This document shows, one piece after another, positions 1 to 64,000 of a DNA stretch of 64,000 nt. Under the pieces are notes generated by a model. That model was not told the origin of the DNA and ran no database searches. It saw nothing but the letters and a program-made list of their open reading frames with translations. The stretch lies in the NCBI RefSeq assembly GCF_003991585.1, contig NZ_PQSP01000002.1, positions 388,420 through 452,419 of the forward strand, in the 5' to 3' direction. Source of the stretch: Saezia sanguinis. Its GTDB lineage: Bacteria > Pseudomonadota > Gammaproteobacteria > Burkholderiales > Burkholderiaceae_C. The translations under genes were made by a program, and so were the position numbers. The stretch's first letter is position 1. Every line of letters starts with the position of its first letter.

Positions 1-82
1 CGTGAAATAAATCATGCTTTTGCCAAAAACACTTATCATGCCTTCTGCTTCCAATCACTAAAAATTACGGGCGTAAGCAATA

Positions 83-367
83 TTATTGAATATGCTTTTT
101 GATCCAGTCACCCTTAAGTTGCCTATCCAGCATCATTTTGATCAGTTGTTGATTGGGAGTCAGGTGAATTTTCCTGACCACCTTGAGCAGCGCGGCATAA
201 ATAAAGCGGTTTCTGGCCTTGCCCTGCACAACCGACTTCACCAGCGTATAACTGCGCCTGGTCTTTTTGGCGATTGCAATAAAATCCACCCTATCGCCGC
301 GAAACGCCTTGATCGTATTCCTGCTCTCGACGAGTTCGGGTGTGTCCTGGCGTTCGGTATAAGACAT
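83..367 (-). CDS. hypothetical small basic protein (94 aa); family not recognised
   Basis: ORF MSYTERQDTPELVESRNTIKAF...KKHIQ, Lys/Arg-rich and possibly DNA-binding. It lies between the window start and cdiA, where a cdiB/tpsB would be expected. No transposase or TpsB motif could be supported. Confidence 0.3.
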   Translation of the reverse strand: MSYTERQDTPELVESRNTIKAFRGDRVDFIAIAKKTRRSYTLVKSVVQGKARNRFIYAALLKVVRKIHLTPNQQLIKMMLDRQLKGDWIKKHIQ

Positions 368-594
368 CCATATCCTTCCAATGAACGCCCTTTAAAACCG
401 GTAGTTTGTCACATGCTCATGTCGGCAAACCACAACAGATAACATACCGCAATGATGGTAAAAATAACCTGTGATTACCATCAGACTTAAAATTTCGGGA
501 TTCCCCTTCATCAGGACGATCCGGCAGTCCGTCCGACTTTGACAAACATTTCAATATCCCGAAGTCTACAGACAAAAGACCTTGGGACAGTGTA

Positions 595-3500
595 TTGCAT
601 AAAAACAAGATCACCATGAAACACCAGAACCCATACTGCCAACACCCGTCTGCTGTGTTGTCACGTCAGCTAACCTGCCTGGCGCTGTCAGTCGCTGTTG
701 CTTTCACGCCTTTGAGTGCTGCTTTTGCCCAGGTGGTGCCTGACCCGAATGCCGGGCAGTACCGTCCTGGTCAGACCAGTGCAGGCAATGGTGTACCTGT
801 TGTCAACATCACTGCGCCCAGCAGCTCGGGCGTGAGCCGCAACCAGTACCACCAGTTCAACGTCCAGCAACAGGGGCTGATCCTTAACAACAGTGTTATT
901 AATACCCAAACCCAGTTAGGCGGCTGGATACAGGGAAATCCTAACCTGCCCTATGGTGCCGCCCGTGTCATATTGAACGAAGTCACCTCCGGCAACCCCT
1001 CGCTGCTGCGCGGCTACATCGAAGTCGGCGGCCAGCGGGCCGAAGTCATCATTGCCAACCCGGCCGGCATTTCAGTCGATGGTGCAGGCTTCATCAACGC
1101 CGCCGGCGTCACCCTCACCACCGGCACGCCCGTCTTTAACAACAGTGGTAACCTCGAATCCTACCGCGTTGGCGGTGGGCGAGTCAGTATTGGTGGGGCG
1201 GGACTGGACACCTCCACTGCCGACTACACCCGCATCATCGCCCGGGCCGTAGAAATCAATTCGGGACTCTGGGCCAATGACCTCAGCATCGCTGCGGGAA
1301 CCGGCACCTTTGCACCGGACGGCACCCCCATCCAACTCACTGAACTCACTGTGGAAGACGCCAGTGGCAAACCCCTGTACGCCATTGACGTGGCCCAACT
1401 GGGTGGCATGTACGCCGGCAAAATCCGCCTCATCGGCACCGAAGCCGGTGTTGGAGTCCGCAATAGCGGACACATCGGGGCCAGCGCCGGGCAGGTCACT
1501 GTCACCGCAGACGGCATGCTTGTCAACAGCGGCACGATTAACAGCAGCCATTCGGTAGCCGGGAGCAGCGGCATCCAGGTCGCTGCGGCCAGTGGCATCA
1601 GCAACACCGGGAGCCTTTACACCCAGGGGCAACTGGTACTCAACAGCAACGGCCAGCTGGATAACCAGGGCACGCTGGCAGCGCTTGGCAACGTCAGCCT
1701 CAATGCGCAAAACATCCACAACACCGCAGACGGACTCATTGCCGCCGGCATGGCAACCGATGGCAGCTTCGACACCCAAGGCCAGCTCAATGCCACGGCA
1801 CAACAGCTACTATCCAACCAGGGCCAGATACTCAGTGGTGCCAACACCACCCTGCAAGCCAATACCCTCACCAACACCAGTGCCACCATCCATGCCGGAA
1901 AAGACCTGAACATCACGGCAGACACCATCCACAACCAGCAGGCCGACCTGCTTGCATCGGGCAACCTGCACATCCAGGGCCTGAACCCGAACACCTCCGT
2001 CAACAGCCAACTCAACAACCAGAACGGCCTCATCTCTGCGGCTGGGCAGGCCCAAATCAGCACCGGCAGCATTGACAACAGCGCTGGCGTCATCATCAGC
2101 GGCGGCAACCTTGCCATCACTACCGGCGACCTCAACGGAGCCGGACAAATCCTCACCGAAGCCAATGCTGACATCACGGTACAAGGCGACTACACCGCTG
2201 AGGCCGGTAACCAGATCATCGCCGATGGCAACCTCCTGCTCAACGTGGACGGGACGCTTACCAATGCCGGAGACATACTCGCTGGTAACACCGCCAGCAT
2301 CACTGCGCACAGCATCGACAACCTGTCCGGTGGCGAAATCAGCGCAGGCACCAATCAGATCACTGCCACCGGCACCAACGCAGGCACCTTCACCAACAGA
2401 GGACTCATCGACGGCATCCTCACCTATATTACTGCCGATGCGCTCACCAACCTGGGCAGCGGACGTATCTACGGCAACCACATCGGCATCCAGGCGGGAA
2501 CGCTCACCAACCGCGACGAGAACAACCAGAGTGCAGTCATTGCCGCGCGTGAGCGCATGGATATTGGCGCTGCAACGCTAACCAATCTGAACAATGCTGT
2601 CATCTTCAGTGCCGGCGACATGTCTATCGGCGGTTCGCTTGATGAGAACCACATTGCGCAAGGCCGTGCAAATTTAGTTTATAACGACGGTGCTGTGATT
2701 GAGGCCCTGGACGACATGCAAATTGCTGCTGCCAGCATCGAGAACCGTAACACCGTCTTCCAGTCCGAGGAACGCGCGCAAAGCTCACAGGACAAATTCA
2801 TCCACATCATCGGCCAATACCTGTTTGATAACGAAGATATTGTCTACTTCAGCGAAGGTGCCTATGGTGACTACAGCTTCCAGATTGTGGGCAAAGGCAG
2901 CGACATCCTCTCCACCATCGCGCTCATTGGTGAAAGCTCACACTACTTCCTCATGCTGCCATCAAGCAAATACCCGATGGCAGACTATCCCTACCTGTAC
3001 CAGCGCGGCGGCCTGCCATTTGCCGCGCTCGATGACGACGGCAACCCTGCCAACTATGAACCCGAAACCACCCAGCTGTGGCAAACCTTCGGCATTCCCA
3101 TACCCAGTGCCAAACCCGGGCAACCCGCCACCATTTGCAACGGCAGCACCACCTGCAACAACGCACAGCAACAAGCCTACGACCAGTACTTAAGCGACTA
3201 TACCGCCTGGCAGGACAGCAACCGCTCCCTGTACCAGCAACTCAACGACAAAATCTTTGACTTCAACGCAGACTTCCTCACCCGCAAAATCAGCATGGAG
3301 AACCTGCGCGAATACACCGAAACCAGATACAGCACCGAAGTCACCGCCAGCAATCCCGGGCAAATCAGCGCTGCGGGCAGCATGCTGCTGGACGGCAACC
3401 TCGTCAACGACAAAAGCCGCATCACCGCAGGCAGCATCATTGCCACCACCGGCAACGTACAAACCATAGACGCCACCGGCGTCAACTACGTCGAGCGCAT

Positions 3501-6500
3501 CGGCAGCGAAATCTCCACCATCCGCACCGCCAGCGGGCGCAGCTGGACACCGCCGGTCGCCGTCAACGAACGCGACGCCGCCAGTCAGTACAGCCTCATC
3601 GTCGCCACCCCACAGCCAAACACCACCGTACAAGGCAGCGGCACGCAGATCGGTAACACACCTGTGGTACAGCTTCCCAATGGCGACCTGATCCAGGCTG
3701 CAAGCCCCAACACCCGCATCCCCGCGAGCAGCCTGTACCAGATCAACCCCGGCAGCAGCAAAAACTACCTCATAGAAACCGACCCACGCTTTGCCAGCTA
3801 CGGCACCTGGCTCACTTCTGACTACATGCTTGCCGCCCTCGGGCTCGATCCGGCGGCCACCCAAAAGCGCCTGGGCGACGGATTCTACGAACAACAACTG
3901 ATCCGCGAGCAGATCGGCCAGCTCACCGGTTATCGTTACCTGGCAGGCTACCTCAGTGATGAAGCACAATACCAGGCGCTGATGAATGCAGGCGTTCAAT
4001 TCGCTCAGGAATACAACCTCACCGTGGGTGTGACGCTCACCGCCGAACAAATGGCGCAACTCACCGGCGACATCGTGTGGCTCGTCAGCACTGAAGTCAC
4101 CCTGCCCGACGGCAGCACAGAAACCGTGCTCGTACCCCAGCTCTACACCCGGGGCGGGACCAGTATGATCACCGCCGGCGGCTCGCTCATCAGCGCCAAC
4201 AACGTCTACATCACCTCAGCAGAAGGCAACCCCATCACCTTGAACAACAACGCCACCATCGCCGGGCGTGAAGGCCTGTTTGTCGATGTCGCCTACCTGC
4301 AAAACCGCATCGGCCAGTTGCACGGCGGCGATGTTGTCTTAAGGTCAGCCACCGACATTGACAACATCGGCGGCACCATCTCAGGGGACAACAGCATCAC
4401 CCTGGCTGCCGCCAGAGACATCAACATCGCCTCCACCGTTGTAGACGGCTACGACATCAACGGCCAGCGCAACGGCATCGGCAACATCGGCAGCGTCTAC
4501 TTAAGCGGCAGGCAAGTGCTTGCTTCTGAGCAGCCGCCCGAACAACAGCCCGCTGCATATAGCGCCCAATCCCGCAGTGTCTCATCTGACACCACGACCG
4601 ATACCACAACCAGTGAACCCTCCGGCAGCAACCAGGGTCAGATCCTGCTGAGCGCCGGGCGCGACATCAACCTGCGTGCGGGTTACATTGGTAATGACGC
4701 CACCGTTTCCACCACCACCGAAGACGGCAGCCAGACCACGGTTGGGGGCAGCACAAACTTGGTCGCCGGGCGCAACATCGACCTGTCCACCGTCACCACC
4801 GAGCACCAGCAAACCCTCAACTTTGACGCCCGCAACAGCCGCGCTCAAGCCAGCCGTGCTGAGGTCGGCAGCCAGATACAAGGCACGGGCGACATCAACC
4901 TCATCGCTGACGGCAACCTGCACCTGCGCGCCTCCGGCGTCCAAAGCGACAGTGGGACTATGAACGCTGCTGCCGACACCATTCATATTGAAGCCGGAGA
5001 AGCGCAGCAAAGCTGGGACGCCTCCTACTATGCCAAATTCAACGGCACCCTGGGTTCCAGCAGCTACGACAACCGCTACAACATCACCGAAGGCAACCTC
5101 ATTGGCTCCACCCTGAGTGCCGAGCAAATCAACCTGCAAAGCCGGGGCGACACCACCATCCAGGCCTCCAGTGTCGTTGCCACGCATGACATCAACCTGT
5201 CTTCCGAGCAAGGCAACATCAACATCGTCTCGGGCACCAGCACCCGCCACACCGAAGCTGACGAAACCACAAAACGCAGCGGTATCTTCACCAGCGGCGC
5301 ATCCCTGACCGTTGGCAACCAAAAAACCGCCACTACTGACACCGTCGACAACAGCTATGCGGTGGCCTCCACCGTCGGCAGCCTGCAAGGTGATGTCAAC
5401 ATCCTGGCCCAACAAGGCAGCTACAACCAGGTAGGCAGCGACCTCCTGGCGCTACAGGGCGACATCAACGTCGTCGCGCAAGACATCAACATCCTTGAAG
5501 CCCGCGAAACCAGCCAGCGCTACCAGACCTACGAATATCAACAAAGCGGCCTCACACTGGGTGTGAGCAGCCCTATCATCAGCGCCGGACAATACACCCA
5601 GCAAATGAGCGATGCGGCAGACCGCACCAGCGACTCACGCATGCAGGCACTGGCCGCCGGTGCTGCGGCCCTGAACATCGCCAACAACGCCAGCGACATC
5701 ATGGACAACGCCCAGGGCATAGGCGATGCCCTCTCCAGCGGCGACATCGGCAGCGCCGGGCTGCAACTCTCCGTGAGCATCGGCAGCACCAAGGCACAAA
5801 GCCAGACCCTGCAACAAAGCGACAGCGCCAAAGGCTCCACCCTAAACGCCGGGGGCAACATCAATCTCATTGCCACAGGCAATCCAAATCCTTCCACAGG
5901 CAAACCAGACACCACGCAAGGCAGTGAAGAAAAACCCACCTACAGCGGCGGCAACATCCTGATCCAGGGAAGTGACATCACAGCCGGGCAAAACATTGTG
6001 CTCGCGGCCAACGACCAGATCAACATCCGTGCGGCTGCCAACACCGCCACAGAAAGCAGCAGCAACAAAAGCAACTCAGGCGCACTGGGTGTGACCATCG
6101 GCAGCAACATCGGGATCACCGCCAGCGCCAGCCAGGGTAGTGGCAACAGTCACACCGCAGACAACAGCTGGACCTACAGCCACGTCAGTGCCGACGACAC
6201 CCTCACCCTCATCAGCGGGGGAGATACCAACATCATCGGCGCCCAGGTCGCCGGCAACACCGTGCGGGCCGACATCGGCGGCGACCTCAACATCCAAACC
6301 CTGCAAGACACCAGCCTGCACCACAGCCAGCAAAGCAGCGGCGGCGGCTCACTGACCATCGGCACCGGGCTCACTGGGATTGGCGGCACCGTCAGCAGCG
6401 GCAAAAGCCATGTCGACGGCAACTACGCCAGCGCACAGGAATACGCCGGCATCATGGCAGGCGACGGCGGCTTTGACATCACCGTCGCCGGCAACACCGA

Positions 6501-8664
6501 CCTCAAAGGCGCCATCATTGCCAGCACGCAAGCAGCGGTAGACGACAACAAAAACCAGTTAACCACCGGCAGCCTCACCATCAGCCAGCTTGCCAACAAC
6601 AGCAACTATGACGCCAAAGGCAGCTCGATTGGCATCGGCTACAACACCAGCAATGCAGACACCAATCTGGCAGACAAACCCGGCATGCAGTCAGCCGTTG
6701 GGGCTCTCTCGGGTAACTCGGTAGGATATGCCAGCGACAGCGGCAGCGACAGCAGCATCACCATCGCCGGCATCAGCACCGGCAGCATCACCATCACCAA
6801 CGAAGAAGAACAGCAACGCAGAACCGGACAGACGGCAGAAGAAGCGATTGCCGCCATCAACGACAGTGTACGCACCGGGCAGAGTGTGAACGGCATAGAC
6901 AAGAACTGGGACGCGCAGCAGCTGATGGATGACATGCAGGCCGGTGCGGAAATTACTGCGGCGTTTGGGCAGCAGGCTTCGCAAGGTGTAGGCAACTTCG
7001 CAACCGCCAAAGTACGACAAGCCCTGTCCATGATGGCCCAGGCCGATCTGCTGGAAGCCACCGATCCACAAGCCGCGACAGAATTACGTACCCAGGCGCA
7101 AGAAATGTACGGCAACTGGAAAGAAGGTGGCGCGTACCGGGTACTGGCGCATACCATTGTTGGGGGTCTCAGTGGCGACTGGAGCGGTGCCGCCGGTGCG
7201 GGCAGCAGCGCCCTCATTGCCGGACAACTCGACGACCTCACAGCTGACCTGCCCCCGGGTGTGAAAGAAGCCGTAGGCGCGGGCGTATCGGCAGGCCTGG
7301 GCTACCTCACGGGGGGAGAACAGGGCGCGACGACAGCGTTCAATACAGACGCCAACAACCGGCAGTTGCACGTAGACGAAATCGCCTGGATCAAACGCCA
7401 CGCACAAGAGTTTGCCAACCAGCAAGGCATCAGTGAAGAAGAAGCCACCAGCATACTGGCACGGCAGGCGCTGATGCAGATCGACTGGGTATGGTACGAA
7501 AAATTCGGCGGCAAAGACGCCTACAACACACAAGCTGCGGCCTTCCTCTCAGGCGCAGGCACCTTGAGCGAAGGCGATGCCACCCAGCAGATGTTTACCG
7601 CCACAGGTGACCAGTATACCCGGCCCTACCTGTTTGCCGAAGATGTACACAATAGCGGCAACTTAAGCTTTTACGAACAGTATGTTATCCGTGACAGCGA
7701 CAAATCCACCTCACAGGTCATGCTCGAAAACGAATGGCGGGGACTCACCGGGCTGCCACAGGGGCTGTGGGACAAATGGAGTGCCTATCAGGGAGAGCGT
7801 GAAGGCGTTGCGTGGCTGCTTTCCGGCCCGACCTTCCTGTTTGACACCCTGTACATGGACGCTATCGGCAAACCGTTTGCCAACGCTGTAGAAAACCCGC
7901 AAGTCATCGCTGAGAGAATACAGGCCGGTGCTGAAGGCGTCAAGGCTATCGGCGGCGAACTCACCCCAGGGCCATCACTGCTCAGCCAGATATATGGCGA
8001 CAACACCGTTCTGCTGTCAGGCAACCTGGCGGTGGCAGATGCAGCACTGCCTGTTGCCGGTATTGTAGGCGTGGGCAAGGCAGGCCAGTTGGTAGGCAAG
8101 GAGTTGCTCAGCAATACGGGCAGCAAGACCGTCAGGCCGAGTGCTTCTTCGGAAAGTACGCCTTCTTCATCGAATGCGAATGCTAGCACAGCGACACCTT
8201 TATATCTGAGTAATTCGACTGCGCCAGAAGTGCAAGCTAGGTTGAATGGTTTGGCGGCTGAAGCACGGCAAGGGTTACCTCCGAACAAAGGAAATGTGGC
8301 TGTGGCAGAAATTAACATTCCAGAGTTGGCAGATCAGCCATTTATAACAAAAGCATTTAGTGGCTATCAAACCGATAAAGATGGATTTGTTGGAAAACCA
8401 TCTGGTAATGTAGATACATGGGCGCTGCAACCACAAAAATCAAGTCCAGAGTTTATTGGCGGTCCGGGGGCGTATTTTAGAGATGTTGATACAGAATTTA
8501 AAATTTTAGAGAATTTAGCGCAAAAACTTGGGCCAAATACAAATGCAACTGGTACAGTTAATTTAATATCAGAAAAAGTCGTTTGTCCTAGCTGTACAAC
8601 CGTCATTATGCAGTTCAGAGAACGTTATCCTAATATCCAACTGAATATATTTACTAGGGATTGA
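595..8664 (+). CDS. cdiA: CdiA / filamentous-haemagglutinin family TpsA exoprotein (2689 aa) with a variable C-terminal toxin domain
   Basis: N-terminal extended signal peptide plus TPS (haemagglutination activity) domain: NPNLPYGAARVILNEVTSGNPSLLRGYIEVGGQRAEVIIANPAGISVDGAGFINAAGVTLTTGTP. This is followed by about 2000 aa of Gly/Asn/Thr-rich FHA-type beta-helical repeats. An AVENP (VENN-like) motif lies near aa 2435. A sharp AT-rich shift over the last ~170 codons (from ~8160) marks a swapped CT toxin. An alternative start is at 616 (MKHQNPY). Confidence 0.85.
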   Translation: MHKNKITMKHQNPYCQHPSAVLSRQLTCLALSVAVAFTPLSAAFAQVVPDPNAGQYRPGQTSAGNGVPVVNITAPSSSGVSRNQYHQFNVQQQGLILNNSVINTQTQLGGWIQGNPNLPYGAARVILNEVTSGNPSLLRGYIEVGGQRAEVIIANPAGISVDGAGFINAAGVTLTTGTPVFNNSGNLESYRVGGGRVSIGGAGLDTSTADYTRIIARAVEINSGLWANDLSIAAGTGTFAPDGTPIQLTELTVEDASGKPLYAIDVAQLGGMYAGKIRLIGTEAGVGVRNSGHIGASAGQVTVTADGMLVNSGTINSSHSVAGSSGIQVAAASGISNTGSLYTQGQLVLNSNGQLDNQGTLAALGNVSLNAQNIHNTADGLIAAGMATDGSFDTQGQLNATAQQLLSNQGQILSGANTTLQANTLTNTSATIHAGKDLNITADTIHNQQADLLASGNLHIQGLNPNTSVNSQLNNQNGLISAAGQAQISTGSIDNSAGVIISGGNLAITTGDLNGAGQILTEANADITVQGDYTAEAGNQIIADGNLLLNVDGTLTNAGDILAGNTASITAHSIDNLSGGEISAGTNQITATGTNAGTFTNRGLIDGILTYITADALTNLGSGRIYGNHIGIQAGTLTNRDENNQSAVIAARERMDIGAATLTNLNNAVIFSAGDMSIGGSLDENHIAQGRANLVYNDGAVIEALDDMQIAAASIENRNTVFQSEERAQSSQDKFIHIIGQYLFDNEDIVYFSEGAYGDYSFQIVGKGSDILSTIALIGESSHYFLMLPSSKYPMADYPYLYQRGGLPFAALDDDGNPANYEPETTQLWQTFGIPIPSAKPGQPATICNGSTTCNNAQQQAYDQYLSDYTAWQDSNRSLYQQLNDKIFDFNADFLTRKISMENLREYTETRYSTEVTASNPGQISAAGSMLLDGNLVNDKSRITAGSIIATTGNVQTIDATGVNYVERIGSEISTIRTASGRSWTPPVAVNERDAASQYSLIVATPQPNTTVQGSGTQIGNTPVVQLPNGDLIQAASPNTRIPASSLYQINPGSSKNYLIETDPRFASYGTWLTSDYMLAALGLDPAATQKRLGDGFYEQQLIREQIGQLTGYRYLAGYLSDEAQYQALMNAGVQFAQEYNLTVGVTLTAEQMAQLTGDIVWLVSTEVTLPDGSTETVLVPQLYTRGGTSMITAGGSLISANNVYITSAEGNPITLNNNATIAGREGLFVDVAYLQNRIGQLHGGDVVLRSATDIDNIGGTISGDNSITLAAARDINIASTVVDGYDINGQRNGIGNIGSVYLSGRQVLASEQPPEQQPAAYSAQSRSVSSDTTTDTTTSEPSGSNQGQILLSAGRDINLRAGYIGNDATVSTTTEDGSQTTVGGSTNLVAGRNIDLSTVTTEHQQTLNFDARNSRAQASRAEVGSQIQGTGDINLIADGNLHLRASGVQSDSGTMNAAADTIHIEAGEAQQSWDASYYAKFNGTLGSSSYDNRYNITEGNLIGSTLSAEQINLQSRGDTTIQASSVVATHDINLSSEQGNINIVSGTSTRHTEADETTKRSGIFTSGASLTVGNQKTATTDTVDNSYAVASTVGSLQGDVNILAQQGSYNQVGSDLLALQGDINVVAQDINILEARETSQRYQTYEYQQSGLTLGVSSPIISAGQYTQQMSDAADRTSDSRMQALAAGAAALNIANNASDIMDNAQGIGDALSSGDIGSAGLQLSVSIGSTKAQSQTLQQSDSAKGSTLNAGGNINLIATGNPNPSTGKPDTTQGSEEKPTYSGGNILIQGSDITAGQNIVLAANDQINIRAAANTATESSSNKSNSGALGVTIGSNIGITASASQGSGNSHTADNSWTYSHVSADDTLTLISGGDTNIIGAQVAGNTVRADIGGDLNIQTLQDTSLHHSQQSSGGGSLTIGTGLTGIGGTVSSGKSHVDGNYASAQEYAGIMAGDGGFDITVAGNTDLKGAIIASTQAAVDDNKNQLTTGSLTISQLANNSNYDAKGSSIGIGYNTSNADTNLADKPGMQSAVGALSGNSVGYASDSGSDSSITIAGISTGSITITNEEEQQRRTGQTAEEAIAAINDSVRTGQSVNGIDKNWDAQQLMDDMQAGAEITAAFGQQASQGVGNFATAKVRQALSMMAQADLLEATDPQAATELRTQAQEMYGNWKEGGAYRVLAHTIVGGLSGDWSGAAGAGSSALIAGQLDDLTADLPPGVKEAVGAGVSAGLGYLTGGEQGATTAFNTDANNRQLHVDEIAWIKRHAQEFANQQGISEEEATSILARQALMQIDWVWYEKFGGKDAYNTQAAAFLSGAGTLSEGDATQQMFTATGDQYTRPYLFAEDVHNSGNLSFYEQYVIRDSDKSTSQVMLENEWRGLTGLPQGLWDKWSAYQGEREGVAWLLSGPTFLFDTLYMDAIGKPFANAVENPQVIAERIQAGAEGVKAIGGELTPGPSLLSQIYGDNTVLLSGNLAVADAALPVAGIVGVGKAGQLVGKELLSNTGSKTVRPSASSESTPSSSNANASTATPLYLSNSTAPEVQARLNGLAAEARQGLPPNKGNVAVAEINIPELADQPFITKAFSGYQTDKDGFVGKPSGNVDTWALQPQKSSPEFIGGPGAYFRDVDTEFKILENLAQKLGPNTNATGTVNLISEKVVCPSCTTVIMQFRERYPNIQLNIFTRD

Positions 8665-8670
8665 TAAACT

Positions 8671-9069
8671 ATGCCTCAGTTTACGAAAACAAGTCAATGG
8701 AAACGATTTGATAATTTTAAAAAAGGGTTGGAGTTTTCAAGAGAAATATATACAGAGGCTATTCAAGAATATGGACTTAATGAATATCAAGCGTTTTCGT
8801 TTTTATATGAGGAAATAGACTCTGAGCTATTTTCGTCGGATAAGATAGAAAGATTTAAAGCCTATACAGCCTTATTTTTTTGTGCTTATGAGCATAAAGT
8901 TGATTTTATTTTAGATGATCCTTTTACTGAAAATGTATTTGATAGATTAAAAAATCTCTATAAAGATTTTTATTCAAATAGTGAGAATTTAAAAAATATT
9001 CCAGACATGCAAGACGAGGAGTCGCAAAAAATTATTAGGATCGTAAAAGAAAACTACGTTAAAAATTAG
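8671..9069 (+). CDS. cdiI: putative CdiI-like immunity protein (132 aa)
   Basis: Small acidic AT-rich ORF that starts 7 nt after the cdiA stop. It has the same low-GC composition as the CdiA-CT. This is the canonical position of a cognate immunity gene, but no family is recognisable. Confidence 0.55.
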   Translation: MPQFTKTSQWKRFDNFKKGLEFSREIYTEAIQEYGLNEYQAFSFLYEEIDSELFSSDKIERFKAYTALFFCAYEHKVDFILDDPFTENVFDRLKNLYKDFYSNSENLKNIPDMQDEESQKIIRIVKENYVKN

Positions 9070-9273
9070 TCATAATAATCTGGCATAAAAGTGGCGATTG
9101 GCCTACCCGACTGATACAAAACATCATGTCAATTTGTGTCCAGTTTCTGCTTTGCCTATATGCCTTACTGATCAGTTTTACATTAGCCTGTATAGTTGCT
9201 TTGGGCATTTGAAAAACTATTAAAACAGATAAGAGAGTTTATTGATTCTAAATTTTAATTTACAGGGAGACAT

Positions 9274-11697
9274 ATGCCGACTTCAGTACAAGAGTTAGTT
9301 AATGATACTATTCCAGAACAAACAGTGTTAATTTTTGGGGCAGGGGCATCAATTCCATCAGGTTCCCCATCCGTTGCTATGCTCATAGAAAAGATCAGCA
9401 CAGAATTTGGTATTCCGCCTGATGGATTAACTTTGGCAGAAATATCTGGACTGGCTGAAAGAAAGCGAAATAGGAAAGAACTGATATCTCTCCTTAGAAA
9501 GGAGTTCAAAAATCTTCGCCCAAAGGGTTCAATCCTTAATTTGCCTCTTTACAATTGGAAAAGTATCTACTCAACAAATTACGATGAATTAGTTGAAGAC
9601 TCTTACAAAAGAGTTGGTAAAAGTCTTATATCATTTTCATCTAATTTTGACTTTACAATTCATGACGACCCAAACGCAACAAAGCTTTTCAAAATTCATG
9701 GAACTATAGCTAAAGACATATCTGATGGGAATGCATCGCGAATAATTTTAACTGACATGGATTATGATCAAACACAGGACTATCGGGAAGCTCTTTATCT
9801 ACGATTGGCGACAGACCTTACGTCAGGCCCGCAAGTTATTATAGTAGGGCAATCATTGGCTGATCCAGATCTTAAGGATATTGTCCAAAAAGCTATTGAG
9901 ACTAATCAGAAGGCAATGGCTGGAGGAAGAATCAGTCTCCTTCTTCACACACAAGATCTGAATCGGGCATTATTATTTGAAGCTCGTGGTTTACGCATTG
10001 CTTTCGGTGGGTTAGATGAATTTTTCGCAGCGTTGTCCTCCAAAGCTCCAGACTATTTAACTGCTCATATTGATACTGGTGACATACTTGATTCATTTCC
10101 ATCGTTGAGACCGGTTTCTTATGTTGTTGCAGACGAATTTGACGCATCTAAAGCAGATGTTAGTGCAATATTCAATGGGTGGCCAGCCAAGTTTGCAGAG
10201 CTTGCAGCTGGTTATACCTTTGATCGTACTATTGCTTCAGAGATTTTTGAATATCTGAAACAAGAAAACAAGGTTTGTGCGGTGCTATTAGGAGCGAGTG
10301 GCGTCGGGAAAACGACTGCTGCTCGCCAAGTTATAGTTAAACTAAAAGCAACCGGATTTTATACATGGGAACACAAAACTGATCATCCGCTCAATGTGAA
10401 TGAGTGGCTAGGTGTTGCGCAACGTCTCTCTTCTTCCCAAAAGTCTGGTGTGCTATTAATTGATGACGCTCATTCTCATCTACACCAAGTAAACGACTTA
10501 ATTGACAGGCTAGCGGCAAACAAACAGAATAGCTTAAAAATTATTTTAACTTCTACTCGCAACCATTGGGTCCCTCGTATAAAGTCTCCAAGTATCTATG
10601 CACTTGGCCAAGAATTTGGGTTATCCAAACTTACAAGTCAGGAAATCGATAGGCTTCTAACTTTAGTACAGTCGGCACCACTGCTTCGTAGTCTAGTTGA
10701 AGCTGGTTTTGGTGGTTTTTCTTTGCATGAACAAAGACGGCGACTAATTGATAGATGTGAAGCGGATATGTTTGTTTGCTTAAAAAACATTTTTGCATCA
10801 GAAAAGTTCGATGATATTATCCTCAGAGAATATGCAAGTTTGGACGAACGAGAACAGGAAGTGTATCGGTCAGTTGCTGCAATGGAATACGCTGGAATCA
10901 GAGTACATAGGCAACTTGTAATTCGTCTTTTAAGTATTCCTACAAACGAAATATCGCACCTTTTAGCGTGCCTAGACGAGATTATCAGCGAATATGAAGT
11001 TAACCGTGTCGAGGGCATTTATGGATGGAGGGTGCGGCACTATGTAATAGCAAGTATTATTGCAAAATATAAATTTTTTGAAACGGGAAAAATTATTGAT
11101 CTTTTCAATAAAGTAATTGATCAAATATCTCCAACGTATGACATTGAGATTAGAACAATTCGAGAGTTGTGCAATATCGAATCTGGACTGTCTGTTATCC
11201 CTGATAAACAGATCCAAAATACGCTTCTTCGCAAAATGATGTCCATCGCTCCTGGAGAACGAGTCCCCCGTCACCGCCTAATCCGAAATCTAATCGAGCT
11301 TGGAGAGTTTGAAAAAGCCGAATCCGAAATTCGAATATTTGAGAAAGATTTTAAACGTGACGGTCCAGTCATTCGATATCGAATCCTTTTGTCAATTGCT
11401 CGTGCAACTCATACAGCTGATCTCCTTCAGGAAGATCGAGTTGCAATATTGGAGCAAGCAAGAGAGTTGGCTGCAACTGCTAGCGTTCAATTCGAAAATA
11501 ACAAATCAGTGCTAGGAGCTTATTGCGAATTAGGTGTTGAGACATTTCGCCTTACCGGATCCCATATGGTTTATGATACTGCCTTAGATTTACTAAAGAA
11601 AGCAGAAGTACGTCTAGGGGATCCAGAGATTACCAAAATGATTATGCGCTATCAGCGACGAATTGCTGCGCATAATATTACAGATGAAGAGTCTTAG
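9274..11697 (+). CDS. SIR2-domain STAND NTPase with C-terminal helical/TPR-like sensor region (807 aa); Avs5-like antiphage candidate
   Basis: N-terminal SIR2-like Rossmann motifs: VLIFGAGASIPSG, IYSTNYDEL (TQNID-like) and FKIHGT (catalytic His). Central P-loop NTPase: Walker A LLGASGVGKTT, Walker B VLLIDDAH, then ILTSTRNHW. C-terminal ~350 aa is helical. The gene is AT-rich. GGAG lies upstream of the ATG. Confidence 0.7.
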   Translation: MPTSVQELVNDTIPEQTVLIFGAGASIPSGSPSVAMLIEKISTEFGIPPDGLTLAEISGLAERKRNRKELISLLRKEFKNLRPKGSILNLPLYNWKSIYSTNYDELVEDSYKRVGKSLISFSSNFDFTIHDDPNATKLFKIHGTIAKDISDGNASRIILTDMDYDQTQDYREALYLRLATDLTSGPQVIIVGQSLADPDLKDIVQKAIETNQKAMAGGRISLLLHTQDLNRALLFEARGLRIAFGGLDEFFAALSSKAPDYLTAHIDTGDILDSFPSLRPVSYVVADEFDASKADVSAIFNGWPAKFAELAAGYTFDRTIASEIFEYLKQENKVCAVLLGASGVGKTTAARQVIVKLKATGFYTWEHKTDHPLNVNEWLGVAQRLSSSQKSGVLLIDDAHSHLHQVNDLIDRLAANKQNSLKIILTSTRNHWVPRIKSPSIYALGQEFGLSKLTSQEIDRLLTLVQSAPLLRSLVEAGFGGFSLHEQRRRLIDRCEADMFVCLKNIFASEKFDDIILREYASLDEREQEVYRSVAAMEYAGIRVHRQLVIRLLSIPTNEISHLLACLDEIISEYEVNRVEGIYGWRVRHYVIASIIAKYKFFETGKIIDLFNKVIDQISPTYDIEIRTIRELCNIESGLSVIPDKQIQNTLLRKMMSIAPGERVPRHRLIRNLIELGEFEKAESEIRIFEKDFKRDGPVIRYRILLSIARATHTADLLQEDRVAILEQARELAATASVQFENNKSVLGAYCELGVETFRLTGSHMVYDTALDLLKKAEVRLGDPEITKMIMRYQRRIAAHNITDEES

Positions 11698-11893
11698 CGT
11701 TCAGTATTGACCTGCCTGAGAAATTCCGACTACTAGGAATCAGAGATTTTGGCCGTGGTTGCTAAATCATAGTTCAGTGTGCCAATGAATTGTCGTGGAG
11801 TAAGGTAATTCGGGCTTGAATGCGGTTTGACGAAAGGTATGACGGTAATCCCCCCGCAAAAGCGTAGGCGAATTCAACTGGTCAGTGCAACAC

Positions 11894-11934
11894 CTGGAGA
11901 GTAGCAATATCTGGAGAGTAGCAATATCTGGAGG
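11894..11934. repeat. 17-bp direct tandem repeat (2.4 copies) ctggagagtagcaatat in an intergenic region
   Basis: cacCTGGAGAGTAGCAATAT CTGGAGAGTAGCAATAT CTGGAGG, read directly from the sequence. Confidence 0.8.
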
Positions 11935-12098
11935 TGTATGATGGTAAGCATTTATGGAGCGATGACACATGAGCGCAAAACCAGAATATGGGAATTGTGG
12001 CGGAAGGGCATTCCCATGAGTTTGATTGCTTGCGATATAGCAAATCCACTTGATCTGGCTTTGGTCTTGTTGTTGTTTCTTCTGCATCGATACATTCC

Positions 12099-13817
12099 TC
12101 AGCTCGCCGCCGTGCTTGTGGCGACGACGAGATTCCAATGGTCTTTGAGGACGCCCACAAGGCGCTTCTGACGTTCGGCCAGAAGCGTGGGCGTCCACTC
12201 GTTCTCTGATCTGACTTCCTGCGTCAGCACGAAGGGCGACGCCTTGCCTTTGCCCTTGAAGTAGGCGTCCTTCTTCTTGGCAAAGTCGTAGTTGCTGGCA
12301 GACGAGTTCTTGTTCCTATCCAGCGGAACCAGATTGGCCAAACGGTGTGTCCAGCCATCGCGCTCGTCTTCATCCGGGAACCACTTGATCCAGTCCGAAC
12401 CGTCGGGCGGGGTTTGCGGCAGAACGTGCTCCAGAGACACGGCATCTTGAAGCTGCACGCCGGGGGCGCGCACCAAGGATTCAAGGCGTAAGACCAGCAC
12501 CATCCGTGCCTTGGGCAGATCGTCGTAAACGTCCCCATCGAGTGCCGCAACGAACTTGCCCTTTTGCGCGTCAGTCAGAACCAGCGTGGTGAGCGCAGCC
12601 AGATCCTCATTGAAGGTCTCCGGTTCGATTTCCTTGGTGAGCGCGGCGTAGGTTTCGATGCGCTCGTTGATGCCCACCTTGGTGACCAGCAGGAAATAGG
12701 TCAGGCGTTCCAGTGACTGGAAAAACTCTGCGAGCAATTTGGGCTGCTGCCGGAAGCGCTTGAAGTAAACCAGTGCCGGGGGCACCCAGTCCTTGAAGTC
12801 CACACGGTTGAGCCAAGACAGGTGCTCGTTGATCGTTTCGGCATGTTCGGTGGCCTCGAAGTCGGCATCGCGCACAAAGTCCCACACTTCAGCATAGGGT
12901 TTGATGACCTTGTCGACGAGGTCGATAGGGGTCTTGTACTCGGTGACGTGCTCCTGGAACTCCTTGACCAGGATGTACTTCTGCTTCTTCTTGGCGTAGA
13001 TGCTGCGGATGTGGCCAAACAGGTCACCGAAGGCGTCGCGTCCCAGTGAGCTTTCGATCCGGCTCCACTCTTTTGCGTAGGCGCGGCTTTTGACGTCGCC
13101 TGCCGTGGTGCGGATCAGGCCCAGCACCTGCGCCTTGATGATGTCGATAGGCGCGAGGTCGAGTCCCCGGTTGTTGAGTACGGAGAAGATGCGGTAGGCG
13201 GCTTCAAGGTCGGGCGTGGAGATGACAACCAGCGAGCAGTCGTTGGCGAGGAACTGCCACAGCGCAATGAGGTCGGCAGGCGGAAGCGCCTTGGCCTTTT
13301 CGAGCAGCAGCGTGGCGTTTTCACGGTAACGCAGACGGCTGTCTTTCAGCTTGTCCGTACTGGCGACCAACTGTGCGATGCCACCCGGCTCTTGAATATT
13401 GGTGCGGAAGAAGTCGGCATCTTCCTCGCGGGCGGTCAGGCGGTACTCGTTTTTCTCGCCAAGACTGACCTTGCCCTTCTTGTAGAGGAAGTCTGTGATG
13501 TCGTCTGCAGCATCCGGCATCACGATGCGCAACACGGCGAACAGCATCGTGAGCGTAGACAGGCGTTGCTGGCCGTCGACCACCGATGACTTAGGGTCCC
13601 GGTCGTTCTTGATCAGAACAATGCTGCCGAGGAAATATTGGCTGCTGGCCCCCGAGACACGCGCGTCCTGCATCGCCGAGTACAGATCATCGAACAGCTC
13701 TGTGGCCTGTTCGGTTGTCCAAGCGTAGGGGCGCTGGTAGTCCGGAATCTCGAACTGGTAGCTGCCTTCGAAGATCTCCCGGATCAGTTTGTCGTGGGCT
13801 TCAAGTGTCTTGGCCAT
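12099..13817 (-). CDS. DUF262 (ParB-like/GmrS N-terminal) plus DUF1524 (HNH-like/GmrD C-terminal) protein; GmrSD-family type IV restriction-like nuclease (572 aa)
   Basis: N-terminal FEIPDYQRPYAWTTEQATELFDD and VVDGQQRLSTL (the DGQQR motif of DUF262). C-terminal LEHVLPQ...RLANLVPLDRNKNSSASNYDF (His-Me/HNH-like DUF1524). The gene is GC-rich compared with neighbour 9274..11697. Confidence 0.75.
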   Translation of the reverse strand: MAKTLEAHDKLIREIFEGSYQFEIPDYQRPYAWTTEQATELFDDLYSAMQDARVSGASSQYFLGSIVLIKNDRDPKSSVVDGQQRLSTLTMLFAVLRIVMPDAADDITDFLYKKGKVSLGEKNEYRLTAREEDADFFRTNIQEPGGIAQLVASTDKLKDSRLRYRENATLLLEKAKALPPADLIALWQFLANDCSLVVISTPDLEAAYRIFSVLNNRGLDLAPIDIIKAQVLGLIRTTAGDVKSRAYAKEWSRIESSLGRDAFGDLFGHIRSIYAKKKQKYILVKEFQEHVTEYKTPIDLVDKVIKPYAEVWDFVRDADFEATEHAETINEHLSWLNRVDFKDWVPPALVYFKRFRQQPKLLAEFFQSLERLTYFLLVTKVGINERIETYAALTKEIEPETFNEDLAALTTLVLTDAQKGKFVAALDGDVYDDLPKARMVLVLRLESLVRAPGVQLQDAVSLEHVLPQTPPDGSDWIKWFPDEDERDGWTHRLANLVPLDRNKNSSASNYDFAKKKDAYFKGKGKASPFVLTQEVRSENEWTPTLLAERQKRLVGVLKDHWNLVVATSTAAS

Positions 13818-13854
13818 TGTGTTTTTCTTTCCCTTTTGCGTACGCCGGGTCCGC

Positions 13855-14772
13855 TCAACTCATCTTGGTTATTGTTTCGGGCTGAACTATTTCTATGACC
13901 TGGAACGTCTTGGATGTGCTTCCCGCAAGGTGAAGCACTACCTCGTCGCCTATGACAGCCCCGAGTATTGCCTGTGCCAGAGGGCGGCTTTCATTCACAA
14001 TCCCGTTGGCAAAGTTATCTTTACCTCTGGTGATCTGGACAGTCATTACGTCGTTAGGACGAGCAAGATCGATGTATCGAACTACGTCACCTACCTCGAT
14101 TTCGAGGTCATCTTCTGTGTCGATCAGTACAGAGCTAATCGCTTCTCGCTCCCTCTCAGCTTGAACAGCGTTCGCAACCGATTCAATTTGCTGAGTCACC
14201 CGGGCAGTGAGTTGTCCAGCACCTTGTCCTTCTTCGATCCAGGCGTCTCCTGATGTGTGCTCGGGCTTCCAGCTCTCGCGCAAATACTCAAGGAAGTTGA
14301 TGAGCTTCTCGGTTTCTTGTCGTGGAGTGCAGAACCAGTCCGTTGACCAGATGCGCCAAATGCGACCACACCAGCCAAGAGCTTCAAGGATCTCTTGACG
14401 GATGCGGTCACGATCGGGAACTGACAAAGCAGAGTGGTAGGTTGCTCCGTCGCATTCGATTGCTGCCAGATACGATCCTGGCGCGTCTGGATGCTTGACG
14501 GCGATGTCAATGCGGTATCCCGCCACACCGAGCTGAGGGGTGACTTCATAGCCACGCATCTTGAGCATGTCCATGACGGAGATCTCGAAATCACTGTCTG
14601 GTTCGCGGTCTGTTTCCTCGATGGTCGGCAACGAGCCTGTGCGGGCGTACTCGAGGTAATTGCGCAGCGCCTTGGTGCCGTCCGGAGTAGTGCCATCCAT
14701 CACGATGTCTTCGGGACGAAGAGATGTGTACAGGGCGATTGACTTCTTGGCGCGGGTGAACAGCACGTTCAT
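13855..14772 (-). pseudogene. 3' remnant of a large SF1 helicase - Vsr-like endonuclease - DUF3320 gene (HheA-like architecture). Only the last ~305 codons are present.
   Basis: Begins at helicase motif VI (NVLFTRAKKSIALYTSL, AAA_12 end) immediately after an in-frame TAA. It then has a Vsr/DUF559-like block (IDIAVKHPDAPGSYLAAIECDGATYHS...DRDRIRQEILEALGWCGRIWRIWSTDWF) and a C-terminal DUF3320-like tail. No upstream helicase N-terminus is present; the integrase remnant abuts instead. Confidence 0.6.
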
Positions 14773-14837
14773 TTACTTGCTCCTGCGTCGCATCACGGGC
14801 GAAATACAGCAGTATCGCATAATTTACGGATAAGTTC

Positions 14838-15605
14838 TTAGTATGGGTCACAAAAGTCAGCCCACTCCTGCATCAGTAATCTGCGTTTTTGCAGCATATC
14901 ACCTCTTTGATAAGCCGCTTCAGCCTTATCTTTGAGTTTATGAGCCAAAGCATGCTCAATGACCTCTCTTGGATAGTGTGTTGTTTCCCCAGCCCAATCC
15001 CTGAAAGTTGACCTGAAGCCATGCATCGTAATACCCTGGTAATCCATTCGTTTAAGCACAGCAGTCAAAGACATATCCGATAAAGCCTTATTTGACCTTG
15101 GCGCAGGAAAAACAAAATCACATCCATCCAGTCGGGGGAGATGATTGAGAAGCCTCATTGCTTTGTCGCATAAAGGAATTCGGTGCTCTTTATCCATCTT
15201 CATACGCCTGGCAGGAATAATCCAAAGCTTTTCCTCAAAATCAATTTCACTCCATAATGCCCCACGGATTTCTCCAGAGCGCGCCACAGTCAAAATAGCA
15301 AATTCAACTGCACGGGCAGAAACACCTTCGCGTTGCTGCAAAAGCTTTATAAACTGTGGTATATCTCTATAATGTAATGCTTTGAAATGCTCAACCCGCT
15401 GAATTTTACTTCTGGCTGGCAACAGCTTATCCATGTGACCTTTCCAGCGCGCAGGGTTCTCGCCTGAGCGGTAATTGCGTGCTGCAGCCCAATCCAAAAT
15501 TAATTCAATACGGTTTCTAACCCGGGTAGCCGTCTCCGTTTTCTCTTGCCAGATAGGCTCCAAAATCTTGAGCAATAAAGGCGTATCTACTAAGTCAACA
15601 GGCAA
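14838..15605 (-). pseudogene. tyrosine recombinase/phage-type integrase, N-terminally truncated (catalytic domain only, TTG-initiated ORF)
   Basis: Catalytic-domain residues: R (TVARSGEIRG), HGFRSTFRDW and the Tyr in AEAAYQRGD. An in-frame stop lies only ~31 codons upstream of the called start. About 120 to 150 aa of the arm-binding/core-binding N-terminus expected for P4-type integrases is therefore missing. Confidence 0.6.
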
Positions 15606-16218
15606 TGTACCAATTACAGGGAAAGCATATGTACTTAACCAGTAATCACTATTGCAAAGCCAGCAAGATAAATGGCTGCTGTAACTATATGTGGGGCTTT
15701 ACATCAATTTGAGTGGCCTAAAAAAACAAAAATGTATTTAAAAACAATAAAAGTCCAATAAAGAATCCATGTGGAACAGGCGATTGATGCGCTGATGATT
15801 AAGGTTGCTATAAGCTTAAAAAAACTTTCTTTCATAGTGGTTGTCCTTCAGTGAAAGTTATCCTAACGCTTTCAGAACCTGTAGCGACTGGTTATGTATA
15901 AAGTACCGTATAACAATGCCAAGGGTACAAAATAACAACTTGAAAGAACTCAGTAGGTAGTCAAAGTCAAAAGACTTTTTCAAGCAGATCAATGACTGGC
16001 CCACAATTCAGACTCTTCCAGTGATTTGTATTACGAATTTTTTTCGTGAGTAAATGAACTGCATTACGCATACGCAGCCAATCCAAAGAAGTATTGCATA
16101 CCTGTTTTGTGCAGCACCTCAGGTTGTGCCTGATAATCGATTCGGCGGGGTATTGCGATATTGAAATAAATCAGTGCTTATGCCGGAAACGCTATACTTC
16201 GTTTCTTTCTGATGAGTT

Positions 16219-17553
16219 TTGCCAGAGTCTATGACCTTCTCTTTGACCTTTAGCCGTATAAAAAGCATTTTGAAAGTGCTGTGTCATGGGTTGGGCTGGT
16301 TGTTTTTGTTTGCTCTGCTGGTGGTGTCCATACATCTGAAAAGCCCTTATCTGTTTGCATACCGCTCGTATGAAACACCGTTTTTACTGCTCATTGCCTG
16401 CGTTCTGATTCCCTTCTGTTTTTTGAAATTCCGTCATATTCGACGTGTTATAAGTCTGACACTGCTGTTGGCTGTGGTGATGTTCACCCTTTGGGGGGAG
16501 GGTGCTTTTCAATATAGGCGCAATGCGGTGATGCGTGTTGATGCTGCTGTAGCAGACCGGTTAGGCCAGCACTTTATTGTGGGGTATGAGGATGTACATG
16601 AATTACAGCCGCTGGTCAGTAAAGGGCTGATTGGCGGGATATTTGTAACGCGTCGCAATACAGAGGGGAAAAGTTTTGAGGCATTGCAGCAGGAAATTGC
16701 AGCGCTGCAGCGTTTACGGGCTGATGCCGGATTGCGTCCCCTGATTGTGGCGACAGATCAGGAAGGTGGCATTGTTTCCCACTTGTCTCCCCCGCTGGAA
16801 AGAATGCCGCCATTGTCTTCAGTTATAGATAACAGTGATACGCAGGAAGCACTGCTTGCAAATGCGCAAGCGTATGGAGAGAGACAGGGGCGTTCTTTGG
16901 CTGCATTGGGGGTTTCGGTCAACTTCAGCCCCGTGGTTGATTTGAAGCTGGAACATACATCCAACTGGCTGGATTTTCACAGCATGATTTCCCAACGGGC
17001 TATTTCAGCTGATCCTGCCATGACAGCCGCTGTAGCCGGTGCTTATGTGAAAGGCCTGCAAAACCAGGGCGTGTTAGCCACACTCAAACATTTTCCTGGG
17101 CTGGGCAGGGTAACAAGTGATACGCACCATTTTTCTGCCAGCTTGAATGTGGCAGCAGATGAACTGCAGCACAATGACTGGGTGCCTTTCAGAGAAGTTG
17201 CTCGCCAGAATGATGTCCTGCTGATGGTGGGGCATGTGATATTGAGCCAGGTAGACCAGAAAAATCCGGCATCTTTCTCAAAAGGAGTGATTCAAGGCAT
17301 TATCCGTAACGGCTGGCAGCATGATGGTGTTTTGATCACCGATGACCTGACCATGCGTGCTGCCTATAGCCATGGTTTTTGCCATGTGACGGTCAGCGCT
17401 TTGAACGCAGGCGTGGACCTGTTGCTGGTTTCATATGATTACGAGAAATATTATGAGATGATGTTCTGCGCTATTCAGGCCTACGAAAGCGGATCGCTTG
17501 ACAAAGATATGCTCCAGCGCAGTGACGCGCGTTTGAGAAGACTGTGGCCGTGA
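16219..17553 (+). CDS. glycoside hydrolase family 3 beta-N-acetylhexosaminidase (NagZ-like) with an N-terminal membrane-spanning extension
   Basis: KHFPGLGRVTSDTHH and GVLITDDLTMRAAY match NagZ/GH3 catalytic motifs. The first ~110 aa contain about three hydrophobic helices. Confidence 0.7.
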   Translation: MPESMTFSLTFSRIKSILKVLCHGLGWLFLFALLVVSIHLKSPYLFAYRSYETPFLLLIACVLIPFCFLKFRHIRRVISLTLLLAVVMFTLWGEGAFQYRRNAVMRVDAAVADRLGQHFIVGYEDVHELQPLVSKGLIGGIFVTRRNTEGKSFEALQQEIAALQRLRADAGLRPLIVATDQEGGIVSHLSPPLERMPPLSSVIDNSDTQEALLANAQAYGERQGRSLAALGVSVNFSPVVDLKLEHTSNWLDFHSMISQRAISADPAMTAAVAGAYVKGLQNQGVLATLKHFPGLGRVTSDTHHFSASLNVAADELQHNDWVPFREVARQNDVLLMVGHVILSQVDQKNPASFSKGVIQGIIRNGWQHDGVLITDDLTMRAAYSHGFCHVTVSALNAGVDLLLVSYDYEKYYEMMFCAIQAYESGSLDKDMLQRSDARLRRLWP

Positions 17554-17609
17554 GTTCTGCGAAATACATATCCTAGCTTATTACGTAGCGGTTTAGGTTT
17601 GTTGCGGGC

Positions 17610-18359
17610 ATGGATGCGGCGCAGTGTATAAAATGCAGGCTGTTTGTATTGGCTCAGACGCGTTGCTGTTCCAGTCGGATACACTGTTGTAGCGAGGGTG
17701 TTTTTTTGACCGAAGATCAATATCAGCAGTTTTCCCCATTCCAGGAGGTTGCCAGACAGCTTATTCCCATTATTGAGGCTAAGCATGTGGATGGCGTGCA
17801 TGGTATTTCTCATGTTCAAAGGGTGTGGAAAAACGCTAGCACGATCATGCGTACCGAGGGTGGCGATGCCGGCATTGTGCTGGCTGCGATCATTCTGCAT
17901 GACTGTGTGGTCGTTGAAAAGAACTCACCTTTACGTAGCCAGGCATCAACGCTAGCTGCACAAGAAGCTACCCGCATACTGACCCGGTTGGACTGGGACC
18001 AGGAACAAATTGAAGATATTGCCCATGCGATTGAGGCGCACAGTTATTCCGCTAAGATCGTGCCGCGAACGCTGGAAGCGAAGATTTTGCAGGATGCTGA
18101 CAGGCTGGATGCCATAGGCATGGTCGGCATTGCGCGCTGCTTTTATATTTCCGGGCGAATTGGCAGTGCCCTGTACGACCGGGAAGATCCCACCGCAATG
18201 TATCGGGGGCTGGATGACCGGCGTTTTGCCATTGATCATTTTTATGCCAAATTGTTGAAACTGTCCTCCGGCTTCCAGACGGAAACCGGGGTGCAGATGG
18301 CGCAATCCAGGCACGAGAAGATTCAATGGTTTTTGCAGGAGTTTCTGGCAGAAATATAG
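17610..18359 (+). CDS. HD-domain phosphohydrolase (YedJ-like)
   Basis: HGISHVQRV ... AIILHDCVV ... QDADRLDAIG form an H...HD...D metal-binding set. The start codon is uncertain and may lie downstream. Confidence 0.65.
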   Translation: MDAAQCIKCRLFVLAQTRCCSSRIHCCSEGVFLTEDQYQQFSPFQEVARQLIPIIEAKHVDGVHGISHVQRVWKNASTIMRTEGGDAGIVLAAIILHDCVVVEKNSPLRSQASTLAAQEATRILTRLDWDQEQIEDIAHAIEAHSYSAKIVPRTLEAKILQDADRLDAIGMVGIARCFYISGRIGSALYDREDPTAMYRGLDDRRFAIDHFYAKLLKLSSGFQTETGVQMAQSRHEKIQWFLQEFLAEI

Positions 18360-18703
18360 CCTGCATACTGTAAGTGTATGTCGTTGCGTAGCCAATGCGA
18401 TTTGGCGTGAAAGACGCATTCAAGGGCTCGCTTTGATTTGCTGAAAAACAACCTTCTTTAATACTTCAACCGGAAGTTTGCCGGTGTATTCTGCTCAGGG
18501 CGTTTGGCCGCTTCATTGGCGTATTACCTTCCTCCTGGCACGTTTCAATCTTTTAGACGACAAGCACATCAGGCGGTTCTGCACTGTTTTTAGTTAAGCC
18601 ACTTTCCCGGGAAATATCTGACTTTTTATATATATGTCCGAAAACAGCCAGAATTAAATGGAGGCGGTGCTATGATTGGTATCCAAGAGGAAAGAGAATA
18701 GCC

Positions 18704-20167
18704 ATGCTGAAAAATGAAAAATCAATTTGGTATGCTGCTTTTAAAGCAAAAGATACGCGATTTGATGGCCGTTTTTTTGTAGGCGTTTCTTCAACAGGAA
18801 TATATTGCCGACCTGTATGCCGCGCCAGATTGCCGAAAGCCGAGAACTGTACTTTTTACAGCACAGCAGCGGCGGCAGAGCAGGCAGGGTTTCGTCCATG
18901 TCTTTTATGCCGGCCGGAACTGGCTCCTGGCGTATCACGGATGGATGCGTCTACCTCGCTTGCCCATCGGGCAGCCAGGTTATTTGAAGAAAACTGCGGC
19001 AGTGAGCACAACATTGAAACATTTGCCAGCCGTCTTGGCTGTACAGATCGCCATTTACGCCGTGTATTTACAGCACAATACAATGTCACGCCCATACAGT
19101 ATCTGCAAACATGCAGGCTGTTGCTTGCCAAAAATCTGCTCACCGACACGGACCTCTCCGTGCTTGATGTGGCAATGACGGCAGGCTTTGGCAGCTTGCG
19201 CCGCTTCAATGATCTTTTTCGAAAGCATTACCGGCTGGCACCAACGGCACTACGCCGGCAGGCTGGAGGCGTGGCGGGGCAAAGCAACAGCGTGACTTTA
19301 ACGCTGGGGTACCGGCCCCCTTACCAGTGGCAGCAAATGATGGATTTTCTGGCCAAGCGAGCCGTACCTGGCGTAGAAACCGTCAGTAACGGGGCTTATC
19401 TGCGCACGGTACATTTAGTGTCCAAAGATCAGAAAAATGTGTATGGCTGGATACAGGTGGCGCATTGCCCGCAGAACAATGCCCTGGCAGTGACAATTGA
19501 TTCAGCTTTGCTGCCGGTGCTGCTTCATGTTTTAGCACGGGTTCGGTGTTTGTTTGATGTGGCGTGCGATCCGGATGCGGTATACGAAACGCTTGACTCC
19601 ATGAACAGCATTCGGCCGGGCCTTTGTGTGCGGGGCGTTCGTCTGCCTGGCAGTTTTGATGCATTTGAGATGTCTGTACGTGCTGTGTTGGGACAGCAGG
19701 TGACCGTGAAAGCGGCAACAACGCTGGCTGCAAGGCTGGCTGCAGCTTATGGCACACCTGTGGCAACAGGAGTGCAAGGGCTGACGCACACGTTTCCAAC
19801 GCCTGATGGCATTCTTGCGTTAGGTGGGCGAATTGGCAATCATCTGGGGCCATTAGGTATCACCTCAAAACGTGCAAACGCTATCTTGGAGCTGGCCCGG
19901 GCGTTTGTTCACAAAGACATTGATTTCAATGTGTGTGCCCAGCCTGAAACAGTGGTTGAAAAACTGATGGATATTCCCGGCGTTGGCATGTGGACAGCGC
20001 AATACATTGTGATGAGAGCTGCCGGGTGGCCTGATGCATTCCCATACACAGACGATGGTGTGAAAAAAGCGCTTGCCCCTCGAACGCTCAAGGAAATACA
20101 AGCCTTGGCTGAAGTATGGCGGCCCTGGCGAAGTTATGCAACCGTTAATTTGTGGAATTCTTTATAA
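18704..20167 (+). CDS. alkA: Ada regulatory domain (Zn-finger methylphosphotriester acceptor plus AraC HTH) fused to AlkA DNA-3-methyladenine glycosylase II
   Basis: The N-terminal Cys4 Ada_Zn_binding motif is FDGRFFVGVSSTGIYCRPVCRAR...FRPCLLCRPE. This is followed by an AraC-type HTH. The C-terminal AlkA_N/HhH-GPD domain ends ...WRSYATVNLWNSL. Confidence 0.8.
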   Translation: MLKNEKSIWYAAFKAKDTRFDGRFFVGVSSTGIYCRPVCRARLPKAENCTFYSTAAAAEQAGFRPCLLCRPELAPGVSRMDASTSLAHRAARLFEENCGSEHNIETFASRLGCTDRHLRRVFTAQYNVTPIQYLQTCRLLLAKNLLTDTDLSVLDVAMTAGFGSLRRFNDLFRKHYRLAPTALRRQAGGVAGQSNSVTLTLGYRPPYQWQQMMDFLAKRAVPGVETVSNGAYLRTVHLVSKDQKNVYGWIQVAHCPQNNALAVTIDSALLPVLLHVLARVRCLFDVACDPDAVYETLDSMNSIRPGLCVRGVRLPGSFDAFEMSVRAVLGQQVTVKAATTLAARLAAAYGTPVATGVQGLTHTFPTPDGILALGGRIGNHLGPLGITSKRANAILELARAFVHKDIDFNVCAQPETVVEKLMDIPGVGMWTAQYIVMRAAGWPDAFPYTDDGVKKALAPRTLKEIQALAEVWRPWRSYATVNLWNSL

Positions 20168-20193
20168 AACATTTCCTATATACGGAGGAAGAC

Positions 20194-20733
20194 ATGTTTT
20201 ACTCAACTCATTATGTGTCGCCAATTGGTGTGATCATGTTAGCAAGCGATGGTGAACGGCTTGTCGGGTTATGGATGGAAGGTCAAAAGTATTTTGGCGG
20301 CACGGTGACAGAACCACTTACAGAAAAAACTGATCTGGCTATTTTTACTGCAGCCAGAAACTGGCTGGATAGGTATTTTGCGGGTAAAACGCCGGCCATC
20401 TCTGAGTTGCCTTTGGCCCCGATTGGAGGGGAATTTCGCAAGGCTGTATGGAATATCCTGTGTGAAATTCCGTATGGAAAATTAACCACCTATGGCGATA
20501 TTGCTAAAAAGGTGGCCAAACGAATGGGGAAAGCGAGCATGTCCAGCCAGGCCGTTGGGGGCGCTGTGGGGCATAACCCCATTTCGATTATCATTCCCTG
20601 CCATCGTGTGATAGGGACAAATGGCAGTTTGACTGGGTACGCCGGCGGTATCAGTAAGAAAATAAAGCTGCTGGAGTTAGAAGGTGCTGATATATCCGGC
20701 CTGTTTATTCCCCGTCAGAGCACAGCCTTGTAG
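20194..20733 (+). CDS. ogt: methylated-DNA--protein-cysteine methyltransferase (Ogt/Ada C-terminal type)
   Basis: PCHRV active-site motif (IIIPCHRVIG). A GGAGGAAGAC ribosome-binding site sits immediately upstream of ATG MFYSTHY. The gene is adjacent to ada-alkA. The ORF-track start at 20152 is probably too far upstream. Confidence 0.8.
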   Translation: MFYSTHYVSPIGVIMLASDGERLVGLWMEGQKYFGGTVTEPLTEKTDLAIFTAARNWLDRYFAGKTPAISELPLAPIGGEFRKAVWNILCEIPYGKLTTYGDIAKKVAKRMGKASMSSQAVGGAVGHNPISIIIPCHRVIGTNGSLTGYAGGISKKIKLLELEGADISGLFIPRQSTAL

Positions 20734-20912
20734 TTAAATGGATGAAACTAGGGGATGGAAGCGACGTTATTTTTTCAACGGATATGCAGGGCAGCAAGTC
20801 GCCAGGCGTGTTATTGATACTACTTTATCAATGACATCACATGAACCATTTGGTTGTTCATTTATGGCATAACATGCTTCCAGCTGATGTGTCATGCTGG
20901 CAATGCTGATGC

Positions 20913-21248
20913 TTATACAGCAGCAGGGCCGTATATCGGCGCATTCTGTATATAGGCGGCAAATGCAATACATGCGATGGAAATCATATATGTCGCTGTT
21001 AGCATGGCTACCCATGTTTTCCGATGGTGGCAGCGATACGCAGCCAAAGCCAGTAGCCAAAAAATGCACGGCAGCCACATGTCCAGCCATTTGAACCTGA
21101 TGAGCATTGCTGTGAGTGTGGGTAACTCCGCCCCAAATGATTCAAAAAGCGCACCCAAATAGGCAAGAAGCGAATAGATAGATACCGCGCTGCTGATGGC
21201 CAACAACAGGCCTATGGCAAACCCGATTTTCTGATTTCTGGTCATCAT
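20913..21248 (-). CDS. hypothetical small membrane protein (111 aa, 3-4 TM)
   Basis: Hydrophobic ORF MMTRNQKIGFAIGLLLAISSAVSIYSLLAYLGALF... with no recognisable family. Confidence 0.35.
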   Translation of the reverse strand: MMTRNQKIGFAIGLLLAISSAVSIYSLLAYLGALFESFGAELPTLTAMLIRFKWLDMWLPCIFWLLALAAYRCHHRKTWVAMLTATYMISIACIAFAAYIQNAPIYGPAAV

Positions 21249-21328
21249 GTTTTCAGTATAACAATTTAATGCCAGACTCTATTTTTCAACAGGTTATGAG
21301 TAGCAGTGCGTTTTTGCGTACAACCTGT

Positions 21329-21402
21329 TGGAGCGGGTGAAGGGAATCGAACCCTCGTCTAAAGCTTGGGAAGCTGCCGTTCTACCATTGAACTACACCC
21401 GC
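21329..21402 (-). tRNA. tRNA-Gly (anticodon CCC)
   Basis: Reverse complement reads GCGGGTGTAGTTCAATGGTAGAACGGCAGCTTCCCAAGCTTTAGACGAGGGTTCGATTCCCTTCACCCGCTCCA. This is near-identical in shape to E. coli glyU, with the anticodon loop UUCCCAA, a 7-bp acceptor stem and an encoded CCA. Confidence 0.85.
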
Positions 21403-21526
21403 TTAAAGTGAGCGCACCGCAAGAGGATGCGAGTGCACATTATAAGGAAAGAATTCTTTTTTTGCATGTATATGAGTAGCATGTGGTGCCAAAGAGCCTG
21501 TTTTGTCTTGTTAGCACTTGGCTGAT

Positions 21527-24500
21527 TCAGGCCAGGCGTTCCAAAATAGCATCTATTGCCACCTGCCGGTCCACAGTCCAGATGCCGTAACTCAATGGCA
21601 GCATTTCGAGGCCGGCACGGGCAAGTATCTGGTAGCGTTCTACGCCCAGGTAATCTTCTCCAGGGCCGGGGTAACCAATCAAGTCAATGGCCAGCATACG
21701 TTCGTCTTTCTGGCAAATCAGGTCAACGATCTGGCCTGCAATAAAAAAGTTTTTCCAGATGCAAATGCCATGAACCTCCAATGCATTGCAGACCTGCTGT
21801 TGGAATTCTGTATGTGGAGTGGCGTCAGGTTGCTGCAAAGCATAACCGGACTGAATGCTTTCCAGATACAGTCTCAACAGGTTATCTGGCGGCAGTGTAT
21901 TTTCATCGCCACTGAAAAGAACGATCTGCTGCTCGCGTGCACGTGTTACGGTCACATTAAACACATCAGGCCGGTTGAGGTAGTAGCTGGCACGCCGGCT
22001 TTCATTGTCCAGCGTAAAGCTCAGAATCATCAGGTCGCGTTCTTCTCCCTGGAAGCCATAGGGGGTGCCGACCAGAATTTTAAAGGCCAGAATGTTGTCT
22101 GCACTGATTTCGCGCATGAGATGCTGGCGGATTGCATCTACCTGGGCGCGAAATGGCGACAGGATGCCGATGCTGGGTTTGGTATCGGCATTCTGATAAG
22201 TATGGATATGTGCCTGTATCAGTTCAAGAGTGCGCTCTACTTCTGCCTGATTGACATTGGTGGATGAGCGTGCGCCTTCTATACGTTCCAGAATCAACGC
22301 GGGCGGTTTTTCTGCCATGCTTTCAGGCGATACCGGCCTTTCTTTCATGACCTTAATGCGGTTATTGTAGAAATGCCGGTTGCTGAATGCAATGAGTTCA
22401 GGGCGGGAGCGAAAGTGCTCATCCAGAAACGTGATGGCGTTGCTGTCTTTGATTTGTGCGTTCACCAGGTCCAGCAGGCTGTTATCACGGTAGCTCCATT
22501 TTTCAAATGTATCTGCAGGCAGGCCGGTTTGTTGAAAAGTGTGTTGTTCCAGTTGACGAGACAAAAATGAAATGTGCCGCAGTTGCTGATAGTCGCCAGT
22601 GACTACAGCACGTTTGCAGCGGAAAAAAGCAGGCAGTGCCGTGGCAATATCGCACTGTGTGGCTTCATCGACGATCAGCAGATCAAACAAATTAGGATGC
22701 AAGGGGAGTACCCGATGCAGGTCGTTGAAAGTCATGATCCATACAGGCAGTGCTTTAAGCATCAGGTGCCACTCTACATGTCCAATTCTCCAGTTTTTGT
22801 AGTCTGTTTCATTGAGTGATTCATCGTATCTCAGAAATTCTTCTCTATGCTCGTTCAGCAGTTTTTGCAGGGTGTCGTGGCGTTTAATGTTCAGGTAGTT
22901 TCGGCTGAGTATTTCACGCTGTTTTTGGCATGCAATCAGTTGGTCCAAAATCTGCCAGTGCTTGGTGCTGCTGCTGATTTTGCGGCGGACAAATGACATT
23001 TGCAATGTCCTTTTCCACCATGGGAGTTTTTTCTGTTCATTGGCAACAATCAGCTGACTTGTATGCAAAGCCAGCGTTCCTTTTTCGGTAAAAGCTTTGC
23101 GCAGGTTCAGCTCTTTTTGGGCACATTTTTTTAATTCATTTTCCACGGATCGGGTGGATGGTGCGGCTGTATTCGGTTCGGGGGCAGACAAATCTATTCT
23201 GGTAAAGAAGTTCAGCTTGTCTTTCAGGGCTGGAACCAGCGTTTTGTTGTAGCCGAAGTTCATGACGCCTTCTGCCAGACCCATGTCAGTGCACAGTTTA
23301 TCGGCAATTACGTTGGCAGCCTGTTCTGAGCCAGTCACAATCAGTACAGTTTCATCGTTGAGTATGCGATCCAGAGCCATGGCCGCAAGGGTATAGCTTT
23401 TGCCGGTTCCGGGTGGGCCGTTAATGATGCTTAAAGGGTATTGAATAGCGTTGTTTAAAGCATTGGCCTGTGCCTGGCTTAATAAAGCGGGTAAGGCATG
23501 AGGTCTGCTTTGTAGAATGGTGGGTGCAGGCGTTGGAAATAGCTGCTCGTTATGATGTTGAATGGAAAAAAGGAGATTCTCTCTATTCTGAACCTCACCC
23601 TTATTACTTGGTTTCTGATGTAGGCTCAGCAATGAGTTGATATATATTTGTTCAAGGAGATAGAGTCTTCTTGATAACAAGCGCCGGGCAATTTTTTGTG
23701 CAATCGGGAATAGTTCCGGTGCATTGGGGTGTTTTTCCTGACATGACACAAAGTATTCATAAAGCTGACGCAATGTGTAAGATGAATCATCAAAATAATA
23801 AGCAGGCATGCCCAGCAGGTTGTAGATTGCGTTGGAAAAACCCGCCTGTTTTGGCAGTTCATTGAGTTCATGCCGGATATTTTGGCTGATGCTTTTTTGT
23901 TTGACGTAGAACAACATGCCGCAGGAATATATTTTCAGATGGTTTTCCTGATCAGGGTTGTCTAAATGTCGTTGTTGGAGATTGGGCTCAAGAGCAGGGA
24001 AGCTGGCCGTGTGAATCACATACCTGATGGCAATGCCTGTTCTGATGGCAATGCCTGTTGCTTTGCGACGTAGGGCTTTTTTTTTGGACTTTCTGGAAAT
24101 TTTGGGGGCTGGTTCAGGCGTGACGGAAGCTGTAACTGTGCCGCCTGAGGTCAGGCCAAACACATGGTCAACATGGTTGGAGGACGTAAAGTAACAATAA
24201 GTTTTAAGCCATTCAGACAATTTTTCCAAATAGCTTCGGGTAATGCCTTCTGCGGGCGTGAGCGTTGGTGCTGTGCTGAGAACAGATGCATCATACTGTT
24301 CACGCAATATTCTTTTTAAAAGGCCTTTGTTGAGCACAGGCATGTGTGCATCAATACTCAAGGTATAAATATCTGTAACGTTATTGTGACCAACAATTGC
24401 TTCATAATAAATCAAAGGGCCTGCAACCCAATAAGGTTCGATTTGATTGCGGTATTGGTTGTATAGCTGTGTCTTTTTCTTTTCGTCACCGTTGGCCTGT

Positions 24501-24880
24501 TGTATCCAGGCCGGTGCGACATATCTGCCTTCGGCGTCACGAAAGCCGTGGATTAAATGTAACAACTCGAGTACCCGCGCATGAGGCGGATAGCCGCAGA
24601 TATAAAACAGGCCGTAGATTAGCTGAGTTTCATGGGCATATAAAGACATTTGGAGACAAAAAGATTTTCCTGTCTCCGTATCCAGCTCAACTGTGGGTGT
24701 AATGCACCTAGCTAATTGTTCTTGCCCTGAAAAAAAGTGAAATTCCTGAGGCTTGGTTTTATCCTGAAAATAGTTGTTCCCGGATTCATTGAGGACTTGG
24801 TCAAGCCTGAGTTCACGGTTTTCTATCTGATAACAGGTACGGTAAAACTGTGTAATGCGTTGGATAAATTCAGTGGGCAT
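21527..24880 (-). CDS. SF1 (Upf1/DNA2-like AAA_11/AAA_12) helicase with a C-terminal Vsr/DUF559-like endonuclease domain and an uncharacterised ~450-aa N-terminus (1117 aa)
   Basis: Walker A INGPPGTGKSYTLAAMA. Helicase motif VI NVTVTRAREQQIVLFS. C-terminal HTEFQQQVCNALEVHGICIWKNFFIAGQIVDLICQ...LAIDLIGYPG matches the Vsr-like fold. Confidence 0.75.
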   Translation of the reverse strand: MPTEFIQRITQFYRTCYQIENRELRLDQVLNESGNNYFQDKTKPQEFHFFSGQEQLARCITPTVELDTETGKSFCLQMSLYAHETQLIYGLFYICGYPPHARVLELLHLIHGFRDAEGRYVAPAWIQQANGDEKKKTQLYNQYRNQIEPYWVAGPLIYYEAIVGHNNVTDIYTLSIDAHMPVLNKGLLKRILREQYDASVLSTAPTLTPAEGITRSYLEKLSEWLKTYCYFTSSNHVDHVFGLTSGGTVTASVTPEPAPKISRKSKKKALRRKATGIAIRTGIAIRYVIHTASFPALEPNLQQRHLDNPDQENHLKIYSCGMLFYVKQKSISQNIRHELNELPKQAGFSNAIYNLLGMPAYYFDDSSYTLRQLYEYFVSCQEKHPNAPELFPIAQKIARRLLSRRLYLLEQIYINSLLSLHQKPSNKGEVQNRENLLFSIQHHNEQLFPTPAPTILQSRPHALPALLSQAQANALNNAIQYPLSIINGPPGTGKSYTLAAMALDRILNDETVLIVTGSEQAANVIADKLCTDMGLAEGVMNFGYNKTLVPALKDKLNFFTRIDLSAPEPNTAAPSTRSVENELKKCAQKELNLRKAFTEKGTLALHTSQLIVANEQKKLPWWKRTLQMSFVRRKISSSTKHWQILDQLIACQKQREILSRNYLNIKRHDTLQKLLNEHREEFLRYDESLNETDYKNWRIGHVEWHLMLKALPVWIMTFNDLHRVLPLHPNLFDLLIVDEATQCDIATALPAFFRCKRAVVTGDYQQLRHISFLSRQLEQHTFQQTGLPADTFEKWSYRDNSLLDLVNAQIKDSNAITFLDEHFRSRPELIAFSNRHFYNNRIKVMKERPVSPESMAEKPPALILERIEGARSSTNVNQAEVERTLELIQAHIHTYQNADTKPSIGILSPFRAQVDAIRQHLMREISADNILAFKILVGTPYGFQGEERDLMILSFTLDNESRRASYYLNRPDVFNVTVTRAREQQIVLFSGDENTLPPDNLLRLYLESIQSGYALQQPDATPHTEFQQQVCNALEVHGICIWKNFFIAGQIVDLICQKDERMLAIDLIGYPGPGEDYLGVERYQILARAGLEMLPLSYGIWTVDRQVAIDAILERLA
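24024..24059. repeat. perfect in-frame 18-bp tandem duplication (ctgatggcaatgcctgtt x2) inside the helicase-nuclease CDS
   Basis: Read directly. On the coding strand it duplicates the hexapeptide TGIAIR (…KATGIAIRTGIAIRYV…). Confidence 0.85.
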
Positions 24881-24925
24881 AGGTTCAGGTTTGACAAATG
24901 CAGAAGTTTTGGCAAAGCACTTCCG

Positions 24926-25486
24926 TTAGGCGCGTTTTTTTCGGTAAATCCAGGCTGTCAGTGTGCCACAGATTACTCCGGCCAGATGGTATTCGATGGA
25001 TACGCCTTCTTTGGGAAGTAGCCCCAGCCATAGCCCGCCGTACAACAGCAATACGATCAGACCGATGACGATGTTGGCGATATTGCGTTGAAAAAAAGCG
25101 CGCGCAATCAACCATGCCCATAAACCAAACAGCCAGCCACTGGCGCCGGCATGGATGCTGTTGCGGCCAAATATCCAGACCAGCAGACCACTGCCCAGGA
25201 TAATCCATACGCTGGCGTGTATAAAGCGTTTGGGTGAGTCCCACATGGCCAGCAGGCTGAAAAGCAGCAGGACCGGCAGGTTGGACCACAGATGCATCCA
25301 GCTGTTATGCAGCCAGGGCGAAAGGATAATACCGGGCAGGCCGCTGAGGTGCCTGGGCCAAAGGCCAAAATCACGTGCCAATATGCCGCCCATGGTGGCA
25401 TTGATGGCTTGCAGCACAATCATCAGTGCCGCTATGGTGAAAAGTATCAGCAGCCGTTTTTCCCACTGGGCTTTACTTGCGGTCAT
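24926..25486 (-). CDS. rhomboid-family intramembrane serine protease (186 aa)
   Basis: Six TM helices, GxSG catalytic motif IHAGASGWLFGL and catalytic His in EYHLAGVICG. The start overlaps the 3' end of the upstream giant gene by 14 nt. Confidence 0.8.
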   Translation of the reverse strand: MTASKAQWEKRLLILFTIAALMIVLQAINATMGGILARDFGLWPRHLSGLPGIILSPWLHNSWMHLWSNLPVLLLFSLLAMWDSPKRFIHASVWIILGSGLLVWIFGRNSIHAGASGWLFGLWAWLIARAFFQRNIANIVIGLIVLLLYGGLWLGLLPKEGVSIEYHLAGVICGTLTAWIYRKKRA

Positions 25487-28400
25487 AGTAATCGCTGGTG
25501 TCGCTGTCTTTCATGGTTTCGATCACCTGTGTGTGTCCCATGAGTGTTGCCAGTTTACGTAAACCATTGGTCAGGTTCACAATGTTTTTCTGTGAGCGCA
25601 GATCTACTTCCAGCTTTTTATCCATCAGCTTCATGACAGGAATAAAGCTCTTCTCCAGTGTGCTTGCCATACCTTGCAGAATTTCGGCCACGCCGGGCTG
25701 GGGCTGGGTCGAAAGGTTCACCGACACATTGGGCGGGGCAGGAGGCTGCTCGAGTTTTTCGAGCTGATCAAAAATCTGCTGCCATGGAATTTGCAGGGGC
25801 GGTGTATCCGGCTTGTTTTCAACAAACTGGGCAAAGCCCTGGAATTCATTGACTAGGTCATTCAACTGAGCCACAACCCGCATGCCGGTATCGGCATCGT
25901 CACCACCCATGGCCTTGATCCGCAGGAAGTCCTGCCTGATCTGCTCCCAGCGTTGCTGTTGTTCTTCGGTCATGCGACCGCGCAGTTCAGAGAGTTTCAG
26001 CAGGTTTTCTTCAGCGCCGGTGGTGAGCAACTGGGCTTCGCCCTGGTAGTGGTCGTTAATGACCTGGGCAATTTCGCCTTCGTTCATGATGGCAGAGATT
26101 TTTTCTGCCATTTTGTTCATGTTGCGGTAGCTGCCCTGCAGTCTGAATGGCGGCTCTGTGCGGTATTTATCGGCCTGTGCAGCGCTGGCAATGTATTGCT
26201 GGTTGACTTTGAGCACCACTTCGCGAATGGTGAACATGCGTTGCAGGGTGCCGACAATTTCATTGATTTCTGCTGCACTGTAGCTGTAGCTGAACTCGTT
26301 GTTGGAAATTTCTTTGCCATCGGCCTTGTCAACAAAGCGGTACACATCGGCCATGTCACGGGTTGCCAAAGGTGCCAGCACGGCATTGGATGTGAGCGAG
26401 TTTTCAATATAGCTCAGTGCAAATGCCTCTTGCATGCCGCCCAGTGTTTCACCCAGGTTATAAATATCGGCACGGTTGGCGAGCATGTCCGGTATTTTGA
26501 ACACTTCGCCTGATTCTGTATAAGGGTTGCCGGCCATGACAACGCAGAACCGGCGCGCGCGCATGTCGTAGGTTTTGGTACGGCCTTTCCATACGCCTTC
26601 GATGCGGCGGGTGCCGTCACACAGTGAAATGAATTTTTGTAAAAACTCCGCATTGGTGTGCTGTATGTCATCGACATACAGCATGACGTTGTTGCCCATT
26701 TCAAGCGCCAGGTTGAGCTTTTCGAGCTCCTGGCGTGATGTGGCGTCAGGTGCCTGGGCCGGGTCCAGTGAGTGAACACGGTGGCCCAATGACGGGCCGT
26801 TGATTTTCATGAAAATCAGCCCCAGCCGGTGCGCCACGTATTCCATCAGCGTGGTTTTGCCATAGCCGGGCGGGGAGATTAGCATCAGCAGGCCCATCAG
26901 GTCAGAGCGTTTGCTCTCCCCGACCGTTCCCATCTGCTTGGCGAGGTTGTCGCCGATAACAGGCAGGTAGACGTCATTGATCAGGCGGTTGCGGACAAAA
27001 GATGTCAGTGGCCTGGGTTTAAACTCCTCCAGCCGCAATGATTCGCGTTCCTGGGCAATGATGTTTTGCCGCAGCAACTGATAGCGGTTCAGTGCCGGCA
27101 GGAATACTTCTGTGTGCTGGCGTACCCGTGCAAAAAAATCATCCACGGATAAATGCATCTGCTGGTTTTCAATGCGCGGGTGTGTACCCATCAGGTCTTT
27201 GACGGTAAAGCGCAGATCCGTTTCGGTAAAGCGCAGCGGGAAGTCTTCGGTCAGCAAAAATAAAACGATGGCTTCCGGAATGTAGCCGGCAATGGCATTC
27301 AGGTTTTGGCTTTCATCAGCCTGACATAAGCCTTGCAGCGCGTTTTCAACCTGCCCCCATTGGGCGTCAGGTCGTTCTCCCAGGCGTTGCAGTGCTTGGC
27401 GGAAGTCATCCCACATGCGCTCGCCCTGCAGGCGCAGTTGCAGGGCGTCCTGCAGTTGTTTGCCGTATTTGCTGAAGGTAAATTCCACACGGTCGGCTGC
27501 CAGAGCCTGCACCAGGTAATCAGCCGCTTCATGTGCGACGGACTGGTCGTAAGAAAGGCCGGTTTTGTCAAACCAGTCCTGTATGGACTGTGCAATTTCC
27601 TGCCGCAACGCAGTGATGCCCTGCGCACGGCCAAACAATAGTTGAATGGATTTGCTGGCGCGTGCGCGTTCTATCCACAAAGCGCTGGCTTCTTCATTGG
27701 CGCGGGTATATTGCCAGAACAGACCGGCCAATGCCCGTGGCAATGGCGAGTAGCGCAGCAACCCGGCACTTTCGGCCAAGGGTAGCAACTGCAAAAGGAG
27801 CAGGGTTGCGTCATGGTCGTGAATGCCTTTTTCGTAGCCTTCTTTGTAACGCGGCGTGGCAAAGTCGCGCACGGTTTTGCCCAGCACATCGGGTTGTGCC
27901 AGCTGGGTTTTGAGCAGGTTCAGTGACAAACCTTCCTGCTGCTGGCTGGCTGCTTTCAGAATTTGCGCCGCCAGATATTCACCGCGGTAAAGCTGCGGGG
28001 TTTCCGATTCGATCGATATTTGCCAGTAATCCCGCAGGTTTTCAAGCTCTGGATTGTTCAGCGGTTCAAAATAGTCGGTACCGGTCAGGTGGATGCATAA
28101 ATGGTTGTCACGCGGCAGCAGGGTCAGGTCCAGCTCCTGCGTATTGACGCTGAAGCGGTGCCTGGGGCCCAGTTTAATGACATTGCCGCCATCTTCAAAC
28201 AGTTCGGTTTTGTCGCGCAATGAGCGCAATGCCTGATCGCGTGCGCTTTTTAAGCGGGCTTCGACGTCATCGGCACGCACACTGTCATGCAGTTCACGCA
28301 GACGGGATACCAGTTCGCGCAGTTTTAAAATCAGAGGATCCGATGCAAAGAATGCATTCATTTCTTCCGGTTTGTTCAGGCGCGCGGTGCGGCGTGGCAA

Positions 28401-30863
28401 TGTATCGAGAATACGGCGGGCGGCATCCTGCACGTTTTGTGCTTTACGCTGACGCTCGTCCAGCAGAGACTGTTTGTGAGACTCAAATGTCTCAAGCACT
28501 TCTTCGCGTTTGGCGAGAATGTCTCCCAGAAATTCTTCATGATCACCGAACTGGCCTTCCAGTTCTTCAAGCTGTACCAGCAGGCGCGATAACTGGTCAT
28601 CGCATTTTTCAGGGTCTTGTGAGAGCGCCAGGGCGTTGACAATGCTCTGGCTGAAAAGGCTGAACTGGGCACCAAACTGCGCTACGGTTTCCGCCGAACC
28701 CAGGCCTTTACGGCGTTGTTCCGCGCGTGCTTTGCTTTGGTTGAGCTTGGCATATACCTCGGAGATGGCCTCGATGATGTGTGTGCGCTGCGTTGCATCT
28801 TCAATCTGGAGTGTGCCCATCAGGCTGGTGAGCATATCCAGGTCATTGGCCATGCTTTGCATGGCTGCCATCGGGATTGACAAGGCGTTGACGGTTTTAG
28901 CCTTCTGTGCCTGTGCGTCCAGTTCCTGCAACTGCGTGGTGAAAGGCAGCAGCGCCGTATCACTGGCTAAAAAGGTGGCGGTGGCTGCTGCCGTGCGCTC
29001 CTGTGCGGCCAGCAGATCGGTTTCCATCTGGTCGATGACAGCGGTATCTATATAGCGGTAGTCACGTATGGTCAGCAGCAGGCCACGCTGAGCGGTAATG
29101 TCGTTCAACGCACCCACATACTGCTGAACGTTGTCCCATCCTTCGGGCAGCAGCAGGTTCAGCAGGTTTTTCTGCTTAGCCTGCGCATCAGCCAGTGCCT
29201 GCGCTGACTGGCTGCGAATGCTTTCAACTTTTTCATATTCGTCCAGCACCATTTCAGCGGTGGCGGTGATTTCGCGCAACAGTGCTGGCAGTTGCTTAAG
29301 CTGCGCATCGCCCAGCCAGTGATAGGCGTCAAACAGGCGGCGTACATGCTGGCACAGCATGGAGTAACGTTGCACAGAGACGGAAGGGGAGGCAATTTCA
29401 CGGCAGAGTTCGTAAAAGTCAGAAATACCACGAACCAGTTCTGCATTACCTACCCGGCCAAAGAAACCGTTACGGGCCGGCTGGCGTGCAGCGTACTCTT
29501 CAGAGTAAAACGGCGTTTGCCAGATTTGCATCGGGTGGATACGTGTCGGTTCATTGCCTTCAGAGTGGAAAATGACCATGCGGCCGTCTTCCAGCCTGGC
29601 ATAACCGTGTCCCAGAACCGGCGGCTCCAGTTGGCGGCTGATGACGTCGTAGGTGAGCAGAACGGAATTGCCTACTTCCGGGTCGTAAAAAATGTACAGC
29701 ACATCTTCGCCGTTGGGCGAGCGTACAGTGCGTTTGAAGCGCATGCCCAACATGGGGATGTCAAACGTTTTGAATTCGCCGTTTTGCAGATAGTACCCAC
29801 CCGGAAAGATAATGCCATGGTCTTCCGGCAGTTGAATACACGCCAGCCCCAGCGCATCTACGCGTGCGATTTTCTGATTCAGCTTGTTGTAAATGTAATG
29901 GCGCCATTGCTGCTCACGGTAGGGCAGGATTTTAAGCAGCAGCAAAGAGCCCAGTTCGGCAAATTCAACCCGCAGGTCGCCAAGCGCCTGGTTTTCGTCT
30001 TCTACTTTTTCCGTGAAGATAATCTGCCCATCGGGGGTGTTGTTTTCAATTTTGAAGGTGAGTGTGCCGCGCCGTTGTTCAATGAACAGGGTGTTGGCAA
30101 TGTTCATATACAGCCTTCGGGCTGTATCGATGATCATCTCGCGCGTGGTGTGAAGCCATTCAAAATCATAAGGGGCGGGCAGCGCAATATCGCGGTCGCC
30201 CCGGTTATCAATGTACTGAATTTGGCTGCTGTCGCCATTGGCAGGCAGTGCCCAGCGGAATACGCGGATATCGGTGTAGCGCTCGCCGATCTGGAAACTG
30301 GCCAGCAGCTTGTTGTCCCGTACCATCAACTGCAGCAGCTTGGTGTCTTTGTAATAAGTGTAAAGTTCGTTGAAGTCTGCAATGAAGCGTGGATGGGTCA
30401 GAAAGCTGCCTTCAGCCGGGCAGGCCTCTACATCGTAGCCTTCTTCTGTTTCTACCAGGCGATACAGGGAGAATACGTCGGAGATGGCGGTTTCTTTTTT
30501 CAGCCCGATAAATACGTTGTAACCAAACAGCAGAAAATCACCAACGCGGACAATGTCGCGTGCGATGCAGTTGTTTTCGGTGCGGATGCGTACCCGTCCG
30601 ATGACTTCCATGTGGCTGTCGCCAAACTCTTTGAGGCGATGCTCATTGAGTTTTTGCGTGATGTCCTTGAGCCGCAGCCCCTGGTCCTGCAGGCGCCGGT
30701 TAAGTACTTCGTAAGCGCCGCCTTCGGCGACGGCTTTATCCACCATATCCTGAGCATCTGGAGTTTCAGCTGGCATGTCTGTCATGTCGATATTCCTGCA
30801 AGTGAGCTCTTCATACCGGTAGAACAAATGCCGCTTGACTGCAAGCGGCCTGATGAAAGGCAA
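25473..30863 (-). CDS. giant (~1770-1796 aa) uncharacterised protein with a C-terminal MoxR/AAA_5-like ATPase module and a long coiled-coil-rich N-terminal region
   Basis: Walker A LISPPGYGKTTLMEYVA, Walker B NNVMLYVDDIQH, sensor VVMAGNPYTE and Arg-finger region LANRADIYNLGE near aa 1290-1500. Upstream are ~1200 aa of helical/coiled-coil sequence with no recognisable family. The likely true start is ATG at 30785, preceded by AGGAA; the ORF-track start is TTG at 30863. Confidence 0.7.
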   Translation of the reverse strand: MPFIRPLAVKRHLFYRYEELTCRNIDMTDMPAETPDAQDMVDKAVAEGGAYEVLNRRLQDQGLRLKDITQKLNEHRLKEFGDSHMEVIGRVRIRTENNCIARDIVRVGDFLLFGYNVFIGLKKETAISDVFSLYRLVETEEGYDVEACPAEGSFLTHPRFIADFNELYTYYKDTKLLQLMVRDNKLLASFQIGERYTDIRVFRWALPANGDSSQIQYIDNRGDRDIALPAPYDFEWLHTTREMIIDTARRLYMNIANTLFIEQRRGTLTFKIENNTPDGQIIFTEKVEDENQALGDLRVEFAELGSLLLLKILPYREQQWRHYIYNKLNQKIARVDALGLACIQLPEDHGIIFPGGYYLQNGEFKTFDIPMLGMRFKRTVRSPNGEDVLYIFYDPEVGNSVLLTYDVISRQLEPPVLGHGYARLEDGRMVIFHSEGNEPTRIHPMQIWQTPFYSEEYAARQPARNGFFGRVGNAELVRGISDFYELCREIASPSVSVQRYSMLCQHVRRLFDAYHWLGDAQLKQLPALLREITATAEMVLDEYEKVESIRSQSAQALADAQAKQKNLLNLLLPEGWDNVQQYVGALNDITAQRGLLLTIRDYRYIDTAVIDQMETDLLAAQERTAAATATFLASDTALLPFTTQLQELDAQAQKAKTVNALSIPMAAMQSMANDLDMLTSLMGTLQIEDATQRTHIIEAISEVYAKLNQSKARAEQRRKGLGSAETVAQFGAQFSLFSQSIVNALALSQDPEKCDDQLSRLLVQLEELEGQFGDHEEFLGDILAKREEVLETFESHKQSLLDERQRKAQNVQDAARRILDTLPRRTARLNKPEEMNAFFASDPLILKLRELVSRLRELHDSVRADDVEARLKSARDQALRSLRDKTELFEDGGNVIKLGPRHRFSVNTQELDLTLLPRDNHLCIHLTGTDYFEPLNNPELENLRDYWQISIESETPQLYRGEYLAAQILKAASQQQEGLSLNLLKTQLAQPDVLGKTVRDFATPRYKEGYEKGIHDHDATLLLLQLLPLAESAGLLRYSPLPRALAGLFWQYTRANEEASALWIERARASKSIQLLFGRAQGITALRQEIAQSIQDWFDKTGLSYDQSVAHEAADYLVQALAADRVEFTFSKYGKQLQDALQLRLQGERMWDDFRQALQRLGERPDAQWGQVENALQGLCQADESQNLNAIAGYIPEAIVLFLLTEDFPLRFTETDLRFTVKDLMGTHPRIENQQMHLSVDDFFARVRQHTEVFLPALNRYQLLRQNIIAQERESLRLEEFKPRPLTSFVRNRLINDVYLPVIGDNLAKQMGTVGESKRSDLMGLLMLISPPGYGKTTLMEYVAHRLGLIFMKINGPSLGHRVHSLDPAQAPDATSRQELEKLNLALEMGNNVMLYVDDIQHTNAEFLQKFISLCDGTRRIEGVWKGRTKTYDMRARRFCVVMAGNPYTESGEVFKIPDMLANRADIYNLGETLGGMQEAFALSYIENSLTSNAVLAPLATRDMADVYRFVDKADGKEISNNEFSYSYSAAEINEIVGTLQRMFTIREVVLKVNQQYIASAAQADKYRTEPPFRLQGSYRNMNKMAEKISAIMNEGEIAQVINDHYQGEAQLLTTGAEENLLKLSELRGRMTEEQQQRWEQIRQDFLRIKAMGGDDADTGMRVVAQLNDLVNEFQGFAQFVENKPDTPPLQIPWQQIFDQLEKLEQPPAPPNVSVNLSTQPQPGVAEILQGMASTLEKSFIPVMKLMDKKLEVDLRSQKNIVNLTNGLRKLATLMGHTQVIETMKDSDTSDYYDRK

Positions 30864-30970
30864 TGGCCTGTCATATCACTGTCCCGGCATTGGTCGTATC
30901 TATACGCTTTGCTGGCGCGGTGCAGCAGCAAAAGCGTTTGCTTTGTTTGCTGCACCGTGTGCACGGGAGA

Positions 30971-33031
30971 TTACTGGTCTTTGGGTGACACAGGCAGATC
31001 GCCAATGACGCTGCCAGTGTTGCCACCTTTACCACTGAGCAGCCTGGTCAGCAGGTCCTGTACCAGCGGGCTCTTCCCAACCACGCCTTCAATGGATTTG
31101 CCAATGGAAAGAGACTTGGCAAACGCATTGAAATAGTCGCCACCGCCGCCCACCAGTTCAACCTTGGCCTTGGACAGCGCTGCGGCCAGCACTTCGGCCT
31201 GTTCTTTGGCGATTTCTTTGTTGGCAGCAATAGCGGCCATGGCTTCGTCAAAGTCTTTTTCAAGCTGCATGCGGAATTCTTCGTGCGCGCGGGTGTTGTC
31301 GGTAAGGGTGTCCATGGCATGGAATTTCTTGGCCAGACCTTCCGATTCGGAATTGAGGCGGTCCAGCAGTGCCTGTGCTTCTGCGGTGCCCAGTTCTTTC
31401 GTGGCTCTGGCTTTGGCAATACCCAGTTGTTCTTCGCCGCGTGCCTGTGCAAACAGTTTTTCTTCCAGCACTTTGGCTTCAGCCAGACCATCTTTTTCTT
31501 TGGCAGCGGCTTTGGCTTCTATGACACGGGCTTCTGCCATGCCTTTTTCCTGCTCGCCCTTGGCTTCGGCAATGATCAGTTCTGCCTGCACCTTGGCCGT
31601 TGCCAGGCCGTCTTTTTCTTTAGCTGCTGCGGTGACTTCCAGCACACGGGCATCGGCCAGGCCGGGGGCAGCACGTTCAGCTTCCACACCCTGTGCCATA
31701 CGGATCTTGGCTTCGGCCTGCTTGGCGGCTGCTTCCAGTTCAGCCTGAGCCATGGTGTTGATTTCAACGGCTTTGTGTTTGGAACGTTCTTCATCAGCCT
31801 GCGCTTTTTTCACCTGCTGCACCAGTTCCTGTTCAGCAATGGCTTCTGCTTCCAGAATAGCGACCTGTTTGTTCCGGTCGGCCTCGGAGACAACACGTAC
31901 TTCTTTGATGCGCTCTTCTTCCTGAGCTACGGTTTTATCCACAGCGACACGTTCACGAATGACGTTGGCAATGTTTTTGCGTTCTTCTTCAAGTGCCTTT
32001 TCTTTGTCAATGCGTTGCAGTTCCACATCGCGTTCGCGTGCAACAACTTCCAGATCACGGGCACGGGTGACTTTTTCAACTTCAATGACAACGGCACGCT
32101 GGCGGTTTTGTTCGGCAATTTCAACTTCGCGCTGCTGGTTTTGCAGGCGCACGTCAATCTGTTCCTGGGCGGCAATGCGGGCTTCTTCCGAACGCAGGCG
32201 CTGCTGTTCTTTGACCAACTGGGTTTCAGCTTCTTCACGCGCCTGGGTGCTTTCAATTTCACGCTTTTGCTGCGCTTCGGCAACGGCCTGTTGGCGGTCC
32301 AGCGCCAGTGATTTTTCTTTGGCCTCGACGTTTTCTTTCTGTTTGGTCAGCTCTTCATAGCGCTGAATGCGGTTGGTTTCAATGCTTTCTTTGGCTGTGC
32401 GGTCGGTAATTTTACGGATACCTTCGGAATCCATGATGTTGTTGGGATCCAGGAATTCAACTTTAGTTTGCTCCAGGTAGTCAATTGCAACATCTTCCAG
32501 CACATAGCCATTGAGGCCTTCGATGACGATTTTGATTTCGTCGCGGAATTGCAGCCGTTTTTCAAACAGTTCTTCCAGGTTGAATTTTTTCCCGGCGGTT
32601 TTTAATGCTTCGGAAAATTTGGCGTTGAAGAGCTGATCCAGCGCACGGTGGTCAGAGGCACGCTCCACACCAACCGACTGTGCAACCTGCAGCACATCCT
32701 CCGAGGTTTTGTTCACGCGCATATAAAATGAAACGCTGATGTCTGCACGCAGATTGTCTTTACAGATCAGCCCGTCTTTGCCCCGGCGTTCAATTTGCAG
32801 GGTGACCAGGGAGATTTTCATCAATTCCTTGATATGCAGCACAGGGAAGACGAACGACCCGGTAAAACTGACTTTAGGTTGTCTGTGCATCAGACCGTTT
32901 CTGATCAAAGCCGTGCCTTGCGGTACTTTGGTGTAAAAAGCTTTGAGTACTGCAAATATAACCAAAATGAAAACGACAAGAGAGACAAGTACCACCCCAA
33001 TTGTCGTGATGAGCGTGCCAGTAACATTCAT
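30971..33031 (-). CDS. flotillin / SPFH (band-7) family protein with long Glu/Ala/Lys-rich coiled coil (YqiK/FloT-like, 686 aa)
   Basis: N-terminal TM helix plus SPFH domain (FYTKVPQGTALIRNG...ISLVTLQIERRGKDGLICKDNLRADISVSFYMRV). This is followed by an ~350-aa EA-rich coiled coil. Confidence 0.85.
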   Translation of the reverse strand: MNVTGTLITTIGVVLVSLVVFILVIFAVLKAFYTKVPQGTALIRNGLMHRQPKVSFTGSFVFPVLHIKELMKISLVTLQIERRGKDGLICKDNLRADISVSFYMRVNKTSEDVLQVAQSVGVERASDHRALDQLFNAKFSEALKTAGKKFNLEELFEKRLQFRDEIKIVIEGLNGYVLEDVAIDYLEQTKVEFLDPNNIMDSEGIRKITDRTAKESIETNRIQRYEELTKQKENVEAKEKSLALDRQQAVAEAQQKREIESTQAREEAETQLVKEQQRLRSEEARIAAQEQIDVRLQNQQREVEIAEQNRQRAVVIEVEKVTRARDLEVVARERDVELQRIDKEKALEEERKNIANVIRERVAVDKTVAQEEERIKEVRVVSEADRNKQVAILEAEAIAEQELVQQVKKAQADEERSKHKAVEINTMAQAELEAAAKQAEAKIRMAQGVEAERAAPGLADARVLEVTAAAKEKDGLATAKVQAELIIAEAKGEQEKGMAEARVIEAKAAAKEKDGLAEAKVLEEKLFAQARGEEQLGIAKARATKELGTAEAQALLDRLNSESEGLAKKFHAMDTLTDNTRAHEEFRMQLEKDFDEAMAAIAANKEIAKEQAEVLAAALSKAKVELVGGGGDYFNAFAKSLSIGKSIEGVVGKSPLVQDLLTRLLSGKGGNTGSVIGDLPVSPKDQ

Positions 33032-33086
33032 GCCTGATATCCCCTTAAAAGCAAATAAACCCAGAACAGTTTTTGTGATGAATTAT

Positions 33087-33758
33087 TCAATAGCCTTTAA
33101 ATTCATCTTCGCTGATGACCCGATAGGTTCTTGAATCTTCCAGATATTCGATTAAAACAACCCGATCACCGCGTTTGATCCCTTTTGATGCGTCGGCAAC
33201 AATATCCAATATCATCCCAGCTTCACCATCATTTAACACCGCTTCTCCAAAACGCTCGTTCACGTAAGAACTGCGAACGGTGACGGTTTGACCAAGGAAT
33301 GAGCGGTTGGACGGCGCATCCTGGTTTTTAAACACGATTCTGCGCAGCGGTTTGCATACCTGCGCAGTGAGCCAGACCGAGGCCGCAAATGCAGCAATGA
33401 AGACAACGATGCCGGCTGGATAGTAGATGATAGCGATATGAATATGACTCAGCAGCAAAGCCTGAGCGATGTAGGAGACCATCCATCCAAAAAGCGACAA
33501 CAGGGAGACAACCAGCGTAATCGGAATACCATTAAGGCCAAAGCGCGACAGGAAGCCTACCGCCTCTCCGGTTGTGTGCATCCCATGGTCAAGGTGGCTA
33601 CCGACATCTCCGGCGTCTATGTCCAAACCCCCGGCATCCCCTGCATCAACGTCAAACAAGCCAAAAATAGTCAGCAACCCGAGTATCAGTGACAAGCACA
33701 GGAAGAAAGTAAAGATGACCGTTGGAAACAACAGAAAATTTGCAAAAAATGCAGCCAT
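33087..33758 (-). CDS. NfeD-like (YqiJ/DUF1449-type) membrane protein with C-terminal OB-fold-like soluble domain
   Basis: N-terminal polytopic membrane region, an acidic Asp/Gly loop and a C-terminal beta-rich domain (GQTVTVRSSYVNERFGEAVLNDGEAGMILDIVAD...RVVLIEY). It sits in the canonical partner position immediately upstream of flotillin, as in E. coli yqiJK. Confidence 0.6.
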   Translation of the reverse strand: MAAFFANFLLFPTVIFTFFLCLSLILGLLTIFGLFDVDAGDAGGLDIDAGDVGSHLDHGMHTTGEAVGFLSRFGLNGIPITLVVSLLSLFGWMVSYIAQALLLSHIHIAIIYYPAGIVVFIAAFAASVWLTAQVCKPLRRIVFKNQDAPSNRSFLGQTVTVRSSYVNERFGEAVLNDGEAGMILDIVADASKGIKRGDRVVLIEYLEDSRTYRVISEDEFKGY

Positions 33759-33862
33759 TAACCTTTCTCCTTTGCTTTTATAGTATGCCCCAAAGGGGAG
33801 CTTGCTTCCTTGATGGCTGTATGCCAGGTGCGGCAGTAAGCGGCACCTGGCTCAATCGCAGT

Positions 33863-34558
33863 TTATGAATCGGCCTTTTCCTTCAAGCGGGCCAATACGT
33901 TGGCAGCGCTGTGTTCTTCAGGAATAATGCCCGCAGTGCGCAGCTTGTTTTCCAGCAGCGTGTCCTGATCTTCCTGGGCAGCCAGCTCGTTGCTTGCGTC
34001 GATTTTTGCTGCACGCTCAGCCTGTCTTTTCTTGATGCGCTCCAGCGATTCCAGTGCCGTGTGCATTTTGGCCTGCGAGCCGCCATAACGTTGAGAAACC
34101 GCCATCTGTGCTTTTTGTACGTTTTCGGTTGCCCGTACGGTATCAGCCTGCTGCTTCACACGTTTGATGTGCGTTTCTATTTGAGAGACAGCGCGGCGCA
34201 GTTGCTCAACGCTGCGGGCATAGCCGCCAGCCTGCGTCTGGGATTCTGAGAGTCCGATTTCCAGATTGGCGATTTTCCCAGCAACCTCTTTGGCCAGCTC
34301 TTCATTGTTGGCTTCCAGCGCTTTCAGGGCATACTGCTCGTATTCGGCGATTTTGTCCTCAATTTTTTTGACATCGGCATCGGCCAGCTTCTGCTTGGCC
34401 ATGATTTCCGCCAGTGCTTCCTTGGAACGGCGCAGTTCCTCGTCTGCATCACGAATTTCCTGATCCAGGATGCGCAGTGCCTGGCTGTCAACGATGGATT
34501 CACCCATTTCGTGGGCTCCGCCGCGTAACGCCGTGATCATTTTGCTCCAGATACTCAT
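33863..34558 (-). CDS. PspA/IM30 (phage-shock protein A / Vipp1 / YjfJ) family protein (231 aa)
   Basis: MSIWSKMITALRGGAHEMGESIVDSQALRILDQEIRDADEELRRSKEALAEIMA is the typical PspA N-terminal amphipathic helix. The protein is coiled-coil throughout. Confidence 0.8.
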   Translation of the reverse strand: MSIWSKMITALRGGAHEMGESIVDSQALRILDQEIRDADEELRRSKEALAEIMAKQKLADADVKKIEDKIAEYEQYALKALEANNEELAKEVAGKIANLEIGLSESQTQAGGYARSVEQLRRAVSQIETHIKRVKQQADTVRATENVQKAQMAVSQRYGGSQAKMHTALESLERIKKRQAERAAKIDASNELAAQEDQDTLLENKLRTAGIIPEEHSAANVLARLKEKADS

Positions 34559-34579
34559 TTCATTTCTCCTTGATAAGGC

Positions 34580-35203
34580 TCAGACGCTCTCTTTAAGATG
34601 GTCTTGGTAGGCTTCAGTGGCCTTGATGATATTGTCAGCCAGCACTTCAATTTCCAGCACCACGTTTTCCAGTTTGGAAGTCGCGCTCAAGGCGCCAAAC
34701 ATGGTGTAGTAACTGGGACCTTCTGGCGGTGTTTCCAATGCAATGCTCGACAGGGGAAACAGTTTGTGCGTGCGCAAAATGGCGTCGTTAAATTTAACAA
34801 CGTCTTTGACATCGTCCGTAGACCACAGGGTGCCTTCAATGACAATCTGATCACCCGAGACCGCAACAAACAAGGGTAACTCGCCATAATCATGCATCTC
34901 AATGTGCAGACTCGAATCCGCTCCTTGCAGCAACTCTACGGCAGCACGCCCTTCTGCGAACAGGGGGGTGGTTGCCAAAGCCGCATATAGCGAATTTGCA
35001 GTCCAGACCTGAGGTGTTGTATTCATCCCATTCTCCTTTTCTGTGAGCACTGCCCCAGATTGAGGCAAGCGTAATTGACGCTCAATATGGCTCAGTGCCT
35101 TCGCATGCTCCGGCAATATCCATATCTCCTTTTTTACCAAACCTTGCTCACGCAGGCGTTGTCTGTAAAGGCGCTGGTAGTAGGCAGAAGATTTGCTTTT
35201 CAT
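34580..35203 (-). CDS. YjfI-like (DUF2170-type) protein; first gene of the PspA-flotillin operon
   Basis: It lies directly upstream of the PspA paralogue, as yjfI-yjfJ do in E. coli. An internal ATG at 35026 (MNTTPQVW…) is preceded by a strong AAAAGGAGAATGGG Shine-Dalgarno and would give a 149-aa product of DUF2170-like size. The first 59 codons may be an extension or a leader. Confidence 0.45.
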   Translation of the reverse strand: MKSKSSAYYQRLYRQRLREQGLVKKEIWILPEHAKALSHIERQLRLPQSGAVLTEKENGMNTTPQVWTANSLYAALATTPLFAEGRAAVELLQGADSSLHIEMHDYGELPLFVAVSGDQIVIEGTLWSTDDVKDVVKFNDAILRTHKLFPLSSIALETPPEGPSYYTMFGALSATSKLENVVLEIEVLADNIIKATEAYQDHLKESV

Positions 35204-35945
35204 ATGCGTATATTAACCTCATGTTAGTAACATGTCAATAAATGACATGTGTAATTCAGGTGTGTTTGTGGAAAAGATACAATAGAAGATACAACTTACA
35301 TAGCAGACATATTAACTGAAAAATTCTTACATGTTTAAACATTAATGTAAGCCAATTTCACGATAGATGATAATTAATTGGGAAAAAGCCAAATAAGACA
35401 CATTTTTTGATGGCATTTTGCCTGAATAAAGTATGCGTGATGGCACTGGCGTATGTATTCAAAATGAATTGGTCTTGTTTTTATCTGTGAAGATACTGAA
35501 ATTTTGGAATTGACATGTTATTTGTCTGTGTGAGAACGGCAGGCCACAAAAAGCGGCTGGCACCTGAAAGGTGCAGCAAACGGTATGAATACTTCAACGG
35601 ACTGCAAATCCAAGGCGTGGTATGGGTAAAAAAGAGTGAAAAAACAATGCTCCTATCAGGTGTATTTGCCTTTATTTTCTGCAACTGAAATAAAAATTAT
35701 TTTTATCTGAAGTTGTTGATATTTGAGCAGTTTTTCGTAGCAACCGCTCCGCAGCGCTTGTCAAATAGGGTAAAACCCCTGCACGATGCAAATACCCTGG
35801 TGATACACTCGCTTTCGTGTCAGCATTTGCTGCTGTTTGTGTTTTTGAACAAACCAACTCAGGCATTGACACTAAAAGTATTAAAAATGAGATGGGTTGA
35901 GGCCAGACTCAATCTGACCCCCTAATAATTCAACTGAGGTATCAG

Positions 35946-36872
35946 ATGAAGAAAACCAGGTTTTGTCGCTGGTTGTTGTTTCTGTGGGCGACGTTCGCGT
36001 TAACCGGATGCAGCAAATTGGTTCTGTTTGATTCAAAGGGCCCGGTGGGTATTGCAGAGCGTAACATCATCATCATGGCATTTGTCGCAATGCTGATTGT
36101 TGTGATTCCTGTCATCATCATGTCGGTATGGTTTGCCTACCATTACCGCGAGGGCAATGAAAAGGCCAAATATGACCCGGGCTTTACGCACTCGACCAAG
36201 ATCGAGTTTTTTGTCTGGGGCATTCCCATTGTCATCATTATTTTTCTGGCTTATCTGGCGTATCGGGGGTCGCACGACCTGGACCCGTACAAGCCGCTGG
36301 CCTCAGAGGAAAAGCCGGTCACGATTCAGGCGGTGGCGCTGAATTGGAAGTGGCTGTTCATTTACCCTGAGCAGGGGATTGCCACGGTCAATGAAATTTA
36401 TTTTCCCAAAGATGTGCCGGTGAATTTCCGCATCACTTCCGATGCGCCGATGAATTCGTTTTTCATTCCCCAACTGGGCGGGCAGATTTATGCCATGGCC
36501 GGCATGCAGACGCAGTTGCATCTGATGGCGCATGAGACGGGGACTTTCCGCGGCATGTCTTCCAACTACAGCGGGGCCGGTTTTGCCGGGATGCATTTCA
36601 CAGCGGTAGCCACTGAAGACAGAAATGCGTTTGATGCCTGGGTCGAAAAAGTCCGCAGCGAAGGGCAGTCATTGGATGACATTCGCTACAGCCAGTTGGC
36701 ACAGGACAGCAAGTTTGATCCGGTGGCGTATTTTTCGCAGGTGAAACCGGGGCTGTTCCAGCAGATCATGCATCAGTACAATTCCAAGCGCACCATGAAC
36801 CATGCCGGACATGTGATGACATCTGGGGATGAGGCGCAGATGATGCACAACAACCATATGCAGCAATTTTAA
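35946..36872 (+). CDS. cyoA: cytochrome bo3 ubiquinol oxidase subunit II
   Basis: Lipoprotein signal (LTGCS), two TM helices and a CuA-less quinol oxidase subunit II domain. It is first in the cyoABCDE order. Confidence 0.9.
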   Translation: MKKTRFCRWLLFLWATFALTGCSKLVLFDSKGPVGIAERNIIIMAFVAMLIVVIPVIIMSVWFAYHYREGNEKAKYDPGFTHSTKIEFFVWGIPIVIIIFLAYLAYRGSHDLDPYKPLASEEKPVTIQAVALNWKWLFIYPEQGIATVNEIYFPKDVPVNFRITSDAPMNSFFIPQLGGQIYAMAGMQTQLHLMAHETGTFRGMSSNYSGAGFAGMHFTAVATEDRNAFDAWVEKVRSEGQSLDDIRYSQLAQDSKFDPVAYFSQVKPGLFQQIMHQYNSKRTMNHAGHVMTSGDEAQMMHNNHMQQF

Positions 36873-36881
36873 AAACGGGGC

Positions 36882-38897
36882 ATGGACATGTTTGGCAAAT
36901 TAAGTTTAGAGGCAATTCCTCTGCATGAACCCATCATCATGGTGGTGATGGGGTTTGTGATTTTAGGCGGTATTGCTGTAATGGGGCTGATGACTTATTA
37001 CGGCAAGTGGGGCTGGCTGTGGAAGAACTGGCTGACCACCACCGACCATAAAAAAATCGGTGTCATGTACTGTATTGTGGCGATTCTGATGCTGGTGCGG
37101 GGCTTTGCCGATGCCATCATGATGCGGGCCCAGCAGGCCATGGGGTATGCGGCAGCCAGTGCGCCCGATCCGGGTTATCTGCCGGCACACCATTACGACC
37201 AGATTTTTACCGCGCATGGCGTGATCATGATCTTTTTCATGGCAATGGCCTTGCTGACCGGGTTGATGAACCTGATTGTGCCGTTGCAGATCGGCGCGCG
37301 CGATGTGGCGTTCCCATTTCTGAATAACCTGAGCTTTTGGCTGCTTTGCTCGGGCGTGGTGTTGATCATGGTGTCGATGTTTATCGGTGAATATGCCAAA
37401 ACCGGCTGGCTGGCGTATCCGCCGCAGTCGGGGCTGGAGTTCAGCCCGGATGTGGGGGTGGACTATTACATCTGGGGGCTGCAGTTATCGGGGCTGGGGT
37501 CGTTGCTGACCGGGGTGAACTTCCTGGTGACGATTTTCAAATGCCGCACCCCCGGCATGAAGCTGATGCAAATGCCGATCTTCACCTGGACGGTGCTGAT
37601 TGCCTCGCTGATGATTGTGGCAACGTTCCCGATGCTGACGGTATCTTTACTGCTGCTGAGTCTGGACCGTTATCTGGACATGCACTTTTTCACCAATGCA
37701 GGTGGCGGCGACCCGATGCTGTATGTGAACATGATCTGGACCTGGGGCCACCCGGAAGTCTATATTTTGGTGCTACCGGCGTTTGGTATCTACTCGGAAG
37801 TGGTGGCCACGTTTGCCCGCAAAGCATTGTTTGGCTATAAGACCATGGTGTGGGCAACGGTGTCGATTGCGGTGCTGTCCACCGTGGTGTGGGTGCACCA
37901 TTTCTTCACCATGGGCGCTGGGGCCAACGTCAATGCGTTCTTTGGCATCATGACGATGATCATTGCCGTGCCAACCGGTGTAAAGATGTTCAACTGGCTG
38001 TTCACCATGTATCGCGGACGTATCCGGTTTTCGGTACCGATGCTGTGGACCATTGGTTTTCTGGTGACATTTGCCATTGGCGGCATGACCGGCGTGCTGA
38101 TGGCGGTGCCGCCGGCAGATTTCCTGGTGCACAACAGCCTGTTCCTGGTGGCGCACTTTCATAACACCATCATTGGCGGCGTTGTGTTTGGCTACCTGGC
38201 GGGTGTGGTGTACTGGTTCCCGAAAGCGTTTGGTTTCAAACTCAGTGAAAAATGGGGCAAGCGCGCATTCTGGTTCTGGCTGACAGGTTTTTATGTGGCC
38301 TTCATGCCGCTGTATGTGCTGGGCTTCATGGGCATGACGCGGCGTCTGTACCGCTACGATAACCCGGACTGGCAGTTGCCGCTGATCATTGCCTCCATTG
38401 GGGCCGTGCTGATTCTGCTGGGCATTGTGTGTACGGTGCTGTCTATTCTGGTGGGTATTTTGGAGCGCAAGAAAAATCTGGATCTCACGGGCGATCCTTG
38501 GGATGGGCGTACGTTGGAGTGGGCAACCTCTTCACCACCACCGGTGTATAACTTTGCCAAACTGCCCGAAGTGCACGGACTGGACCAGTTCTGGGAAGAC
38601 AAACAAAAAGGCAAGGTGCACCAGTTCAGTGAGCATTATGAACCGATTCACATGCCGCGCAATACCGGCGTGGGCCTGATCATCGGGCTGGTGTTGGGTA
38701 CGGCATTTGGTTTTGCGATGACCTGGCATATCTGGTGGCTGGCGATTGTGGGGCTGGCGGGCATGATCATTTCATATGTGGTGCATACGTTCAATACCGA
38801 TACAGACTACTACATTCCCGCAGACGAAGTGGCCCGTACAGAGAAGGCATTCCAGGAAAAACTGGCGCAGGCCGAACAGCAGGGCATAAAGGTATAA
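36882..38897 (+). CDS. cyoB: cytochrome bo3 ubiquinol oxidase subunit I
   Basis: 671-aa polytopic haem-copper oxidase subunit I ([27 protein letters not shown]). Confidence 0.95.
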
Positions 38898-38901
38898 GGT
38901 T

Positions 38902-39534
38902 ATGACAACAACAACGATGACTTCACAAGAGGCTCATGCTGCCCATGCCGGGGCGCACGAGCATCACGATCAGAGTGATAAAACCGTTTTCGGGTTCTGG
39001 CTGTACCTGATGACTGACCTGATTTTGTTTGGCGGGCTTTTCATTGCCTATGTGGTGCTGCATGGCAATGTGGTCGATGGTCCCGGCACGCACGATATTT
39101 TTCAGCTTGGGTTTGTGCTGGTGGAAACCTTTTTGCTGCTGGTGAGTAGCTGCACATTTGGTTTTGCCATGCTGGCGCTCAGCCGCAAACAGATTGCCCA
39201 GGTCAAAATGTGGCTGCTGGTGACTTTTGCATTGGGCGCATGCTTTGTCGGGATGGAGGTGTATGAGTTTCATCACCTGGTGGCAGAAGGCTATGGCCCG
39301 AGCCGCAGCGCTTTTCTTTCGGCGTTCTTTACACTGGTGGGCACCCATGGTATTCACGTGACGGTGGGGCTGGTGTGGATACTGGTGATGCTGGTGCAGG
39401 TGAGCAAATGGGGCATCAACGCCAGAACCACGGTGCGGCTGACCTGCCTGAGCCTGTTCTGGCACTTTCTGGACATTGTCTGGATTTGCGTGTTCACTGT
39501 GGTGTACCTGATGGGCAAGCTGCCCGTTGCGTGA
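38902..39534 (+). CDS. cyoC: cytochrome bo3 ubiquinol oxidase subunit III
   Basis: 210 aa with five TM helices. Position and size match CyoC. Confidence 0.9.
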   Translation: MTTTTMTSQEAHAAHAGAHEHHDQSDKTVFGFWLYLMTDLILFGGLFIAYVVLHGNVVDGPGTHDIFQLGFVLVETFLLLVSSCTFGFAMLALSRKQIAQVKMWLLVTFALGACFVGMEVYEFHHLVAEGYGPSRSAFLSAFFTLVGTHGIHVTVGLVWILVMLVQVSKWGINARTTVRLTCLSLFWHFLDIVWICVFTVVYLMGKLPVA

Positions 39535-39546
39535 TAGGAAAAAAAG

Positions 39547-39942
39547 ATGAGTCATTCAACAATTGATCCCCATACCGGCGCCGGTCACGGCAGTGTCAAG
39601 TCATACGCCATCGGGCTGGTGATTTCGATTGCGCTGACCTTGCTGGCATTTGGTGCGCTGATGGCTGACGGCCATTTCGGCCTGGGCCGTACCGCATTGA
39701 TGGTGCTGATTGCCGTGTGTGCAGTGGCGCAGATTCTGGTGCAGTTGATCTGCTTTATGCACATGGGGTCTTCCGACCAGTGGTGGAACCGTACCTCGTT
39801 TATCTTCACCATACTGACCATTGCCATTTTGCTGGGCGGTTCTTTATGGGTCATGCATCACCTGCATGCCAATATGCATCCGGATATAAATCATGTCATA
39901 CAACAAAGCCACACTGTCCCTGCAGCGCCCAGCTCATATTAA
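39547..39942 (+). CDS. cyoD: cytochrome bo3 ubiquinol oxidase subunit IV
   Basis: 131 aa with three TM helices. Position matches CyoD. Confidence 0.85.
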   Translation: MSHSTIDPHTGAGHGSVKSYAIGLVISIALTLLAFGALMADGHFGLGRTALMVLIAVCAVAQILVQLICFMHMGSSDQWWNRTSFIFTILTIAILLGGSLWVMHHLHANMHPDINHVIQQSHTVPAAPSSY

Positions 39943-40855
39943 GAGCTATCTGCAGATTACCAAGCCGGGCATCATTTTTGGTAACCTGGTTTCTGTCATG
40001 GGCGGCGCGCTGCTGGCAGCGCAAGGCCATGTACAACTGGGGGTATTGCTGGCAACCCTGTTGGGCGTGGCGTGTGTGATTGCCTGTGGCTGTGTGCTGA
40101 ACAATTACATTGACCGCGATATTGACAGCCGTATGGAGCGTACGCGCAACCGTGCTTTGGTCAGAGGTGAAATTACCCCCCGGGCTGCGCTGGTGTATGC
40201 CAGTGTTTTAGGTGTGGTCGGGCTGGTGCTGCTTTATACCCAGACTACCCGGCTGGCGGCGGTGTGTGCTGTTTTAGGGCTGCTGATTTATGTCGGGGCT
40301 TACAGCCTGTACTTCAAGCGCCATTCGGTTCACGGTACGTTCATTGGCAGCTTTTCAGGTGCATTTCCGCCGGTGATTGGTTACTGTGCTGTATCGGGGC
40401 AGTTTGATCTGGCGGCGGTGATACTGTTTGTGATGTTCAGCCTGTGGCAGATGCCACACTCTTATGCCATTGCGATCTTCCGGCAGGGTGACTATGCGCG
40501 GGCACAACTGCCTGTGCTGCCGCTGGTGCGTGGCATTACCAATGCCAAGTGGCAGATTGCTATTTACATTGTGCTGTTTACCGTGGCTGCGGCCCTGCTT
40601 TCGCTGCTGGGGTATACCGGGTATGCGTATCTGGTATGCGTTTCTGTTGTGGGAGTCATCTGGTTTTATCTGGCACTCAAAGGGTTTGACGTGTCGGACC
40701 ATAAGGCATGGGCGAAGAAAGTGTTTGCATTTTCAATCATGGTGGTGATTGTGCTGAGTACCGGCATGGCACTGGATTACCGTGCGCAAAATACAGTGCA
40801 TGCTTCTGTGCCTTCCATTCAAGGGCTGGTTTTTTTACCGCAGCCTAAAGTCTAG
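39893..40855 (+). CDS. cyoE: protohaem IX farnesyltransferase (haem O synthase)
   Basis: YLQITKPGIIFGNLVSVMGG and NNYIDRDIDSRMERTRNRAL are UbiA-family motifs. The called start overlaps cyoD. Confidence 0.85.
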   Translation: MSYNKATLSLQRPAHIKSYLQITKPGIIFGNLVSVMGGALLAAQGHVQLGVLLATLLGVACVIACGCVLNNYIDRDIDSRMERTRNRALVRGEITPRAALVYASVLGVVGLVLLYTQTTRLAAVCAVLGLLIYVGAYSLYFKRHSVHGTFIGSFSGAFPPVIGYCAVSGQFDLAAVILFVMFSLWQMPHSYAIAIFRQGDYARAQLPVLPLVRGITNAKWQIAIYIVLFTVAAALLSLLGYTGYAYLVCVSVVGVIWFYLALKGFDVSDHKAWAKKVFAFSIMVVIVLSTGMALDYRAQNTVHASVPSIQGLVFLPQPKV

Positions 40856-40893
40856 TGCCTATTGGCAACGCGTTATTTAAAACCGCAGCGCAG

Positions 40894-40923
40894 TAAAAAA
40901 AGCAGGGTGTTTTAAACCCTGCT
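40894..40923 (-). terminator. rho-independent terminator for mgtA-mgtC: 8-bp GC stem (AGCAGGGT/ACCCTGCT), then a U7 tract on the minus strand
   Basis: aaaaaaAGCAGGGTgttttaaACCCTGCT read directly. On the minus strand the hairpin is followed by TTTTTTT. Confidence 0.7.
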
Positions 40924-40953
40924 GTGAGATGCGGTGACACAACGTGATTCATC

Positions 40954-41670
40954 TTAGGTGGTGGTGCTCGGGCTCCAGAATGCCTGGTGTACGTAACTGG
41001 TACCGCCCATGCGCTGCATGATGTTGTCCAACCGCTCACCCTGAACAGACGTGGCGACCAATGTGGTTTTTATTTCCACCTCGCTGTCGCTGAATGCATT
41101 GACATGCCAGTCTTTCGCCGGAAAACTGTTGCGTTCCAGTTCTGCGTCCAGCATGGCCATAACGGGTTTCTGATGGGCTTTGTCACAGATGACGGAAATC
41201 ATGTGCGTGACTTCAGCCGATTCGTTGTCCAATGGTTTTTCGTTGAGTGCATTGACAATCGGGCGCAGCAGTGTATTGGCTGCCAGCACAAACAGCGTTG
41301 CCATGATGGCTTCGGCAATTTTGCCGGCCCCTGCACAAGCGCCGATGGCTGCCGTTCCCCAAAGGGTTGCCGCGGTGTTGATGCCACGCACGCCGCTGCC
41401 CTCACGCATAATGACGCCAGCGCCCAAAAAACCAATGCCTGAAACCACATAGGCAATGACCCGGGTGGTTCCCTCATCGTTGCCGATACTGCCTGCCAGG
41501 CTGACAAAAATGGCAGACCCCAGCGCGACCAGCGCATTGGTGCGCAGGCCGGCTGTGCGTTGCCTGTACTGGCGTTCAAACCCGACAAGGCTCCCCAGGA
41601 TAAAAGCGGCAGCCAGAGCCAAGAAGGATGATAGCAATGCGGCCGGGTTGAAGTTGTGAATGGTTTGCAT
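40954..41670 (-). CDS. mgtC: MgtC/SapB family membrane protein
   Basis: ILGSLVGFERQYRQRTAGLRTNALVALGSA is the MgtC signature. The gene lies immediately downstream of mgtA. Confidence 0.85.
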   Translation of the reverse strand: MQTIHNFNPAALLSSFLALAAAFILGSLVGFERQYRQRTAGLRTNALVALGSAIFVSLAGSIGNDEGTTRVIAYVVSGIGFLGAGVIMREGSGVRGINTAATLWGTAAIGACAGAGKIAEAIMATLFVLAANTLLRPIVNALNEKPLDNESAEVTHMISVICDKAHQKPVMAMLDAELERNSFPAKDWHVNAFSDSEVEIKTTLVATSVQGERLDNIMQRMGGTSYVHQAFWSPSTTT

Positions 41671-41687
41671 GATGCGCTCCTTTTTTG

Positions 41688-44462
41688 CTACCAGCCATAG
41701 CGGCGAATGTAAATGCCTTTAAGCGCCTGGGTTAAAAGCATGTAACCCAGCAGGATCAGTGGCAGAAAAACGAAATACAGCGGCGGCAGTGCCTGCAGCT
41801 TGAGGTAGCTGGCCAGCGGCCCCATCGGCAGCCAGATGCCAACTGCCATGATGACAGCGGTCATGGTGAGCAGTGGCACAGCGGCACGGCTTTGGATAAA
41901 AGGTATTTTGGGTGTGCGGATCATGTGCACGATCAAAGTCTGTGTGAGCAGCCCGACGACAAACCAGCCTGACTGGAAAAGTGATTGGTTTTCCGGTGTA
42001 TTGGCTGCAAAAACAAACCACATCATGGCAAAGGTCAGGATGTCGAAAATAGAGCTGATCGGCCCGAAAAAGATCATGAAACGCCCGATTTCTGCGGGCT
42101 TCCAGTGCTGCGGTTTTTTCAGCAGTTCTTCATCCACGTTGTCAAATGGAATAGCTGCCTGCGAGGTGTCGTACAGCAGGTTCTGAATGAGCAGGTGAAT
42201 CGGCAGCATCGGCAGGAACGGAATAAAGGCGCTGGCAACCAGCACGGAAAATACATTGCCGAAATTGGAGCTGGCAGTCATCTTGATGTATTTGAGCAGG
42301 TTGGAGAATGTACGGCGGCCTTCGCGCACGCCTTCTTCCAGCACCATCAGGCTTTTTTCGAGCATGATGATGTCTGCCGCTTCTTTGGCAATGTCTACGC
42401 CGGTGTCTACCGAAATGCCAATGTCTGCCGTGCGCAGTGCGGCGGCATCGTTGATGCCGTCTCCCATAAAACCGACGACGTGTCCGTTTTCTTTCAGCAA
42501 ACGGACAATGCGGGCTTTATGCGATGGTGTCAGGCGCGCAAATACAGTGGTTTTTTCGACCAGCCTGGACAGTTGTGCATCGTCAAGACGCTCAATGACG
42601 GAGCCGCACAGGATATCTTCAGCGTTAAACTGCAGGCCGACATCGTGACAGACTTTTTCAGCCACCAGTTCATTATCCCCGGTGAGTACCTTCACGGTAA
42701 TGCCATGCTCGGTCAGTGCCCTGATGGCCTGGACCGCGCTGTCTTTGGGCGGATCGAGAAATGCCAGGTAACCTTCCAGCACCATGTCTTTCTCATCGAT
42801 CCGGCTGTAGGTATCCTGCCATTCGCGGGTAGTTTTGGTGGCAACAGCAACCACGCGCATGCCTTCTTCATTCAGGTCTGCGCAGGTCTGCCTGATGTTC
42901 CAGAGTGTCTGCTCATCAAGTGCGGTGGTGACGCCATTGTGCCGAATGTTTGTGCAGACGGCCAGAATTTCTTCGACGGCCCCTTTGGTGATGAGCAGGT
43001 GGGCGTCATCCGGCGTCTGTACCACAACGGTCATACGGCGGCGCTCAAAGTCAAACGGGATTTCGTCAACTTTCTGGTATGCCATTCGGGTGTCTTCGGC
43101 TTGGACGGTTTGTCCGTGCTCAAGCACTGCCACATCCAGCAGGTTTTTCAGGCCACTTTGGTAATAGCTGTTCAGGTAGGCCAGTTGCAGCGTATATTCA
43201 CAGGGGTTGCCATTGACATCCAGGTGCCGTTCAAGCACGATTTTGTCCTGGGTCAGTGTTCCGGTTTTATCGGTGCACAGCACATCCATTGCGCCGAAAT
43301 TCTGAATGGCATCCAGCCGTTTGACAATGACTTTCTTGCGTGACATGGTGACCGCACCTTTGGCCAGTGTGGCGGTGGCAACCATCGGCAGCATTTCGGG
43401 CGTTAATCCTACCGCAACAGACAGGGCGAACAGCAGTGCCTCCACCCAGTCGCCTTTGGTAAAGCCGTTAATGAACAGCACCAGAGGAACCATGACCAGC
43501 ATGAAGCGGATCAACAGCCAACTGACTTTGTTGACGCCGATCTGAAAAGATGTGGGAGCACGGTCGGTTGCCGTGACCCTTTGGGCAAGCTCGCCAAAAT
43601 AGGTCCGGTCTCCGGTGGACAGAACAATGGCTCTGGCAGTCCCCGAGACTACGTTGGTACCCATGAATACAATGTTGCTCAGTTCCAGCGGGTTCAGGGT
43701 CAGGGCATTGGTCAGGTGATCATACTTTTCCACCGGCATGGATTCGCCTGTCATCGCGGCCTGGGCAACAAACAGATCTTTTGTGCTCAATAGCCGGCAA
43801 TCTGCAGGGACCATGTCACCGGCAGAAAGGGCAATGATATCGCCGGGAACCAGCTCCCGTATTGGGACTTCCTGCTGCAAAGCCATGGATCCCAGGCTCA
43901 GGGGTGTTTGTGAAGAGGTGGTTTCTTCTTGCTGCTGTTGCTGGCGTATCACGGTCGCGGTATTGCTGACCATGGCTTTCAGCTTATCTGCAGCTTTGTT
44001 GGCGCGTGCCTCCTGCACAAAGCGCAGCCACGTTGAAAGTGCAACCATGGTGGCGATGATGACGGTTGCCGTCATGTCGTCCGTGAGAAACGAAATGATG
44101 GCCAGCAGCGTCAGCAGCAGATTAAAAGGGTTGCGATACGATAGCCACAGATGTGTCCACCAGGGCAATGGCTTGTCATGCTCGACTTCGTTCAGGCCAA
44201 ACTGTTCCCTGAGTTGGGTTACCTGGGTTTGGGACAGTCCCTGCTGACCCGACCCGTATTGCTGCAACAGGCTATCTTTATTGCTGGCCGCGACGGATTG
44301 GAGTTTTTGGCTCAGACCGGCCGGGACCTCGCGGTTCAGCCCGGTTTTAGGCAATGTGTCCAGAATCAGCAGCCGGCGGAAGTGGCGCACAATGCGGCGC
44401 GGGAATACACTGAGGATAAATCTTTTCATTTTCATGGGTGTGCCCTCCTGTGTCCGATACAA
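41688..44462 (-). CDS. mgtA: Mg2+-importing P-type ATPase
   Basis: CTDKTGTLT phosphorylation motif, MGDGINDAAAL and TGES. The N-terminus aligns with E. coli MgtA. The true start is probably the downstream MKMKRF ATG. Confidence 0.9.
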   Translation of the reverse strand: MYRTQEGTPMKMKRFILSVFPRRIVRHFRRLLILDTLPKTGLNREVPAGLSQKLQSVAASNKDSLLQQYGSGQQGLSQTQVTQLREQFGLNEVEHDKPLPWWTHLWLSYRNPFNLLLTLLAIISFLTDDMTATVIIATMVALSTWLRFVQEARANKAADKLKAMVSNTATVIRQQQQQEETTSSQTPLSLGSMALQQEVPIRELVPGDIIALSAGDMVPADCRLLSTKDLFVAQAAMTGESMPVEKYDHLTNALTLNPLELSNIVFMGTNVVSGTARAIVLSTGDRTYFGELAQRVTATDRAPTSFQIGVNKVSWLLIRFMLVMVPLVLFINGFTKGDWVEALLFALSVAVGLTPEMLPMVATATLAKGAVTMSRKKVIVKRLDAIQNFGAMDVLCTDKTGTLTQDKIVLERHLDVNGNPCEYTLQLAYLNSYYQSGLKNLLDVAVLEHGQTVQAEDTRMAYQKVDEIPFDFERRRMTVVVQTPDDAHLLITKGAVEEILAVCTNIRHNGVTTALDEQTLWNIRQTCADLNEEGMRVVAVATKTTREWQDTYSRIDEKDMVLEGYLAFLDPPKDSAVQAIRALTEHGITVKVLTGDNELVAEKVCHDVGLQFNAEDILCGSVIERLDDAQLSRLVEKTTVFARLTPSHKARIVRLLKENGHVVGFMGDGINDAAALRTADIGISVDTGVDIAKEAADIIMLEKSLMVLEEGVREGRRTFSNLLKYIKMTASSNFGNVFSVLVASAFIPFLPMLPIHLLIQNLLYDTSQAAIPFDNVDEELLKKPQHWKPAEIGRFMIFFGPISSIFDILTFAMMWFVFAANTPENQSLFQSGWFVVGLLTQTLIVHMIRTPKIPFIQSRAAVPLLTMTAVIMAVGIWLPMGPLASYLKLQALPPLYFVFLPLILLGYMLLTQALKGIYIRRYGW

Positions 44463-45360
44463 GATCAGCAGGCCATGGCAGGGCCTGTCCGAAGTATTCA
44501 GACATTTCAGTGGTTATCAATTTGCGATGAGCGTGCAGATTGCAGCGGCGGTTTCACTGCATCAAACTGGATGCGGAATTGCCGGCCTGCACGAGACGAT
44601 CTTCGGTAAGCTGGATAAAAAGCAGCAGTGCTTTTCTATCTGTGGCAACCGGTTCAGCAGGGGCACGAGGGTGGCTTGAGCGACAGGTCAAAGTCCAGCA
44701 TGTGAGCCTGTGATGCGCTATGCTGCTGGCAAACGGCATAGAAACGGGTGCCCCATGAACGGATGTCATAGGATACAGAATCGGGTCTGTCTGTCCGGTA
44801 CATGAGGCCTCCATTAAAAATGTATTCAGCCAGGTAACATTGAATATGCCGCAGAAGCGGCATCATCTGTACTGATGCGCAAAGCCGTGTCAGGCTCTGC
44901 GACAAATACAGTCTGATGCACAGGCATTTTCAGACCTGAACCGTTACCTGCCTTTTATAAAAAGCAGGTCAGTTGAAATAAAAACAGGTAGCGATCATGT
45001 ACAATCGTATTGATACGCTGCTGTCCCGTTATCTACCAGATAACTGTGGCAGCAGGTTGAAATGCTGCGAATTATCTGGCCGATGCGATGCCGGCTTTAT
45101 TTGCCGGACAACTACTGTCACTCGAACCATTGCCCATTGTCAGGGTCTCCGCTATTGAACTTGGCGTCATTCTATGACAAATTAAATATCAGGGAAAGCT
45201 TTGCGGGCGCATGACAGGGCCTGATGTGGCGTAAGTTACACGGTATGTATCATGATCACGGCAGTCAGAAGTGTCAGAGCCGCAATGTCCCTATGTTATA
45301 TAAATGGAAGCAGTTGCCGCGCCAAGGGCGTAAGCGGATTCCTTTTACAATACAGTCATC

Positions 45361-46239
45361 ATGGCCCATTCACTTTCTCTTGATATAACGCTCAATGCCG
45401 ATCTGCATTGCCACTCAACCATTTCAGATGGAACGCTCACACCCGAAGAGCTGGCGCAGCGGGCCCAAGCCAATGGTGTGCAGTTATGGGCCTTGACCGA
45501 TCATGACGAAGTCAGCGGCATCGAGCGTGCGGCGGTTGCTGCGCATGGCCTGGGATTGCCGTTTTTGGCTGGTGCAGAGCTCTCTGTATCTTTTGCCAAA
45601 GAAACCGTGCATATTGTCGGGATGGGGATGGACCCTTGTAACCAGACGCTGATCGACGGGTTGAAGAAAATCAGGTCAGGCCGTTTGCAGCGTGCGCAGG
45701 AAATGGGTGAAAGCCTGGCAAAGGCCGGAATTGAAGGGGCTTTTGAAGGCGCGCTTCAATATGTAGGCAACCGCGATTTGATTTCCCGTACGCATTTTGC
45801 GCGTTTTCTGGTTGAAAAAGGCGTGTGCAAAGACACCGGGGAAGTGTTCCGCAGGTATCTGACAGAGGGAAAGCCGGGCTATGTGGCGCACGAATGGGCT
45901 ACGCTAGAGGAGGCAGTGGCGTGGATTCATGGTGCCGGTGGCATGGCGATCATTGCCCACCCGGGGCGTTATAAACGCTTGAGAGCCAGTGAGGAACATG
46001 CGTTGTTCACAGAGTTCTACGCGCTGGGCGGGCAGGGGGTTGAAGTTATCACAGGCAGCCATACGCCTGCAGATGCGCAAAAATATGCGCAGGTAGCCAA
46101 GGATTTTCATCTGCTGGCTTCCCGGGGGTCGGATTTTCATTCTCCGGAAGAAAGCCGCATCGATCTGGGGGCATTGCCCTTGCTGGGCGCAGCAGTGGAG
46201 CCTGTCTGGGCGCATCTGGCCGACCGTATCCTCTATTGA
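45361..46239 (+). CDS. yciV: PHP-domain phosphoesterase (YciV/TrpH, RNase AM-like)
   Basis: LHCHSTISDGTLTPEEL...ALTDHDEVSGI is the PHP metal-binding His motif. It is followed by yciO, as in E. coli. Confidence 0.8.
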   Translation: MAHSLSLDITLNADLHCHSTISDGTLTPEELAQRAQANGVQLWALTDHDEVSGIERAAVAAHGLGLPFLAGAELSVSFAKETVHIVGMGMDPCNQTLIDGLKKIRSGRLQRAQEMGESLAKAGIEGAFEGALQYVGNRDLISRTHFARFLVEKGVCKDTGEVFRRYLTEGKPGYVAHEWATLEEAVAWIHGAGGMAIIAHPGRYKRLRASEEHALFTEFYALGGQGVEVITGSHTPADAQKYAQVAKDFHLLASRGSDFHSPEESRIDLGALPLLGAAVEPVWAHLADRILY

Positions 46240-46421
46240 GGCTGTTGAATGTAACGCCACTGTTTTATGGCTGCGACAAAAGCCACAAACAGTACGCACA
46301 TCTGATTTAATTTATAGCAGATTCCCTGATTTGAACAGAATCAGGCACAATAACCGGTTATGCATTGATTTGAGATTTGAGCAGGCACCTTCGGGCTGCG
46401 CAGAAGTATTGTTGACACACC

Positions 46422-47060
46422 ATGGCTTTACATATTTATATTCACCCACAGGATCCGCAGCCCAGGCTGATTCGCCAGGCCGTGCAGATGCTGCGCGACG
46501 GTGATGTGCTGGCCATTCCGACCGATACCAGCTATGCGCTGGTATGCCAGTTGGATGACAAAAACGCAGTGGATCACATGCGCAAGATTCGCGGACTGGA
46601 TGCCAAACAGCATCCGTTTTCGCTGCTGTGTGCCGATCTGTCGCAACTGGCGTCTTATGCCAAAGTGGATAACCGGCAGTATCGCCTGTTGAAATTGGGG
46701 ACGCCGGGGCCATTTACCTTTATTCTGGAAGCAACCAAAGATGTGCCGCGCCGGGTCAGTCATCCGCAGCGGCGTACCATCGGTTTGCGTGTGCCGGGGA
46801 TGCGCGTCACCCAGGCCCTGCTGGATGAAATGGGCGAACCCCTGCTGGCGACCACGATGATTCCCCCTGGTGAGACCGATGCCTTGAACGATGCGCAGGA
46901 GATTGCCGAGCAGTTTGCCCACCAGATTCAGGCGGTGCTGGATGCCGGTGCCTGCCCGAGTGAGCCCAGTACCGTGATTGATCTGAGTCAGGGTGATCCG
47001 GTACTGGTGCGCCGCGGGCTGGGCGATCCGGCGCAACTGGGTTTGCAGTTGGATGACTGA
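46422..47060 (+). CDS. yciO: YrdC/Sua5-family L-threonylcarbamoyladenylate synthase-like protein
   Basis: YIHPQDPQPRLIRQAVQMLRDGDVLAIPTDTSYALVCQLDDKNAVDHMRKIRGLD is collinear with E. coli YciO. Confidence 0.85.
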   Translation: MALHIYIHPQDPQPRLIRQAVQMLRDGDVLAIPTDTSYALVCQLDDKNAVDHMRKIRGLDAKQHPFSLLCADLSQLASYAKVDNRQYRLLKLGTPGPFTFILEATKDVPRRVSHPQRRTIGLRVPGMRVTQALLDEMGEPLLATTMIPPGETDALNDAQEIAEQFAHQIQAVLDAGACPSEPSTVIDLSQGDPVLVRRGLGDPAQLGLQLDD

Positions 47061-47122
47061 TATACCTGCAAAAAAACGATGCAGGATGGTGGTATTTTTG
47101 AATTGATGAAAACGGGCGTTAA

Positions 47123-47818
47123 ATGGACATTGACATAGCCAACCTGATCCGATCCATTGCGGTATATGCAATTCCGGTGTTGTTTGCCATCACGGTGCAT
47201 GAGGCGGCACACGGTTATGTGGCACGCCGTTTTGGCGATATGACGGCAGCAGCGCAGGGGCGGCTGAGCCTGAATCCTTTCAGGCATATTGATCCGGTCG
47301 GGACTGTTTTGCTGCCCTTGTTTTTGCTGGTTGCAACCAAAGGACAGTTTGTTTTTGGCTATGCCAAGCCGGTGCCGGTGAACATGGCTTATCTGCGCAA
47401 CCCCAAACGTGACATGATCTGGGTGGCGCTGGCTGGCCCGATGTCGAATTTTGTGCAGGCAATTATCTGGGCTTTCTTATATATTGCCCTTGATGCCATA
47501 AGTATTCATACTCCAGGTCTGGGCGCTGCGGGCAACTTTTTTGAGAGTATGGCATTTGCAGGGATAGCGGTGAATCTGGTGCTGTGTATGCTGAATCTGT
47601 TTCCGATTCCGCCGCTGGATGGCGGGCGCATTGTCACCGGGCTGCTGCCTTATAACCTTGCCCGCACTTTTGCACAGATAGAACCGTTCGGGTTCCTGAT
47701 CGTGATTGCACTGCTGTTCACCGGTTTTATTTCCAATTACTGGATATGGCCGCTGTTCCAGTTCGGCATGAAAGTCGTGTGGTGGATTCATTCGCCGCTG
47801 ATCTGGTTGCTTTCGTAA
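47123..47818 (+). CDS. site-2 protease family (peptidase M50) membrane metalloprotease
   Basis: HEAAHGYVARRFGD (HExxH) lies in the first TM helix. The protein is polytopic. Confidence 0.8.
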   Translation: MDIDIANLIRSIAVYAIPVLFAITVHEAAHGYVARRFGDMTAAAQGRLSLNPFRHIDPVGTVLLPLFLLVATKGQFVFGYAKPVPVNMAYLRNPKRDMIWVALAGPMSNFVQAIIWAFLYIALDAISIHTPGLGAAGNFFESMAFAGIAVNLVLCMLNLFPIPPLDGGRIVTGLLPYNLARTFAQIEPFGFLIVIALLFTGFISNYWIWPLFQFGMKVVWWIHSPLIWLLS

Positions 47819-47845
47819 TTTTGAATTTGTCTTAAGCGTTAAAGG

Positions 47846-49183
47846 TTGAATAAGAAGATGCATACACGGGTACTTACCGGTATTACGCCCAGCGGCACAC
47901 CGCACTTGGGGAATTATCTGGGGGCGATTCGCCCAGCCATTCTGGCCAGCAGGCAAAAAGATGTCGACAGTTTTTATTTTCTGGCGGATTTGCATGCATT
48001 GATCAAATGCTGTGGCCAGCCCGATCGCATTCACCGCTCAACACTGGAAATTGCCGCAACCTGGCTGGCTGCGGGGCTGGACCCGGAACATGTGACTTTT
48101 TATCGCCAGTCTGATATTCCTGAAATCCCCCAACTGAACTGGGTGCTGACGTGTGTGACCAGCAAGGGGCTGCTGAACCGAGCACACGCCTACAAAGCGG
48201 CGGTGGATAAAAATAATGAATCCGGGGAAGACCCGGATGCCGGTGTGAGCGCTGGGCTGTACATGTACCCGGTGCTGATGGCGGCCGATATTCTGATGTT
48301 CAAAAGCAATTTTGTGCCGGTCGGGCGTGACCAGATTCAGCATGTGGAAATGGCGCGTGATATTGCCGAGCGTTTTAATTATTACTATGGTGCCGATCTG
48401 CTGGTGCTGCCTGAAGCCCAGATTGACGAACAGGTAGCGACTTTGCCAGGGTTGGATGGGCGCAAGATGAGCAAGAGCTATAACAATACCATTCCGCTGT
48501 TCTCTGCGTCTGATGAAATGCGCCGTTTGATCAACAGCATTGTGACCGATGCCAAAGCACCCGGAGAACCAAAAAGCACGGAAGGCTCGGCGCTGTTTGA
48601 GATTTACCAGGCGTTTGCCACTGAGGCCGAAACCCAGGCCATGCGGCAGGCCTATGCCGATGGCATTGCGTGGGGTGAAGCCAAACGTATATTGTTTGAA
48701 CGTGTGGAGCAGGAAATCGGGCCAATGCGCGCCCGGTATGAGCAGTTGATGGCCAATCCGGCACAGATTGAAGATATTTTGATTGAAGGCAGCAAGCGTG
48801 CCCGCCAGATTGCCACGCCGCTGCTGGCGCAGTTGCGCGAGGCGGTGGGATTGCGGTCACTGCTCAAGCCGACAAAAACAGCCGCAGATGACGCGCAGGA
48901 TGCATTGCCAACGGTGCAGGCAGTTGCGGTTTTTAAACAGTACCGCGAAAACGATGGCCTGTTTTACTTCAAACTGGTGGCCGATAACGGCAAAGGCCAG
49001 TTGCTGCTGCAAAGCAAGGGACTGCCTTCGGGGCGGGATGCCGGCCAGCGGGTGGCACTGTTCAAAAAAGATCCGCAGACAGCATTGGCACAGTTCAAGG
49101 CAGATTTCGAGTACCCCGAAGGGGTGACGCCAGAACAGGTGCTGGCAGCATTACAGCAGATGCAGGCAGCGCAGGACGCCTAG
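47846..49183 (+). CDS. trpS: tryptophan--tRNA ligase with ~110-aa C-terminal DUF1508 (YegP-like) extension
   Basis: Class-I HIGH motif ([14 protein letters not shown]) and KMSKS. The C-terminus [37 protein letters not shown] resembles a DUF1508/YegP repeat. Confidence 0.9.
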
Positions 49184-49202
49184 CGGCGTAAACGGTTTGC
49201 GG

Positions 49203-50165
49203 TTACGGCTGGCGTTGCTCGCCAGCGTCAGCAGGAGTTTTGGCATCTGCTGTTTCCGGTGCCGCTGAATTCTGCTGCGGTAATGCGGCAGCCAGCTTGT
49301 TTTTGGCCTTTTCCAGCCTGCGCATCTGAATGCTGGCGGCCAGTTCTGCACCATAGAGAAAAATGGATGCGGAAAAATAGACCCACAGCATCAGCAGCAC
49401 CACGGAACTGGCGGCACCATAGACCGATGCGGCAACGGCGCGTGCCAGGTAAAAGCTCATCAGCGCTTTTCCGACATGAAACAGCACTGCCGCAACAAAC
49501 GCCCCCGGCAATATGCAGCGCCGTGGTGGCCGGTGTGCCGGCAGCCACATCATCACAATATAGAAAAAGAATGTGGTGGTGGTGATGGTAAACAACGGAT
49601 CCAAGAAACGAGATACCGGAAAGATACCGGGTGTATGGGCGACCAGCCAGGCGTTGGCGACAGAAAAATAGGTGGAAATAAAGAGCGAGGCCAGGATCAG
49701 GAAACCGATCAGCACCACCATCAGCAGTGTAAAGAGCCTGACCAGAATGATGCGCAGAATCTGGGTCCAGATGGTGGGCGGGTCTTCTTTTTCCTGCGCA
49801 AAGCCCCAGACGGTATTGAGCGCGTAACGCAGCTCCACCAGCACACCGGTGGCGCCAATCAAGAAAATGAATAAAGCAATGAATGAGGCAAAAATGCTCT
49901 GGAAAGGCCGCGATGCCGAAACGATGAGGCTGTTGACCACCTGGGCAATCTGCGGGCCCAGGATGCCCTGCACCTGCTCAACCAGCCGCAGGCGTGCATC
50001 GCCTTCATATACCAGGCCGACAACCGCTACAATAATGACCAGCAAAGGTGCCAGACTGAATACCGTGTAATAAGATAGCGAAGCGGCAAAACGCTGGCAA
50101 TTGTCTTGCGACCATTTGTAACCAGCATTAAAAAACAGGGACCAGAGCGTCTGCAGCCATTTCAT
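49203..50165 (-). CDS. yihY: YihY/BrkB family inner-membrane protein
   Basis: MKWLQTLWSLFFNAGYKWSQDNCQRFAASLSYYTVFSLAPLLVIIVAVVG is the typical YihY N-terminus. The ORF-track start at 50576 adds 137 unrelated codons; ATG at 50165 fits. Confidence 0.8.
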   Translation of the reverse strand: MKWLQTLWSLFFNAGYKWSQDNCQRFAASLSYYTVFSLAPLLVIIVAVVGLVYEGDARLRLVEQVQGILGPQIAQVVNSLIVSASRPFQSIFASFIALFIFLIGATGVLVELRYALNTVWGFAQEKEDPPTIWTQILRIILVRLFTLLMVVLIGFLILASLFISTYFSVANAWLVAHTPGIFPVSRFLDPLFTITTTTFFFYIVMMWLPAHRPPRRCILPGAFVAAVLFHVGKALMSFYLARAVAASVYGAASSVVLLMLWVYFSASIFLYGAELAASIQMRRLEKAKNKLAAALPQQNSAAPETADAKTPADAGEQRQP

Positions 50166-50315
50166 GAGCAAAATAACTTTTGTTCCATACAAGTGAGGAT
50201 TGTAGTTGCGAAAGTGCGATTGTGATATGGAAAAGAGGATTATCCGCATGGATACTGGCACACCCTGGATTTTTTGCGCATGTATCGGATTTGTTGAGAA
50301 AGGATAGGCACAAGC

Positions 50316-51473
50316 ATGGGTACTCCTGTGACGTGTATTGAGGATTTGCGCGTTTTGGCCCACAAACGGGTGCCACGTATGTTTTACGAGTATGTGGATA
50401 CCGGTTCGTATACAGAAAGCACTTACCGTGCGAATGCAGAGGATTTTCAGCCGATCAAGTTCCGCCAGCGTGTCGCGGTGAATATGGCTGACCGCAGCCT
50501 GCGCACGCAGCTCATTGGCGAGGATGTTGCAATGCCGGTGGCGCTGGCGCCTACCGGGTTGGTGGGTATGCAGCATGCCGATGGTGAAATTCTGGTGGCT
50601 CGTGCGGCCGAGAAGTTTGGTGTGCCGTTTACGTTGTCAACGATGAGCATTTGCTCTATTGAAGACGTGGCCGAGCATACCAGCAGGCCGTTCTGGTTTC
50701 AGTTGTATATGATGAAAGACCGCGAATTCATGAAAAGCCTGATCCGGCGCGCCAGAGATGCAGGGTGCTCGGCGCTGGTGCTGACGCTGGACCTGCAATT
50801 GCATGGGCAGCGCCATAAGGATATTAAAAACGGCCTTTCTGCACCCCCCAAGCCGACGCTGCGCAACTGGATCAACCTGGCGACCAAGCCGCGCTGGTGC
50901 TGGAAGATGCTGGGCACCAAGCGCCGCTATATGGGCAATATTGTGGGGCATGTGCAGGGGGTGTCGGATATGACGTCGCTGTCCAGCTGGTCTGCCGAGC
51001 AGTTTGACCCGACGCTGACCTGGGACGATGTGGCCTGGGTGCGTGACCAGTGGGGTGGCAAGCTGATTCTTAAAGGCATTATGGATGCGGAAGATGCGCT
51101 TTTAGCAGCGCAAAGCGGGGCGCAGGCCATGGTGATCTCCAACCACGGTGGCCGCCAGTTGGATAGTGCGCCTTCTACCATCTCGGTACTGCCTGAAATT
51201 GTGCAGGCGGTTGGCGATAAAATAGATGTCTGGGTGGATGGCGGCATGACGACCGGACAGCAGGTGCTCAAGGCGTTGGCTTTGGGTGCCAAAGGCACCA
51301 TGATCAGCCGGGCTTATGTATATGGCCTGGGGGCGATGGGTGAAGCCGGGGTGACCAGGGCACTGGAAATTATCGCGAAAGAGCTGGATGTGACGATGGC
51401 ATTTTGCGGGCATACCGATATCAGAAAAGTCAACGCTGATATTCTGTGGAAACCTTCGTTGCGTGGTGGTTGA
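50316..51473 (+). CDS. lldD: FMN-dependent L-lactate dehydrogenase
   Basis: Alpha-hydroxy-acid oxidase fold (PFTLSTMS, SNHGGRQLD). Its length and ends align with E. coli LldD. Confidence 0.85.
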   Translation: MGTPVTCIEDLRVLAHKRVPRMFYEYVDTGSYTESTYRANAEDFQPIKFRQRVAVNMADRSLRTQLIGEDVAMPVALAPTGLVGMQHADGEILVARAAEKFGVPFTLSTMSICSIEDVAEHTSRPFWFQLYMMKDREFMKSLIRRARDAGCSALVLTLDLQLHGQRHKDIKNGLSAPPKPTLRNWINLATKPRWCWKMLGTKRRYMGNIVGHVQGVSDMTSLSSWSAEQFDPTLTWDDVAWVRDQWGGKLILKGIMDAEDALLAAQSGAQAMVISNHGGRQLDSAPSTISVLPEIVQAVGDKIDVWVDGGMTTGQQVLKALALGAKGTMISRAYVYGLGAMGEAGVTRALEIIAKELDVTMAFCGHTDIRKVNADILWKPSLRGG

Positions 51474-51539
51474 TCCCTTATAGGTGTGTATCGGCGATAA
51501 AGTAAACTTCACTGAATATCAATGGATTAGGCAGGTTCT

Positions 51540-53786
51540 GTGGTGATGACTGTAATCTGGCGCAGGTGTATGCGCCTACTGATCTTAGGCGGGCTGTGGC
51601 TGGCACTGTATGCGGGTGCACAGGCTGCGCTGCCGTGGGATGCTGCGCCACGAAACCAGTCTGTTGTACAGACAGACCATGTGCGGGCCGAGTTGCTGGT
51701 GTATGCCCCGCAGGGGATAGAGCCGGGGGCTACCGTGTGGCTGGGGCTGAAAATGGCACACCAGCCGCAATGGCATACCTACTGGGATAATCCGGGCGAT
51801 ACGGGGCTGCCGACCAGCCTGACGTGGCAATTGCCAGCCGGCGTGACTGCTGGTGATGTGCAGTGGCCAGCGCCCAAGCAGCTTCCTATTCAAGAGGGGC
51901 TGGTGAACTATGGCTATGACGGTACGGTATTGCTGCCGGTACAACTGGCGATAGGGCCTGAATTTCAGGGTTCACAACTGGATATCAGCCTGCGCGCAGA
52001 GTGGCTGGCATGCCGTGTCGAGTGCATCCCGGAGAGCGGGGATTTTCGCCTGGCCGTTCCGGTGCAACAGTCCACCATCTCCGAGATTGGTATTTTCGAG
52101 TCGACCTGGGAAAACATCCCGCAAACGGATGATGCGGTTACCGCGCAGGCACACGTCAGCATGGAGCCCGGTGCAGGCACATTGCAATGGCGTATTCAGG
52201 GGCTGCCTGAATCCATGCAGAGGCGCGATCTGTTGCTGTTCCCGCAGCAAGGTGGGGTAATGGCCAATTCCGGCCCGCTCAGCAGCCATTGGGAAGGGGA
52301 TGTGTGGACGGCTGTTTATCCCCTGCTTGAGCAAAGGCTGGAAAGCCCGGACAGCATGCGTGCGGTGCTGACAGTCGCAGTGGCTGATCAGGAAACGACC
52401 GTCTCGTCAAAGACACCTGCCCTGTGGATTGAAGCGCAGGTGCAAGGTCAGTGGCCGGCCGAATGGCAGCCCAGCGGTATTCCGCCTGCGTTGCAGGCCG
52501 GTATTGATGCAGACCGCGCGGCGGCTCAGGCACAGGCACCTGGCGCAGCCATGGGTACATCGTCATGGCTGGGCGCATTGCTGTTGGCGTTTGCCGGCGG
52601 GTTGTTGCTGAACCTGATGCCATGTGTGTTTCCGGTGCTCTCGATCAAAGCGCTGACGTTTGCCCAATCGGGCGGGCATACACGCGGCATGCACATTGCC
52701 ACCGGGCTGGCTTATGGGCTGGGTGTTGTTATTACCATGTTAATTCTGGCTGGTGTCATGCTGGCATTGCGCGCAACGGGTTCGGGGCTGGGCTGGGGGT
52801 TTCAGTTGCAGTCGCCGGTGTTTGTGGCGCTGCTGGCGGTGCTGTTTACGCTGATCGGCCTGAACCTGCTGGGTGTTTTTCAGGTATTAACGGTATTGCC
52901 GGGCCGCATCAGCGACATCAGAGGCAAGACGCCTTCGGTGGATGCGTTTTTTTCCGGCATTGTGTCGGTGCTGATTGCCACCCCTTGTACCGCGCCATTC
53001 ATGGGGGCGGCGCTGGGGGTTGCCCTGGTGCTGCCGGCATGGCAGGCGCTGAGCATTTTTCTGGCCTTGGGCATTGGTCTGGCTCTGCCGCTGATGCTGC
53101 TGGCCTGTATGCCTGCACTGGCACAGTGGCTGCCTAAACCAGGCGCGTGGATGGAAACCTTCCGCAGGTTCATGGCATTTCCGATGCTGGCCACAGTGCT
53201 GTGGCTGGTGTGGGTGATTGGCCTGCAAACCAGTGTGGACGGTGCTGTCGGGTTGCTGGCTATTTTGCTGGCACTGGCTTTGCTGATGTGGGTGTGGGGC
53301 TGGAGCCAGCAACACCGTGCACAAACGCAGGGCCGTAGCTGGCGCAGAATTGCGGTGGCATTGAGTGTATTGCTGTTGGCGGGGGTGACTTTCTGGGCAG
53401 CTCCCTCCTGGCGTGCGGTGTCTGTCGCTGCGCCAGCAGCAGTCAGTAGCGGTTGGCAGCCCTGGTCGGTTGAGCGGGTGCAGCAATTGCAGGCACAAGG
53501 CCAGCCGGTGTTCATTGACTTCACAGCAGCATGGTGCATGACCTGTCAGGTTAATAAGCGCACAACGTTAACCCAGCCCGATGTGTTGAAGGCGTTTGCC
53601 GATAAGGGTGTGGTTTTGTTGCAGGCGGACTGGACACGCCCCGATCCCGCCATTGCGGCCGAGTTGCAGCGCTTGGGGCGCAGCGGCCTGCCGGTTTATG
53701 TGCTGCTGGTGCCGGGACAGGCGCCGCAGTTGCTGCCGGAAGTGCTGACGCCCGGTATTGTTTACCAGGCGCTGGATACCATTTAA
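51540..53786 (+). CDS. dsbD: thiol:disulfide interchange protein DsbD
   Basis: N-terminal periplasmic domain, a central 8-TM domain with FAGGLLLNLMPCVFPVLSIK, and a C-terminal thioredoxin WCMTCQ. Confidence 0.9.
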   Translation: MVMTVIWRRCMRLLILGGLWLALYAGAQAALPWDAAPRNQSVVQTDHVRAELLVYAPQGIEPGATVWLGLKMAHQPQWHTYWDNPGDTGLPTSLTWQLPAGVTAGDVQWPAPKQLPIQEGLVNYGYDGTVLLPVQLAIGPEFQGSQLDISLRAEWLACRVECIPESGDFRLAVPVQQSTISEIGIFESTWENIPQTDDAVTAQAHVSMEPGAGTLQWRIQGLPESMQRRDLLLFPQQGGVMANSGPLSSHWEGDVWTAVYPLLEQRLESPDSMRAVLTVAVADQETTVSSKTPALWIEAQVQGQWPAEWQPSGIPPALQAGIDADRAAAQAQAPGAAMGTSSWLGALLLAFAGGLLLNLMPCVFPVLSIKALTFAQSGGHTRGMHIATGLAYGLGVVITMLILAGVMLALRATGSGLGWGFQLQSPVFVALLAVLFTLIGLNLLGVFQVLTVLPGRISDIRGKTPSVDAFFSGIVSVLIATPCTAPFMGAALGVALVLPAWQALSIFLALGIGLALPLMLLACMPALAQWLPKPGAWMETFRRFMAFPMLATVLWLVWVIGLQTSVDGAVGLLAILLALALLMWVWGWSQQHRAQTQGRSWRRIAVALSVLLLAGVTFWAAPSWRAVSVAAPAAVSSGWQPWSVERVQQLQAQGQPVFIDFTAAWCMTCQVNKRTTLTQPDVLKAFADKGVVLLQADWTRPDPAIAAELQRLGRSGLPVYVLLVPGQAPQLLPEVLTPGIVYQALDTI

Positions 53787-53798
53787 TCAAAAAATTTT

Positions 53799-54155
53799 TT
53801 GCAGGAGAGCATCATGCCTGTGTGGTTGATCACAGCTTCCATGTTGGTGGTGTCTAATGTGTTCATGACGTTTGCCTGGTACGGGCATTTGAAGAACCTC
53901 AACAGCAAACCCTGGATTTATGCAGCGCTGATCAGCTGGATGATTGCATTAGGCGAGTACCTGATTCAGGTGCCGGCCAACCGCATTGGCTATACGGCGC
54001 TTTCGCTGGGGCAATTGAAGATCATGCAGGAGGTGATCACGCTGCTGGTGTTTGTGCCTTTCAGTGTGTATTTCATGAACCAGCCGTTAAAGCTCGATTA
54101 TCTTTGGGCCGGGCTGTGCATGCTGGGTGCGGTGTATTTTATTTTCAGGAGCTGA
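53799..54155 (+). CDS. small DMT-superfamily (DUF486-type) 4-TM membrane protein
   Basis: LVVSNVFMTFAWYGHLKNL motif. 118 aa with four predicted TM helices. Confidence 0.6.
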   Translation: MQESIMPVWLITASMLVVSNVFMTFAWYGHLKNLNSKPWIYAALISWMIALGEYLIQVPANRIGYTALSLGQLKIMQEVITLLVFVPFSVYFMNQPLKLDYLWAGLCMLGAVYFIFRS

Positions 54156-54165
54156 TCATAATAGA

Positions 54166-54200
54166 AAAGCCGCGTTTTGATTAACTCACCGCGGCTTTTT
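54166..54200. terminator. bidirectional rho-independent terminator between convergent DUF486 gene and lysS
   Basis: aaaaGCCGCGttttgattaactcacCGCGGCttttt. A 6-bp GC stem is flanked by an A-run and a T-run. The 15-nt loop makes it a weak hairpin. Confidence 0.5.
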
Positions 54201-54220
54201 GAAAGGATGCTGGCTGGCGT

Positions 54221-55780
54221 TTACTGTTCTTCAACCTTACGCAACGCCGGGAACAGAATCACATCGCGAATGCTGGGTGAATCGGTCAGCAACATCATCA
54301 GGCGGTCAATGCCGATACCGCAGCCACTGGCGTAGGGCATGCCGTATTCCAGCGAGCGGATAAAGTCGGCATCGTAATACATGGCCTCGTCATCGCCGGA
54401 GTCTTTGGCGTCTACCTGGGCTTTAAAGCGGGCGGACTGATCTTCGGCATCGTTCAGCTCAGAGAAAGCATTGCCGAATTCACGCCCGGTCACATACAGC
54501 TCAAACCGTTCGGTGATCAGCGGGTTGCTGTCCGAGGCGCGTGCCAGTGGTGATATTTCTGTGGGGTGCTCCATGATGAACGTGGGGTTCCACAGCTTTT
54601 CTTCCACGGTTTCTTCAAAGTATTTCACCTGTAGCGATGCCAGGCTTTCGGTGGCCTTGGTTTCAATCTTGCGCCTGGCAAGCTGCTGTTGCAGCCATTC
54701 CACGCTGTCAACATTGTCCGGTGTAACGCCTTCGTTGTATTGCAGGATGGCATTGCGGATGGTCAGGCGTGCAAAAGGCTGGCTGAGGTCAACCGTTTTT
54801 CCCTGATAGGTCAGCACGGCAGAGCCTGTGGTTTCAATGGCGACATGGCGTATCAGCTCTTCGATGAAGTTCATCTGATCCTGGTAATTCCAGTACGCCG
54901 CGTAATACTCCATCATGGTGAATTCAGGGTTATGGCGTACGCTGATGCCTTCATTGCGGAAGTTGCGGTTGATCTCAAACACCCGCTCAAACCCGCCAAC
55001 CAGCAAACGCTTGAGGTAGAGCTCCGGTGCAATGCGCAGGTACATGTCCTGATCGAGCGCATTGTGGTGTGTGACAAAAGGTTTGGCATTGGCACCACCG
55101 GGAATCGGGTGCAGCATGGGGGTTTCCACTTCCAGAAAGTCATGGTTCAGCATGAACTGGCGAATGCTGGCAATGGCTTTGGAGCGGAGCACAAACCGCT
55201 TGCGGGCCTGCTCGTCGGTAATCAGGTCGACATAGCGCTGGCGGTATTTGATCTCCTGGTCGGCAATGCCGTGAAACTTGTCCGGCAGCGGGCGCAGGCT
55301 TTTGGTGATCATGTGCAATTGGTTGACCTTGACCGACAGTTCGCCGGTTTTGGTTTTAAACACCACGCCTTCAGCGCCGATGATATCGCCCAGGTCCCAC
55401 TGCTTGAATTCGGCATAAGCCTCTTCACCAATACCGTCGCGGGTGATGTAAAGCTGAATGCGCCCACCGGTCGGACCGAATGAACCATCCTGAATGGTGG
55501 CAAAGCTCGCTTTGCCCATAACGCGCTTGAGCATCATGCGGCCGGCCACCTTGCACGGGATAGCCTGTTCGTTCAGCGCATCGTGTTCAATATGGTCATA
55601 AGTTTCGTGCAACTGCGCGGCATGGTGAGTTGGTTTAAAATGATTCGGAAAAGCAGGGGCGCCGCCATCTGCCTGAATCTGGCGCAGACGTTTGAGTTTT
55701 TCACGCCGCTCTGCAATCAGTTGGTTTTCTTCTGGTGCAGCTACATCCGTAGCGGGAGACGCGGGTGTTTCGTTTGTCAT
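54221..55780 (-). CDS. lysS: lysine--tRNA ligase
   Basis: Class-II aaRS. It aligns along its length with E. coli LysS (…[19 protein letters not shown]…, …[19 protein letters not shown]…). Start chosen at MTNETP, which has an AAAGG RBS. The ORF track extends to a TTG at 55798. Confidence 0.9.
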
Positions 55781-56062
55781 GAAATGCCTTTGGTACAAAA
55801 AATCAAATACAAACTACTGATTTTACGGATTTCACCCGCTTCAGGTGCAAGTGGGTTTGAAATACAGGCAATACAGGTGCATTTGATCCTGCACATTTGT
55901 GGGCAGGGAAATGGCCGGATGCACAACAGATAGGCCAGATTTTGAGGGAAATACGTCTTATTTTGTCGAATTTGGCCACATTTGTGGAACATTTCACTGA
56001 CAGCGGGACTCAAAACGCAGTACGATGAAAAGTTATTGAGCGAATTTTTAAAAGGATCACAT

Positions 56063-57535
56063 TTGGAAACCTCTTTTTTCAGTCTGGCATTGGCAGACTC
56101 TTTGCAAAAAGCCATCAAGGAGATGGGCTATACCAGTATGACCCCGATCCAGGCCAAAGCCATACCGATGGTGCTGGACAATCATGATGTGATGGGGGCT
56201 GCACAGACCGGAACAGGAAAAACCGCCGCGTTTTCCCTGCCGCTGTTGCAAAAAATGCTCAAGCATGAGAACAGCAGCATGTCGCCTGCACGCCATCCGG
56301 TGCGGGCAGTGGTGTTGTTGCCAACACGTGAACTGGCTGATCAGGTAGCAGAATCGGTTCGCGCTTATGCCAAGCACACCAAGCTGAAAATCGCCTGTGT
56401 GTTTGGCGGTATGGATATGAAACCGCAGGCCGCGGAGCTCAAAGGCGGGGTGGAAGTGCTGATTGCCACCCCTGGGCGCCTGCTGGACCATATTGAAGCG
56501 CGCAACTGCGTGCTCAACCAGGTGGAATACGTGGTGCTGGATGAGGCCGACCGCATGCTGGACATCGGGTTTCTGCCGGATTTGCAGCGCATTTTGAGCT
56601 ATCTGCCAAAACAGCGGCAGACATTGCTGTTTTCTGCCACGTTTTCTCCGGAAATCAAAAGGCTGGCGCAAAGCTACCTGCATGATCCGCAACTGGTGGA
56701 AGTGGCGCGTCCCAATGCAACGGCAACCAATATTGAGCAACGTGTGATCGAGGTGGCCGACAGCGATAAGCGACGGGCATTGGTCAAGCTGCTGCGTGAT
56801 GAAAATATCACGCAGGCGATTGTTTTTAGCAACAGCAAAATCGGGACTTCGCGGCTGGCACGCGCTTTGGAGCGTGATGGATTTAAAACAGCCGCGCTGC
56901 ATGGTGACAAGTCGCAGGATGAGCGCCTGAAAGCGCTGGAAGCTTTCAAGCAAGGAGAGGTAACACTGCTGGTAGCTACAGACGTGGCGGCGCGTGGGCT
57001 GGACGTGAGCGATTTGCCTGCCGTGTTCAATTATGATCTGCCGTTCCACGCAGAGGATTACGTGCACCGCATTGGCCGTACCGGCCGTGCCGGAGCCAAG
57101 GGGATGGCGGTATCTTTTGTAGAGCCCGGACAGCGTAAACTGCTGGCAGAAATTGAGCGTCTGGTGAAAAAAACGTTTACGCTGGAGCGCATTGAGCTGG
57201 CGGACGAACATGCCAGACCCCACCGTACGCGGGAACGGGCCTCTGATGAGGGTGAGCGCAGAAGCTCACAGCGCAATCGTGGCTACAAGGAACGGTTGGA
57301 GCGGGAGCCATCTGCCGATGCCAGTGAGGTGGGCTATGCCCTGCCACAAGGCAAACGCAGCAGTGACCCGCTGTTTGACCAACCGTACCAGGAACCCGAA
57401 AACACCACTGAGCAGGCGGCATGGGACGTGAGCCTGCCGGCACTGTCTTCGCAGAAAAACTTTTTATCAAGGTATATCAAGCCCAAACGCAAACAGGTTG
57501 CTGCGCTGTTGGGTGGTAACGAAAGCAATAAATAA
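56063..57535 (+). CDS. rhlE: ATP-dependent DEAD-box RNA helicase (RhlE-like) with basic C-terminal tail
   Basis: Q-motif TPIQAKAIP, AQTGTGKTAAF, DEAD, SAT and HRIGRTGRAG. Start chosen as TTG at 56063, preceded by AAAGGA, because the N-terminus then aligns with RhlE (SFFSLALADSLQKAIKEMGY). The ORF track begins at 55982. Confidence 0.75.
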   Translation: METSFFSLALADSLQKAIKEMGYTSMTPIQAKAIPMVLDNHDVMGAAQTGTGKTAAFSLPLLQKMLKHENSSMSPARHPVRAVVLLPTRELADQVAESVRAYAKHTKLKIACVFGGMDMKPQAAELKGGVEVLIATPGRLLDHIEARNCVLNQVEYVVLDEADRMLDIGFLPDLQRILSYLPKQRQTLLFSATFSPEIKRLAQSYLHDPQLVEVARPNATATNIEQRVIEVADSDKRRALVKLLRDENITQAIVFSNSKIGTSRLARALERDGFKTAALHGDKSQDERLKALEAFKQGEVTLLVATDVAARGLDVSDLPAVFNYDLPFHAEDYVHRIGRTGRAGAKGMAVSFVEPGQRKLLAEIERLVKKTFTLERIELADEHARPHRTRERASDEGERRSSQRNRGYKERLEREPSADASEVGYALPQGKRSSDPLFDQPYQEPENTTEQAAWDVSLPALSSQKNFLSRYIKPKRKQVAALLGGNESNK

Positions 57536-57606
57536 CGCTGCTTTGTTAAGACTAAAGCTGCCAGGTGCGTGCTTTGGCTGTTCAACTGCTGATTTCATTT
57601 CTTGAC

Positions 57607-57639
57607 AACATGCCGCATTTTTATGCGGCATGTTTTTTA
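57607..57639 (+). terminator. rho-independent terminator after the DEAD-box helicase gene
   Basis: ACATGCCGCAtttttATGCGGCATGTtttttat is a perfect 11-bp stem followed by a T-run. Confidence 0.75.
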
Positions 57640-57837
57640 TGTGCAATCAATGTGTTGCTTGGAAAAGGCGGCAAATGTTTTGCCCGGTGCATTAGTCTGT
57701 GCCGGATAAAGGATTGAAGCATAACTTTTCCCTGGGGGGTAATTACAAAACCAGTGTCTTTTCCTGGCAGATTGGCTGCCATAGGGAGTGTATGGCTATA
57801 TACTGCATATGCGCGAACATGAACCATCAGGTAAAGG

Positions 57838-58836
57838 ATGCACATGGGAGGTTTTTTTGATAACTTCATTGCAAATATGTATGGCCCCCACTTTTTGGTT
57901 TTTTATCTTTTCTGGATAATCGCCATTTCTGTGCTGACATGGTTTGCCGTCAAAAAACTTTCACAGGTTTACTTTCAACCGGTTTTGCTTTCAGGGAATG
58001 TCAACCCGTATGAAGTGGCGACCTTGCGGGGAATTGACAGCCTGTTAAGTGTGATTGTTTTCAGACTGCTGCATCTGGGTTTCCTGATGCCTGTATCAGA
58101 TCAGCCGCAGGAGCTGGTTAAAAACTTCAATAAGAGTGAACAGCATAAACAGGCACTTTCGGAGTTGGAAAGAAAGTTGCTCAAACACTTTCGCACGCCT
58201 TCGGCGATGACCACTGCGCGCGAGCATGTACAGCCGGCGTTTTTTCATAATCTGCGGCTGCTACAAAATGACAGCCTGATGGTTTCTGCCGGCAATATGT
58301 ACCTGATACGTTTTTTTGCCTGGTTTGGTTTTGCCGCTATTTTAGGCATAGGTTTTTACAAACTGGTTGCAGCGCTGACAACCGGGCATGACAACGTTAT
58401 TTTTCTATGCATCATGATGTTGGTGAGCGGCATCATTTATTACAAAATGGTACTGAGCAGAAAAGGTGGCTTTCTGCACCAGCAGAGGGCGTTACTGACC
58501 AATAAAGGCATCAGCCTGATCAAACACCTGATGCGTACATTGGGGGTGCTCAGAAAAGATAAACAGGCACTTGAGAAGGTGGTGCAGCATAAGGATGAAA
58601 ATACCCTGCTGCTGATGTTTGCGTTGTTTGGTCTTGCTGCCATAGATATTGCCCAGGTGCGTGAGTATTCACCATTGTTTCCTAAAGAGATGTTGTTTCC
58701 TTATGCGATAGGCACATTGTCTGCAGCGAATGCACGTGCAGTCTCAACCGGGGGGTGTGGCGGCGGGGTCGGATGCAGTGGCGGTGGGAGTGGATGCGGC
58801 AGCGGTTGCGGCGGTGGATGTGGTGGCTGTGGCTGA
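57838..58836 (+). CDS. polytopic membrane protein with C-terminal Gly/Cys-rich tail (TIGR04222-like, radical-SAM-partnered)
   Basis: Several TM helices. The extreme C-terminus is GGCGGGVGCSGGGSGCGSGCGGGCGGCG. A radical-SAM/SPASM gene lies immediately downstream. Confidence 0.65.
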   Translation: MHMGGFFDNFIANMYGPHFLVFYLFWIIAISVLTWFAVKKLSQVYFQPVLLSGNVNPYEVATLRGIDSLLSVIVFRLLHLGFLMPVSDQPQELVKNFNKSEQHKQALSELERKLLKHFRTPSAMTTAREHVQPAFFHNLRLLQNDSLMVSAGNMYLIRFFAWFGFAAILGIGFYKLVAALTTGHDNVIFLCIMMLVSGIIYYKMVLSRKGGFLHQQRALLTNKGISLIKHLMRTLGVLRKDKQALEKVVQHKDENTLLLMFALFGLAAIDIAQVREYSPLFPKEMLFPYAIGTLSAANARAVSTGGCGGGVGCSGGGSGCGSGCGGGCGGCG

Positions 58837-58864
58837 TACGCATGCAAATGTTTCTGATGCGGGT

Positions 58865-59893
58865 ATGAGGTATCGCCCTCAAAGGTTGACCGTGCAGTGG
58901 CACATCACGGACCGCTGCAATCTGCGTTGTCACCATTGCTATCAGGACAGTTATACGCATGCAGGGCAAGATCTAAAAACACTGCAAGCCATTGCAACAC
59001 AGGTGTTTGCGTTGCATGAGGAATGGGAAGAAAGTGGAGCCAGAATTCCTCTGAGTTTTACCATTACAGGCGGTGAACCCTGTGTGCATCCTGCATTCAG
59101 AGAGTTGTTGTGCTTTTTGTCTGCTTACCCAAGCAAACCTGCATTGGGCATTTTAAGTAACGGCAGTCTGATTGATACCGGGCTGGCGCAGTTTTTTTCA
59201 CGCCTTCCGGTGGCGTATGTCCAGCTCAGTGTGGATGGCAAGCCTGCCACGCATGATTTGATTCGCGGGCAGGGGCATTTTGAGCAAGTGATTCAAGCGA
59301 CTCAGATTTTGCGTCAGGCTGATGTTCGTGTTGTCTGGTCTTTTACGGCGCATCAGGGTAATTTTCATGAGTTTGCCGAAGTGGTGCGCTTGGCCAGAAA
59401 GCACAAAGTCAGTCGTATCTGGTCGGACCGGATGATTCCTTCTGGTGGTGACAATGGGCTCAAGGCCTTGAATGCTAAGCAGACTTCGCAGTATCTGATG
59501 CATATGCGGCAGGCATGGGGTGAAGCGTCCAGGCCAAGACACAACGTGACAGAGGTTGCCTTACACCGTGCGCTGCAGTTTCAGGCGCAGGGAAATGGTC
59601 CTTACCACTGCAAGGCAGGCGAGGAACTGGTGACGATTATGCCCGATGGAACGTTGTATCCGTGCCGGCGGCTTCCGGTCAGCGTAGGCAATGTATTGCA
59701 TACACCGCTGAAAACGCTTTATGACATGCCTTTGATGCAGGACCTGAGGGATTTTGAAGGGCCGCAGTCATGTAACCCCTGTGTCTATAAAAGCCTGTGT
59801 AAGGGAGGGCTCAGGTGCCTGGCCCATGCCGTCAATGGCGATATGTTCAGTGCCGATCCGGGTTGCCAGGCGCTGCAAAGGCTACTTCACTGA
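58865..59893 (+). CDS. radical SAM protein with C-terminal SPASM-type Cys cluster (peptide/protein-modifying maturase-like)
   Basis: CNLRCHHCY is the CxxxCxxC radical-SAM motif. The C-terminus has CRRLP...CNPCVYKSLCKGGLRC...C. Start taken at MRYRPQRL; the ORF-track start at 58730 overlaps the upstream gene. Confidence 0.8.
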   Translation: MRYRPQRLTVQWHITDRCNLRCHHCYQDSYTHAGQDLKTLQAIATQVFALHEEWEESGARIPLSFTITGGEPCVHPAFRELLCFLSAYPSKPALGILSNGSLIDTGLAQFFSRLPVAYVQLSVDGKPATHDLIRGQGHFEQVIQATQILRQADVRVVWSFTAHQGNFHEFAEVVRLARKHKVSRIWSDRMIPSGGDNGLKALNAKQTSQYLMHMRQAWGEASRPRHNVTEVALHRALQFQAQGNGPYHCKAGEELVTIMPDGTLYPCRRLPVSVGNVLHTPLKTLYDMPLMQDLRDFEGPQSCNPCVYKSLCKGGLRCLAHAVNGDMFSADPGCQALQRLLH

Positions 59894-60754
59894 AAACGGG
59901 TCTACAGATTGCGAGCACATCACCTGAGAAATGGTGACCGGTGTGCGCGTGTCTGTGCCTGTTACTGCAGGGGCGGTACCAGCCGAGTCAATTCGGGCGG
60001 CGCTTAACTGACCCCCCCACAGGCAGCCGGTATCGAGTGCCAGCAGGTTGGGGCGGTTGATCAGCCCCAGTACAGACCAGTGTCCGAACGCGATGGGGGT
60101 GTTTTCGGTTTTTCTCCCCGGCACTTCAAACCAGGGCATCAGGTCGGGTTCGGGCGATGTGGCCTGGCCTTTGATGGTAAAGTTAAGTGTGCCATCGGCT
60201 TTGCAAAAGCGGATGCGGGTCAATGCATTGACAATAAAGCGCAGGCGGTCCATGCCGGTGAGTGTGTCTGACCAGCGCTCGGGCTCATTGCCGAACAACT
60301 CCTGCATAAACGCTTTGATATCTGAAGAGCGGAGAACAGCCTCCACTTCGTGTGCATAGGCAAGTGTTTGCGGCAGATCCCATTGGGGCACAACGCCGGC
60401 GTGTACCATCAGCCAGCCGTGCTGATACAAAGCCATGTGCTGATGGCGCAGCCAGTCGATGTAGTACCACAGATAAGGGGATTTCAGAAGAGGTGTCAAT
60501 GTGTCATGACGCCTGACTTTGCGCACACCGTAGGCAACCCCCATCAGATGCGTATCGTGATTGCCGATCAGTGAGGTGACTGCATTGCCAAGCTGTACAA
60601 CCGCCTCAAGCGTTTCGAGCGACTGCGGGCCACGGTTGACAATATCCCCCAGCAAAATCAGGTGATCGCGCGAGGGGCTGAAGTCGATCAGCTTTAAAAG
60701 CTGCTGGAAAGGCTGATAACATCCTTGCAGATCACCAATCAAATAAAGGGCCAT
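59882..60754 (-). CDS. apaH: bis(5'-nucleosyl)-tetraphosphatase (symmetrical)
   Basis: MALYLIGDLQGCYQPFQQLL...LILLGDIVNRGPQSLETL (GDxHG/GDxxDRG metallophosphatase motifs) aligns with E. coli ApaH. Confidence 0.9.
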   Translation of the reverse strand: MALYLIGDLQGCYQPFQQLLKLIDFSPSRDHLILLGDIVNRGPQSLETLEAVVQLGNAVTSLIGNHDTHLMGVAYGVRKVRRHDTLTPLLKSPYLWYYIDWLRHQHMALYQHGWLMVHAGVVPQWDLPQTLAYAHEVEAVLRSSDIKAFMQELFGNEPERWSDTLTGMDRLRFIVNALTRIRFCKADGTLNFTIKGQATSPEPDLMPWFEVPGRKTENTPIAFGHWSVLGLINRPNLLALDTGCLWGGQLSAARIDSAGTAPAVTGTDTRTPVTISQVMCSQSVDPFSVK

Positions 60755-60941
60755 GTTTGTGAGACGGAAAGTAAGGCAAAATGGGGTTCGAACGGTCCGC
60801 TTGCGCAGACGCCGAATGGTTGGAGTATAAGAGATGGGATGTTTTCATTTCAGATGTGCATGCTAAATTCATGTTTGGTGCATAGTTGTTCCATGCAGGT
60901 TTAGAAAATAAAGAAAAATGTGAGAGTTGCTGTAAAAAAGG

Positions 60942-61790
60942 TTGATTAACGCTATGACAATGGAGTTTTCTGCTTCACCTGCTCAGTCTGAAGAATTTGC
61001 GCAATGGTTATACGGCTTGCAGCGCAGTTGCCAGCAGCCGCCATTAAAGCCACGTATGCCGCTTTATATCGGGGGGGCGCACGTGGGCTCTGTGGAGGAA
61101 GGCGTTGCCCAGCGCTTGTTGCAGCAGCATTTTTTCCGGCAAGAGGCCGGGCAGCTTGTTTTGGCACCGGATTCAGCAACCATGGTTTTGCAGGATGTAG
61201 CATTGTGGCTGCGTGAAAACGGGCTGGCGGCCAAATGGCGTAACGAACAACTGGCCGTGCTGGATGGCAGTGGTCAAACCCATGCAACAGTTGAGCGTGC
61301 CGTGATCCGTACGCTGGGGATGACAAGCGTGGCAGTACATCTGTTTGGCTGGCTGGCGGATGGCCGCATCTGGCTGCAACGCCGGGCGCTGGATAAGGCG
61401 ACCGACCCGGGCAAGCTGGATACGCTGGCCGGCGGGCTGGTTGCTGCGCATGAGCCTTTGGATGTGGCGCTGGAGCGCGAAACCTGGGAAGAGGCCGGGG
61501 TACGCTGGCCGCAGGTGAAGAATGTCCACAAAGGGGAAATGTTTGTGGTGCAGTGCCCGATTGATGAACGTATTGGCGGGTATATGATTGAACAATGCCA
61601 TTGGTATACCGCGCAACTGGCTGATGATGTGTTGCCGGTGAACCAGGATGGCGAGGTGGCGGAATTTGCCTTGTTGTCACCAGAGGATATGGTGCAGGCC
61701 ATGCTGGCAGGGGATTGTGCCGCAGAGGCGGCATTGATTTTTGCACGTGTGATGGGTATGGAAACAAACCGGAGCCATGGTAAAGGCTAA
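60942..61790 (+). CDS. NUDIX hydrolase with N-terminal DUF4743-like domain
   Basis: GGLVAAHEPLDVALERETWEEAGV is the Nudix box (Gx5Ex7REUxEExGU). Confidence 0.75.
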   Translation: MINAMTMEFSASPAQSEEFAQWLYGLQRSCQQPPLKPRMPLYIGGAHVGSVEEGVAQRLLQQHFFRQEAGQLVLAPDSATMVLQDVALWLRENGLAAKWRNEQLAVLDGSGQTHATVERAVIRTLGMTSVAVHLFGWLADGRIWLQRRALDKATDPGKLDTLAGGLVAAHEPLDVALERETWEEAGVRWPQVKNVHKGEMFVVQCPIDERIGGYMIEQCHWYTAQLADDVLPVNQDGEVAEFALLSPEDMVQAMLAGDCAAEAALIFARVMGMETNRSHGKG

Positions 61791-61820
61791 GCCTGCTTTT
61801 AAATTCTCTGGTAGCAAAAG

Positions 61821-62339
61821 CTAGGCGGCAGAGGGGTCGTTGTGTTCTGCTTGTGTTTTTGTATCGCTCTGGGTTTGTTCCGTTTGGGCAATCTGTCCGA
61901 TATAGCGGGCAAAGTCGGGGTCTTCGCCTTCCAGAAGGCGTGGCAATGCAGCGCTGAAATCACTCCGACGGCACCACTGGCGGATAAAGTCTTCCCACGA
62001 GTACCAGAGCTGCCGGCGTCGTTGTGACATGCGTTTTCTGCACAGCAGCAGATAGGCCCGCTCAAAGATAGAGATCAGTATCTCAAACAGGGCATTGCGG
62101 CGCATGAGCTGCTCATCATTGAGTTCTGGATGAACCTTTTCAGACAGCAGGTAGAGATCCGAGTTGCCGATTACCTGTTTAAGAAAATCGGTATAGGCGT
62201 TGGAAAGCGTGTCGTGAATTTCGAATTCTTCGTTTTCCCTGGCGCGTATGAAGTTCCAGGCGAACACGCCTACAGCAAACAGCAGGCTGAGAACTTTGGC
62301 TGTTTCGCCAACAATGGTGATAAGGGCTGTTTCAGTCAT
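61821..62339 (-). CDS. hypothetical protein with one N-terminal TM helix (173 aa)
   Basis: MTETALITIVGETAKVLSLLFAVGVFAWNF... The ORF-track N-terminal extension to 62849 is not supported. Confidence 0.4.
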   Translation of the reverse strand: MTETALITIVGETAKVLSLLFAVGVFAWNFIRARENEEFEIHDTLSNAYTDFLKQVIGNSDLYLLSEKVHPELNDEQLMRRNALFEILISIFERAYLLLCRKRMSQRRRQLWYSWEDFIRQWCRRSDFSAALPRLLEGEDPDFARYIGQIAQTEQTQSDTKTQAEHNDPSAA

Positions 62340-62693
62340 AAAGGGCCGGTTGTGGCAAGATGTGCCTGTAGCGGGGCTTGTCCCCGCAACTGACCGTAGT
62401 ATAGCGATTCCGAAAAGGAATGGTTCAGGTGTACGGTTCAATACGCTTTTTAGGATGTACCAACAAGAGGGTTTGTGGAAAACCAAGGTTTTACTGCGGA
62501 GACCGCCCGGGTTACTGCTAAAAGGAGCCGAGTTCATTAGAATATCCCCTGGTTCTGATGAGGATGGCATGTTTGCCGGTCTGTGCAGAACCGATGACCG
62601 GCGCAGAAACCTGGACCCAAGTAATGTGTCAGCCATGCGCTTTGATAAAGCGTACTGCATGCCGGTGTTTGGTATTTCTATAGAATAAATTTC

Positions 62694-64000
62694 ATGTCCT
62701 CCATACCTGCTGAAGTCAAGCGTCGGCGTACGTTTGCCATTATTTCTCACCCCGATGCGGGGAAAACAACGCTCACAGAAAAGCTGCTGCTGTTTTCTGG
62801 CGCGATCCAGATTGCCGGTTCGGTCAAGGCGCGCAAGGCCAGCCGCCATGCCACTTCGGACTGGATGGAAATTGAAAAGCAGCGTGGTATTTCGGTGGCA
62901 TCATCTGTGATGCAGATGGAGTACCGCGATTGCGTGATCAATCTGCTGGATACTCCGGGGCACCAGGACTTTTCCGAAGATACGTACCGTGTGCTGACGG
63001 CAGTGGACGCTGCGTTGATGGTGATTGACGCGGCCAATGGCGTTGAGCCACAAACCCGCCGCTTGCTGCAGGTATGCCGGGCACGTAACACGCCGATCCT
63101 GACGTTTGTGAACAAGATGGACCGTGAGGTGCAGGAGCCTTTGGATGTGCTTGATGAAATCGAGCGTGAGCTGGGCATGACGGTAACACCGTTCACATGG
63201 CCGGTGGGCATGGGCAAGCGTTTCCATGGCGTGATGGATTTACGCGAGCAGCAGATGCGTGTATTCACACCGGGTGAAGACCGGCATCATGATGACGACG
63301 AGATCATCAGCGGGCTGGATAATCCGGCGCTGGCACAGCGCTTTGGCGCGGAATATGAGCAGGCTGCGCAGGAAATTGAATTGTTGCAAGAGGCTGCTGT
63401 TCCGTTTGATGAAGCTGAATTTCTGGCGGGTAAACAGACGCCGATGTTTTTTGGCTCGGCCATCAATAATTTTGGTGTGCGTGAAGTGCTGGATGCACTG
63501 GTTGACCTGGCACCGCCGCCGGAGGCCAGGCCGGCCATTCAGCGTGTGGTGGATCCGCAGGAGAACAAGTTCACCGGGGTGGTGTTTAAAATCCAGGCAA
63601 ACATGGACCCGGCGCATCGTGACCGGATTGCATTTGTGCGGGTGGCCTCAGGGCACTTTACCCGTGGCATGCGGTTAAAGGTGGTGCGCTCGGGCAAGGA
63701 GTTGCGTCCCAACACGGTGGTGTCTTTTCTGAGCCAGCGCCGAGAATTGCTGGATGAGGCGTATGCCGGCGATATCATTGGTATTCCCAACCATGGGGTG
63801 TTGCAATTGGGCGATACACTGACCGAAGGTGAGCAACTGCAATTTACCGGCCTGCCGTTTTTTGCGCCGGAAATGTTCCGTACCGTGGAGGTGGCCGACC
63901 CTCTCAAGACCAAGCAGTTGCGGGCCGGGCTGACCCAGCTAGGTGAAGAGGGTGCCATTCAGGTTTTCCGTCCGGTAGCCGGCAGTTTGCTGTTGTTAGG
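62694..64000 (+). CDS. prfC: peptide chain release factor 3 (GTPase), 3' end beyond the window
   Basis: [25 protein letters not shown] (G1), DTPGHQDF (G3) and NKMD (G4). It aligns with E. coli PrfC and has no stop before the window end. Confidence 0.9.

Follow-up and report, generated by a model that had tools for sequence, protein, structure and literature searches.

Architecture of the cdiA-cdiI locus

The window, by which we mean the whole 64-kb stretch of DNA analyzed here, carries near its left end a large gene, cdiA, and a small gene that directly follows it, cdiI. Exact protein matches identify the host as Saezia sanguinis (Betaproteobacteria, Burkholderiales). The upstream flank, the conserved part of CdiA and the small gene are made up as follows:

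83..367 (-): 94-aa ORF upstream of cdiA, taken from the ORF list
393..615 (+): conserved 5' leader/promoter region of cdiA, delimited by nucleotide similarity to L020
616..729 (+): predicted Sec signal peptide, aa 1-38, with cleavage after AFA, proposed from a reading of the sequence
727..1521 (+): TPS secretion domain, aa 38-302, with the motifs NPNL and NPAGI (Pfam PF05860, TIGR01901)
1480..6339 (+): filamentous-hemagglutinin shaft of FHA-1 repeats, a central non-repeat region and FHA-2 (Pfam PF05594, PF13332)
8671..9069 (+): cdiI, predicted cognate immunity protein of 132 aa, all-alpha, RUS67272.1 / CUZ56_01215 (conserved gene order, homologues)

The earlier note had described a 2689-aa TpsA/CdiA with TPS and FHA regions, and the Pfam matches bear out this architecture, although the protein is likely to be slightly shorter. 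The open reading frame at 595..8664 (+) comprises 2689 codons if started at a TTG, but the likely start is the ATG at 616, which is conserved in the metagenomic relative L020 and gives a protein of 2682 aa. The nucleotide similarity between L020 and the window (82.8% identity) runs from nt 393 into cdiA, and upstream of nt 393 the two are unrelated. A sigma-70 promoter scan of this leader found no convincing consensus, and promoter and terminator scans of the locus gave nothing informative.

The TPS domain is matched by PF05860 with an E-value of 6.5e-53 and by TIGR01901 with 6.6e-21. Within the shaft, the central non-repeat region covers approximately aa 700-1160, and the best stretch of Fil_haemagg_2 (PF13332) is aa 1722-1908 (E 1.5e-37). 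Residues 1705-2199 are 31-39% identical to Yersinia and Dyella CdiA, and the shaft is 39-42% identical to Ralstonia FhaB. A scan of genome contigs gave relatives of at most 52% identity, and one of metagenomes gave a single short relative.

The variable C terminus of CdiA

Beyond the shaft, the C-terminal region (CT) of CdiA is divided by two junctions, one in the protein and one in the DNA:

7342..7371 (+): probable pre-toxin boundary NTDANN/RQLH, aa 2243-2252, positional equivalent of VENN or Nx(E/Q)LYN (hhalign, homologue alignment)
7372..8187 (+): helical N-terminal domain of the CdiA-CT and Ser/Thr/Asn-rich linker, containing AVENP (homologues, AF2)
8188 (+): recombination breakpoint, where scaffold homology ends and an AT-rich cassette begins (blastn against L017, base-level alignment, GC3)
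8188..8664 (+): deaminase toxin domain, aa 2525-2682 (Pfam PF14424, clade motifs, AF2)
8203-8220 (+): YLSNST start motif of the deaminase toxin (homologue motif)
8479-8502 (+): RxxDxExK motif of helix 2, RDVDTEFK, aa 2622-2629, with D2625 and E2627 (BURPS668_1122 clade definition)
8584-8595 (+): CxxC motif of helix 3, CPSC, aa 2657-2660 (BURPS668_1122 clade definition)
8662-8664 (+): cdiA stop codon (sequence)

A motif scan found no VENN string in CdiA, and the Pfam PT-VENN domain (PF04829) had no match at E≤10 to the full-length protein or to sub-fragments of it. The pentapeptide AVENP (aa 2424, or 2431 in the earlier note's numbering; nt 7885-7899), which had been taken for a VENN-like motif, reads AVRENP in a Pseudomonas homologue and sits within a conserved helical domain that runs ∼100 residues further at 93% identity in the metagenomic relative L017 (JGI 3300009856). 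We therefore reject AVENP as a VENN-type motif, given the lack of a PT-VENN match and its position inside this domain. The VENN-equivalent of CdiA is more likely to be NTDANN/RQLH, judging from three alignments: NTDANN (aa 2243-2248) falls on the NAVENN of Yersinia in a profile-profile comparison (hhalign, P 2e-4, probability 45%), NRQLH is invariant across six homologues, and BLASTP homology to the Ralstonia FhaB CT begins at CdiA aa 2248, adjoining EQFN/RQLH of FhaB. The boundary column reads NTDANN in the window and NGTQYN, NATAYN or, in Ralstonia, AEQFN in the homologues, and the Nx(E/Q)LYN consensus of Burkholderia-type CDI is not matched exactly.

The helical domain that follows this boundary is 93% identical in amino acid sequence to that of P0121/L017, whose toxin differs, and 34-35% identical to Pseudomonas and Ralstonia CTs that bear the same deaminase. 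It has no match in Pfam and no sequence match in the PDB, and its AF2 model is all-helical at low confidence. Residues 2249-2523 are a putative translocation/entry domain.

The second junction is sharp. In a blastn comparison, positions 1-1162 of L017 align with window positions 7029-8188 at 93.8% nucleotide identity, and nothing aligns past 8188. The GC content is 0.594 over 616-8187, 0.403 over 8188-8664 and 0.283 in the 132-aa ORF, and third-position GC drops from about 0.62 to about 0.2 across the breakpoint. Because the switch in composition coincides with the end of L017 identity at nt 8188, it is not a matter of chance, and the GC drop at STATPLYLSNS (beginning at aa 2524, nt 8185) is, on this comparison of sequences, a true recombination breakpoint. 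The abrupt AT-rich switch reported earlier at this string is thus upheld by both composition and homology, the breakpoint lying within ∼5 codons of the original placement. Beyond it, L017 carries a different AT-rich CT, then an array of small ORFs (one an Imm35) and a POTRA_2-containing TpsB at L017:3887-4405. Past 8188 the CTs of the window and L017 are unrelated, so that a conserved scaffold here gives way abruptly to a C-terminal toxin of the polymorphic kind.

The junction had also been likened, at LYLSN, to the (E/Q)LYN motif of Burkholderia, and this part of the claim does not survive. The string (V/I/L)YLSNST(A/N)P is the conserved opening motif of the deaminase cassette and accompanies it wherever it recurs, in orphan CTs as well as in a PAAR-like (DUF4150) protein. 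In the base-level alignment, YLSNST falls past the DNA breakpoint, 5-9 codons into the variable side. LYLSN is accordingly rejected as a scaffold-side ELYN-type motif and is better described as the first motif of the mobile cassette itself. The 64-kb window holds no orphan CT/immunity copies elsewhere. We propose that the AT-rich cassette, consisting of the toxin domain and cdiI, was swapped by recombination at nt 8188, and that the exchange took place not at a VENN/ELYN motif but in the low-complexity linker that joins the two CT domains.

What the earlier note called a divergent CT toxin of ∼150 codons proves to be a 158-residue domain, different from the L017 toxin, in which Pfam places the Toxin-deaminase family PF14424 at aa 2558-2679 (E 7.5e-19; 68.7-70.5 bits, with the gathering cutoff at 29.6). 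The BURPS668_1122 clade is defined by RxxDxExK in helix 2 and CxxC in helix 3 and is often truncated after helix 3/strand 4 (Iyer et al. 2011, PMC3239186). The window toxin ends 22 residues past CPSC, right after strand 4, and so has a truncated core; all of the deaminase homologues aligned keep the catalytic Glu, the flanking R/K and the CxxC. In the AF2 model, the core (pLDDT 70-87) alternates beta-strands with helices that bear the DxE and CxxC motifs. The top Foldseek matches of this model in the PDB are APOBEC3H, APOBEC3C and AID, with probabilities of 0.97-1.0, a weak E of 6.5e-3 and a TM-score of ∼0.38, and a sequence search of the PDB gave no match below E 0.5, only weak similarity to APOBEC3F around the CxxC. 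The YLSNST-deaminase module also occurs in orphan CTs of Pseudomonas and Vibrio, in the DUF4150/PAAR-like protein and in Ralstonia FhaB. By its motifs and modeled fold, the CdiA toxin is a BURPS668_1122-clade (PF14424) zinc deaminase with DxE and CxxC as ligands and with predicted activity. The association of this clade with hemagglutinins and T5SS was described in 2011 (PMC3239186), and members of PF14424 deaminate cytosine in ssDNA in a base-editor reporter (bioRxiv 10.1101/2023.05.21.541555).

The probable immunity gene and the position of cdiB

The AT-rich, immunity-like ORF of 132 aa noted earlier begins 6 nt past the cdiA stop codon. Its product is 45% identical to that of the ORF directly 3' of the Pseudomonas deaminase CT in L019 and 26% identical (E 2e-7) to that of the ORF 3' of the Ralstonia FhaB deaminase. 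Because these homologues directly follow homologous deaminase toxins in both genera, the 132-aa protein is very probably the cognate immunity protein of the deaminase toxin; its place immediately downstream of the toxin and the conserved gene order are those of a cognate immunity gene, and protection is predicted.

CdiI itself had no match in Pfam, NCBIfam, PHROG or the PDB, and a PDB fold search of its model (pLDDT 91) gave no significant match. The motifs YQAFAYxYDE and DDPFTxDV are common to all 18 representative homologues. None of 19 family members matched Imm2 or Imm3 (PF14425) at E≤1, or any other Pfam immunity model, and the partner of the Vibrio deaminase homologue, which is not homologous to CdiI, has a weak Imm3 match (4.5e-5). 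On its alignments and modeled fold, CdiI belongs to a small all-alpha family that is absent from Pfam.

The statement that the window holds no TpsB/CdiB gene withstood a six-frame search of the 64 kb with an HMM built from 8 CdiB proteins, in which the best E was 4.6; the same HMM detected the TpsB fragments in L016 (4e-58) and L017 (3e-31). Upstream, nt 1-594 contain the 94-aa minus-strand ORF that had been reported there, with no match in Pfam, NCBIfam, PADLOC, PHROG or plasmid searches, and in addition a 33-codon plus-strand tail at 1-102, which we considered as a TpsB C-terminus and rejected, as it bears no similarity to CdiB ends. The E. coli-type order cdiB-cdiA-cdiI is thus not what the window presents.

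In Burkholderia-type CDI (BcpAIOB), cdiB follows cdiI. The A-I part of the order A-I-(O)-B is present in the window and B is absent downstream, and the order is found in L017 and in Ralstonia solanacearum (L021), where cdiB lies 1-2.5 kb downstream of cdiI; this placement rests on two related loci whose 3' ends were readable. The Ralstonia locus runs fhaB(deaminase)-imm-gap-fhaC and has no TpsB upstream. Neither L020 (82.8% nucleotide identity) nor L014/L015 (75% amino acid identity) has a cdiB within 1.4-2.4 kb upstream. The earlier note had placed the partner transporter elsewhere or upstream; given the Burkholderiales host, the downstream cdiB of two relatives and the lack of an upstream cdiB in the 5' relatives, the partner is less likely to lie upstream. 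In the window, the corresponding downstream space is occupied as follows:

9274..15605 (both strands): block in the place of the orphan modules and cdiB of relatives (Pfam, PADLOC)
9274-11697 (+): SIR2-STAND NTPase (Pfam, PADLOC)
12099-13817 (-): GmrSD (Pfam, PADLOC)
13855-14772 (-): Hhe/PDC-S37 C-terminal fragment with REase_MTES_1575 (Pfam, PADLOC)
14838-15605 (-): tyrosine integrase, N-terminally truncated (Pfam, PADLOC)

Housekeeping genes come after this block, and no TpsB remnant is present; glycosyl-hydrolase-family-3 and Ada genes lie at 16219-20167. A 20-nt imperfect direct repeat (8614-8633 / 15847-15866) was considered as a pair of att sites for an island, but the match cannot be lengthened and has an E of ∼0.05, so it is probably due to chance. 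Since defense genes and the remains of an integrase fill the downstream position of cdiB, the cognate gene would be elsewhere in the genome or lost.

Interpretation and comparison with known systems

Together, these features lead us to read the locus, with a probability of roughly 0.8, as a Burkholderia-type CdiA/BcpA two-partner-secretion deaminase toxin with its cdiI, carrying an exchanged cassette and having its cdiB elsewhere or lost. By analogy with characterized systems, CdiA would be exported through a TpsB pore and then displayed on the cell surface, from where it would on contact deliver the CT into a neighboring cell. This CT (aa ∼2249-2682) would be bipartite, a helical entry domain followed by the 158-residue deaminase, which may turn cytosine to uracil in the target, most likely in ssDNA, and so poison or mutagenize it. 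In the producer cell, the 132-aa all-alpha protein would bind and neutralize the toxin.

How the locus came to lack a linked transporter gene can be viewed in more than one way. The defense/integrase block may have removed the orphan array together with cdiB, leaving a CdiA that cannot be exported and is recently disabled, with cdiI perhaps retained against kin. We regard this as possible though doubtful. The space that holds cdiB in L017 and Ralstonia is here taken by the SIR2-STAND, GmrSD and truncated nuclease/integrase genes, the six-frame search recovered no remnant of TpsB, and two protein searches gave no 100% match to CdiA though its neighbors were present, so that cdiA is perhaps not annotated as a normal CDS. 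Yet the cdiA frame is intact over 8 kb, with neither stop codon nor frameshift and with intact TPS motifs, and dN/dS against three relatives is 0.13-0.19, a value averaged over the whole divergence. That CdiA is instead intact and selectively maintained, its cdiB displaced by the defense island and its export provided in trans by an unlinked TpsB, is a conjecture that we consider unlikely; if true, it would make this a natural uncoupled CdiA/CdiB pair. As a still weaker addition, the AT-rich block from 8188 to ∼12000 (toxin, immunity and SIR2-STAND) might have been mobilized as a whole, which would tie an anti-phage gene to a CDI cassette.

It is rather improbable that this is an ordinary E. 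coli-type cdiBAI locus with cdiB just past the left edge of the window. The closest TPS relatives in reference genomes (Yersinia and Dyella, 46-52% identity) all have cdiB 30-60 nt upstream, and a TpsB also precedes the gene of P0003 (59% identity), but in the 594 bp before cdiA there is a 94-aa ORF in divergent orientation and nothing like the C-terminus of a TpsB, the much closer L020 and L014/L015 lack an upstream cdiB, L017 (93.8%) and Ralstonia have theirs downstream, and there is no PT-VENN domain. Very improbable, finally, is a filamentous-hemagglutinin adhesin with an inactive or non-toxic deaminase and an unrelated downstream ORF: the DxE (not HxE/CxE) is atypical, as is a core that stops after strand 4, and predicted-inactive eukaryotic clade members were noted by Iyer et al. 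(PMC3239186), but DxE is the norm of this clade, members of the Pfam family are active on ssDNA, the catalytic residues are conserved in all homologues, toxin and downstream ORF vary together across three genera, and a cassette swap such as that with L017 is a hallmark of polymorphic toxins.

CdiA proteins carrying PF14424 toxins are already described, in P. aeruginosa LESB58 (PMC4725963) and Y. intermedia 29909 (PMC9424206), and the window locus is a further example that leaves the current understanding of CDI unchanged. What it adds is a base-precise example of toxin-cassette exchange within a CdiA-CT, at the linker between presumed entry domain and toxin rather than at the VENN/ELYN boundary; the definition of a small immunity family that goes with PF14424 deaminases, so far uncatalogued and confidently predicted in its fold; and a Burkholderia-type locus with phage-defense genes in the usual place of the transporter gene. 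PF14424 enzymes are also compact DxE-type cytosine deaminases of interest for base editing, and a matched inhibitor, the immunity protein, aids their handling.

Among known systems, the fhaB-imm-fhaC locus of Ralstonia solanacearum pRSgd (CP144383.1) shares with the window a Burkholderiales host, the TPS/FHA architecture, a CT that is homologous from N/RQLH to its end (35% over ∼500 columns, the YLSNST-deaminase included), a homologous immunity ORF directly after the toxin and the lack of a TpsB upstream. It differs in having fhaC/cdiB 1.1 kb past the immunity gene, whereas the 55 kb downstream of cdiI in the window contain no such gene. Nor was a gene resembling bcpO identified. The E. coli-type CdiBAI loci of Yersinia (L001-L011) resemble it in their TPS domain (46-52% identical), FHA-2 (31-35%), polymorphic CT and small downstream ORF, but their cdiB ends 30-60 nt upstream and they have a PT-VENN domain with VENN/VDNN, neither of which the window has. 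PALES_28341 of P. aeruginosa LESB58 (PMC4725963) and the CdiA-CT of Y. intermedia ATCC 29909 (PMC9424206), likened here by their descriptions, have a PF14424 tip and a preceding entry-type domain, but lie next to a cdiB, and their immunity proteins may be of other families.

According to Zhang et al. 2012 (PMC3482391), deaminases of the BURPS668_1122 clade are directly followed by the genes of the immunity proteins Imm2 and Imm3, which are small, all-alpha and acidic/hydrophobic; CdiI resembles them in size, fold class and position directly 3' of the deaminase, but its family matches no Pfam immunity model at E≤1. The T6SS toxins DddA and SsdA (SCP1.201, PF14428) are, like the window toxin, interbacterial toxins of the deaminase superfamily but differ in Pfam clade and delivery route. 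The 50 best Foldseek hits comprise AID/APOBEC proteins and cytidine deaminases exclusively, with no DddA or SsdA structure among them, and the SCP1.201 and BURPS668_1122 clades were placed together by Iyer et al. (PMC3239186).

The cdiA gene and a junction within its C-terminal region

The cdiA gene is a single uninterrupted ORF at 595..8664 on the plus strand, 2689 codons when counted from TTG, and its start is probably ATG 616, giving 2682 residues; this ATG is kept in the metagenomic relative L020, and a predicted Sec-type signal peptide follows it. The earlier note had described a large TpsA/CdiA protein with a TPS domain and FHA repeats, and Pfam indeed finds both in the intact ORF (all features on the plus strand, residues numbered from ATG 616):

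aa 38-302, TPS secretion domain (Pfam, E 6.5e-53)
aa 1722-1908, FHA repeats, Fil_haemagg_2 (Pfam, E 1.5e-37)
aa 2249-2523, first part of the C-terminal toxin region (CdiA-CT), an N-terminal helical domain and linker
aa 2525-2682, second part of the CdiA-CT, the deaminase
aa 2558-2679, PF14424, "Toxin-deaminase, BURPS668_1122 family", at the very end of the protein (Pfam, 68.7 bits, cutoff 29.6)

Comparison with three relatives gave a dN/dS of 0.13-0.19 for the gene. Searches of a collection of 5.8 billion proteins, in which neighbouring S. sanguinis proteins, including the predicted CdiI, are present, returned no 100%-identical CdiA. The public record may lack an annotation for 616-8664 or mark it as a pseudogene, despite the intact ORF seen here.

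The GC content falls from 0.594 (616-8187) to 0.403 (8188-8664) and to 0.283 in the 132-aa ORF at 8671..9069, with third-position GC going from ~0.62 to ~0.2 across the shift. An abrupt switch to AT-rich sequence had been placed at STATPLYLSNS, which begins at aa 2524 (nt 8185), and the placement holds to within ~5 codons, as the 93.8% DNA identity of the metagenomic locus L017 (encoding the relative P0121) to window 7029-8188 ends at 8188. In a base-level alignment the homology runs through a Ser/Thr/Asn-rich linker, ...SSES(T/S)P(SSS/FLS)N..NA(S/A), and the sequences are unrelated beyond it, where L017 has a different AT-rich C-terminal domain, then six small ORFs (one Imm35) and, at normal GC, a TpsB N terminus (own HMM E 3e-31; Pfam POTRA_2 E 8.5e-16). 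Given that the identity ends at 8188 with a different CT beyond, the alignment identifies this nucleotide as a genuine cassette-exchange junction. CDI systems are already known to exchange CT subdomains as modules, and a point of minor interest here is a base-precise swap junction within the CdiA-CT, not at VENN/ELYN.

LYLSN had been likened to the Burkholderia-type (E/Q)LYN junction. As a scaffold-side motif it is ruled out: (V/I/L)YLSNST(A/N)P opens every deaminase homologue found (P0122-P0127 and Ralstonia FhaB), whether this is an orphan CT fragment from Pseudomonas or Vibrio, a DUF4150/PAAR-like protein or the 3707-aa Ralstonia FhaB, and its copy in the window falls beyond the breakpoint, in the variable part. 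Since the motif is common to all of them whatever is N-terminal, sequence comparison makes YLSNST the start of the toxin cassette. AVENP is present where it had been reported (aa 2424), but its proposed role as a VENN-like motif is ruled out: it is embedded well within a helical region whose 93% identity to L017 persists for another ~100 residues, and PT-VENN has no match in CdiA even at E≤10. The Pseudomonas homologue reads AVRENP at this position.

For the classical pre-toxin boundary, NTDANN/RQLH (aa 2243-2252), cut between NTDANN and RQLH, is a stronger candidate. NRQLH is invariant in six homologues, the BLASTP match to the Ralstonia CT starts at aa 2248, beside the Ralstonia AEQFN/RQLH, and hhalign aligned NTDANN on Yersinia NAVENN (P 2e-4, with a probability of only 45%). 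With this boundary the CdiA-CT in the classical sense would comprise ~434 residues in two parts, the first of which (aa 2249-2523) is probably a cytoplasm-entry domain by analogy with characterised CdiA-CTs (PMC9424206); it has no family match and no PDB sequence match, and its AF2 model is poor.

The deaminase and its predicted immunity protein

The toxin carries RDVDTEFK (RxxDxExK) and CPSC and stops just past strand 4; RxxDxExK, CxxC and an end after strand 4 are features of the BURPS668_1122 clade, for which delivery by T5SS/hemagglutinin proteins and immunities of the Imm2, Imm3 and SUKH types are listed (Iyer et al. 2011, PMC3239186). The best PDB matches to the AF2 model of this part (pLDDT 70-87) are all AID/APOBEC ssDNA cytosine deaminases (probability 0.97-1.0, E 6.5e-3, TM ~0.38), and phmmer against the PDB gave solely a weak APOBEC3F match near the CxxC helix. 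Members of PF14424 deaminated ssDNA cytidine in a base-editor reporter (bioRxiv 10.1101/2023.05.21.541555). At the level of the family, the toxin would most likely act by deaminating cytosine to uracil in target-cell ssDNA. Vibrio gazogenes (CP018836.1) and Pseudomonas sp. R1-15 (CP071660.1) have long arrays of orphan cdiA-CT/cdiI modules, which include AHH, Ntox21, EndoU, CdiI_2/CdiI_3 and SUKH, the deaminase CT being one cassette among many.

The next gene starts 6 nt past the cdiA stop:

8671..9069, plus strand, predicted cdiI, 132 aa (RUS67272.1 / CUZ56_01215)

Its product is 45% identical to that of the ORF directly 3' of the Pseudomonas deaminase CT and 26% identical (E 2e-7) to that of an ORF that in Ralstonia overlaps the stop codon of the gene for the FhaB deaminase. 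The pairing with the toxin is kept in three genera, which on genomic grounds strongly supports its predicted role as the cognate immunity protein. Run exhaustively against 1.84 billion representatives, phmmer returned only 18 relatives, all of 106-155 aa, with GLxxYQAFAYxYDE and DDPFTxDV in common. All 19 family members are without a Pfam match, also to Imm2 and Imm3, and this uncatalogued predicted immunity family is of minor interest. The AF2 model is confident and all-alpha (pLDDT 91, pTM 0.85), with no significant fold match in the PDB.

Genes on either side

83-367, minus strand, 94-aa ORF divergent from cdiA, a possible small regulator
9274-11697, plus strand, 807-aa SIR2_2 and novel STAND NTPase 5 protein (PADLOC ThsA-like SIR2, E 7e-20)
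12099-13817, minus strand, GmrSD-type (DUF262/DUF1524) nuclease
13855-14772, minus strand, 305-aa C-terminal fragment of an Hhe/PDC-S37-like nuclease (REase_MTES_1575 and GreA/B C-terminal-like domain)
14838-15605, minus strand, tyrosine integrase without its N-terminal ~150 residues

As noted earlier, window 1-594 holds only the 94-aa ORF, besides a 33-codon plus-strand tail at the left edge that has no resemblance to a TpsB end. Searches of Pfam, NCBIfam, PADLOC, PHROGs and plasmid records gave no match to this ORF; a stretch within it, RSYTLVKSVVQGKARN, was judged by eye to be HTH-like. L020:1139-1361 aligns with window 393-615 (82.8% nt identity over the whole 393-867 match), so that ~220 bp 5' of the cdiA start are conserved, and the sequence further upstream is unrelated, a pattern suggesting that a conserved leader or promoter belongs to cdiA itself and has come with it into various upstream contexts.

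Directly 3' of cdiI, the SIR2-STAND gene (GC 0.40, AT-rich as the toxin cassette) is probably an anti-phage defence gene. The 90%-identity cluster of the GmrSD protein has 678 members, some from Rhodocyclaceae MAGs and many from metagenomes, a size and spread that suggest a recently spreading mobile defence gene. The 305-aa ORF matches only profile positions 1180-1367 of 1550 of the Hhe/PDC-S37 helicase-nucleases, and it and the integrase (13855-15605) seem to be relics of a decayed integrative element, beyond which come housekeeping genes. A 20-nt direct repeat (18/20 matches), TTCAGAGAACGTTATCCTAA at 8614-8633 and TTCAGTGAAAGTTATCCTAA at 15847-15866, has its copies in the last toxin codons and just beyond the integrase remnant, 7.2 kb apart, and may be an att-like duplication; it is without extension, its pairwise E is ~0.05, and chance is the probable explanation. 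Farther along, several minus-strand genes of 21329-33758 adjoin tRNA-Gly(CCC) (21329-21402, minus) and encode a 1117-aa SF1 helicase (MkoC/MkoA-like, PADLOC), a rhomboid protease and a 1796-aa DUF3686/DUF7902/AAA protein, with 686-aa and 223-aa ORFs that have no family match; this region may be a second defence-type island.

The place of cdiB

A TpsB HMM made from eight CdiB proteins, run on the six-frame translation of the whole 64-kb window, found no TpsB (best E 4.6), in agreement with the earlier note, and readily detected the partial TpsBs of the related loci L016 and L017. Defence genes and the integrase remnant occupy the position that cdiB has in L017 and R. solanacearum, so that the cognate cdiB either was lost on arrival of the defence block or is encoded at another place in the genome. 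That the locus is stranded, with cdiB lost and CdiA no longer exported, seems rather unlikely: the intact 8-kb ORF and its low dN/dS against the three relatives speak against long-standing decay, and leave room for recent loss. The absence of a linked transporter gene, its usual place held by defence genes, is of minor interest.

In the more distant Yersinia and Dyella loci (46-52% identity in the TPS domain), cdiB ends 30-60 nt upstream of cdiA, whereas closer relatives have no cdiB there: L020 (82.8% nt identity, beginning at nt 393) has a 304-aa minus-strand ORF, and in L014/L015 (75% aa identity) the place is taken by one gene for an HTH protein and one for a nucleoside deoxyribosyltransferase. 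In L017, one of two related loci with a visible 3' end, cdiB lies downstream of the immunity gene, and R. solanacearum pRSgd likewise has the order fhaB-imm-1.1 kb-fhaC: the cdiB-type gene is downstream, and a gene for an ABC transporter stands upstream. An order with cdiB downstream of cdiI is the Burkholderia type, expected in a Burkholderiales host (PMC4725963). The window's CyoA, CyoC, CyoE, PspA, GmrSD and 132-aa protein match proteins of Saezia sanguinis (Betaproteobacteria, Burkholderiales, Saeziaceae) exactly, which fixes the host. The deaminase-tipped CdiA is already a known type, with PF14424-tipped proteins listed for P. aeruginosa LESB58 (PMC4725963) and Y. intermedia 29909 (PMC9424206) and the association of the clade with hemagglutinin/T5SS proteins known since 2011.

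Follow-up and report, generated by a model that had tools for sequence, protein, structure and literature searches.

Background

The closest described systems are the Avs5 (AVAST type 5) proteins. Those that have been characterised hydrolyse NAD+ when triggered by phage, require ATP binding and form filaments (PMC11897194, PMC12931631), and among Avs5 NADases the SIR2 motif occurs equally often as HG and as NG (PMC12931631). EfAvs5 (9JAP), PaAvs5-1, PaAvs5-2, PaAvs5-3 and EcAvs5 are each a single protein of ~800-850 aa, in which SIR2_2 is followed by a STAND NTPase and helical repeats.

The same effector family, with its catalytic residues, occurs in ThsA (Thoeris), KomC (Kongming) and DSR1/DSR2, although the STAND NTPase is missing in those proteins: ThsA carries a SLOG domain and depends on ThsB, KomC (264 aa) is one subunit of a system with several components and has a structure solved as the KomBC complex, and DSR2 combines the effector with a long helical sensor that has no P-loop. 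Human SAMD9/SAMD9L and bacterial Avs9 resemble the protein considered here in the SIR2-NTPase-TPR core alone; their effector is an AlbA_2 nuclease and not SIR2, it flanks the core (as does an OB fold in SAMD9), and the sequence identity is ~11%.

Here we describe a gene of Saezia sanguinis that belongs beside these systems. We consider it probable that it encodes a stand-alone bacterial NLR-like SIR2-STAND immune receptor of AVAST type 5 (Avs5-like) and that the gene is cargo of a defence island. "The window" below means the whole stretch of 64,000 nucleotides that was analysed.

Results

The relevant part of the window contains the following genes and signals, those marked as context being given for orientation only.

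595-8664, + strand: cdiA, with TPS, Fil_haemagg and a PF14424 deaminase toxin tip (context)
8671-9069, + strand: putative immunity ORF (cdiI), 132 aa, GC 0.28 (context)
9264..9270, + strand: Shine-Dalgarno-like AGGGAGA, 3 nt 5' of the SIR2-STAND ATG, read from the sequence
9274..11697, + strand: SIR2-STAND gene, ATG start, 807 aa plus stop, uninterrupted translation (ORF scan)
12099-13817, - strand: GmrSD type IV restriction-like gene (context)
13855-14772, - strand: gene for a protein with REase_MTES_1575 and GreA/B-C (context)
14838-15605, - strand: truncated P4-like integrase (context)

A first-pass annotation had placed an AT-rich SIR2-STAND gene just downstream of a contact-dependent inhibition (CDI) module, and both statements hold. 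There is one intact ORF, its GC is 0.40 (GC3 0.29), whereas the window as a whole has 0.52 and the cdiA body 0.59, and it begins 204 bp 3' of the 132-aa ORF that follows cdiA, on the same strand. The product is 100% identical to S. sanguinis WP_126979183.1 (CUZ56_01216). A consensus sigma-70 promoter was looked for on the + strand of the 204-bp spacer (9070-9273) and none was found; promoter and terminator scans at the gene gave no signal exceeding shuffle expectation. The low GC had also been said to match that of CdiA-CT and CdiI, which is right as to the gene being GC-poor, but the match is approximate only (0.45 for cdiA-CT, 0.28 for cdiI).

Together with the GmrSD, REase-like and integrase genes the SIR2-STAND gene forms a defence/mobile island of ~8 kb that ends at ~16.2 kb. 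Horizontal acquisition of the gene, as the same annotation proposed, is supported: the composition, the island context and a patchy distribution across phyla agree. In all family loci checked (8/8) the GC of the gene is lower than that of its flanks, and the identity reaches 66% with a homologue in an Armatimonadota MAG. The gene is probably cargo of a decayed, integrase-borne defence island. A phage-encoded origin was considered and rejected, as tblastn against 50,697 phage records found no homologue.

The domain layout is as follows.

9274..10053, + strand: SIR2 (PF13289) effector domain, aa 1-260, Pfam E 6e-20
9337-9351, + strand: GAGAS motif, aa 22-26
9574-9585, + strand: TNYD motif, aa 101-104, with Asn102 at 9577-9579
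9697-9702, + strand: HG motif, aa 142-143, with His142 at 9697-9699
10054..10233, + strand: SIR2-NTPase linker, aa 261-320, less conserved than any other segment (mean pairwise identity 41-49%)
10234..10623, + strand: STAND nucleotide-binding domain (NBD), aa 321-450, Pfam nSTAND matches
10291-10314, + strand: Walker A GASGVGKT, aa 340-347, with Lys346
10447-10464, + strand: Walker B VLLIDD, with Asp396-Asp397
10624..11073, + strand: STAND helical (HD) and winged-helix (WHD) domains, aa 451-600, from AF2 secondary structure and alignment to EfAvs5
11074..11694, + strand: C-terminal TPR-like helical repeat domain, presumed sensor, aa 601-807

All the motifs named earlier (GAGAS, TNYD, HG and the P-loop) are thus in place, and the order of effector, STAND NTPase and helical repeats is confirmed by Pfam, AF2 and the profile alignment to EfAvs5. 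It had been pointed out that lack of the SIR2 catalytic His or Asn would speak against the assignment; both are present, and N102, H142, K346 and D397 are invariant across many phyla in a set of 46 homologues and in a set of 62. In Pfam the NTPase scores 54.7 bits with nSTAND_NTPase5 and 30 bits with nSTAND3, the latter above its cut-off of 27.2. No SAM, AlbA_2 or OB-fold domain was detected by Pfam in the 807-aa protein, which begins directly with SIR2, and an NCBIfam search returned sub-threshold P-loop matches and nothing else. The C-terminal domain is all-helical in two AF2 models and contains a near-invariant basic motif, APGER[VI]PRHRLIRNLI.

The family, which occurs in Proteobacteria, Nitrospira, Acidobacteria, Actinobacteria and further phyla, comprises >450 clusters (50% identity, E <= 1e-30). 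When the 1115 neighbour ORFs of 80 loci were clustered all against all, the largest neighbour family was present at 8 of the 80; this is a single-gene system without a conserved partner. The nearest neighbours include integrases, type I, II and IV restriction genes, AriA, AbiLi, Old, KAP and YobI NTPases (an unscored listing), and some family loci, for example in Nitrospira, sit amid ordinary metabolic genes. DNA similarity to relatives ends at the CDS boundaries of the SIR2-STAND gene, and a search for shared flanking DNA or mobile-unit boundaries around family genes found none.

Within the family the helical/winged-helix segment (aa 451-600) is the most conserved part (58-66% identity) and the only one that is so consistently across the sets; conservation at the DNA level is also strongest there. 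The C-terminal domain shows 49-61% identity. The idea of a sensor better conserved than the effector was tried and discarded: it is true in the 46-sequence set, the two are about equal in the 62-sequence set, and the order is reversed in actinobacterial members.

Comparison with Avs5. A Foldseek search with the AlphaFold model returned, at the top, EfAvs5 (9JAP, E 2.7e-20) together with the AVAST5 filament (9NC9), and next human SAMD9. The family profile aligns with EfAvs5 in one collinear stretch through SIR2, NTPase and winged helix (E 7.9e-15, profile positions 63-536); the alignment reaches about residue 577-623 of EfAvs5 and covers the winged-helix region. The hhalign comparison of the family with four Avs5-type proteins gave 99.6% probability over 567 columns. 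At the level of single sequences the 807-aa protein has ~20% identity to characterised Avs5 (BLASTP E 1.3e-8), as much as has been published for different Avs5 clades (18-21%). The STAND NTPases of both match nSTAND3 as well as nSTAND5 (the EfAvs5 fragment nearly equally, with 33.9 and 33.8 bits), the motif spacing is almost that of PaAvs5-1, the gene is solitary by the neighbour clustering at 80 loci, as is that of Avs5, and the predicted C-terminal fold is generic TPR-like helical repeats, the fold type of the Avs5 C-terminus. The Avs5-like architecture claimed earlier is homologous to that of characterised Avs5 rather than analogous: profile alignment and predicted structure point to a shared fusion of effector and NTPase rather than to convergence. 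The view that the gene belongs with the known antiphage Avs5 proteins, as a further member and not something new, is largely supported.

The differences are as follows. The best NTPase model here is nSTAND5, not nSTAND3; HG is kept in the Saezia family, where the motif of EfAvs5 and PaAvs5-1 is NG; the HD/WHD and the C-terminus are at least as conserved as the catalytic domain, whereas PaAvs5 homologues are reportedly poorly conserved there; and BLAST-level searches with the two families recover non-overlapping sets of plasmid genes. A profile comparison of the C-terminal domain with Avs5-type C-termini gave no similarity (probability <1%). The isolated C-terminal domain matched generic TPR structures alone in Foldseek (E >= 0.02), with no specific likeness to the Avs5 or SAMD9 sensors; the sensor is specific to the family, and the trigger is therefore not transferable by homology.

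Searches of collections gave the following. PADLOC v2, the Avs models of which had been proposed as a check, returned no Avs match for the 807-aa protein at E <= 1; this is uninformative on Avs5 membership, because a genuine EfAvs5 fragment (residues 122-577) was missed as well. In a representative-library search with the family profile the best 150 matches were the family itself, with no bridge to Avs5; the bridge was made via PDB profile matches and plasmid tblastn. None of six family accessions is in Table S1 of PMC12931631, which holds PaAvs5-1 PSI-BLAST homologues only, and none was found in the literature searched.

Other known systems. The closest sequence relatives outside the Saezia family are plasmid proteins of ~1045 aa with SIR2, nSTAND5 and TPR, for example UNC84816.1 of K. 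pneumoniae pKPC2_090249, WP_125320575.1 of Vibrio pectenicida and WP_068039562.1 of Psychrobacter. They have an identical Pfam domain set, share the GAGAS, TTNYD and HG motifs, and align at BLASTP E ~1e-24 and, in hhalign, at 100% with E 1.2e-39 over 723 columns; they differ in being ~240 aa longer at the C-terminus, with 21-25% identity, and are likewise uncharacterised. The extension of the hhalign alignment into the C-terminus was set aside as alignment carry-over, the C-termini alone giving <1% probability. PADLOC v2 returned no Avs match for these proteins either. This related family is found on Klebsiella resistance plasmids.

For aa 5-215 the best sequence matches are the SIR2 NADase effectors ThsA, KomC and DSR1/DSR2, of which KomC and ThsA are the closest. 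The whole protein was not assigned to any of these systems, whose partners and additional domains are absent here by Pfam and the neighbour clustering. A Thoeris ThsA identity was rejected, as Pfam finds no SLOG/STALD domain, no ThsB-type neighbour is conserved and the PADLOC ThsA match is confined to SIR2 (positions 11-207 of the 478 in the profile). A DSR1/DSR2 identity was rejected too, as the Saezia protein has a Walker A/B STAND NTPase and the Dsr1 match is weak (E 6.7e-5) and limited to the SIR2 part. An identity with SAMD9/Avs9 was rejected in the same way, as only the core is common and AlbA_2 and OB were undetected by Pfam.

Discussion

The family is a widespread and uncharacterised subfamily of putative Avs5-like SIR2-STAND defence proteins. 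By analogy, the Saezia protein would deplete NAD+ on sensing phage. What the data show is the starting point: one polypeptide, whose gene has no conserved partner. The resting state may be a closed monomer, as suggested by the AF2 model, which superposes over 511 residues on monomeric SAMD9. A phage-encoded protein would be bound by the C-terminal TPR-like domain; ATP at Lys346 and Asp396-Asp397 would then permit oligomerisation driven by NBD and WHD, which in EfAvs5 yields a filament; oligomerisation would let the SIR2 domains pair up as active dimers, in which Asn102 and His142 would hydrolyse NAD+ to ADP-ribose and nicotinamide; and the depletion of NAD+ would abort or arrest the infection.

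The conservation of the C-terminal half could have another meaning, with the family as a separate lineage of Avs-type receptors that senses an invariant cue: a host signal (guard-type), a nucleic acid or nucleotide, or a single phage fold that is extremely conserved. It is proposed because conservation of the winged helix and of the TPR region extends over at least six phyla, with the motif mentioned above, whereas characterised Avs5 proteins recognise fast-evolving phage proteins. We regard this reading as unlikely.

It is also conceivable, and in our opinion quite improbable, that the STAND part is still the switch but the SIR2 domain modifies a specific phage or host protein or nucleic acid (by ADP-ribosylation or deacylation) with no bulk depletion of NAD+. 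Retention of HG is no argument for this, HG and NG being equally frequent among Avs5 NADases, and by sequence the domain is nearest to KomC and ThsA, both of them defence NADases; Pfam also detects neither a zinc ribbon nor a substrate-binding insert of the type usual in deacylases.

A non-immune role, either as a STAND signalling or housekeeping protein or as a selfish module that keeps the island in place by addiction, seems to us very doubtful. The unusually good conservation of sensor and winged helix across phyla is unlike the classic arms-race pattern, some loci have metabolic surroundings, and many STAND clades have no defence association (PMC12803255). Against this, Pfam shows no DNA-binding or other regulatory output domain, the effector belongs to the SIR2_2 family of known defence systems, and the gene is AT-rich, sporadic in distribution and flanked by integrase and restriction genes. 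The nearest structures are those of immune proteins; the nearest relatives are immune STANDs and not transcription regulators, clustering with which the first-pass annotation had named as a ground for refutation.

That the gene is a functional CDI accessory, answering an incoming CdiA toxin for example or belonging to an orphan toxin/immunity array, is highly improbable in spite of its place 204 bp downstream of cdiI, in the same orientation and with no promoter detected between, and of a Herbaspirillum homologue (65% identity) two genes downstream of a CdiA-like gene, since that is the single case (1/80) of a CdiA relative within 10 kb at the other family loci, with none at the remaining 79, no neighbour family is conserved across the 80 loci, DNA similarity to relatives halts at the CDS ends, and the GC of 0.40 differs from the 0.28 of cdiI. 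The adjacency to CDI is incidental and positional only, and a functional link was rejected.

If the Avs5-like immune receptor is the correct reading, the Avs5/SAMD9-like SIR2-STAND group, which has an experimental anchor, would gain a subfamily that is large and uniform and has so far gone unannotated, and its short, well-conserved TPR sensor would be a tractable case for the discovery of a new trigger. As regards the window, the finding is an ordinary one, a further single-gene defence system in a small island of defence genes. In databases the family members are labelled "SIR2 family protein" or "NAD-dependent protein deacylase".

Results

The SIR2-STAND gene is one unbroken ORF of 807 codons with an ATG start, preceded at 3 nt by a ribosome-binding site (AGGGAGA); its product is identical (100%) to CUZ56_01216 / WP_126979183.1 of Saezia sanguinis (Burkholderiales, Saeziaceae). 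The first-pass annotation described an Avs5-like protein with a SIR2 domain, a STAND NTPase and C-terminal helical repeats, and every motif that it named was found in the translated ORF.

Features of the gene, its product and the surroundings
595-8664, cdiA, 2689-aa product with a TPS domain, haemagglutinin repeats and a PF14424 (BURPS668_1122-type) deaminase toxin tip
9274-11697, + strand, SIR2-STAND gene
aa 22-26 of its product, GAGAS
aa 101-104, TNYD
aa 142-143, HG
aa 340-347, P-loop GASGVGKT
aa 392-397, Walker B VLLIDD
about 11890-11930 (within 11880-12171), tandem direct repeat ATCTGGAGAGTAGCAAT, two copies
11938-12171, 77-aa ORF after the repeat, no Pfam match
12099-13817, - strand, GmrSD-type restriction enzyme, downstream of the SIR2-STAND gene
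13855-14772, - strand, 305-aa fusion of a REase_MTES_1575 nuclease domain and a GreA/GreB C-terminal domain, adjoining the GmrSD-type gene
14838-15605, - strand, P4-like tyrosine integrase beginning within the central domain (Phage_int_M position 40), without the arm-binding N-terminus

Pfam recognizes SIR2_2 (E 6e-20) and nSTAND_NTPase5 (E 1.3e-14) in the protein; nSTAND3 also exceeds its model cut-off, and the TPR match is weak. The AlphaFold2 model (46 homologues as input; pLDDT 83.7, pTM 0.69) opens with a SIR2 domain of Rossmann type, which is followed by an alpha/beta NBD, then by a segment with helical and winged-helix parts, and last by an all-helical tail (aa 604-802). The layout is borne out by Pfam, the motifs and the model, and the initial observation is confirmed with scores far beyond chance.

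Avs5 is defined by SIR2 (PF13289), nSTAND3 and helical repeats, and includes four clades with 18-21% mutual identity (PMC12931631). A Foldseek search with our model places EfAvs5 (9JAP, E 2.7e-20) and the AVAST5 filament 9NC9 on top, followed by human SAMD9 (TMq 0.45) and then by DSR2, KomC and ThsA. The family profile aligns with EfAvs5 (E 7.9e-15) in a single stretch that starts in SIR2, includes Walker A and B and reaches the winged helix; BLASTP of our protein with EfAvs5 gives E 1.3e-8. With full-length Avs5-type proteins, taken from plasmids by tblastn with an EfAvs5 fragment, hhalign yields 99.6% probability, E 5.8e-24 and 18% identity over 567 columns. The NTPase of EfAvs5 matches the nSTAND3 model as well as the nSTAND5 model, with equal scores; therefore, the different best model here is not a family boundary. 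The motif positions in PaAvs5-1 are almost the same as in our protein. His142 pairs with EfAvs5 Asn180 in the profile alignment; considering that Avs5 proteins have HG about as often as NG, the retained His is not unusual. A loss of the catalytic His/Asn, which would have spoken against the assignment, is not the case: G24, N102, H142, G143, K346, D397 and 49 further positions are invariant across 62 full-length members. The Avs5-like call is essentially right.

No specific likeness was seen in the sensor. The C-terminal domain alone has no profile similarity to the C-termini of Avs5-type proteins or of the 1045-aa group (SIR2 + nSTAND5 + TPR plasmid proteins of about this length), the probability being below 1%; a structure search with its separate AF2 model (pLDDT 78) returned generic TPR proteins only (E >= 0.02), neither Avs5 nor SAMD9. 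On plasmids, tblastn with our protein and with EfAvs5 retrieved disjoint gene sets, and six family accessions occur neither in the homologue table of PaAvs5 nor in the literature searched. PADLOC (PADLOC-DB v2.0.0) reports fragments of ThsA, LmuA, PDC-S25, PDC-S01, SspF and Dsr1. Its Avs models matched none of the SIR2-STAND proteins examined; this carries no weight, since a genuine EfAvs5 fragment (residues 122-577) was missed too. Annotation based on PADLOC v2 would probably miss much SIR2-STAND diversity.

Family conservation by domain (62-sequence set; 46-sequence set)
HD/WHD, aa 451-600: 58.5%; 66%
C-terminal TPR: 48.7%; 61%
SIR2: 48.2%; 55%
NBD: 41.8%; 51%

HD/WHD ranks highest. Conservation of the TPR tail is close to that of SIR2 and exceeds that of the NBD, whereas the sensor of PaAvs5 homologues is reported to be poorly conserved (PMC12931631). 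The pattern is reversed in the most distant actinobacterial members.

A search by word index yielded 660 relatives; the top 120 of these are all 792-831 aa long (98-100% query cover, 54-73% identity). At E <= 1e-3, an exhaustive profile search gave 6585 cluster representatives, of which 456 remained at E <= 1e-30; the best 150 are, without exception, full-length proteins of the identical layout or fragments of such proteins. The 126 relatives in a one-genome-per-species scan belong to Alpha-, Beta-, Gamma- and Deltaproteobacteria, Nitrospira, Acidobacteria, Armatimonadota, Planctomycetota and Actinobacteria (the last with 36-39% identity).

The gene is solitary: no conserved partner emerged from 1115 neighbouring ORFs, the largest neighbour family being integrase-like (8 of 80 loci), and DNA similarity among family loci ends at the CDS boundaries. 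Gene GC is below flank GC in all eight homologue loci examined. The context is mobile and defence-flavoured. The 142 nearest neighbours are mixed, with recurrent integrases, type I/II/IV restriction components, AriA, AbiLi, Old, and KAP and AAA_21 ATPases; single loci contain GmrSD_N + HEPN with a methyltransferase and a P2-like prophage, a YobI-ATPase, YhcG/ORF6N with transposases, or a resolvase. One Nitrospira locus has no defence or mobile genes of such kinds.

Two loci deserve a separate mention. In B. gladioli (L013), an 843-aa protein (2373-4904), in which AAA_16 and, faintly, an nSTAND5 P-loop are recognized, lies 3 kb upstream of the homologue, with a GmrSD_N + HEPN_RiboL-PSP pair in between and a P2-like prophage tail module nearby; the region is a dense defence hot spot. 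The 53%-identical copy on the large plasmid of P. savastanoi pv. phaseolicola 1448A (L008:8001-10425), annotated as three consecutive CDS (101, 441 and 274 aa), is probably a frameshifted pseudogene; it is flanked by IS elements and an integrase, and a type III effector gene is close by.

In the window, the 132-aa ORF after cdiA matches no Pfam family and is probably the immunity gene (cdiI); an ORF like cdiB/TpsB is seen neither in the 594 bp before cdiA nor directly downstream of cdiI. The repeat and the 77-aa ORF may be an insertion-element remnant between the SIR2-STAND and GmrSD genes. The nuclease-GreA/B-C fusion shares its effector + GreA/B-C layout with predicted counter-invader systems (Kaur et al. 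2021, PMC8195603). The truncated integrase has no tRNA gene beside it (the sole tRNA is tRNA-Gly, 21329-21402), and its region looks like a decayed island boundary; related integrases occur within 10 kb of the gene in 6 of the 80 other loci and directly downstream of it in L059, L098, L064 and L040. Beyond 16.2 kb, ordinary core genes follow (GH3, HD-domain protein, Ada/AlkA). GC differs between segments: 0.28 in the very AT-rich cdiI, 0.40 in the SIR2-STAND gene (GC3 0.29), 0.45 in cdiA-CT and 0.59 in GmrSD, against 0.52 in the whole window; hence the conflict genes in the stretch of about 8-16 kb were acquired separately and form a mosaic rather than one single-composition module.

Discussion

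The evidence best supports an Avs5-like receptor that would act alone. EfAvs5 assembles into ATP-bound filaments; these activate a SIR2 dimer, and NAD+ is hydrolysed (PMC11897194). By analogy with EfAvs5 and PaAvs5, from which we infer the trigger, oligomeric form and NADase activity, the TPR sensor would bind a phage product, the NBD and WHD would drive ATP-dependent oligomerisation that switches on the SIR2 domain, and NAD+ hydrolysis would abort the infection. The rivals that we list against this are a SIR2 domain with target-specific chemistry and a role in addiction or outside immunity. The weakest is a functional link to CDI, since a CdiA gene is nearby in only 1 of the 80 other loci. 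CDI loci may have insertion hot spots at their 3' ends. The single other locus with a CdiA gene is in Herbaspirillum sp. NPDC101397 (L019 / L021), where a 65%-identical homologue (L019:8001-10430) lies two genes 3' of a 2805-aa TPS/haemagglutinin CdiA-like gene, in the order CdiA-like gene, FRG-domain gene, homologue, RES-domain gene.

The Avs5-like protein is an uncharacterised member of a large, uniform subfamily of the SIR2-STAND (Avs5/SAMD9-like) kind and has its own TPR sensor; the ligand of this conserved sensor is the most interesting point about the family. The 1045-aa group is nearer to the family than Avs5-type proteins are (hhalign 100%, E 1.2e-39; BLASTP E about 1e-24); PADLOC v2 recognizes its SIR2 part alone. 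These uncharacterised proteins (L005:3761-6892 on K. pneumoniae plasmid pKPC2_090249, L006:2830-5973, L007:2767-5907) are carried by conjugative and mobilisable plasmids, including K. pneumoniae KPC carbapenemase plasmids (9 records).

Follow-up and report, generated by a model that had tools for sequence, protein, structure and literature searches.

Organization of the locus

The window, i.e. the whole stretch of 64,000 nucleotides that was analysed, originates from the betaproteobacterium Saezia sanguinis. It contains seven co-directional genes on the minus strand, bounded by cyoA on one side and tRNA-Gly(CCC) on the other:

35204..35945, minus strand: intergenic region common to the array and the divergent cyoA, 742 nt
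34580..35203, minus strand: gene 1, bacA-like, DUF2170/YjfI family with CesT/Tir-like chaperone fold, 207 aa
33863..34558, minus strand: gene 2, bacB-like, PspA/IM30 (ESCRT-III superfamily), 231 aa
33087..33758, minus strand: gene 3, bacC-like, three-TM YqiJ/YuaF-type short NfeD with C-terminal beta domain, 223 aa
30971..33031, minus strand: gene 4, bacD-like flotillin family, YqiK-like, 686 aa
30830..30957, minus strand: two hairpins in the flotillin-giant spacer (185 nt), candidate attenuator or mRNA-end element
25473..30785, minus strand: gene 5, bacE-like giant ATPase, 1770 aa
24926..25486, minus strand: gene 6, minimal six-TM rhomboid intramembrane serine protease, 186 aa
21527..24880, minus strand: gene 7, Upf1-like SF1B helicase, facultative seventh gene, 1117 aa
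21329..21402, minus strand: tRNA-Gly(CCC), detected with ARAGORN and Rfam, a boundary marker outside the system

From gene 1 to gene 7, the junctions are gaps of 21, 104, 55 and 185 nt, an overlap of 14 nt and a gap of 45 nt. All open reading frames listed in a preliminary description of this DNA are present, and its coordinates and spacings agree with these figures within 1 nt. It had also placed the array end close to a tRNA gene, and tRNA-Gly(CCC) was found at a distance of 124 nt. A TATAAT-like element upstream of this tRNA gene is its own. A tRNA adjoins the operon in 0 of 25 other loci, the only exception being L081, a 97%-identical Saezia relative; the tRNA adjacency is Saezia-specific. 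On the far side, cyoA and cyoB are divergent from the array. In Saezia, ada and ogt adjoin tRNA-Gly. At a distance of about 6 kb from the Saezia array there is a genuine defence island, which is missing in L081.

Proteins encoded by the array

The gene identities proposed beforehand, including 'NfeD' and 'flotillin', were borne out by Pfam matches and by profile-profile matches to YqiJ and YqiK. The BacA-like protein matches Pfam DUF2170 (E 5e-49), the NCBIfam model NF050185 'biofilm formation regulator BacA' (318 bits, with a cut-off of 300 bits) and PDB entry 8q8o (E 5e-41, residues 63-205). It carries a basic N-terminal extension of about 47 aa with a motif that is near-invariant across related loci. 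The BacB-like protein matches PspA_IM30 over residues 2-228 (E 1e-51) and Vipp1/PspA structures in the PDB (E 3e-6 to 8e-4), and shares 53-71% identity with its positional counterparts in 58 of 67 related loci.

Searched by sequence, the NfeD-like and flotillin-like proteins had no match in Pfam, NCBIfam or the PDB. Their profiles were aligned to E. coli YqiJ (hhalign probability 91.5%, E 9e-7) and, over 405 columns, to E. coli YqiK (probability 99.9%, E 2e-33), respectively. In the alignment of the BacC-like family, TM segments and an acidic loop can be seen, and the C-terminal domain is conserved. The BacD-like protein, which NCBI labels YqiK/flotillin family, consists of an N-terminal TM segment, an SPFH/band-7 domain and a long Ala/Glu-rich coiled coil, and its gene contains internal periodic repeats of 54-66 nt.

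The giant ORF had been listed as 25473-30863, and its true start is the ATG at 30785 with an AGGA ribosome-binding site. The protein matches DUF3686 (E 9e-183), DUF7902 and AAA_5 in Pfam, the latter above its gathering score. N-terminal helices lead into a beta-propeller (DUF3686), and helical bundles, DUF7902 among them, come next. Beyond a long middle part, also helical, lie a MoxR/AAA_5-type AAA+ module, whose Walker A is near residue 1307, and a tail of helices. The N-terminus, described previously as a huge coiled coil, is not coiled coil alone but has the propeller at about residues 60-423, with the helical bundles after it. An AF2 model of the N-terminal part (pLDDT 82.8) yielded beta-propeller matches with Foldseek (E 1e-7 to 2e-5), and the C-terminal model yielded generic AAA+ matches including NorQ. 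Since the confidence of the latter model is low (pLDDT 62.9), the assignment to an AAA+ clade leans on weak matches and one MoxR-like motif, AGNPYTESGEVFKIPDMLANRADIY, read off the sequence. Walker B is DD rather than DE. MoxR-class ATPases usually have VWA proteins as partners, and no VWA protein is present alongside the BacE-like ATPase in the array. Homologues of the giant protein form more than 5300 clusters, and 513 genome loci were found. As to whether the protein belongs to a characterised family, its family is named (Pfam DUF3686/BacE) but biochemically uncharacterised; to our knowledge, no biochemical function has been established for BacC, BacD, BacE or BacF in any organism.

The rhomboid matches Pfam Rhomboid (E 6e-18), and with the HxxxxHxxxN and GASG motifs and the TM6 His all found, its catalytic dyad is intact. 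Its start overlaps the end of the giant gene, as it also does in the three closest relatives of Saezia, where the overlap measures 17-20 nt, and the gene appears to be translationally coupled to the giant gene.

Conservation of the gene order

Co-occurrence was counted in 67 related loci with full context, with the locus of Saezia counted apart. NfeD, flotillin and the giant ATPase are kept together in all 67. PspA is found in 58 and BacA in 56 (the BacA-PspA pair is also retained in 56-58 of the 67), followed by the rhomboid in 45, PLD in 43 and the helicase in 9. Synteny was seen in 80 loci. Because the identical gene order recurs across dozens of genomes, the arrangement is far from chance, and the synteny that had been put forward for checking is present in other genomes for the giant, flotillin, NfeD, PspA and rhomboid genes. 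The helicase, proposed as another possible conserved member, is not one.

The three closest relatives of Saezia carry exactly the six-gene cassette without the helicase, with giant proteins that are 74-78% identical. As they carry it in three differing chromosomal contexts, the six genes travel as one unit. In Pseudomonas, the operon occupies a single conserved locus with yaeQ and recJ as neighbours. The rhomboid stands immediately 3' of the giant gene in 45 of the 67 loci, and in many Pseudomonas loci the slot after the giant gene holds a single-HKD PLD hydrolase, besides or in place of the rhomboid.

Transcription

The array promoter presumably lies within 35204..35945. No sigma-54 -24/-12 element was detected in this 742-nt upstream region at up to two mismatches, and even the best of the GG-N10-GC candidates matches poorly. 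One sigma-70-like match, TTGACA-17-TAATAT at 35238-35210, lies so near the ATG that it is not a convincing promoter. For the P. aeruginosa bac operon, a sigma-54 promoter has been proposed; since none was found in the window, the regulation of the array may differ from that in P. aeruginosa.

In the flotillin-giant spacer, a first hairpin with 18-nt arms (30957-30918) begins immediately past the flotillin stop, and a second, GC hairpin (30849-30830) is followed by ATTTGTTCT. A stable hairpin right past the flotillin stop is kept in most of 61 related loci, 25 of which show it with a T-rich tail. A single transcription unit is plausible because RT-PCR in P. aeruginosa shows read-through, but the conserved post-flotillin hairpin suggests two expression tiers.

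Proposed function and alternative explanations

Taken together, the array is probably the Saezia sanguinis copy of a 'bac'-type PspA system, an inner-membrane stress/remodelling operon. The membrane-remodelling or envelope-stress role suggested in the preliminary description agrees with Ravi et al. 2024 and with the P. aeruginosa bac literature. BacA, as a CesT/YbjN-like chaperone-regulator, may restrain BacB and/or repress the operon via its basic N-terminus. Upon membrane damage, BacB, a PspA with the ESCRT-III fold of a membrane-binding polymer, would polymerise at the inner leaflet, and BacC and BacD would form an SPFH cage or microdomain at the damage site. BacE could dock there by its propeller and helical arms, with ATP driving the assembly, remodelling or recycling of polymers, in a Vps4-like role despite being a non-Vps4 ATPase. 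The rhomboid, by protein cleavage, and the PLD, by cleavage of lipid or nucleic-acid phosphodiesters, would work within the microdomain and may free or inactivate a TM-anchored component, e.g. BacC or BacD. Such a step would parallel the cleavage of stomatin by NfeD-ClpP and the mitochondrial PARL-SLP2-YME1L complex. The hairpin after bacD probably fixes the stoichiometry, with the scaffold high and the motor low.

The seventh gene needs to be considered separately. The helicase matches Pfam AAA_11 and AAA_12 and the Nam7, Sen1, IGHMBP2 and DNA2 structures in the PDB (E 3e-17 to 9e-7). Its N-terminal region is lineage-specific, and at the C-terminus it ends in a diverged domain of the DUF559/MTES_1575 (Vsr-like) type. 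Of the helicase/Vsr nuclease described earlier, the SF1 helicase stands, but the tail is degenerate, scoring 17 bits against the MTES_1575 cut-off of 38 bits and showing 'IDLIG' in place of the canonical 'IECDG'. Besides 9 of the 67 related loci, the gene is located at the operon 3' end in locus L096 and in Saezia. It is an occasional add-on, dispensable to the system.

It is possible, although rather unlikely, that the helicase is fully independent, with its own promoter, an unrelated RNA/DNA housekeeping role and an incidental position. This would fit the orthologues that occur on their own in P. fulva/PA27, Verrucomicrobiales and elsewhere, the 297-nt gap preceding the P. alcaligenes gene, the GC/GC3 of 0.47/0.50, lower than that of the giant and rhomboid genes (0.54/0.63-0.65), and an ATG without a preceding Shine-Dalgarno sequence. 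Against this, the gene follows the rhomboid without a convincing terminator or promoter between them, several Pseudomonas loci have overlapping PLD and helicase genes, and one family occupies the same operon end in Betaproteobacteria and several Pseudomonas lineages. The helicase and the giant protein co-diverge with r = 0.99. The helicase is probably read through from the operon and has long travelled with it in some lineages; the recurrence of the same family at the 3' end in beta- and gammaproteobacteria could reflect a real, perhaps underrated, functional link.

An antiphage system of all seven genes, in which the membrane module (PspA, flotillin, NfeD, giant ATPase, rhomboid) senses phage envelope perturbation and licenses the helicase-nuclease, in a Zorya-like manner, to attack the nucleic acid of the phage, is improbable. 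The helicase core does match models of defence helicases (MkoC E 3e-50, PDC-S37, MkoA, Hhe, ProA), the PLD gene directly precedes and overlaps the helicase gene in Pseudomonas, resembling the PLD-helicase pair of Mokosh, and the helicase stands at the operon 3' end in distant lineages. Moreover, phage infection induces the P. aeruginosa operon, with PA3728-PA3732 up-regulated in every phage-infected sample (PMC12041424), and the defence island is nearby. However, phage induction is common to any Psp system, and that island is missing in the 97%-identical relative. PADLOC yields no meaningful match for the six core proteins, PspA showing only weak coiled-coil matches to LmuB/JetC-type models (E > 1e-4), and the NCBIfam scores of the helicase are far under the cut-offs (ProA 109 vs 1500, Hhe 75 vs 2000). 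The scarcity of the helicase, its absence from the three closest relatives, its solitary orthologues in stable, non-island contexts and its non-canonical nuclease motif also speak against the sensor/effector idea raised initially, as does the fixed Pseudomonas locus beside yaeQ/recJ, unlike mobile defence islands.

A DNA-repair module of giant ATPase and helicase-nuclease among repair-gene neighbours is very improbable: the names 'ATPase involved in DNA repair' and 'DNA repair ATPase' (Pfam, NCBI) for DUF3686 are inherited rather than experimentally based annotation, with no paper mentioning DUF3686 found in a literature search, the weak RuvB matches span just about 45 residues around the P-loop, ada/ogt in Saezia and the downstream recJ in Pseudomonas are lineage-specific flanks, and the partners to which the giant gene is tied in 67/67 loci are the membrane proteins flotillin and NfeD rather than DNA enzymes.

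Comparison with known systems

In E. coli, the counterparts are YjfI/DUF2170, paired with a PspA paralogue, and YqiJ, paired with the YqiK flotillin (homology from Pfam and hhalign), and the proposed joining of yjfI-yjfJ-like and yqiJ-yqiK-like modules to a giant AAA+ protein is supported. However, yjfI-yjfJ and yqiJ-yqiK are at separate loci in E. coli, without a giant ATPase or rhomboid, and BacA has about 60 aa of additional conserved sequence at its N-terminus. The mitochondrial PARL-SLP2-YME1L (SPY) complex and archaeal NfeD(ClpP)-stomatin pairs combine an SPFH scaffold with a membrane or intramembrane protease and an AAA+ machine, and are a precedent for a protease acting within an SPFH microdomain. 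The likeness is functional only; the MoxR-class BacE and the FtsH-class YME1L are non-homologous ATPases.

Mokosh (MkoA/MkoB, MkoC) and Hhe share with gene 7 the Upf1-like SF1 core (Hhe E 5e-18), a nuclease-fold partner domain and, in Pseudomonas, an adjoining PLD gene. In contrast, the alignment is confined to the helicase core, NCBIfam scores are 10-25 times under the cut-offs, the window contains neither a PLD gene nor DUF4011, and the helicase contexts are not defence islands.

The composition is not undescribed, as had been assumed, since genes 1-5 match both the operon of Ravi et al. and P. aeruginosa bacABCDEF. Computational work (bioRxiv 2020; Ravi et al., mSystems 2024; PMC11237479) had already reported the five-gene core, together with a hydrolase as sixth gene, as a class of CesT/Tir-PspA with band-7/flotillin, YqiJ/YuaF and a novel AAA+ protein. 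Its optional member is a PLD (HKD) hydrolase, whereas the rhomboid is commoner here; the words rhomboid and helicase are absent from the text and one supplement of that paper (PMC11237479).

The experimental work on bacABCDEF (PA3732-PA3727) comprises Mace (PLoS One 2008; PMC2587700), reporting osmotic induction and biofilm/virulence phenotypes, and Wallart (Front Microbiol 2024; PMC10948618), reporting co-transcription of the six genes by RT-PCR, negative control of the operon by BacA and a crystal structure. In a bacA mutant, the remaining Bac proteins accumulate. PA14_16160, the BacC orthologue, has been named 'short NfeD', and the BacD orthologue is PaFlo3, whose deletion lowers biofilm by just about 20% (PMC13086221). 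Saezia genes 1-5 are orthologous and in the same order, with identities of 55, 63, 40, 72 and 68% to P. paraeruginosa, and a small hydrolase gene likewise comes straight after the giant ATPase gene. The Saezia array differs in its betaproteobacterial host and chromosomal context, an upstream region in which no sigma-54 element was found, a rhomboid instead of the single-HKD PLD of P. (para)aeruginosa as sixth gene, and the helicase appended as the seventh. In the literature searched for the gene after the giant ATPase, the PLD hydrolase was the sole member named; the rhomboid as a frequent operon member and the helicase at the operon 3' end are new points.

Layout of the array and gene starts

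The observation of the array was confirmed. Each of the seven minus-strand ORFs lies where it had been described, the gaps (21, 104, 55 and 45 nt) and the 14-nt overlap differ from the claimed spacings by at most 1 nt, the tRNA gene lies 124 nt away, and cyoA and cyoB are found, divergently oriented, on the opposite flank. Exact-sequence look-ups assigned the window to Saezia sanguinis (Burkholderiales, Betaproteobacteria), with locus tags CUZ56_01229 to 01234.

21329-21402, tRNA-Gly(ccc)
21527-35203, minus strand, seven genes in the order bacA-like (DUF2170), bacB-like (PspA), bacC-like (short NfeD), bacD-like (flotillin), bacE-like (giant ATPase), rhomboid, helicase

For the giant gene, an ATG at 30785, preceded at 8 nt by an AGGA ribosome-binding site, is a better start than the listed TTG at 30863. 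It results in a 1770-aa protein and in the 185-nt spacer to the flotillin gene given in the preliminary description. The tRNA-Gly gene was considered as an integration site of the array and rejected, since the array is on the 5' side of the tRNA and a tRNA is absent from this position in 25 other loci, with the Saezia relative L081 as the only exception. A 10-nt direct repeat, GCTACTCATA, flanks tRNA-Gly(CCC) on both sides (approximately 21469-21478 and 21294-21303), which could be due to chance or could be an old attachment-site scar.

Identity as a bac operon

Although the array had been regarded as undescribed, its first five genes belong to the known bac operon class, and the array is therefore a variant of this class and not a new system. 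The bacA-like protein matches Pfam DUF2170 (E 5e-49), the NCBIfam equivalog 'biofilm formation regulator BacA' (318 bits vs a 300-bit cut-off) and the DUF2170-family crystal structure PDB 8q8o (E 5e-41). We take this structure to be the P. aeruginosa BacA of Wallart et al., although the organism is not stated in the entry. The PspA_IM30 gene (E 1e-51) follows directly downstream of the DUF2170 gene with a gap of 21 nt. The flotillin and NfeD proteins had no match in Pfam, NCBIfam or PDB, whether single sequences or profiles were used. Using hhalign with profiles from 26 orthologues, the flotillin, with its TM segment, band-7/SPFH domain and coiled coil, was matched to E. coli YqiK (probability 99.9%, E 2e-33), and the short NfeD, whose three-TM YqiJ/YuaF-type topology is visible in the alignment, to E. 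coli YqiJ (probability 91.5%, E 9e-7), so that both names given from the sequence alone were right. Furthermore, the flotillin is 72% identical to the BacD orthologue of P. paraeruginosa.

Exactly this operon class was described by Ravi et al. (mSystems 2024; bioRxiv 2020; PMC11237479), with a PLD (HKD) hydrolase as an optional member. The bac cluster of P. aeruginosa, PA3732-PA3729, was described in 2008, and its PspA-like protein PA3731 is induced by osmotic shock and required for biofilm formation, swarming, rhamnolipids and virulence (PMC2587700). An RT-PCR study of 2024 widened the cluster to six co-transcribed genes, bacABCDEF, and reported that BacB to BacF accumulate in a bacA mutant (PMC10948618). 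Orthologues were named PaFlo3 and short NfeD in 2026 (PMC13086221), and a 2025 study found PA3728-PA3732 up-regulated in every phage-infected sample of P. aeruginosa (PMC12041424). The bac-type operon is widespread and tied in P. aeruginosa to biofilm formation, virulence and the response to phage infection.

Conservation and mobility of the operon

Homologues of the giant protein form more than 5300 clusters. A genome scan with this protein resulted in 513 species-level loci, the best 80 of which were examined and 67 with full flanks counted.

Gene content of the 67 loci with full flanks
NfeD-flotillin-giant: 67/67
PspA: 58/67
BacA: 56/67
Rhomboid directly after the giant gene: 45/67
229-aa single-HKD PLD: 43/67
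Rhomboid and PLD together: 33/67
Helicase: 9/67

In these loci, the neighbourhood is conserved for the NfeD-flotillin-giant core, PspA and, in a majority of loci, the rhomboid, but not for the helicase. Among the best 80 of the 513 loci, the closest three relatives of the giant protein, 74-78% identical, come from Neisseria sp. Ec49-e6-T10 and two metagenome contigs. Their loci consist of exactly six genes, namely BacA, PspA, NfeD, flotillin, giant and rhomboid. In all three, the end of the giant gene and the beginning of the rhomboid gene share 17-20 nt, and PLD and helicase are absent. Since the flanks are different in each case, these six genes behave as a mobile, self-contained cassette.

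Further genes occur at the 3' end of the operon in other lineages. These are a LemA-family gene in Xenorhabdus loci without BacA-PspA (L039-L041, L050, L053), a 180-aa TFIIB-type zinc-ribbon protein in Cellvibrio, Hahella and relatives, and a GGDEF protein gene in some Pseudomonas loci (zinc-ribbon or GGDEF genes in L059, L060, L067, L070, L071, L073, L075-L078).

The rhomboid as sixth gene

The sixth protein matches Pfam Rhomboid (E 6e-18) and keeps the catalytic motifs, including HxxxxHxxxN (HNSWMHLWSN), the GASG serine and the TM6 histidine (YHLAG). A Pfam search of the array proteins found no PLD (HKD) gene, and the rhomboid occupies the bacF position, which is held by a PLD gene in P. paraeruginosa. 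The gene found most often in sixth position encodes a predicted-active rhomboid; it is coupled in translation to the giant ATPase and moves between genomes with the cassette. The word 'rhomboid' is absent from the text and one supplement of Ravi et al. and from the bac papers, and its frequent membership is, as far as the literature could be searched, unrecorded. A 426-aa rhomboid-PLD fusion in two loci (L028 and L029) was rejected as an ORF-calling artefact in high-GC DNA, as the genes are separate.

This coupling and co-travel points to regulated intramembrane proteolysis within the SPFH microdomain. In the proposed mechanism, the dedicated ATPase would remodel the PspA polymer and the SPFH/NfeD microdomain, the rhomboid and/or PLD would work inside this microdomain, and BacA would serve as chaperone and regulator. 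The rhomboid as sixth gene, a hairpin after the flotillin gene and a basic BacA N-terminus outside the crystal construct provide new handles on this operon.

The giant ATPase

The giant protein matches Pfam DUF3686 (E 9e-183), DUF7902 and AAA_5. The description of its N-terminus as a huge coiled coil was incomplete. The AF2 model of residues 1-760 (pLDDT 82.8) has N-terminal helices, a beta-rich domain at 60-423 and helical bundles, and the beta domain resembles beta-propellers in Foldseek (E 1e-7 to 2e-5), with matches to Elp1, IFT-A subunits, nucleoporins, prolyl oligopeptidase, paraoxonase and the clathrin heavy chain. The order of a propeller followed by helical repeats in this part (window 28506-30785) is common to IFT-A, the clathrin heavy chain and nucleoporins. 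With low TM-scores of about 0.14-0.18, the apparent membrane-coat-type likeness of the model is only a lead.

Residues 1180-1770 gave a weak model (pLDDT 62.9) with generic AAA+ matches, the best including NorQ (MoxR family), RuvB and MCM, and also ClpB; an assignment to an AAA+ clade by fold was dropped for this reason. The AAA_5 match reaches 26.8 bits vs a gathering score of 22, with AAA nearly equal at 26.1 bits. Walker B reads DD, and the segment AGNPYTESGEVFKIPDMLANRADIY resembles the sensor-1/Arg-finger region of MoxR proteins, which has the pattern N-P...G...P...(D/N)R. A VWA-domain partner, a feature of the MoxR/AAA_5 clade, was found by Pfam in none of the seven proteins. The label 'MoxR/AAA_5-type' is therefore plausible, given the AAA_5 score, the motif and NorQ, but not established, given the weak model and the competing AAA match.

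Regulation and expression

Upstream of the bacA-like gene (35204-35945), no sigma-54 (-24/-12) element, the promoter type proposed for bacA in P. aeruginosa, was found with at most 2 mismatches, and the best GG-N10-GC candidate is mismatched at 9/11 positions. The same type of scan revealed no strong sigma-54 consensus in related Pseudomonas loci either. The 185-nt spacer between the flotillin and giant genes contains two hairpins (30830-30957), and a T-rich tail lies behind one of the two. A stable hairpin directly after the flotillin stop is kept in position in most of 61 loci from Gamma- and Betaproteobacteria, with a T-rich tail in 25. This suggests partial termination or stabilisation of the transcript end, resulting in more scaffold proteins than motor and thus in tiered expression. 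Shapes of classic terminators follow the flotillin gene in Xenorhabdus and in two further loci (L055, L058). Between the rhomboid and helicase genes, no strong terminator was found. The indications that bear on co-transcription of the array are gene spacing, the hairpins and the RT-PCR data from P. aeruginosa (PMC10948618).

BacA residues 1-47 (window 35063-35203; KSSAxYQRxYRQRLREQGLVKKEVWILPEH...) hardly vary from Pseudomonas to Neisseria, as compared in L013, L018, L048, L059, L073, L076 and L087-L089. Neither the crystallised protein of 146 aa (PDB 8q8o) nor PA3732 in its '16 kDa' annotation includes these first ~47 residues. The segment is basic and helix-strand-helix-like, and Pfam provided only sub-threshold MazE-like matches. 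It may be a DNA-binding module, which would account for the negative control of the operon by BacA.

The helicase

The helicase is Upf1-like SF1B, with PDB matches to Nam7, Sen1, IGHMBP2 and DNA2 and Pfam domains AAA_11/AAA_12. Its C-terminal domain, previously called a Vsr nuclease, aligns with canonical DUF559/MTES_1575. However, the Vsr/DUF559/MTES_1575 match is weak (17.2 bits vs a 38.2-bit cut-off), and 'IDLIG' stands in place of 'IECDG' and 'FQ' in place of 'FE', so the nuclease activity of this tail is uncertain.

Orthologues with 43-49% identity are located at the 3' end of the operon in Ectopseudomonas, two Pseudomonas sp. isolates (L004, L006) and P. alcaligenes. In these Pseudomonas lineages, the helicase gene comes after the PLD gene, overlapping it in some loci and separated by a 297-nt gap in others. 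Such adjacency is seen in L004 (15868-19274), L018, L037, L042, L045 and L096 (9014-12730), with some overlaps of ~27 nt. P. fulva and Pseudomonas sp. PA27 instead have the orthologue beside the flp/tad pilus locus, and relatives with 34-37% identity, in Verrucomicrobiales and elsewhere, have unrelated, stable contexts. Pairwise identities of the helicase and of the giant protein correlate with r = 0.99 (55 pairs), which indicates that the helicase has diverged in step with its hosts and was not exchanged recently in the manner of a mobile defence gene. We conclude that it is a facultative, probably co-transcribed add-on to the operon, and any functional link between them is hypothetical.

An exact-sequence look-up of the helicase and a metagenome scan with this single protein gave no match. 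An exact 18-nt tandem duplication at 24024-24059 doubles the peptide TGIAIR, which accounts for 1117 aa in Saezia vs 1111 aa in the closest relative (P0001). An origin of the extra ~200 aa of the Saezia helicase from a fused PLD gene was rejected, as BLASTP found no similarity between the helicase and the PLD protein.

The antiphage question

The preliminary interpretation is supported in part: it was sound for the flotillin and NfeD identities, and no evidence was found for the antiphage role that it suggested. The PADLOC/NCBIfam matches of the helicase (MkoC, MkoA, Hhe, ProA, PDC-S37) do not extend beyond the helicase core, and their scores are far under the family cut-offs. The MkoC match is limited to profile positions 542-945 of 1136, Hhe reaches 74.8 bits vs a cut-off of 2000 and ProA 109 bits vs 1500 in NCBIfam, and Pfam found no DUF4011 N-terminal domain, a feature of Hhe and ProA, in the helicase. 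The literature search found no paper tying the operon to antiphage defence. The helicase and its antiphage flavour are peripheral to the array.

A broader reading would treat rhomboid, PLD and helicase-nuclease as interchangeable output arms of a membrane-damage sensor made of PspA, flotillin/NfeD and the coat-like giant ATPase, which in helicase variants couples damage to nucleic-acid attack. We consider this improbable. If true, it would represent immunity of a new class, set off at the membrane and originating from a Psp system, with triggers such as phage entry or lysis proteins.

Elsewhere in the window, a conflict/defence island spans 595-15605, with low GC at 8-12 kb and 15-16 kb.

595-8664, 2689-aa TPS/filamentous-haemagglutinin (CdiA-like) protein with a C-terminal BURPS668_1122-type deaminase toxin
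9274-11697, SIR2 and STAND NTPase
12099-13817, GmrSD type IV restriction enzyme
13855-14772, MTES_1575 REase and GreA/B-C protein
14838-15605, tyrosine integrase

In L081, the 97%-identical relative, tRNA-Ser and serS occupy the place that this island has in Saezia.

Comparison with known systems

The classical Psp system (pspF-pspABCDE) has the PspB/PspC sensors and PspF beside pspA, whereas the array has none of these: no PspB, PspC or PspF family matched any of the seven proteins or the cyoA/B and Ada/Ogt flanks. Mokosh (type I MkoA and MkoB, type II MkoC) combines a COG1112-type helicase with a PLD nuclease; in contrast, the array matches in the helicase core only and not over the full length, and the window contains no PLD. 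The PLD-helicase pair of Pseudomonas is similar to the PLD nuclease and COG1112 helicase of Mokosh, yet it is placed at the end of a membrane-stress operon. Compared to the bac operon of P. aeruginosa, in which the sixth gene is a PLD, the Saezia operon carries a rhomboid instead.

Follow-up and report, generated by a model that had tools for sequence, protein, structure and literature searches.

A compact helicase with a reduced Vsr-fold domain as the likely terminal gene of a bac/PspA operon in Saezia sanguinis

In a 64,000-nucleotide stretch of the Saezia sanguinis genome (the window), a run of bac/PspA envelope-stress genes is directly followed by an intact gene for a superfamily 1 (SF1) helicase with a C-terminal nuclease fold. 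The helicase belongs to a sparse, chromosomal protein family whose members adjoin bac operons of the PspA type in at least five lineages; the gene orders differ, and a small PLD gene is usually present as well. We therefore favour, tentatively and with a probability of roughly 0.45, a role as a nucleic-acid-processing arm co-expressed with the bac/PspA system, and not that of a free-standing mobile defence gene. The original prediction had described a single-gene defence protein, which is supported only in part: the helicase does not stand alone here but is the last gene of the bac/PspA run, and the association recurs in other lineages.

Gene, domains and active site

The gene is real and intact, and its profile and structure matches are too strong to be due to chance (Table 1). 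Two independent assemblies both show an unbroken frame of 3.35 kb, and L004/L005 contain a 97%-identical orthologue whose neighbours are the same. The predicted Upf1/DNA2-like core was confirmed: Pfam AAA_11 matched residues 468-768 (60.8 bits) and AAA_12 residues 804-988 (88.1 bits), and the SF1 motifs are all preserved (GPPGTGKS 488-495, DEATQ 738-742, GDYQQL 762-767, FQGEERD 943-949 and NVTVTRA 975-981), with a long coiled insertion carried by RecA domain 1. These features point to a functional, ATP-driven SF1 (Upf1-like) helicase, which would be a compact relative of Hhe-type helicase-nucleases with a reduced C-domain.

The N-terminus, originally described as ~450 aa of unknown character, indeed had no Pfam match over ~460 aa in the window protein, but looks DUF4011-like by family profile. 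A family alignment resolved it into a conserved domain of ~250 aa and ~210 aa of lineage-specific insertions (residues 32-41, 103-146, 236-289 and 363-456). The profile of this domain matched DUF4011-bearing proteins (best E = 1e-9, for P0054, in a database of only 156 sequences), and DUF4011 (PF13195) was matched below threshold by 17 of 76 relatives (best E 2.3e-4), with no other family recurring. One insertion holds two copies of TGIAIR in the window helicase vs one in the 97% relative. A fusion with the PLD gene missing from this locus was considered and rejected, as the protein aligns with its ~900-aa relatives from residue 1 onward and its extra length consists of internal insertions bearing no PLD signature.

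Table 1. Positions of the features discussed, counted from the first letter of the window
Feature	Position	Strand	Basis or remark
Hhe/PDC-S37-type 3' fragment	13855..14772		Hhe model and MTES_1575 matches
tRNA-Gly(CCC)	21329..21402	-	ARAGORN
Whole gene, 1117-aa helicase with nuclease-fold tail	21527..24880	-	ATG start; ORF list and translation
Stop codon of helicase	21527-21529	-	ORF list
C-terminal Vsr/DUF559/MTES_1575-fold domain, residues 996-1117	21530..21895	-	Profile and fold search
Asp1066 codon, in AIDLIGYPG	21683..21685	-	99% conserved; alignment with Hhe-like domains
Asp1053 codon, 'PD' aspartate, strand 2 of nuclease fold	21722..21724	-	100% conserved, 77 sequences
SF1 (Upf1/DNA2-like) helicase core, residues 463-995	21896..23494	-	Pfam AAA_11/AAA_12; motifs I-VI intact
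Walker A / motif I GPPGTGKS, residues 488-495	23396..23419	-	Invariant, 77 family members
N-terminal region, residues 1-462	23495..24880	-	DUF4011-like, ~250 aa conserved plus insertions
TGIAIR-TGIAIR tandem duplication, residues 275-286	24023..24058	-	Inside disordered basic insertion
Rhomboid-family membrane protease gene	24926..25486	-	Pfam Rhomboid 65.8 bits; GASG and His motifs
BacE-type giant protein (DUF3686 + DUF7902 + AAA+)	25473..30863	-	Pfam DUF3686 608 bits
BacD-type, 686 aa	30971..33031	-	No Pfam match; 69-72% identity to same-position Ectopseudomonas gene
BacC-type, 223 aa	33087..33758	-	No Pfam match; Ectopseudomonas locus comparison
BacB, PspA/IM30 family	33863..34558	-	Pfam PspA_IM30 175.6 bits
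BacA (DUF2170, CesT/Tir-like), first operon gene	34580..35203	-	NCBIfam 318 bits; Pfam DUF2170

An HMM search of PDB sequences with the C-domain profile returned only spurious matches to de-novo TIM barrels, so that a fold search was needed to place the domain. MTES_1575 was matched by 69 of 77 relatives and, below threshold, by the window protein itself (17-21 bits vs a cut-off of 38.2). Asp1053 corresponds to the Asp that is invariant in canonical MTES_1575 domains. When Hhe-like domains and the Hhe remnant of the window are aligned with the helicase, Asp1066 is seen to stand in for the Glu of the canonical AIECDG..H, and the next Asp and the His are lost. The canonical E/D/E-x-D/H site is reduced to D/D in the helicase family, keeping only D1053, D1066 (for Glu) and R1088. 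The predicted Vsr-like endonuclease is thus present as a fold and lacks the canonical catalytic constellation: neither the helix Glu nor the second Asp nor the His is present, but D1053, D1066 and R1088, together with W1101, are 99-100% conserved in 77 sequences from several phyla. Judged from these alignments, the site is reduced throughout the family and not just in the window copy and, with three canonical residues missing, it may be inactive.

Compared with L004, dN/dS was 0.18 for the helicase, 0.09 for the rhomboid and 0.015 for BacE; the helicase insertions also gave values well below 1, from small counts. GC3 of the helicase (0.50 vs 0.63-0.65 for BacE and the rhomboid) falls among the values for BacC/BacD and for the core genes downstream, and comparison with neighbouring genes (0.49-0.65) gave no clear compositional sign of recent acquisition.

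Operon, surroundings and protein family

As predicted for the last gene of the array, the helicase ends a same-strand run (35203 to 21527) with gaps of 21, 104, 55, 107, -14 and 45 nt; it follows bacABCDE-rhomboid and is not orthologous to any of the six named Bac proteins. BacA exceeded the cut-off of 300 bits of the NCBIfam model 'biofilm formation regulator BacA', and BacE is 67-68% identical to its Ectopseudomonas orthologues. The rhomboid gene lies 45 nt upstream of the helicase and has a 14-nt overlap with the BacE stop; loci of Ectopseudomonas, Kangiellaceae, Endozoicomonas and Budvicia have it in the corresponding place. Consensus scans of the 45-nt gap gave neither a promoter-like nor a terminator-like site, a sigma-54 motif was likewise sought without success upstream of bacA, and there is no clear Shine-Dalgarno before the helicase ATG. 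A profile of the partner genes of orthologous loci detected no PLD gene among the window ORFs. The operon is predicted to encode PspA/ESCRT-III-like and flotillin-like proteins together with a giant AAA+ protein and a rhomboid. By its position, the helicase is an extra, facultative member of this operon and most likely its terminal cistron, from which we infer co-transcription.

The minus-strand tRNA-Gly was found where predicted: it lies 124 nt past the helicase stop, and its 5' end faces the helicase. It is also a neighbour in L004 and absent from all nine other family loci scanned, and is, on this comparison, a lineage-specific neighbour and no part of the system. The suggested search for att-like direct repeats of the tRNA-Gly 3' end gave none within the window, and the defence islet begins where a close relative has a tRNA-Ser, so the tRNA-Gly is no island junction; a tRNA-Gly island comprising the helicase or operon was rejected for want of such a repeat. 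Five core genes separate the islet from the helicase, and the islet is missing from the 97% relative, which retains the helicase. The fragment at 13855..14772, proposed as the 3' piece of a helicase-Vsr-DUF3320 gene, matched the Hhe model (175.9 bits, model positions 1621-1784 of 1911) and MTES_1575 (116.9 bits), but DUF3320 had no match in it at E<=1e-3. The statement that the window carries two members of one class was overstated: the remnant is canonical Hhe-type and the helicase another family, and neither remnant nor islet is related to the helicase gene. The repair genes ada-alkA and ogt lie beside the helicase on the opposite strand, an adjacency not seen in other loci.

The family of ~900-aa proteins comprises 649 clusters at 50% identity among 1.84 billion representatives, with members in Gammaproteobacteria, Bacteroidota, Verrucomicrobiota, Planctomycetota and Acidobacteriota that are uniform in architecture, single-copy and chromosomal. 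Its combination of DUF4011-like N-domain, helicase and MTES_1575-like C-domain marks a family distinct from Hhe and currently unnamed. Full-length members were found on 1 of 72,556 plasmids and in none of 50,697 phages searched, a distribution that identifies the family as non-mobile and chromosomally inherited. Positions are stable within genera; six species of the Phytopseudomonas/P. fulva group share one chromosomal site, and the closest free-standing orthologues, from this group, have a flp-pilus/response-regulator locus on one side and a patatin-Omp85 gene on the other. About 65 of 80 family loci are stand-alone genes with unrelated neighbours, so the role of the helicase cannot strictly depend on the bac system. 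Scanning neighbours with defence models showed no clear defence-island enrichment: a defence-model neighbour lay within two genes in roughly 5-10% of loci, estimated as about background, and a few loci adjoin MADS, Dpd-like, PDC-S02 or OLD-type ATPase genes. Stable orthologue contexts outside mobile DNA and defence, which would speak against the original prediction, are therefore found in part.

The most frequent neighbour family of the helicase is PLD (7-8 of 148 flanking ORFs, on maps from a crude longest-ORF gene call), and a PLD partner is present in eight orthologous helicase loci. In six Pseudomonas/Ectopseudomonas species the order is BacE-rhomboid-PLD-helicase, and there the start of the helicase overlaps the stop of the PLD gene; other orders are BacCDE-PLD-helicase (Motilimonas), helicase, three genes, then PspA-rhomboid-BacCDE (a Kangiellaceae MAG), helicase-rhomboid (Endozoicomonas) and PLD-helicase (Cryomorpha, Bacteroidota). 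In two Microbulbifer species the helicase adjoins a DUF2170-PspA pair, probably a different operon type since the genes downstream are not BacC-E homologues. Large upstream genes of Colwellia-type and Cytophagales loci were rejected as divergent BacE: an iterated BacE profile did not match them, and the sequences look TPR/peptidase-like or otherwise unrelated. Overall, bac genes lie within 10 kb of the helicase in 11 of 80 species loci vs <1 expected (a rough estimate from a ~30-kb target in a 4-5-Mb genome), and this recurrent linkage is hard to explain as chance. Helicase-free bac operons terminate in a PLD gene (L086, L087, L088); the sixth bac gene is a PLDc_2 protein in L086 (6.5-Mb genome) and in P. 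protegens (L087), identifying BacF by position as a PLD-family protein of ~190-230 aa. Ravi et al. noted PLD in some of these operons (PMC11237479). By gene order, the helicase fills the slot where related operons carry BacF, as PLD alone or PLD plus helicase.

Preferred reading and its rivals

In P. aeruginosa, bacA-F are co-transcribed (PMC10948618), the bac/PspA-flotillin-AAA+ operons affect biofilm formation and virulence, and every phage-infected sample showed induction of a set of 17 genes that includes PA3728-PA3732 (PMC12041424). Under the reading we favour, envelope stress, e.g. phage infection, would cause the helicase to be made together with the PspA system; it would load on nucleic acid via its N-domain, translocate or unwind using ATP, and bind or cut its substrate through the two-Asp metal site of the C-domain, acting as a clearance or effector arm of the PspA stress response. 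The substrate, nuclease activity and phage link are, like co-transcription, what we infer for this protein. Operons of this kind end in a nuclease-type gene, whether PLD, PLD plus helicase or helicase alone, which offers a lead towards a nucleic-acid-directed output. A bolder proposal, which we consider improbable, is that the helicase (with BacF where present) might be the nucleic-acid-targeting effector of a membrane-triggered bac immune system, a 'phage-shock' machine of PspA/ESCRT-III, flotillin, AAA+ and rhomboid components comparable to the membrane-anchored Zucchini/Armitage pair of eukaryotic piRNA biology: phage perturbation of the envelope would induce or activate a membrane complex, and the helicase-nuclease would destroy incoming or replicating nucleic acid.

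It is doubtful that the helicase is instead a free-standing Hhe/Mokosh-like anti-phage protein whose helicase detects DNA or RNA intermediates of the phage and whose Vsr-fold domain destroys nucleic acid or brings about abortive infection, the bac operon being incidental or a mere promoter source. Its Hhe-like domain order, the defence helicases at the top of its PADLOC matches (MkoC, 169 bits), the overlapping PLD partner reminiscent of two-gene type I Mokosh, the occasional MADS, Dpd-like, PDC-S02 and OLD-type neighbours and the stand-alone majority of the family would all suit such a protein. However, the defence matches are confined to the generic core and far under the cut-offs, DUF3320, the kinase domain and a PLD are missing from the window's copy or locus, the catalytic constellation is reduced, the family is virtually missing from plasmids and phages, defence neighbours are near background with positions conserved within genera, and the islet lies five core genes away and is absent from the helicase-bearing relative. 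An accessory or housekeeping helicase of genome maintenance or RNA metabolism (Dna2/Upf1-like), with no tie to defence or PspA and neighbourhoods reflecting only chance or shared regulation, also seems unlikely. Single-copy chromosomal occurrence with uniform architecture over several phyla, genus-level positional stability, purifying selection and the adjoining ada-alkA and ogt are all compatible with it, but the family is sparse, chance would hardly produce the varied PspA/bac and PLD linkage of at least five lineages, and the repair genes are on the opposite strand and adjacent here only among the loci compared. Very unlikely is a decaying or neo-functionalised copy that, having lost its PLD partner and gained ~210 aa of insertions, has given up the function of the family, and whose C-domain is a catalytically dead nucleic-acid-binding module. 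Decay could account for the absence of a PLD gene that is translationally coupled in the nearest bac-linked orthologues, the big lineage-specific insertions with their disordered basic stretch and polymorphic 6-aa duplication, the lost canonical Glu, second Asp and His, and a dN/dS above those of BacE and the rhomboid; yet the frame is intact in both assemblies, all helicase motifs and family-invariant residues are kept, dN/dS is well below 1 even in the insertions (small counts), and the reduced active site is common to the whole family.

Comparison with known systems

Hhe proteins follow the order DUF4011, SF1 helicase, Vsr-like MTES_1575 and DUF3320. The helicase family shares this order in its apparently DUF4011-like N-domain, AAA_11/AAA_12 helicase and MTES_1575/Vsr-fold C-domain, and its domain profiles detect the corresponding Hhe-like regions. 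It differs in being half the size (~900-1117 vs ~1600-1900 aa), in its reduced active site, in being chromosomal instead of plasmid-borne and linked to PspA operons, and in lacking DUF3320: PF11784 had no match in the helicase, which ends at the nuclease fold at residue 1117. Model scores are far under the curated cut-offs, with NCBIfam values of 74.8 bits vs 2000 for Hhe (NF042953) and 109 vs 1500 for ProA. PADLOC models gave 169 bits for MkoC, 123 for PDC-S37, 95 for MkoA and 62 for Hhe (PDLC02194, 1911 profile positions). All defence-model matches are confined to the generic helicase core; those to Hhe cover only residues 731-956/960 of the helicase (profile positions 1281-1496 and 1380-1599), so the proposed check against the PADLOC Hhe model spoke against membership. 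What survives of the Hhe-type assignment is the domain order; scores below the Hhe, ProA and Mokosh cut-offs and the missing DUF3320 contradict the rest. The architecture of helicase plus Vsr fold is alone insufficient for a defence call, and annotation based on it would conflate this ~650-cluster family with Hhe and Mokosh, from which it is set apart.

Type I Mokosh consists of the helicase MkoA, with a Ser/Thr kinase domain, and the PLD nuclease MkoB, and type II of the fusion MkoC (bioRxiv 10.1101/2022.05.11.491447). Our helicase resembles them in its Upf1-like, COG1112-type core, with MkoC as best PADLOC match, and in the small PLD gene immediately upstream in orthologous loci, overlapping stop to start in Pseudomonas/Ectopseudomonas. 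In contrast, the window has no PLD gene or domain, no Ser/Thr kinase of the MkoA type is among the Pfam matches of the helicase, the N-terminal regions of MkoA and MkoC are unmatched by it, and it has its own Vsr-fold C-domain, none being described for Mokosh proteins. Stand-alone Vsr enzymes (~150 aa) carry a catalytic Asp and His, a pairing that the C-domain does not have. Its structural kin are the Vsr/DUF559/I-Bth0305I fold (PDB 1cw0, 3hrl, 3r3p) and RAP domains; unlike Vsr/DUF559 proteins, it forms part of a helicase protein and lacks the site His and other acidic residues.

P. aeruginosa bacA-E have their orthologues in the genes upstream, and the helicase stands at the operon 3' end like BacF, which is a PLD-family protein and not a helicase. 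Neither helicase nor rhomboid is mentioned in the main texts on these CesT-Tir-PspA-flotillin-AAA+ operons (PMC10948618, PMC11237479). The PLD-helicase pairing of orthologous loci has a possible, more distant parallel.

Eukaryotic Upf1/Armitage-MOV10L1 helicases pair with Zucchini (MitoPLD). Although the homology recognised so far extends only to generic helicase and PLD folds, the orthologous loci would offer, by analogy, the same set of parts: an Upf1-like helicase and a small single-HKD PLD in a membrane-bound system.

The helicase gene and its operon

On sequence grounds, the best-supported reading of the helicase gene is that its product is a functional helicase of Upf1 type, from a distinct family that is chromosomal and akin to the defence helicase-nuclease Hhe; here the gene would be expressed as the last one of a bac/PspA operon, in the slot elsewhere taken by a small single-HKD PLD-family gene (hereafter PLD). 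The SF1 helicase gene of the original prediction proved to be an intact open reading frame with Pfam AAA_11 and AAA_12 matches and every SF1 motif kept (GPPGTGKS 488-495, DEATQ 738-742, GDYQQL 762-767, FQGEERD 943-949 and NVTVTRA 975-981). Its GC3 (0.50) is lower than that of BacE and the rhomboid protease gene (0.63-0.65), equal to that of ada and ogt and near that of BacC and BacD, giving no clear sign of recent import by comparison with neighbouring genes.

Window features: coordinates and annotation
Feature	Position	Strand	Annotation
Giant 2689-aa ORF	595-8664		GC 0.58, GC3 0.70; abuts the low-GC defence islet
Defence islet	8700-15636		Absent from 96%-identical contig L004 (close relative); gene GC 0.40-0.59, mosaic
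SIR2 + STAND-NTPase protein	9274..11697	+	In defence islet
GmrSD	12099..13817	-	In defence islet
Hhe/PDC-S37-type gene, 3' remnant	13855..14772	-	Hhe 175.9 bits (positions 1621-1784 of 1911), MTES_1575 116.9 bits
Tyrosine integrase, N-truncated	14838..15605	-	In defence islet
ada-alkA fusion and ogt (alkylation repair)	18704-20733	Opposite to helicase	Just past tRNA-Gly
tRNA-Gly(CCC), sole tRNA in window	21329..21402	Same as helicase	ARAGORN
Helicase, 1117 aa	21527..24880	-	ATG start, uninterrupted; ORF call and translation
SF1 helicase core	Residues 468-988	-	Pfam AAA_11 60.8 bits, AAA_12 88.1 bits
Tandem 18-nt duplication	24023-24058		Encodes TGIAIR-TGIAIR; single copy in P0001, the 97% relative's protein
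Rhomboid protease	24926-25486	Same as helicase	14-nt overlap with BacE stop
Giant 1796-aa protein (BacE)		Same as helicase	DUF3686, DUF7902 and AAA+; upstream of rhomboid
686-aa, 223-aa and PspA/IM30 proteins		Same as helicase	Next genes after bacA, in the order PspA/IM30, 223-aa, 686-aa
BacA		Same as helicase	DUF2170; NCBIfam "biofilm formation regulator BacA" 318 bits, above cut-off; upstream of helicase
Spacer between bacA and divergent cyoABC	35204-35945		740 nt, AT-rich

The rhomboid retains its GASG serine and histidine motifs, and a rhomboid gene is again present at Ectopseudomonas, Kangiellaceae, Endozoicomonas and Budvicia loci. Only 45 nt separate it from the helicase, and a consensus scan of this gap found no promoter-like or terminator-like site. 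The bacABCDEF genes of Pseudomonas aeruginosa are co-transcribed and proposed to be sigma-54 dependent (PMC2587700, PMC10948618); in contrast to the sigma-54 promoter proposed there for bacA, the 300 nt that precede bacA in the window contain no GG-N10-GC sigma-54 motif. Ravi et al. described the same operon type, to which the window's genes belong, under the heading CesT/Tir-PspA; they list a flotillin protein, an AAA+ ATPase regarded as novel and a 3TM protein as its further members, joined by a PLD hydrolase "in some Proteobacteria" (PMC11237479). Neither the main text of that study nor that of the 2024 BacA paper mentions a helicase or rhomboid as an operon member.

A compact family with a reduced nuclease site

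Sequence searches recovered a uniform family of ~890-1100 aa, mostly 900-930 aa, whose members carry generic database names ("DEAD/DEAH box helicase" and "AAA domain-containing protein" are examples). Relative to the window protein, identity falls from 97% (one relative, from metagenomes) through ~49% (about ten clusters in Pseudomonas sensu lato) and 36-40% (marine Gammaproteobacteria) to 31-37% in Bacteroidota, Verrucomicrobiota, Planctomycetota, Acidobacteriota, Myxococcota and Spirochaetota. The N-terminal region of the window protein has no Pfam match; aligned with 76 relatives, it resolves into a conserved domain of ~250 aa and ~210 aa of insertions (residues 32-41, 103-146, 236-289 and 363-456) common only to the window protein and its 97% relative, one of them basic, predicted to be disordered and holding the TGIAIR duplication. 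With the N-domain profile as query, exhaustive HMMER searching recovered 649 clusters (50% identity), 472 of them with E<=1e-10. The best 150 all carry the domain at the N-terminal end, or close to it, of proteins of ~900 aa or their fragments. The same profile matched regions of DUF4011-bearing Hhe-like proteins (best E 1e-9, 156-sequence database), and DUF4011 was the sole recurrent Pfam match of the domain, albeit a sub-threshold one, given by 17 of the 76 relatives with a best E of 2.3e-4.

The Vsr-like endonuclease fold expected at the C-terminus was borne out by the relatives, 69 of 77 of which matched Pfam REase_MTES_1575 (NERD and RAP being the only other recurrent matches); the window protein itself matched sub-threshold (17-21 bits; cut-off 38.2). 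The active site itself, in contrast to the fold, proved non-canonical. In an alignment with Hhe-like nuclease domains, including that of the window's own Hhe remnant, their motifs sFE..V / rIDl / aIEcDG..yH / LERlGW correspond in the family to F(Q/x)..V / vDL / AIDLIGyPG / l.RAGl, with the helix Glu, second Asp and His all lost. What is kept is Asp1053 (100% of 77 aligned sequences), Asp1066 in place of the canonical Glu (99%) and an invariant Arg1088 and Trp1101. The two remaining carboxylates could hold one metal ion, and the conservation of this putative cleavage site (Asp1053/Asp1066) across phyla shows that it is important.

Linkage to bac and PLD genes in other genomes

We fetched 80 species-level helicase loci and searched them with the window operon proteins by tblastn and iterated profiles. 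Genes of bac type lay beside the helicase in 11 of the 80, in at least five arrangements; a rough calculation puts the number expected by chance below one. Six Pseudomonas/Ectopseudomonas species share the order BacC-BacD-BacE-rhomboid-PLD-helicase, Motilimonas has BacCDE-PLD-helicase and Endozoicomonas helicase-rhomboid, and in a Kangiellaceae metagenome-assembled genome the helicase is followed, after three genes, by PspA-rhomboid-BacCDE. Two Microbulbifer species carry a DUF2170-PspA pair (L020:13640-14736, L040:14978-16074) with the helicase 1-3 kb upstream; the genes downstream of the pair are not BacC-E homologues, and the operon here is probably of another type. These loci hint at a link with the PspA pair as such.

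In eight loci, one of them in Cryomorpha (Bacteroidota), the gene just before the helicase encodes an HKD/PLD protein of 226-229 aa, its stop overlapping the helicase start in the Pseudomonas/Ectopseudomonas loci (e.g. L011:9279-9968). PLDc_2 was the commonest Pfam family among the 148 immediate helicase neighbours, and these PLD neighbours match MkoC, DrmC and MkoB models weakly. BacE homologues far outnumber the helicase family (1833 matches at E<=1e-20). Of three bac loci lacking the helicase, two had PLD as the last gene (L086, 12639-13217; L087, 11405-12094) and the third had rhomboid-PLD (L088, 12609-13292); BacF is therefore the PLD protein by position. No PLD ORF was found anywhere in the 64-kb window.

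Genomic setting, alternative readings and implications

The original prediction placed the helicase beside a tRNA-Gly. The tRNA was confirmed 124 nt after the helicase stop, a neighbour not found in nine other family loci; no att-like repeat of its 3' end was found in the window. Synteny with L004 breaks at window position 15636; in L004 the break lies 67 nt ahead of a tRNA-Ser(CGA), a gene missing from the window, and so the defence islet sits at a tRNA-Ser site rather than at tRNA-Gly. GH3, HD, ada-alkA, ogt and tRNA-Gly lie between islet and helicase; ada-alkA/ogt is kept in L004 and was not seen beside the helicase in other family loci. The gene within the islet predicted to be a helicase-Vsr-DUF3320 remnant is a real fragment of canonical Hhe/PDC-S37 type, but without a DUF3320 match at E<=1e-3.

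A stand-alone defence protein akin to Hhe or to the helicase-PLD system Mokosh is a live alternative. The predicted Hhe-type assignment is partly supported by the helicase core and the MTES_1575 fold, with an N-domain that may be DUF4011-like, but the curated models for Hhe and other defence proteins fell short of their cut-offs: NCBIfam ProA scored 109 bits (cut-off 1500), PLuB helicase 100 (999) and Hhe 74.8 (2000). Among PADLOC models, MkoC (169 bits), MkoA (95) and Hhe (62) covered the helicase core only, and PDC-S37 (123) the core and part of the C-terminal region. Going by its sequences, a compact Hhe relative is the most fitting description of the family. Strong defence-model matches among 281 flanking ORFs (within two genes) were a handful, namely MADS (two loci), Dpd-like helicases, PDC-S02 and OLD-type ATPases, which over this narrow +/-2-gene span we judge to be about background. 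By tblastn, a single full-length member turned up among 72,556 plasmid records (the replicon, from Persicobacter, is 859 kb long) and none among 50,697 phage records; Hhe/DUF3320-type relatives, in contrast, were found on plasmids.

A housekeeping helicase is likewise live. Linkage to bac genes is absent from most family members, and at the other ~65 fetched loci the neighbours are unrelated genes, such as those for response regulators, patatin-Omp85, MFS transporters, amylases and, by inspection, hydrolase-like proteins. One site is common to six Phytopseudomonas/P. fulva-group species, with flp pilin and response-regulator genes on one side and patatin-Omp85 on the other; tad secretion genes also occur at L001, the sole Pfam-annotated locus of this site. 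Against this reading stand the recurrent bac and PLD neighbours. A decaying copy, also live, would sit with a dN/dS against the L004 orthologue (0.18; 35 synonymous and 22 non-synonymous differences) above that of the rhomboid (0.09) and the BacE C-terminus (0.015); judged by its reading frame and substitutions, the gene is intact and under constraint.

If the helicase is indeed a terminal bac gene, its regulation would be that of the operon. PA3728-PA3732, the bac genes of P. aeruginosa, are among only 17 host genes whose expression rose in every sample infected by phage JG005, phage JG024 or both (PMC12041424), and a gene appended to a phage-induced operon would consequently be made on envelope stress or infection. 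The bac/PspA system may then have a nucleic-acid-processing output. We found no description, in the literature searched, of this helicase family attached together with a PLD gene to PspA-type operons, and that recurrent association is new here, as are a compact family set apart from Hhe and Mokosh and its reduced yet invariant two-Asp site. The helicase-plus-Vsr-fold architecture is already known; the family differs from Hhe in having no DUF3320 and a reduced nuclease site.
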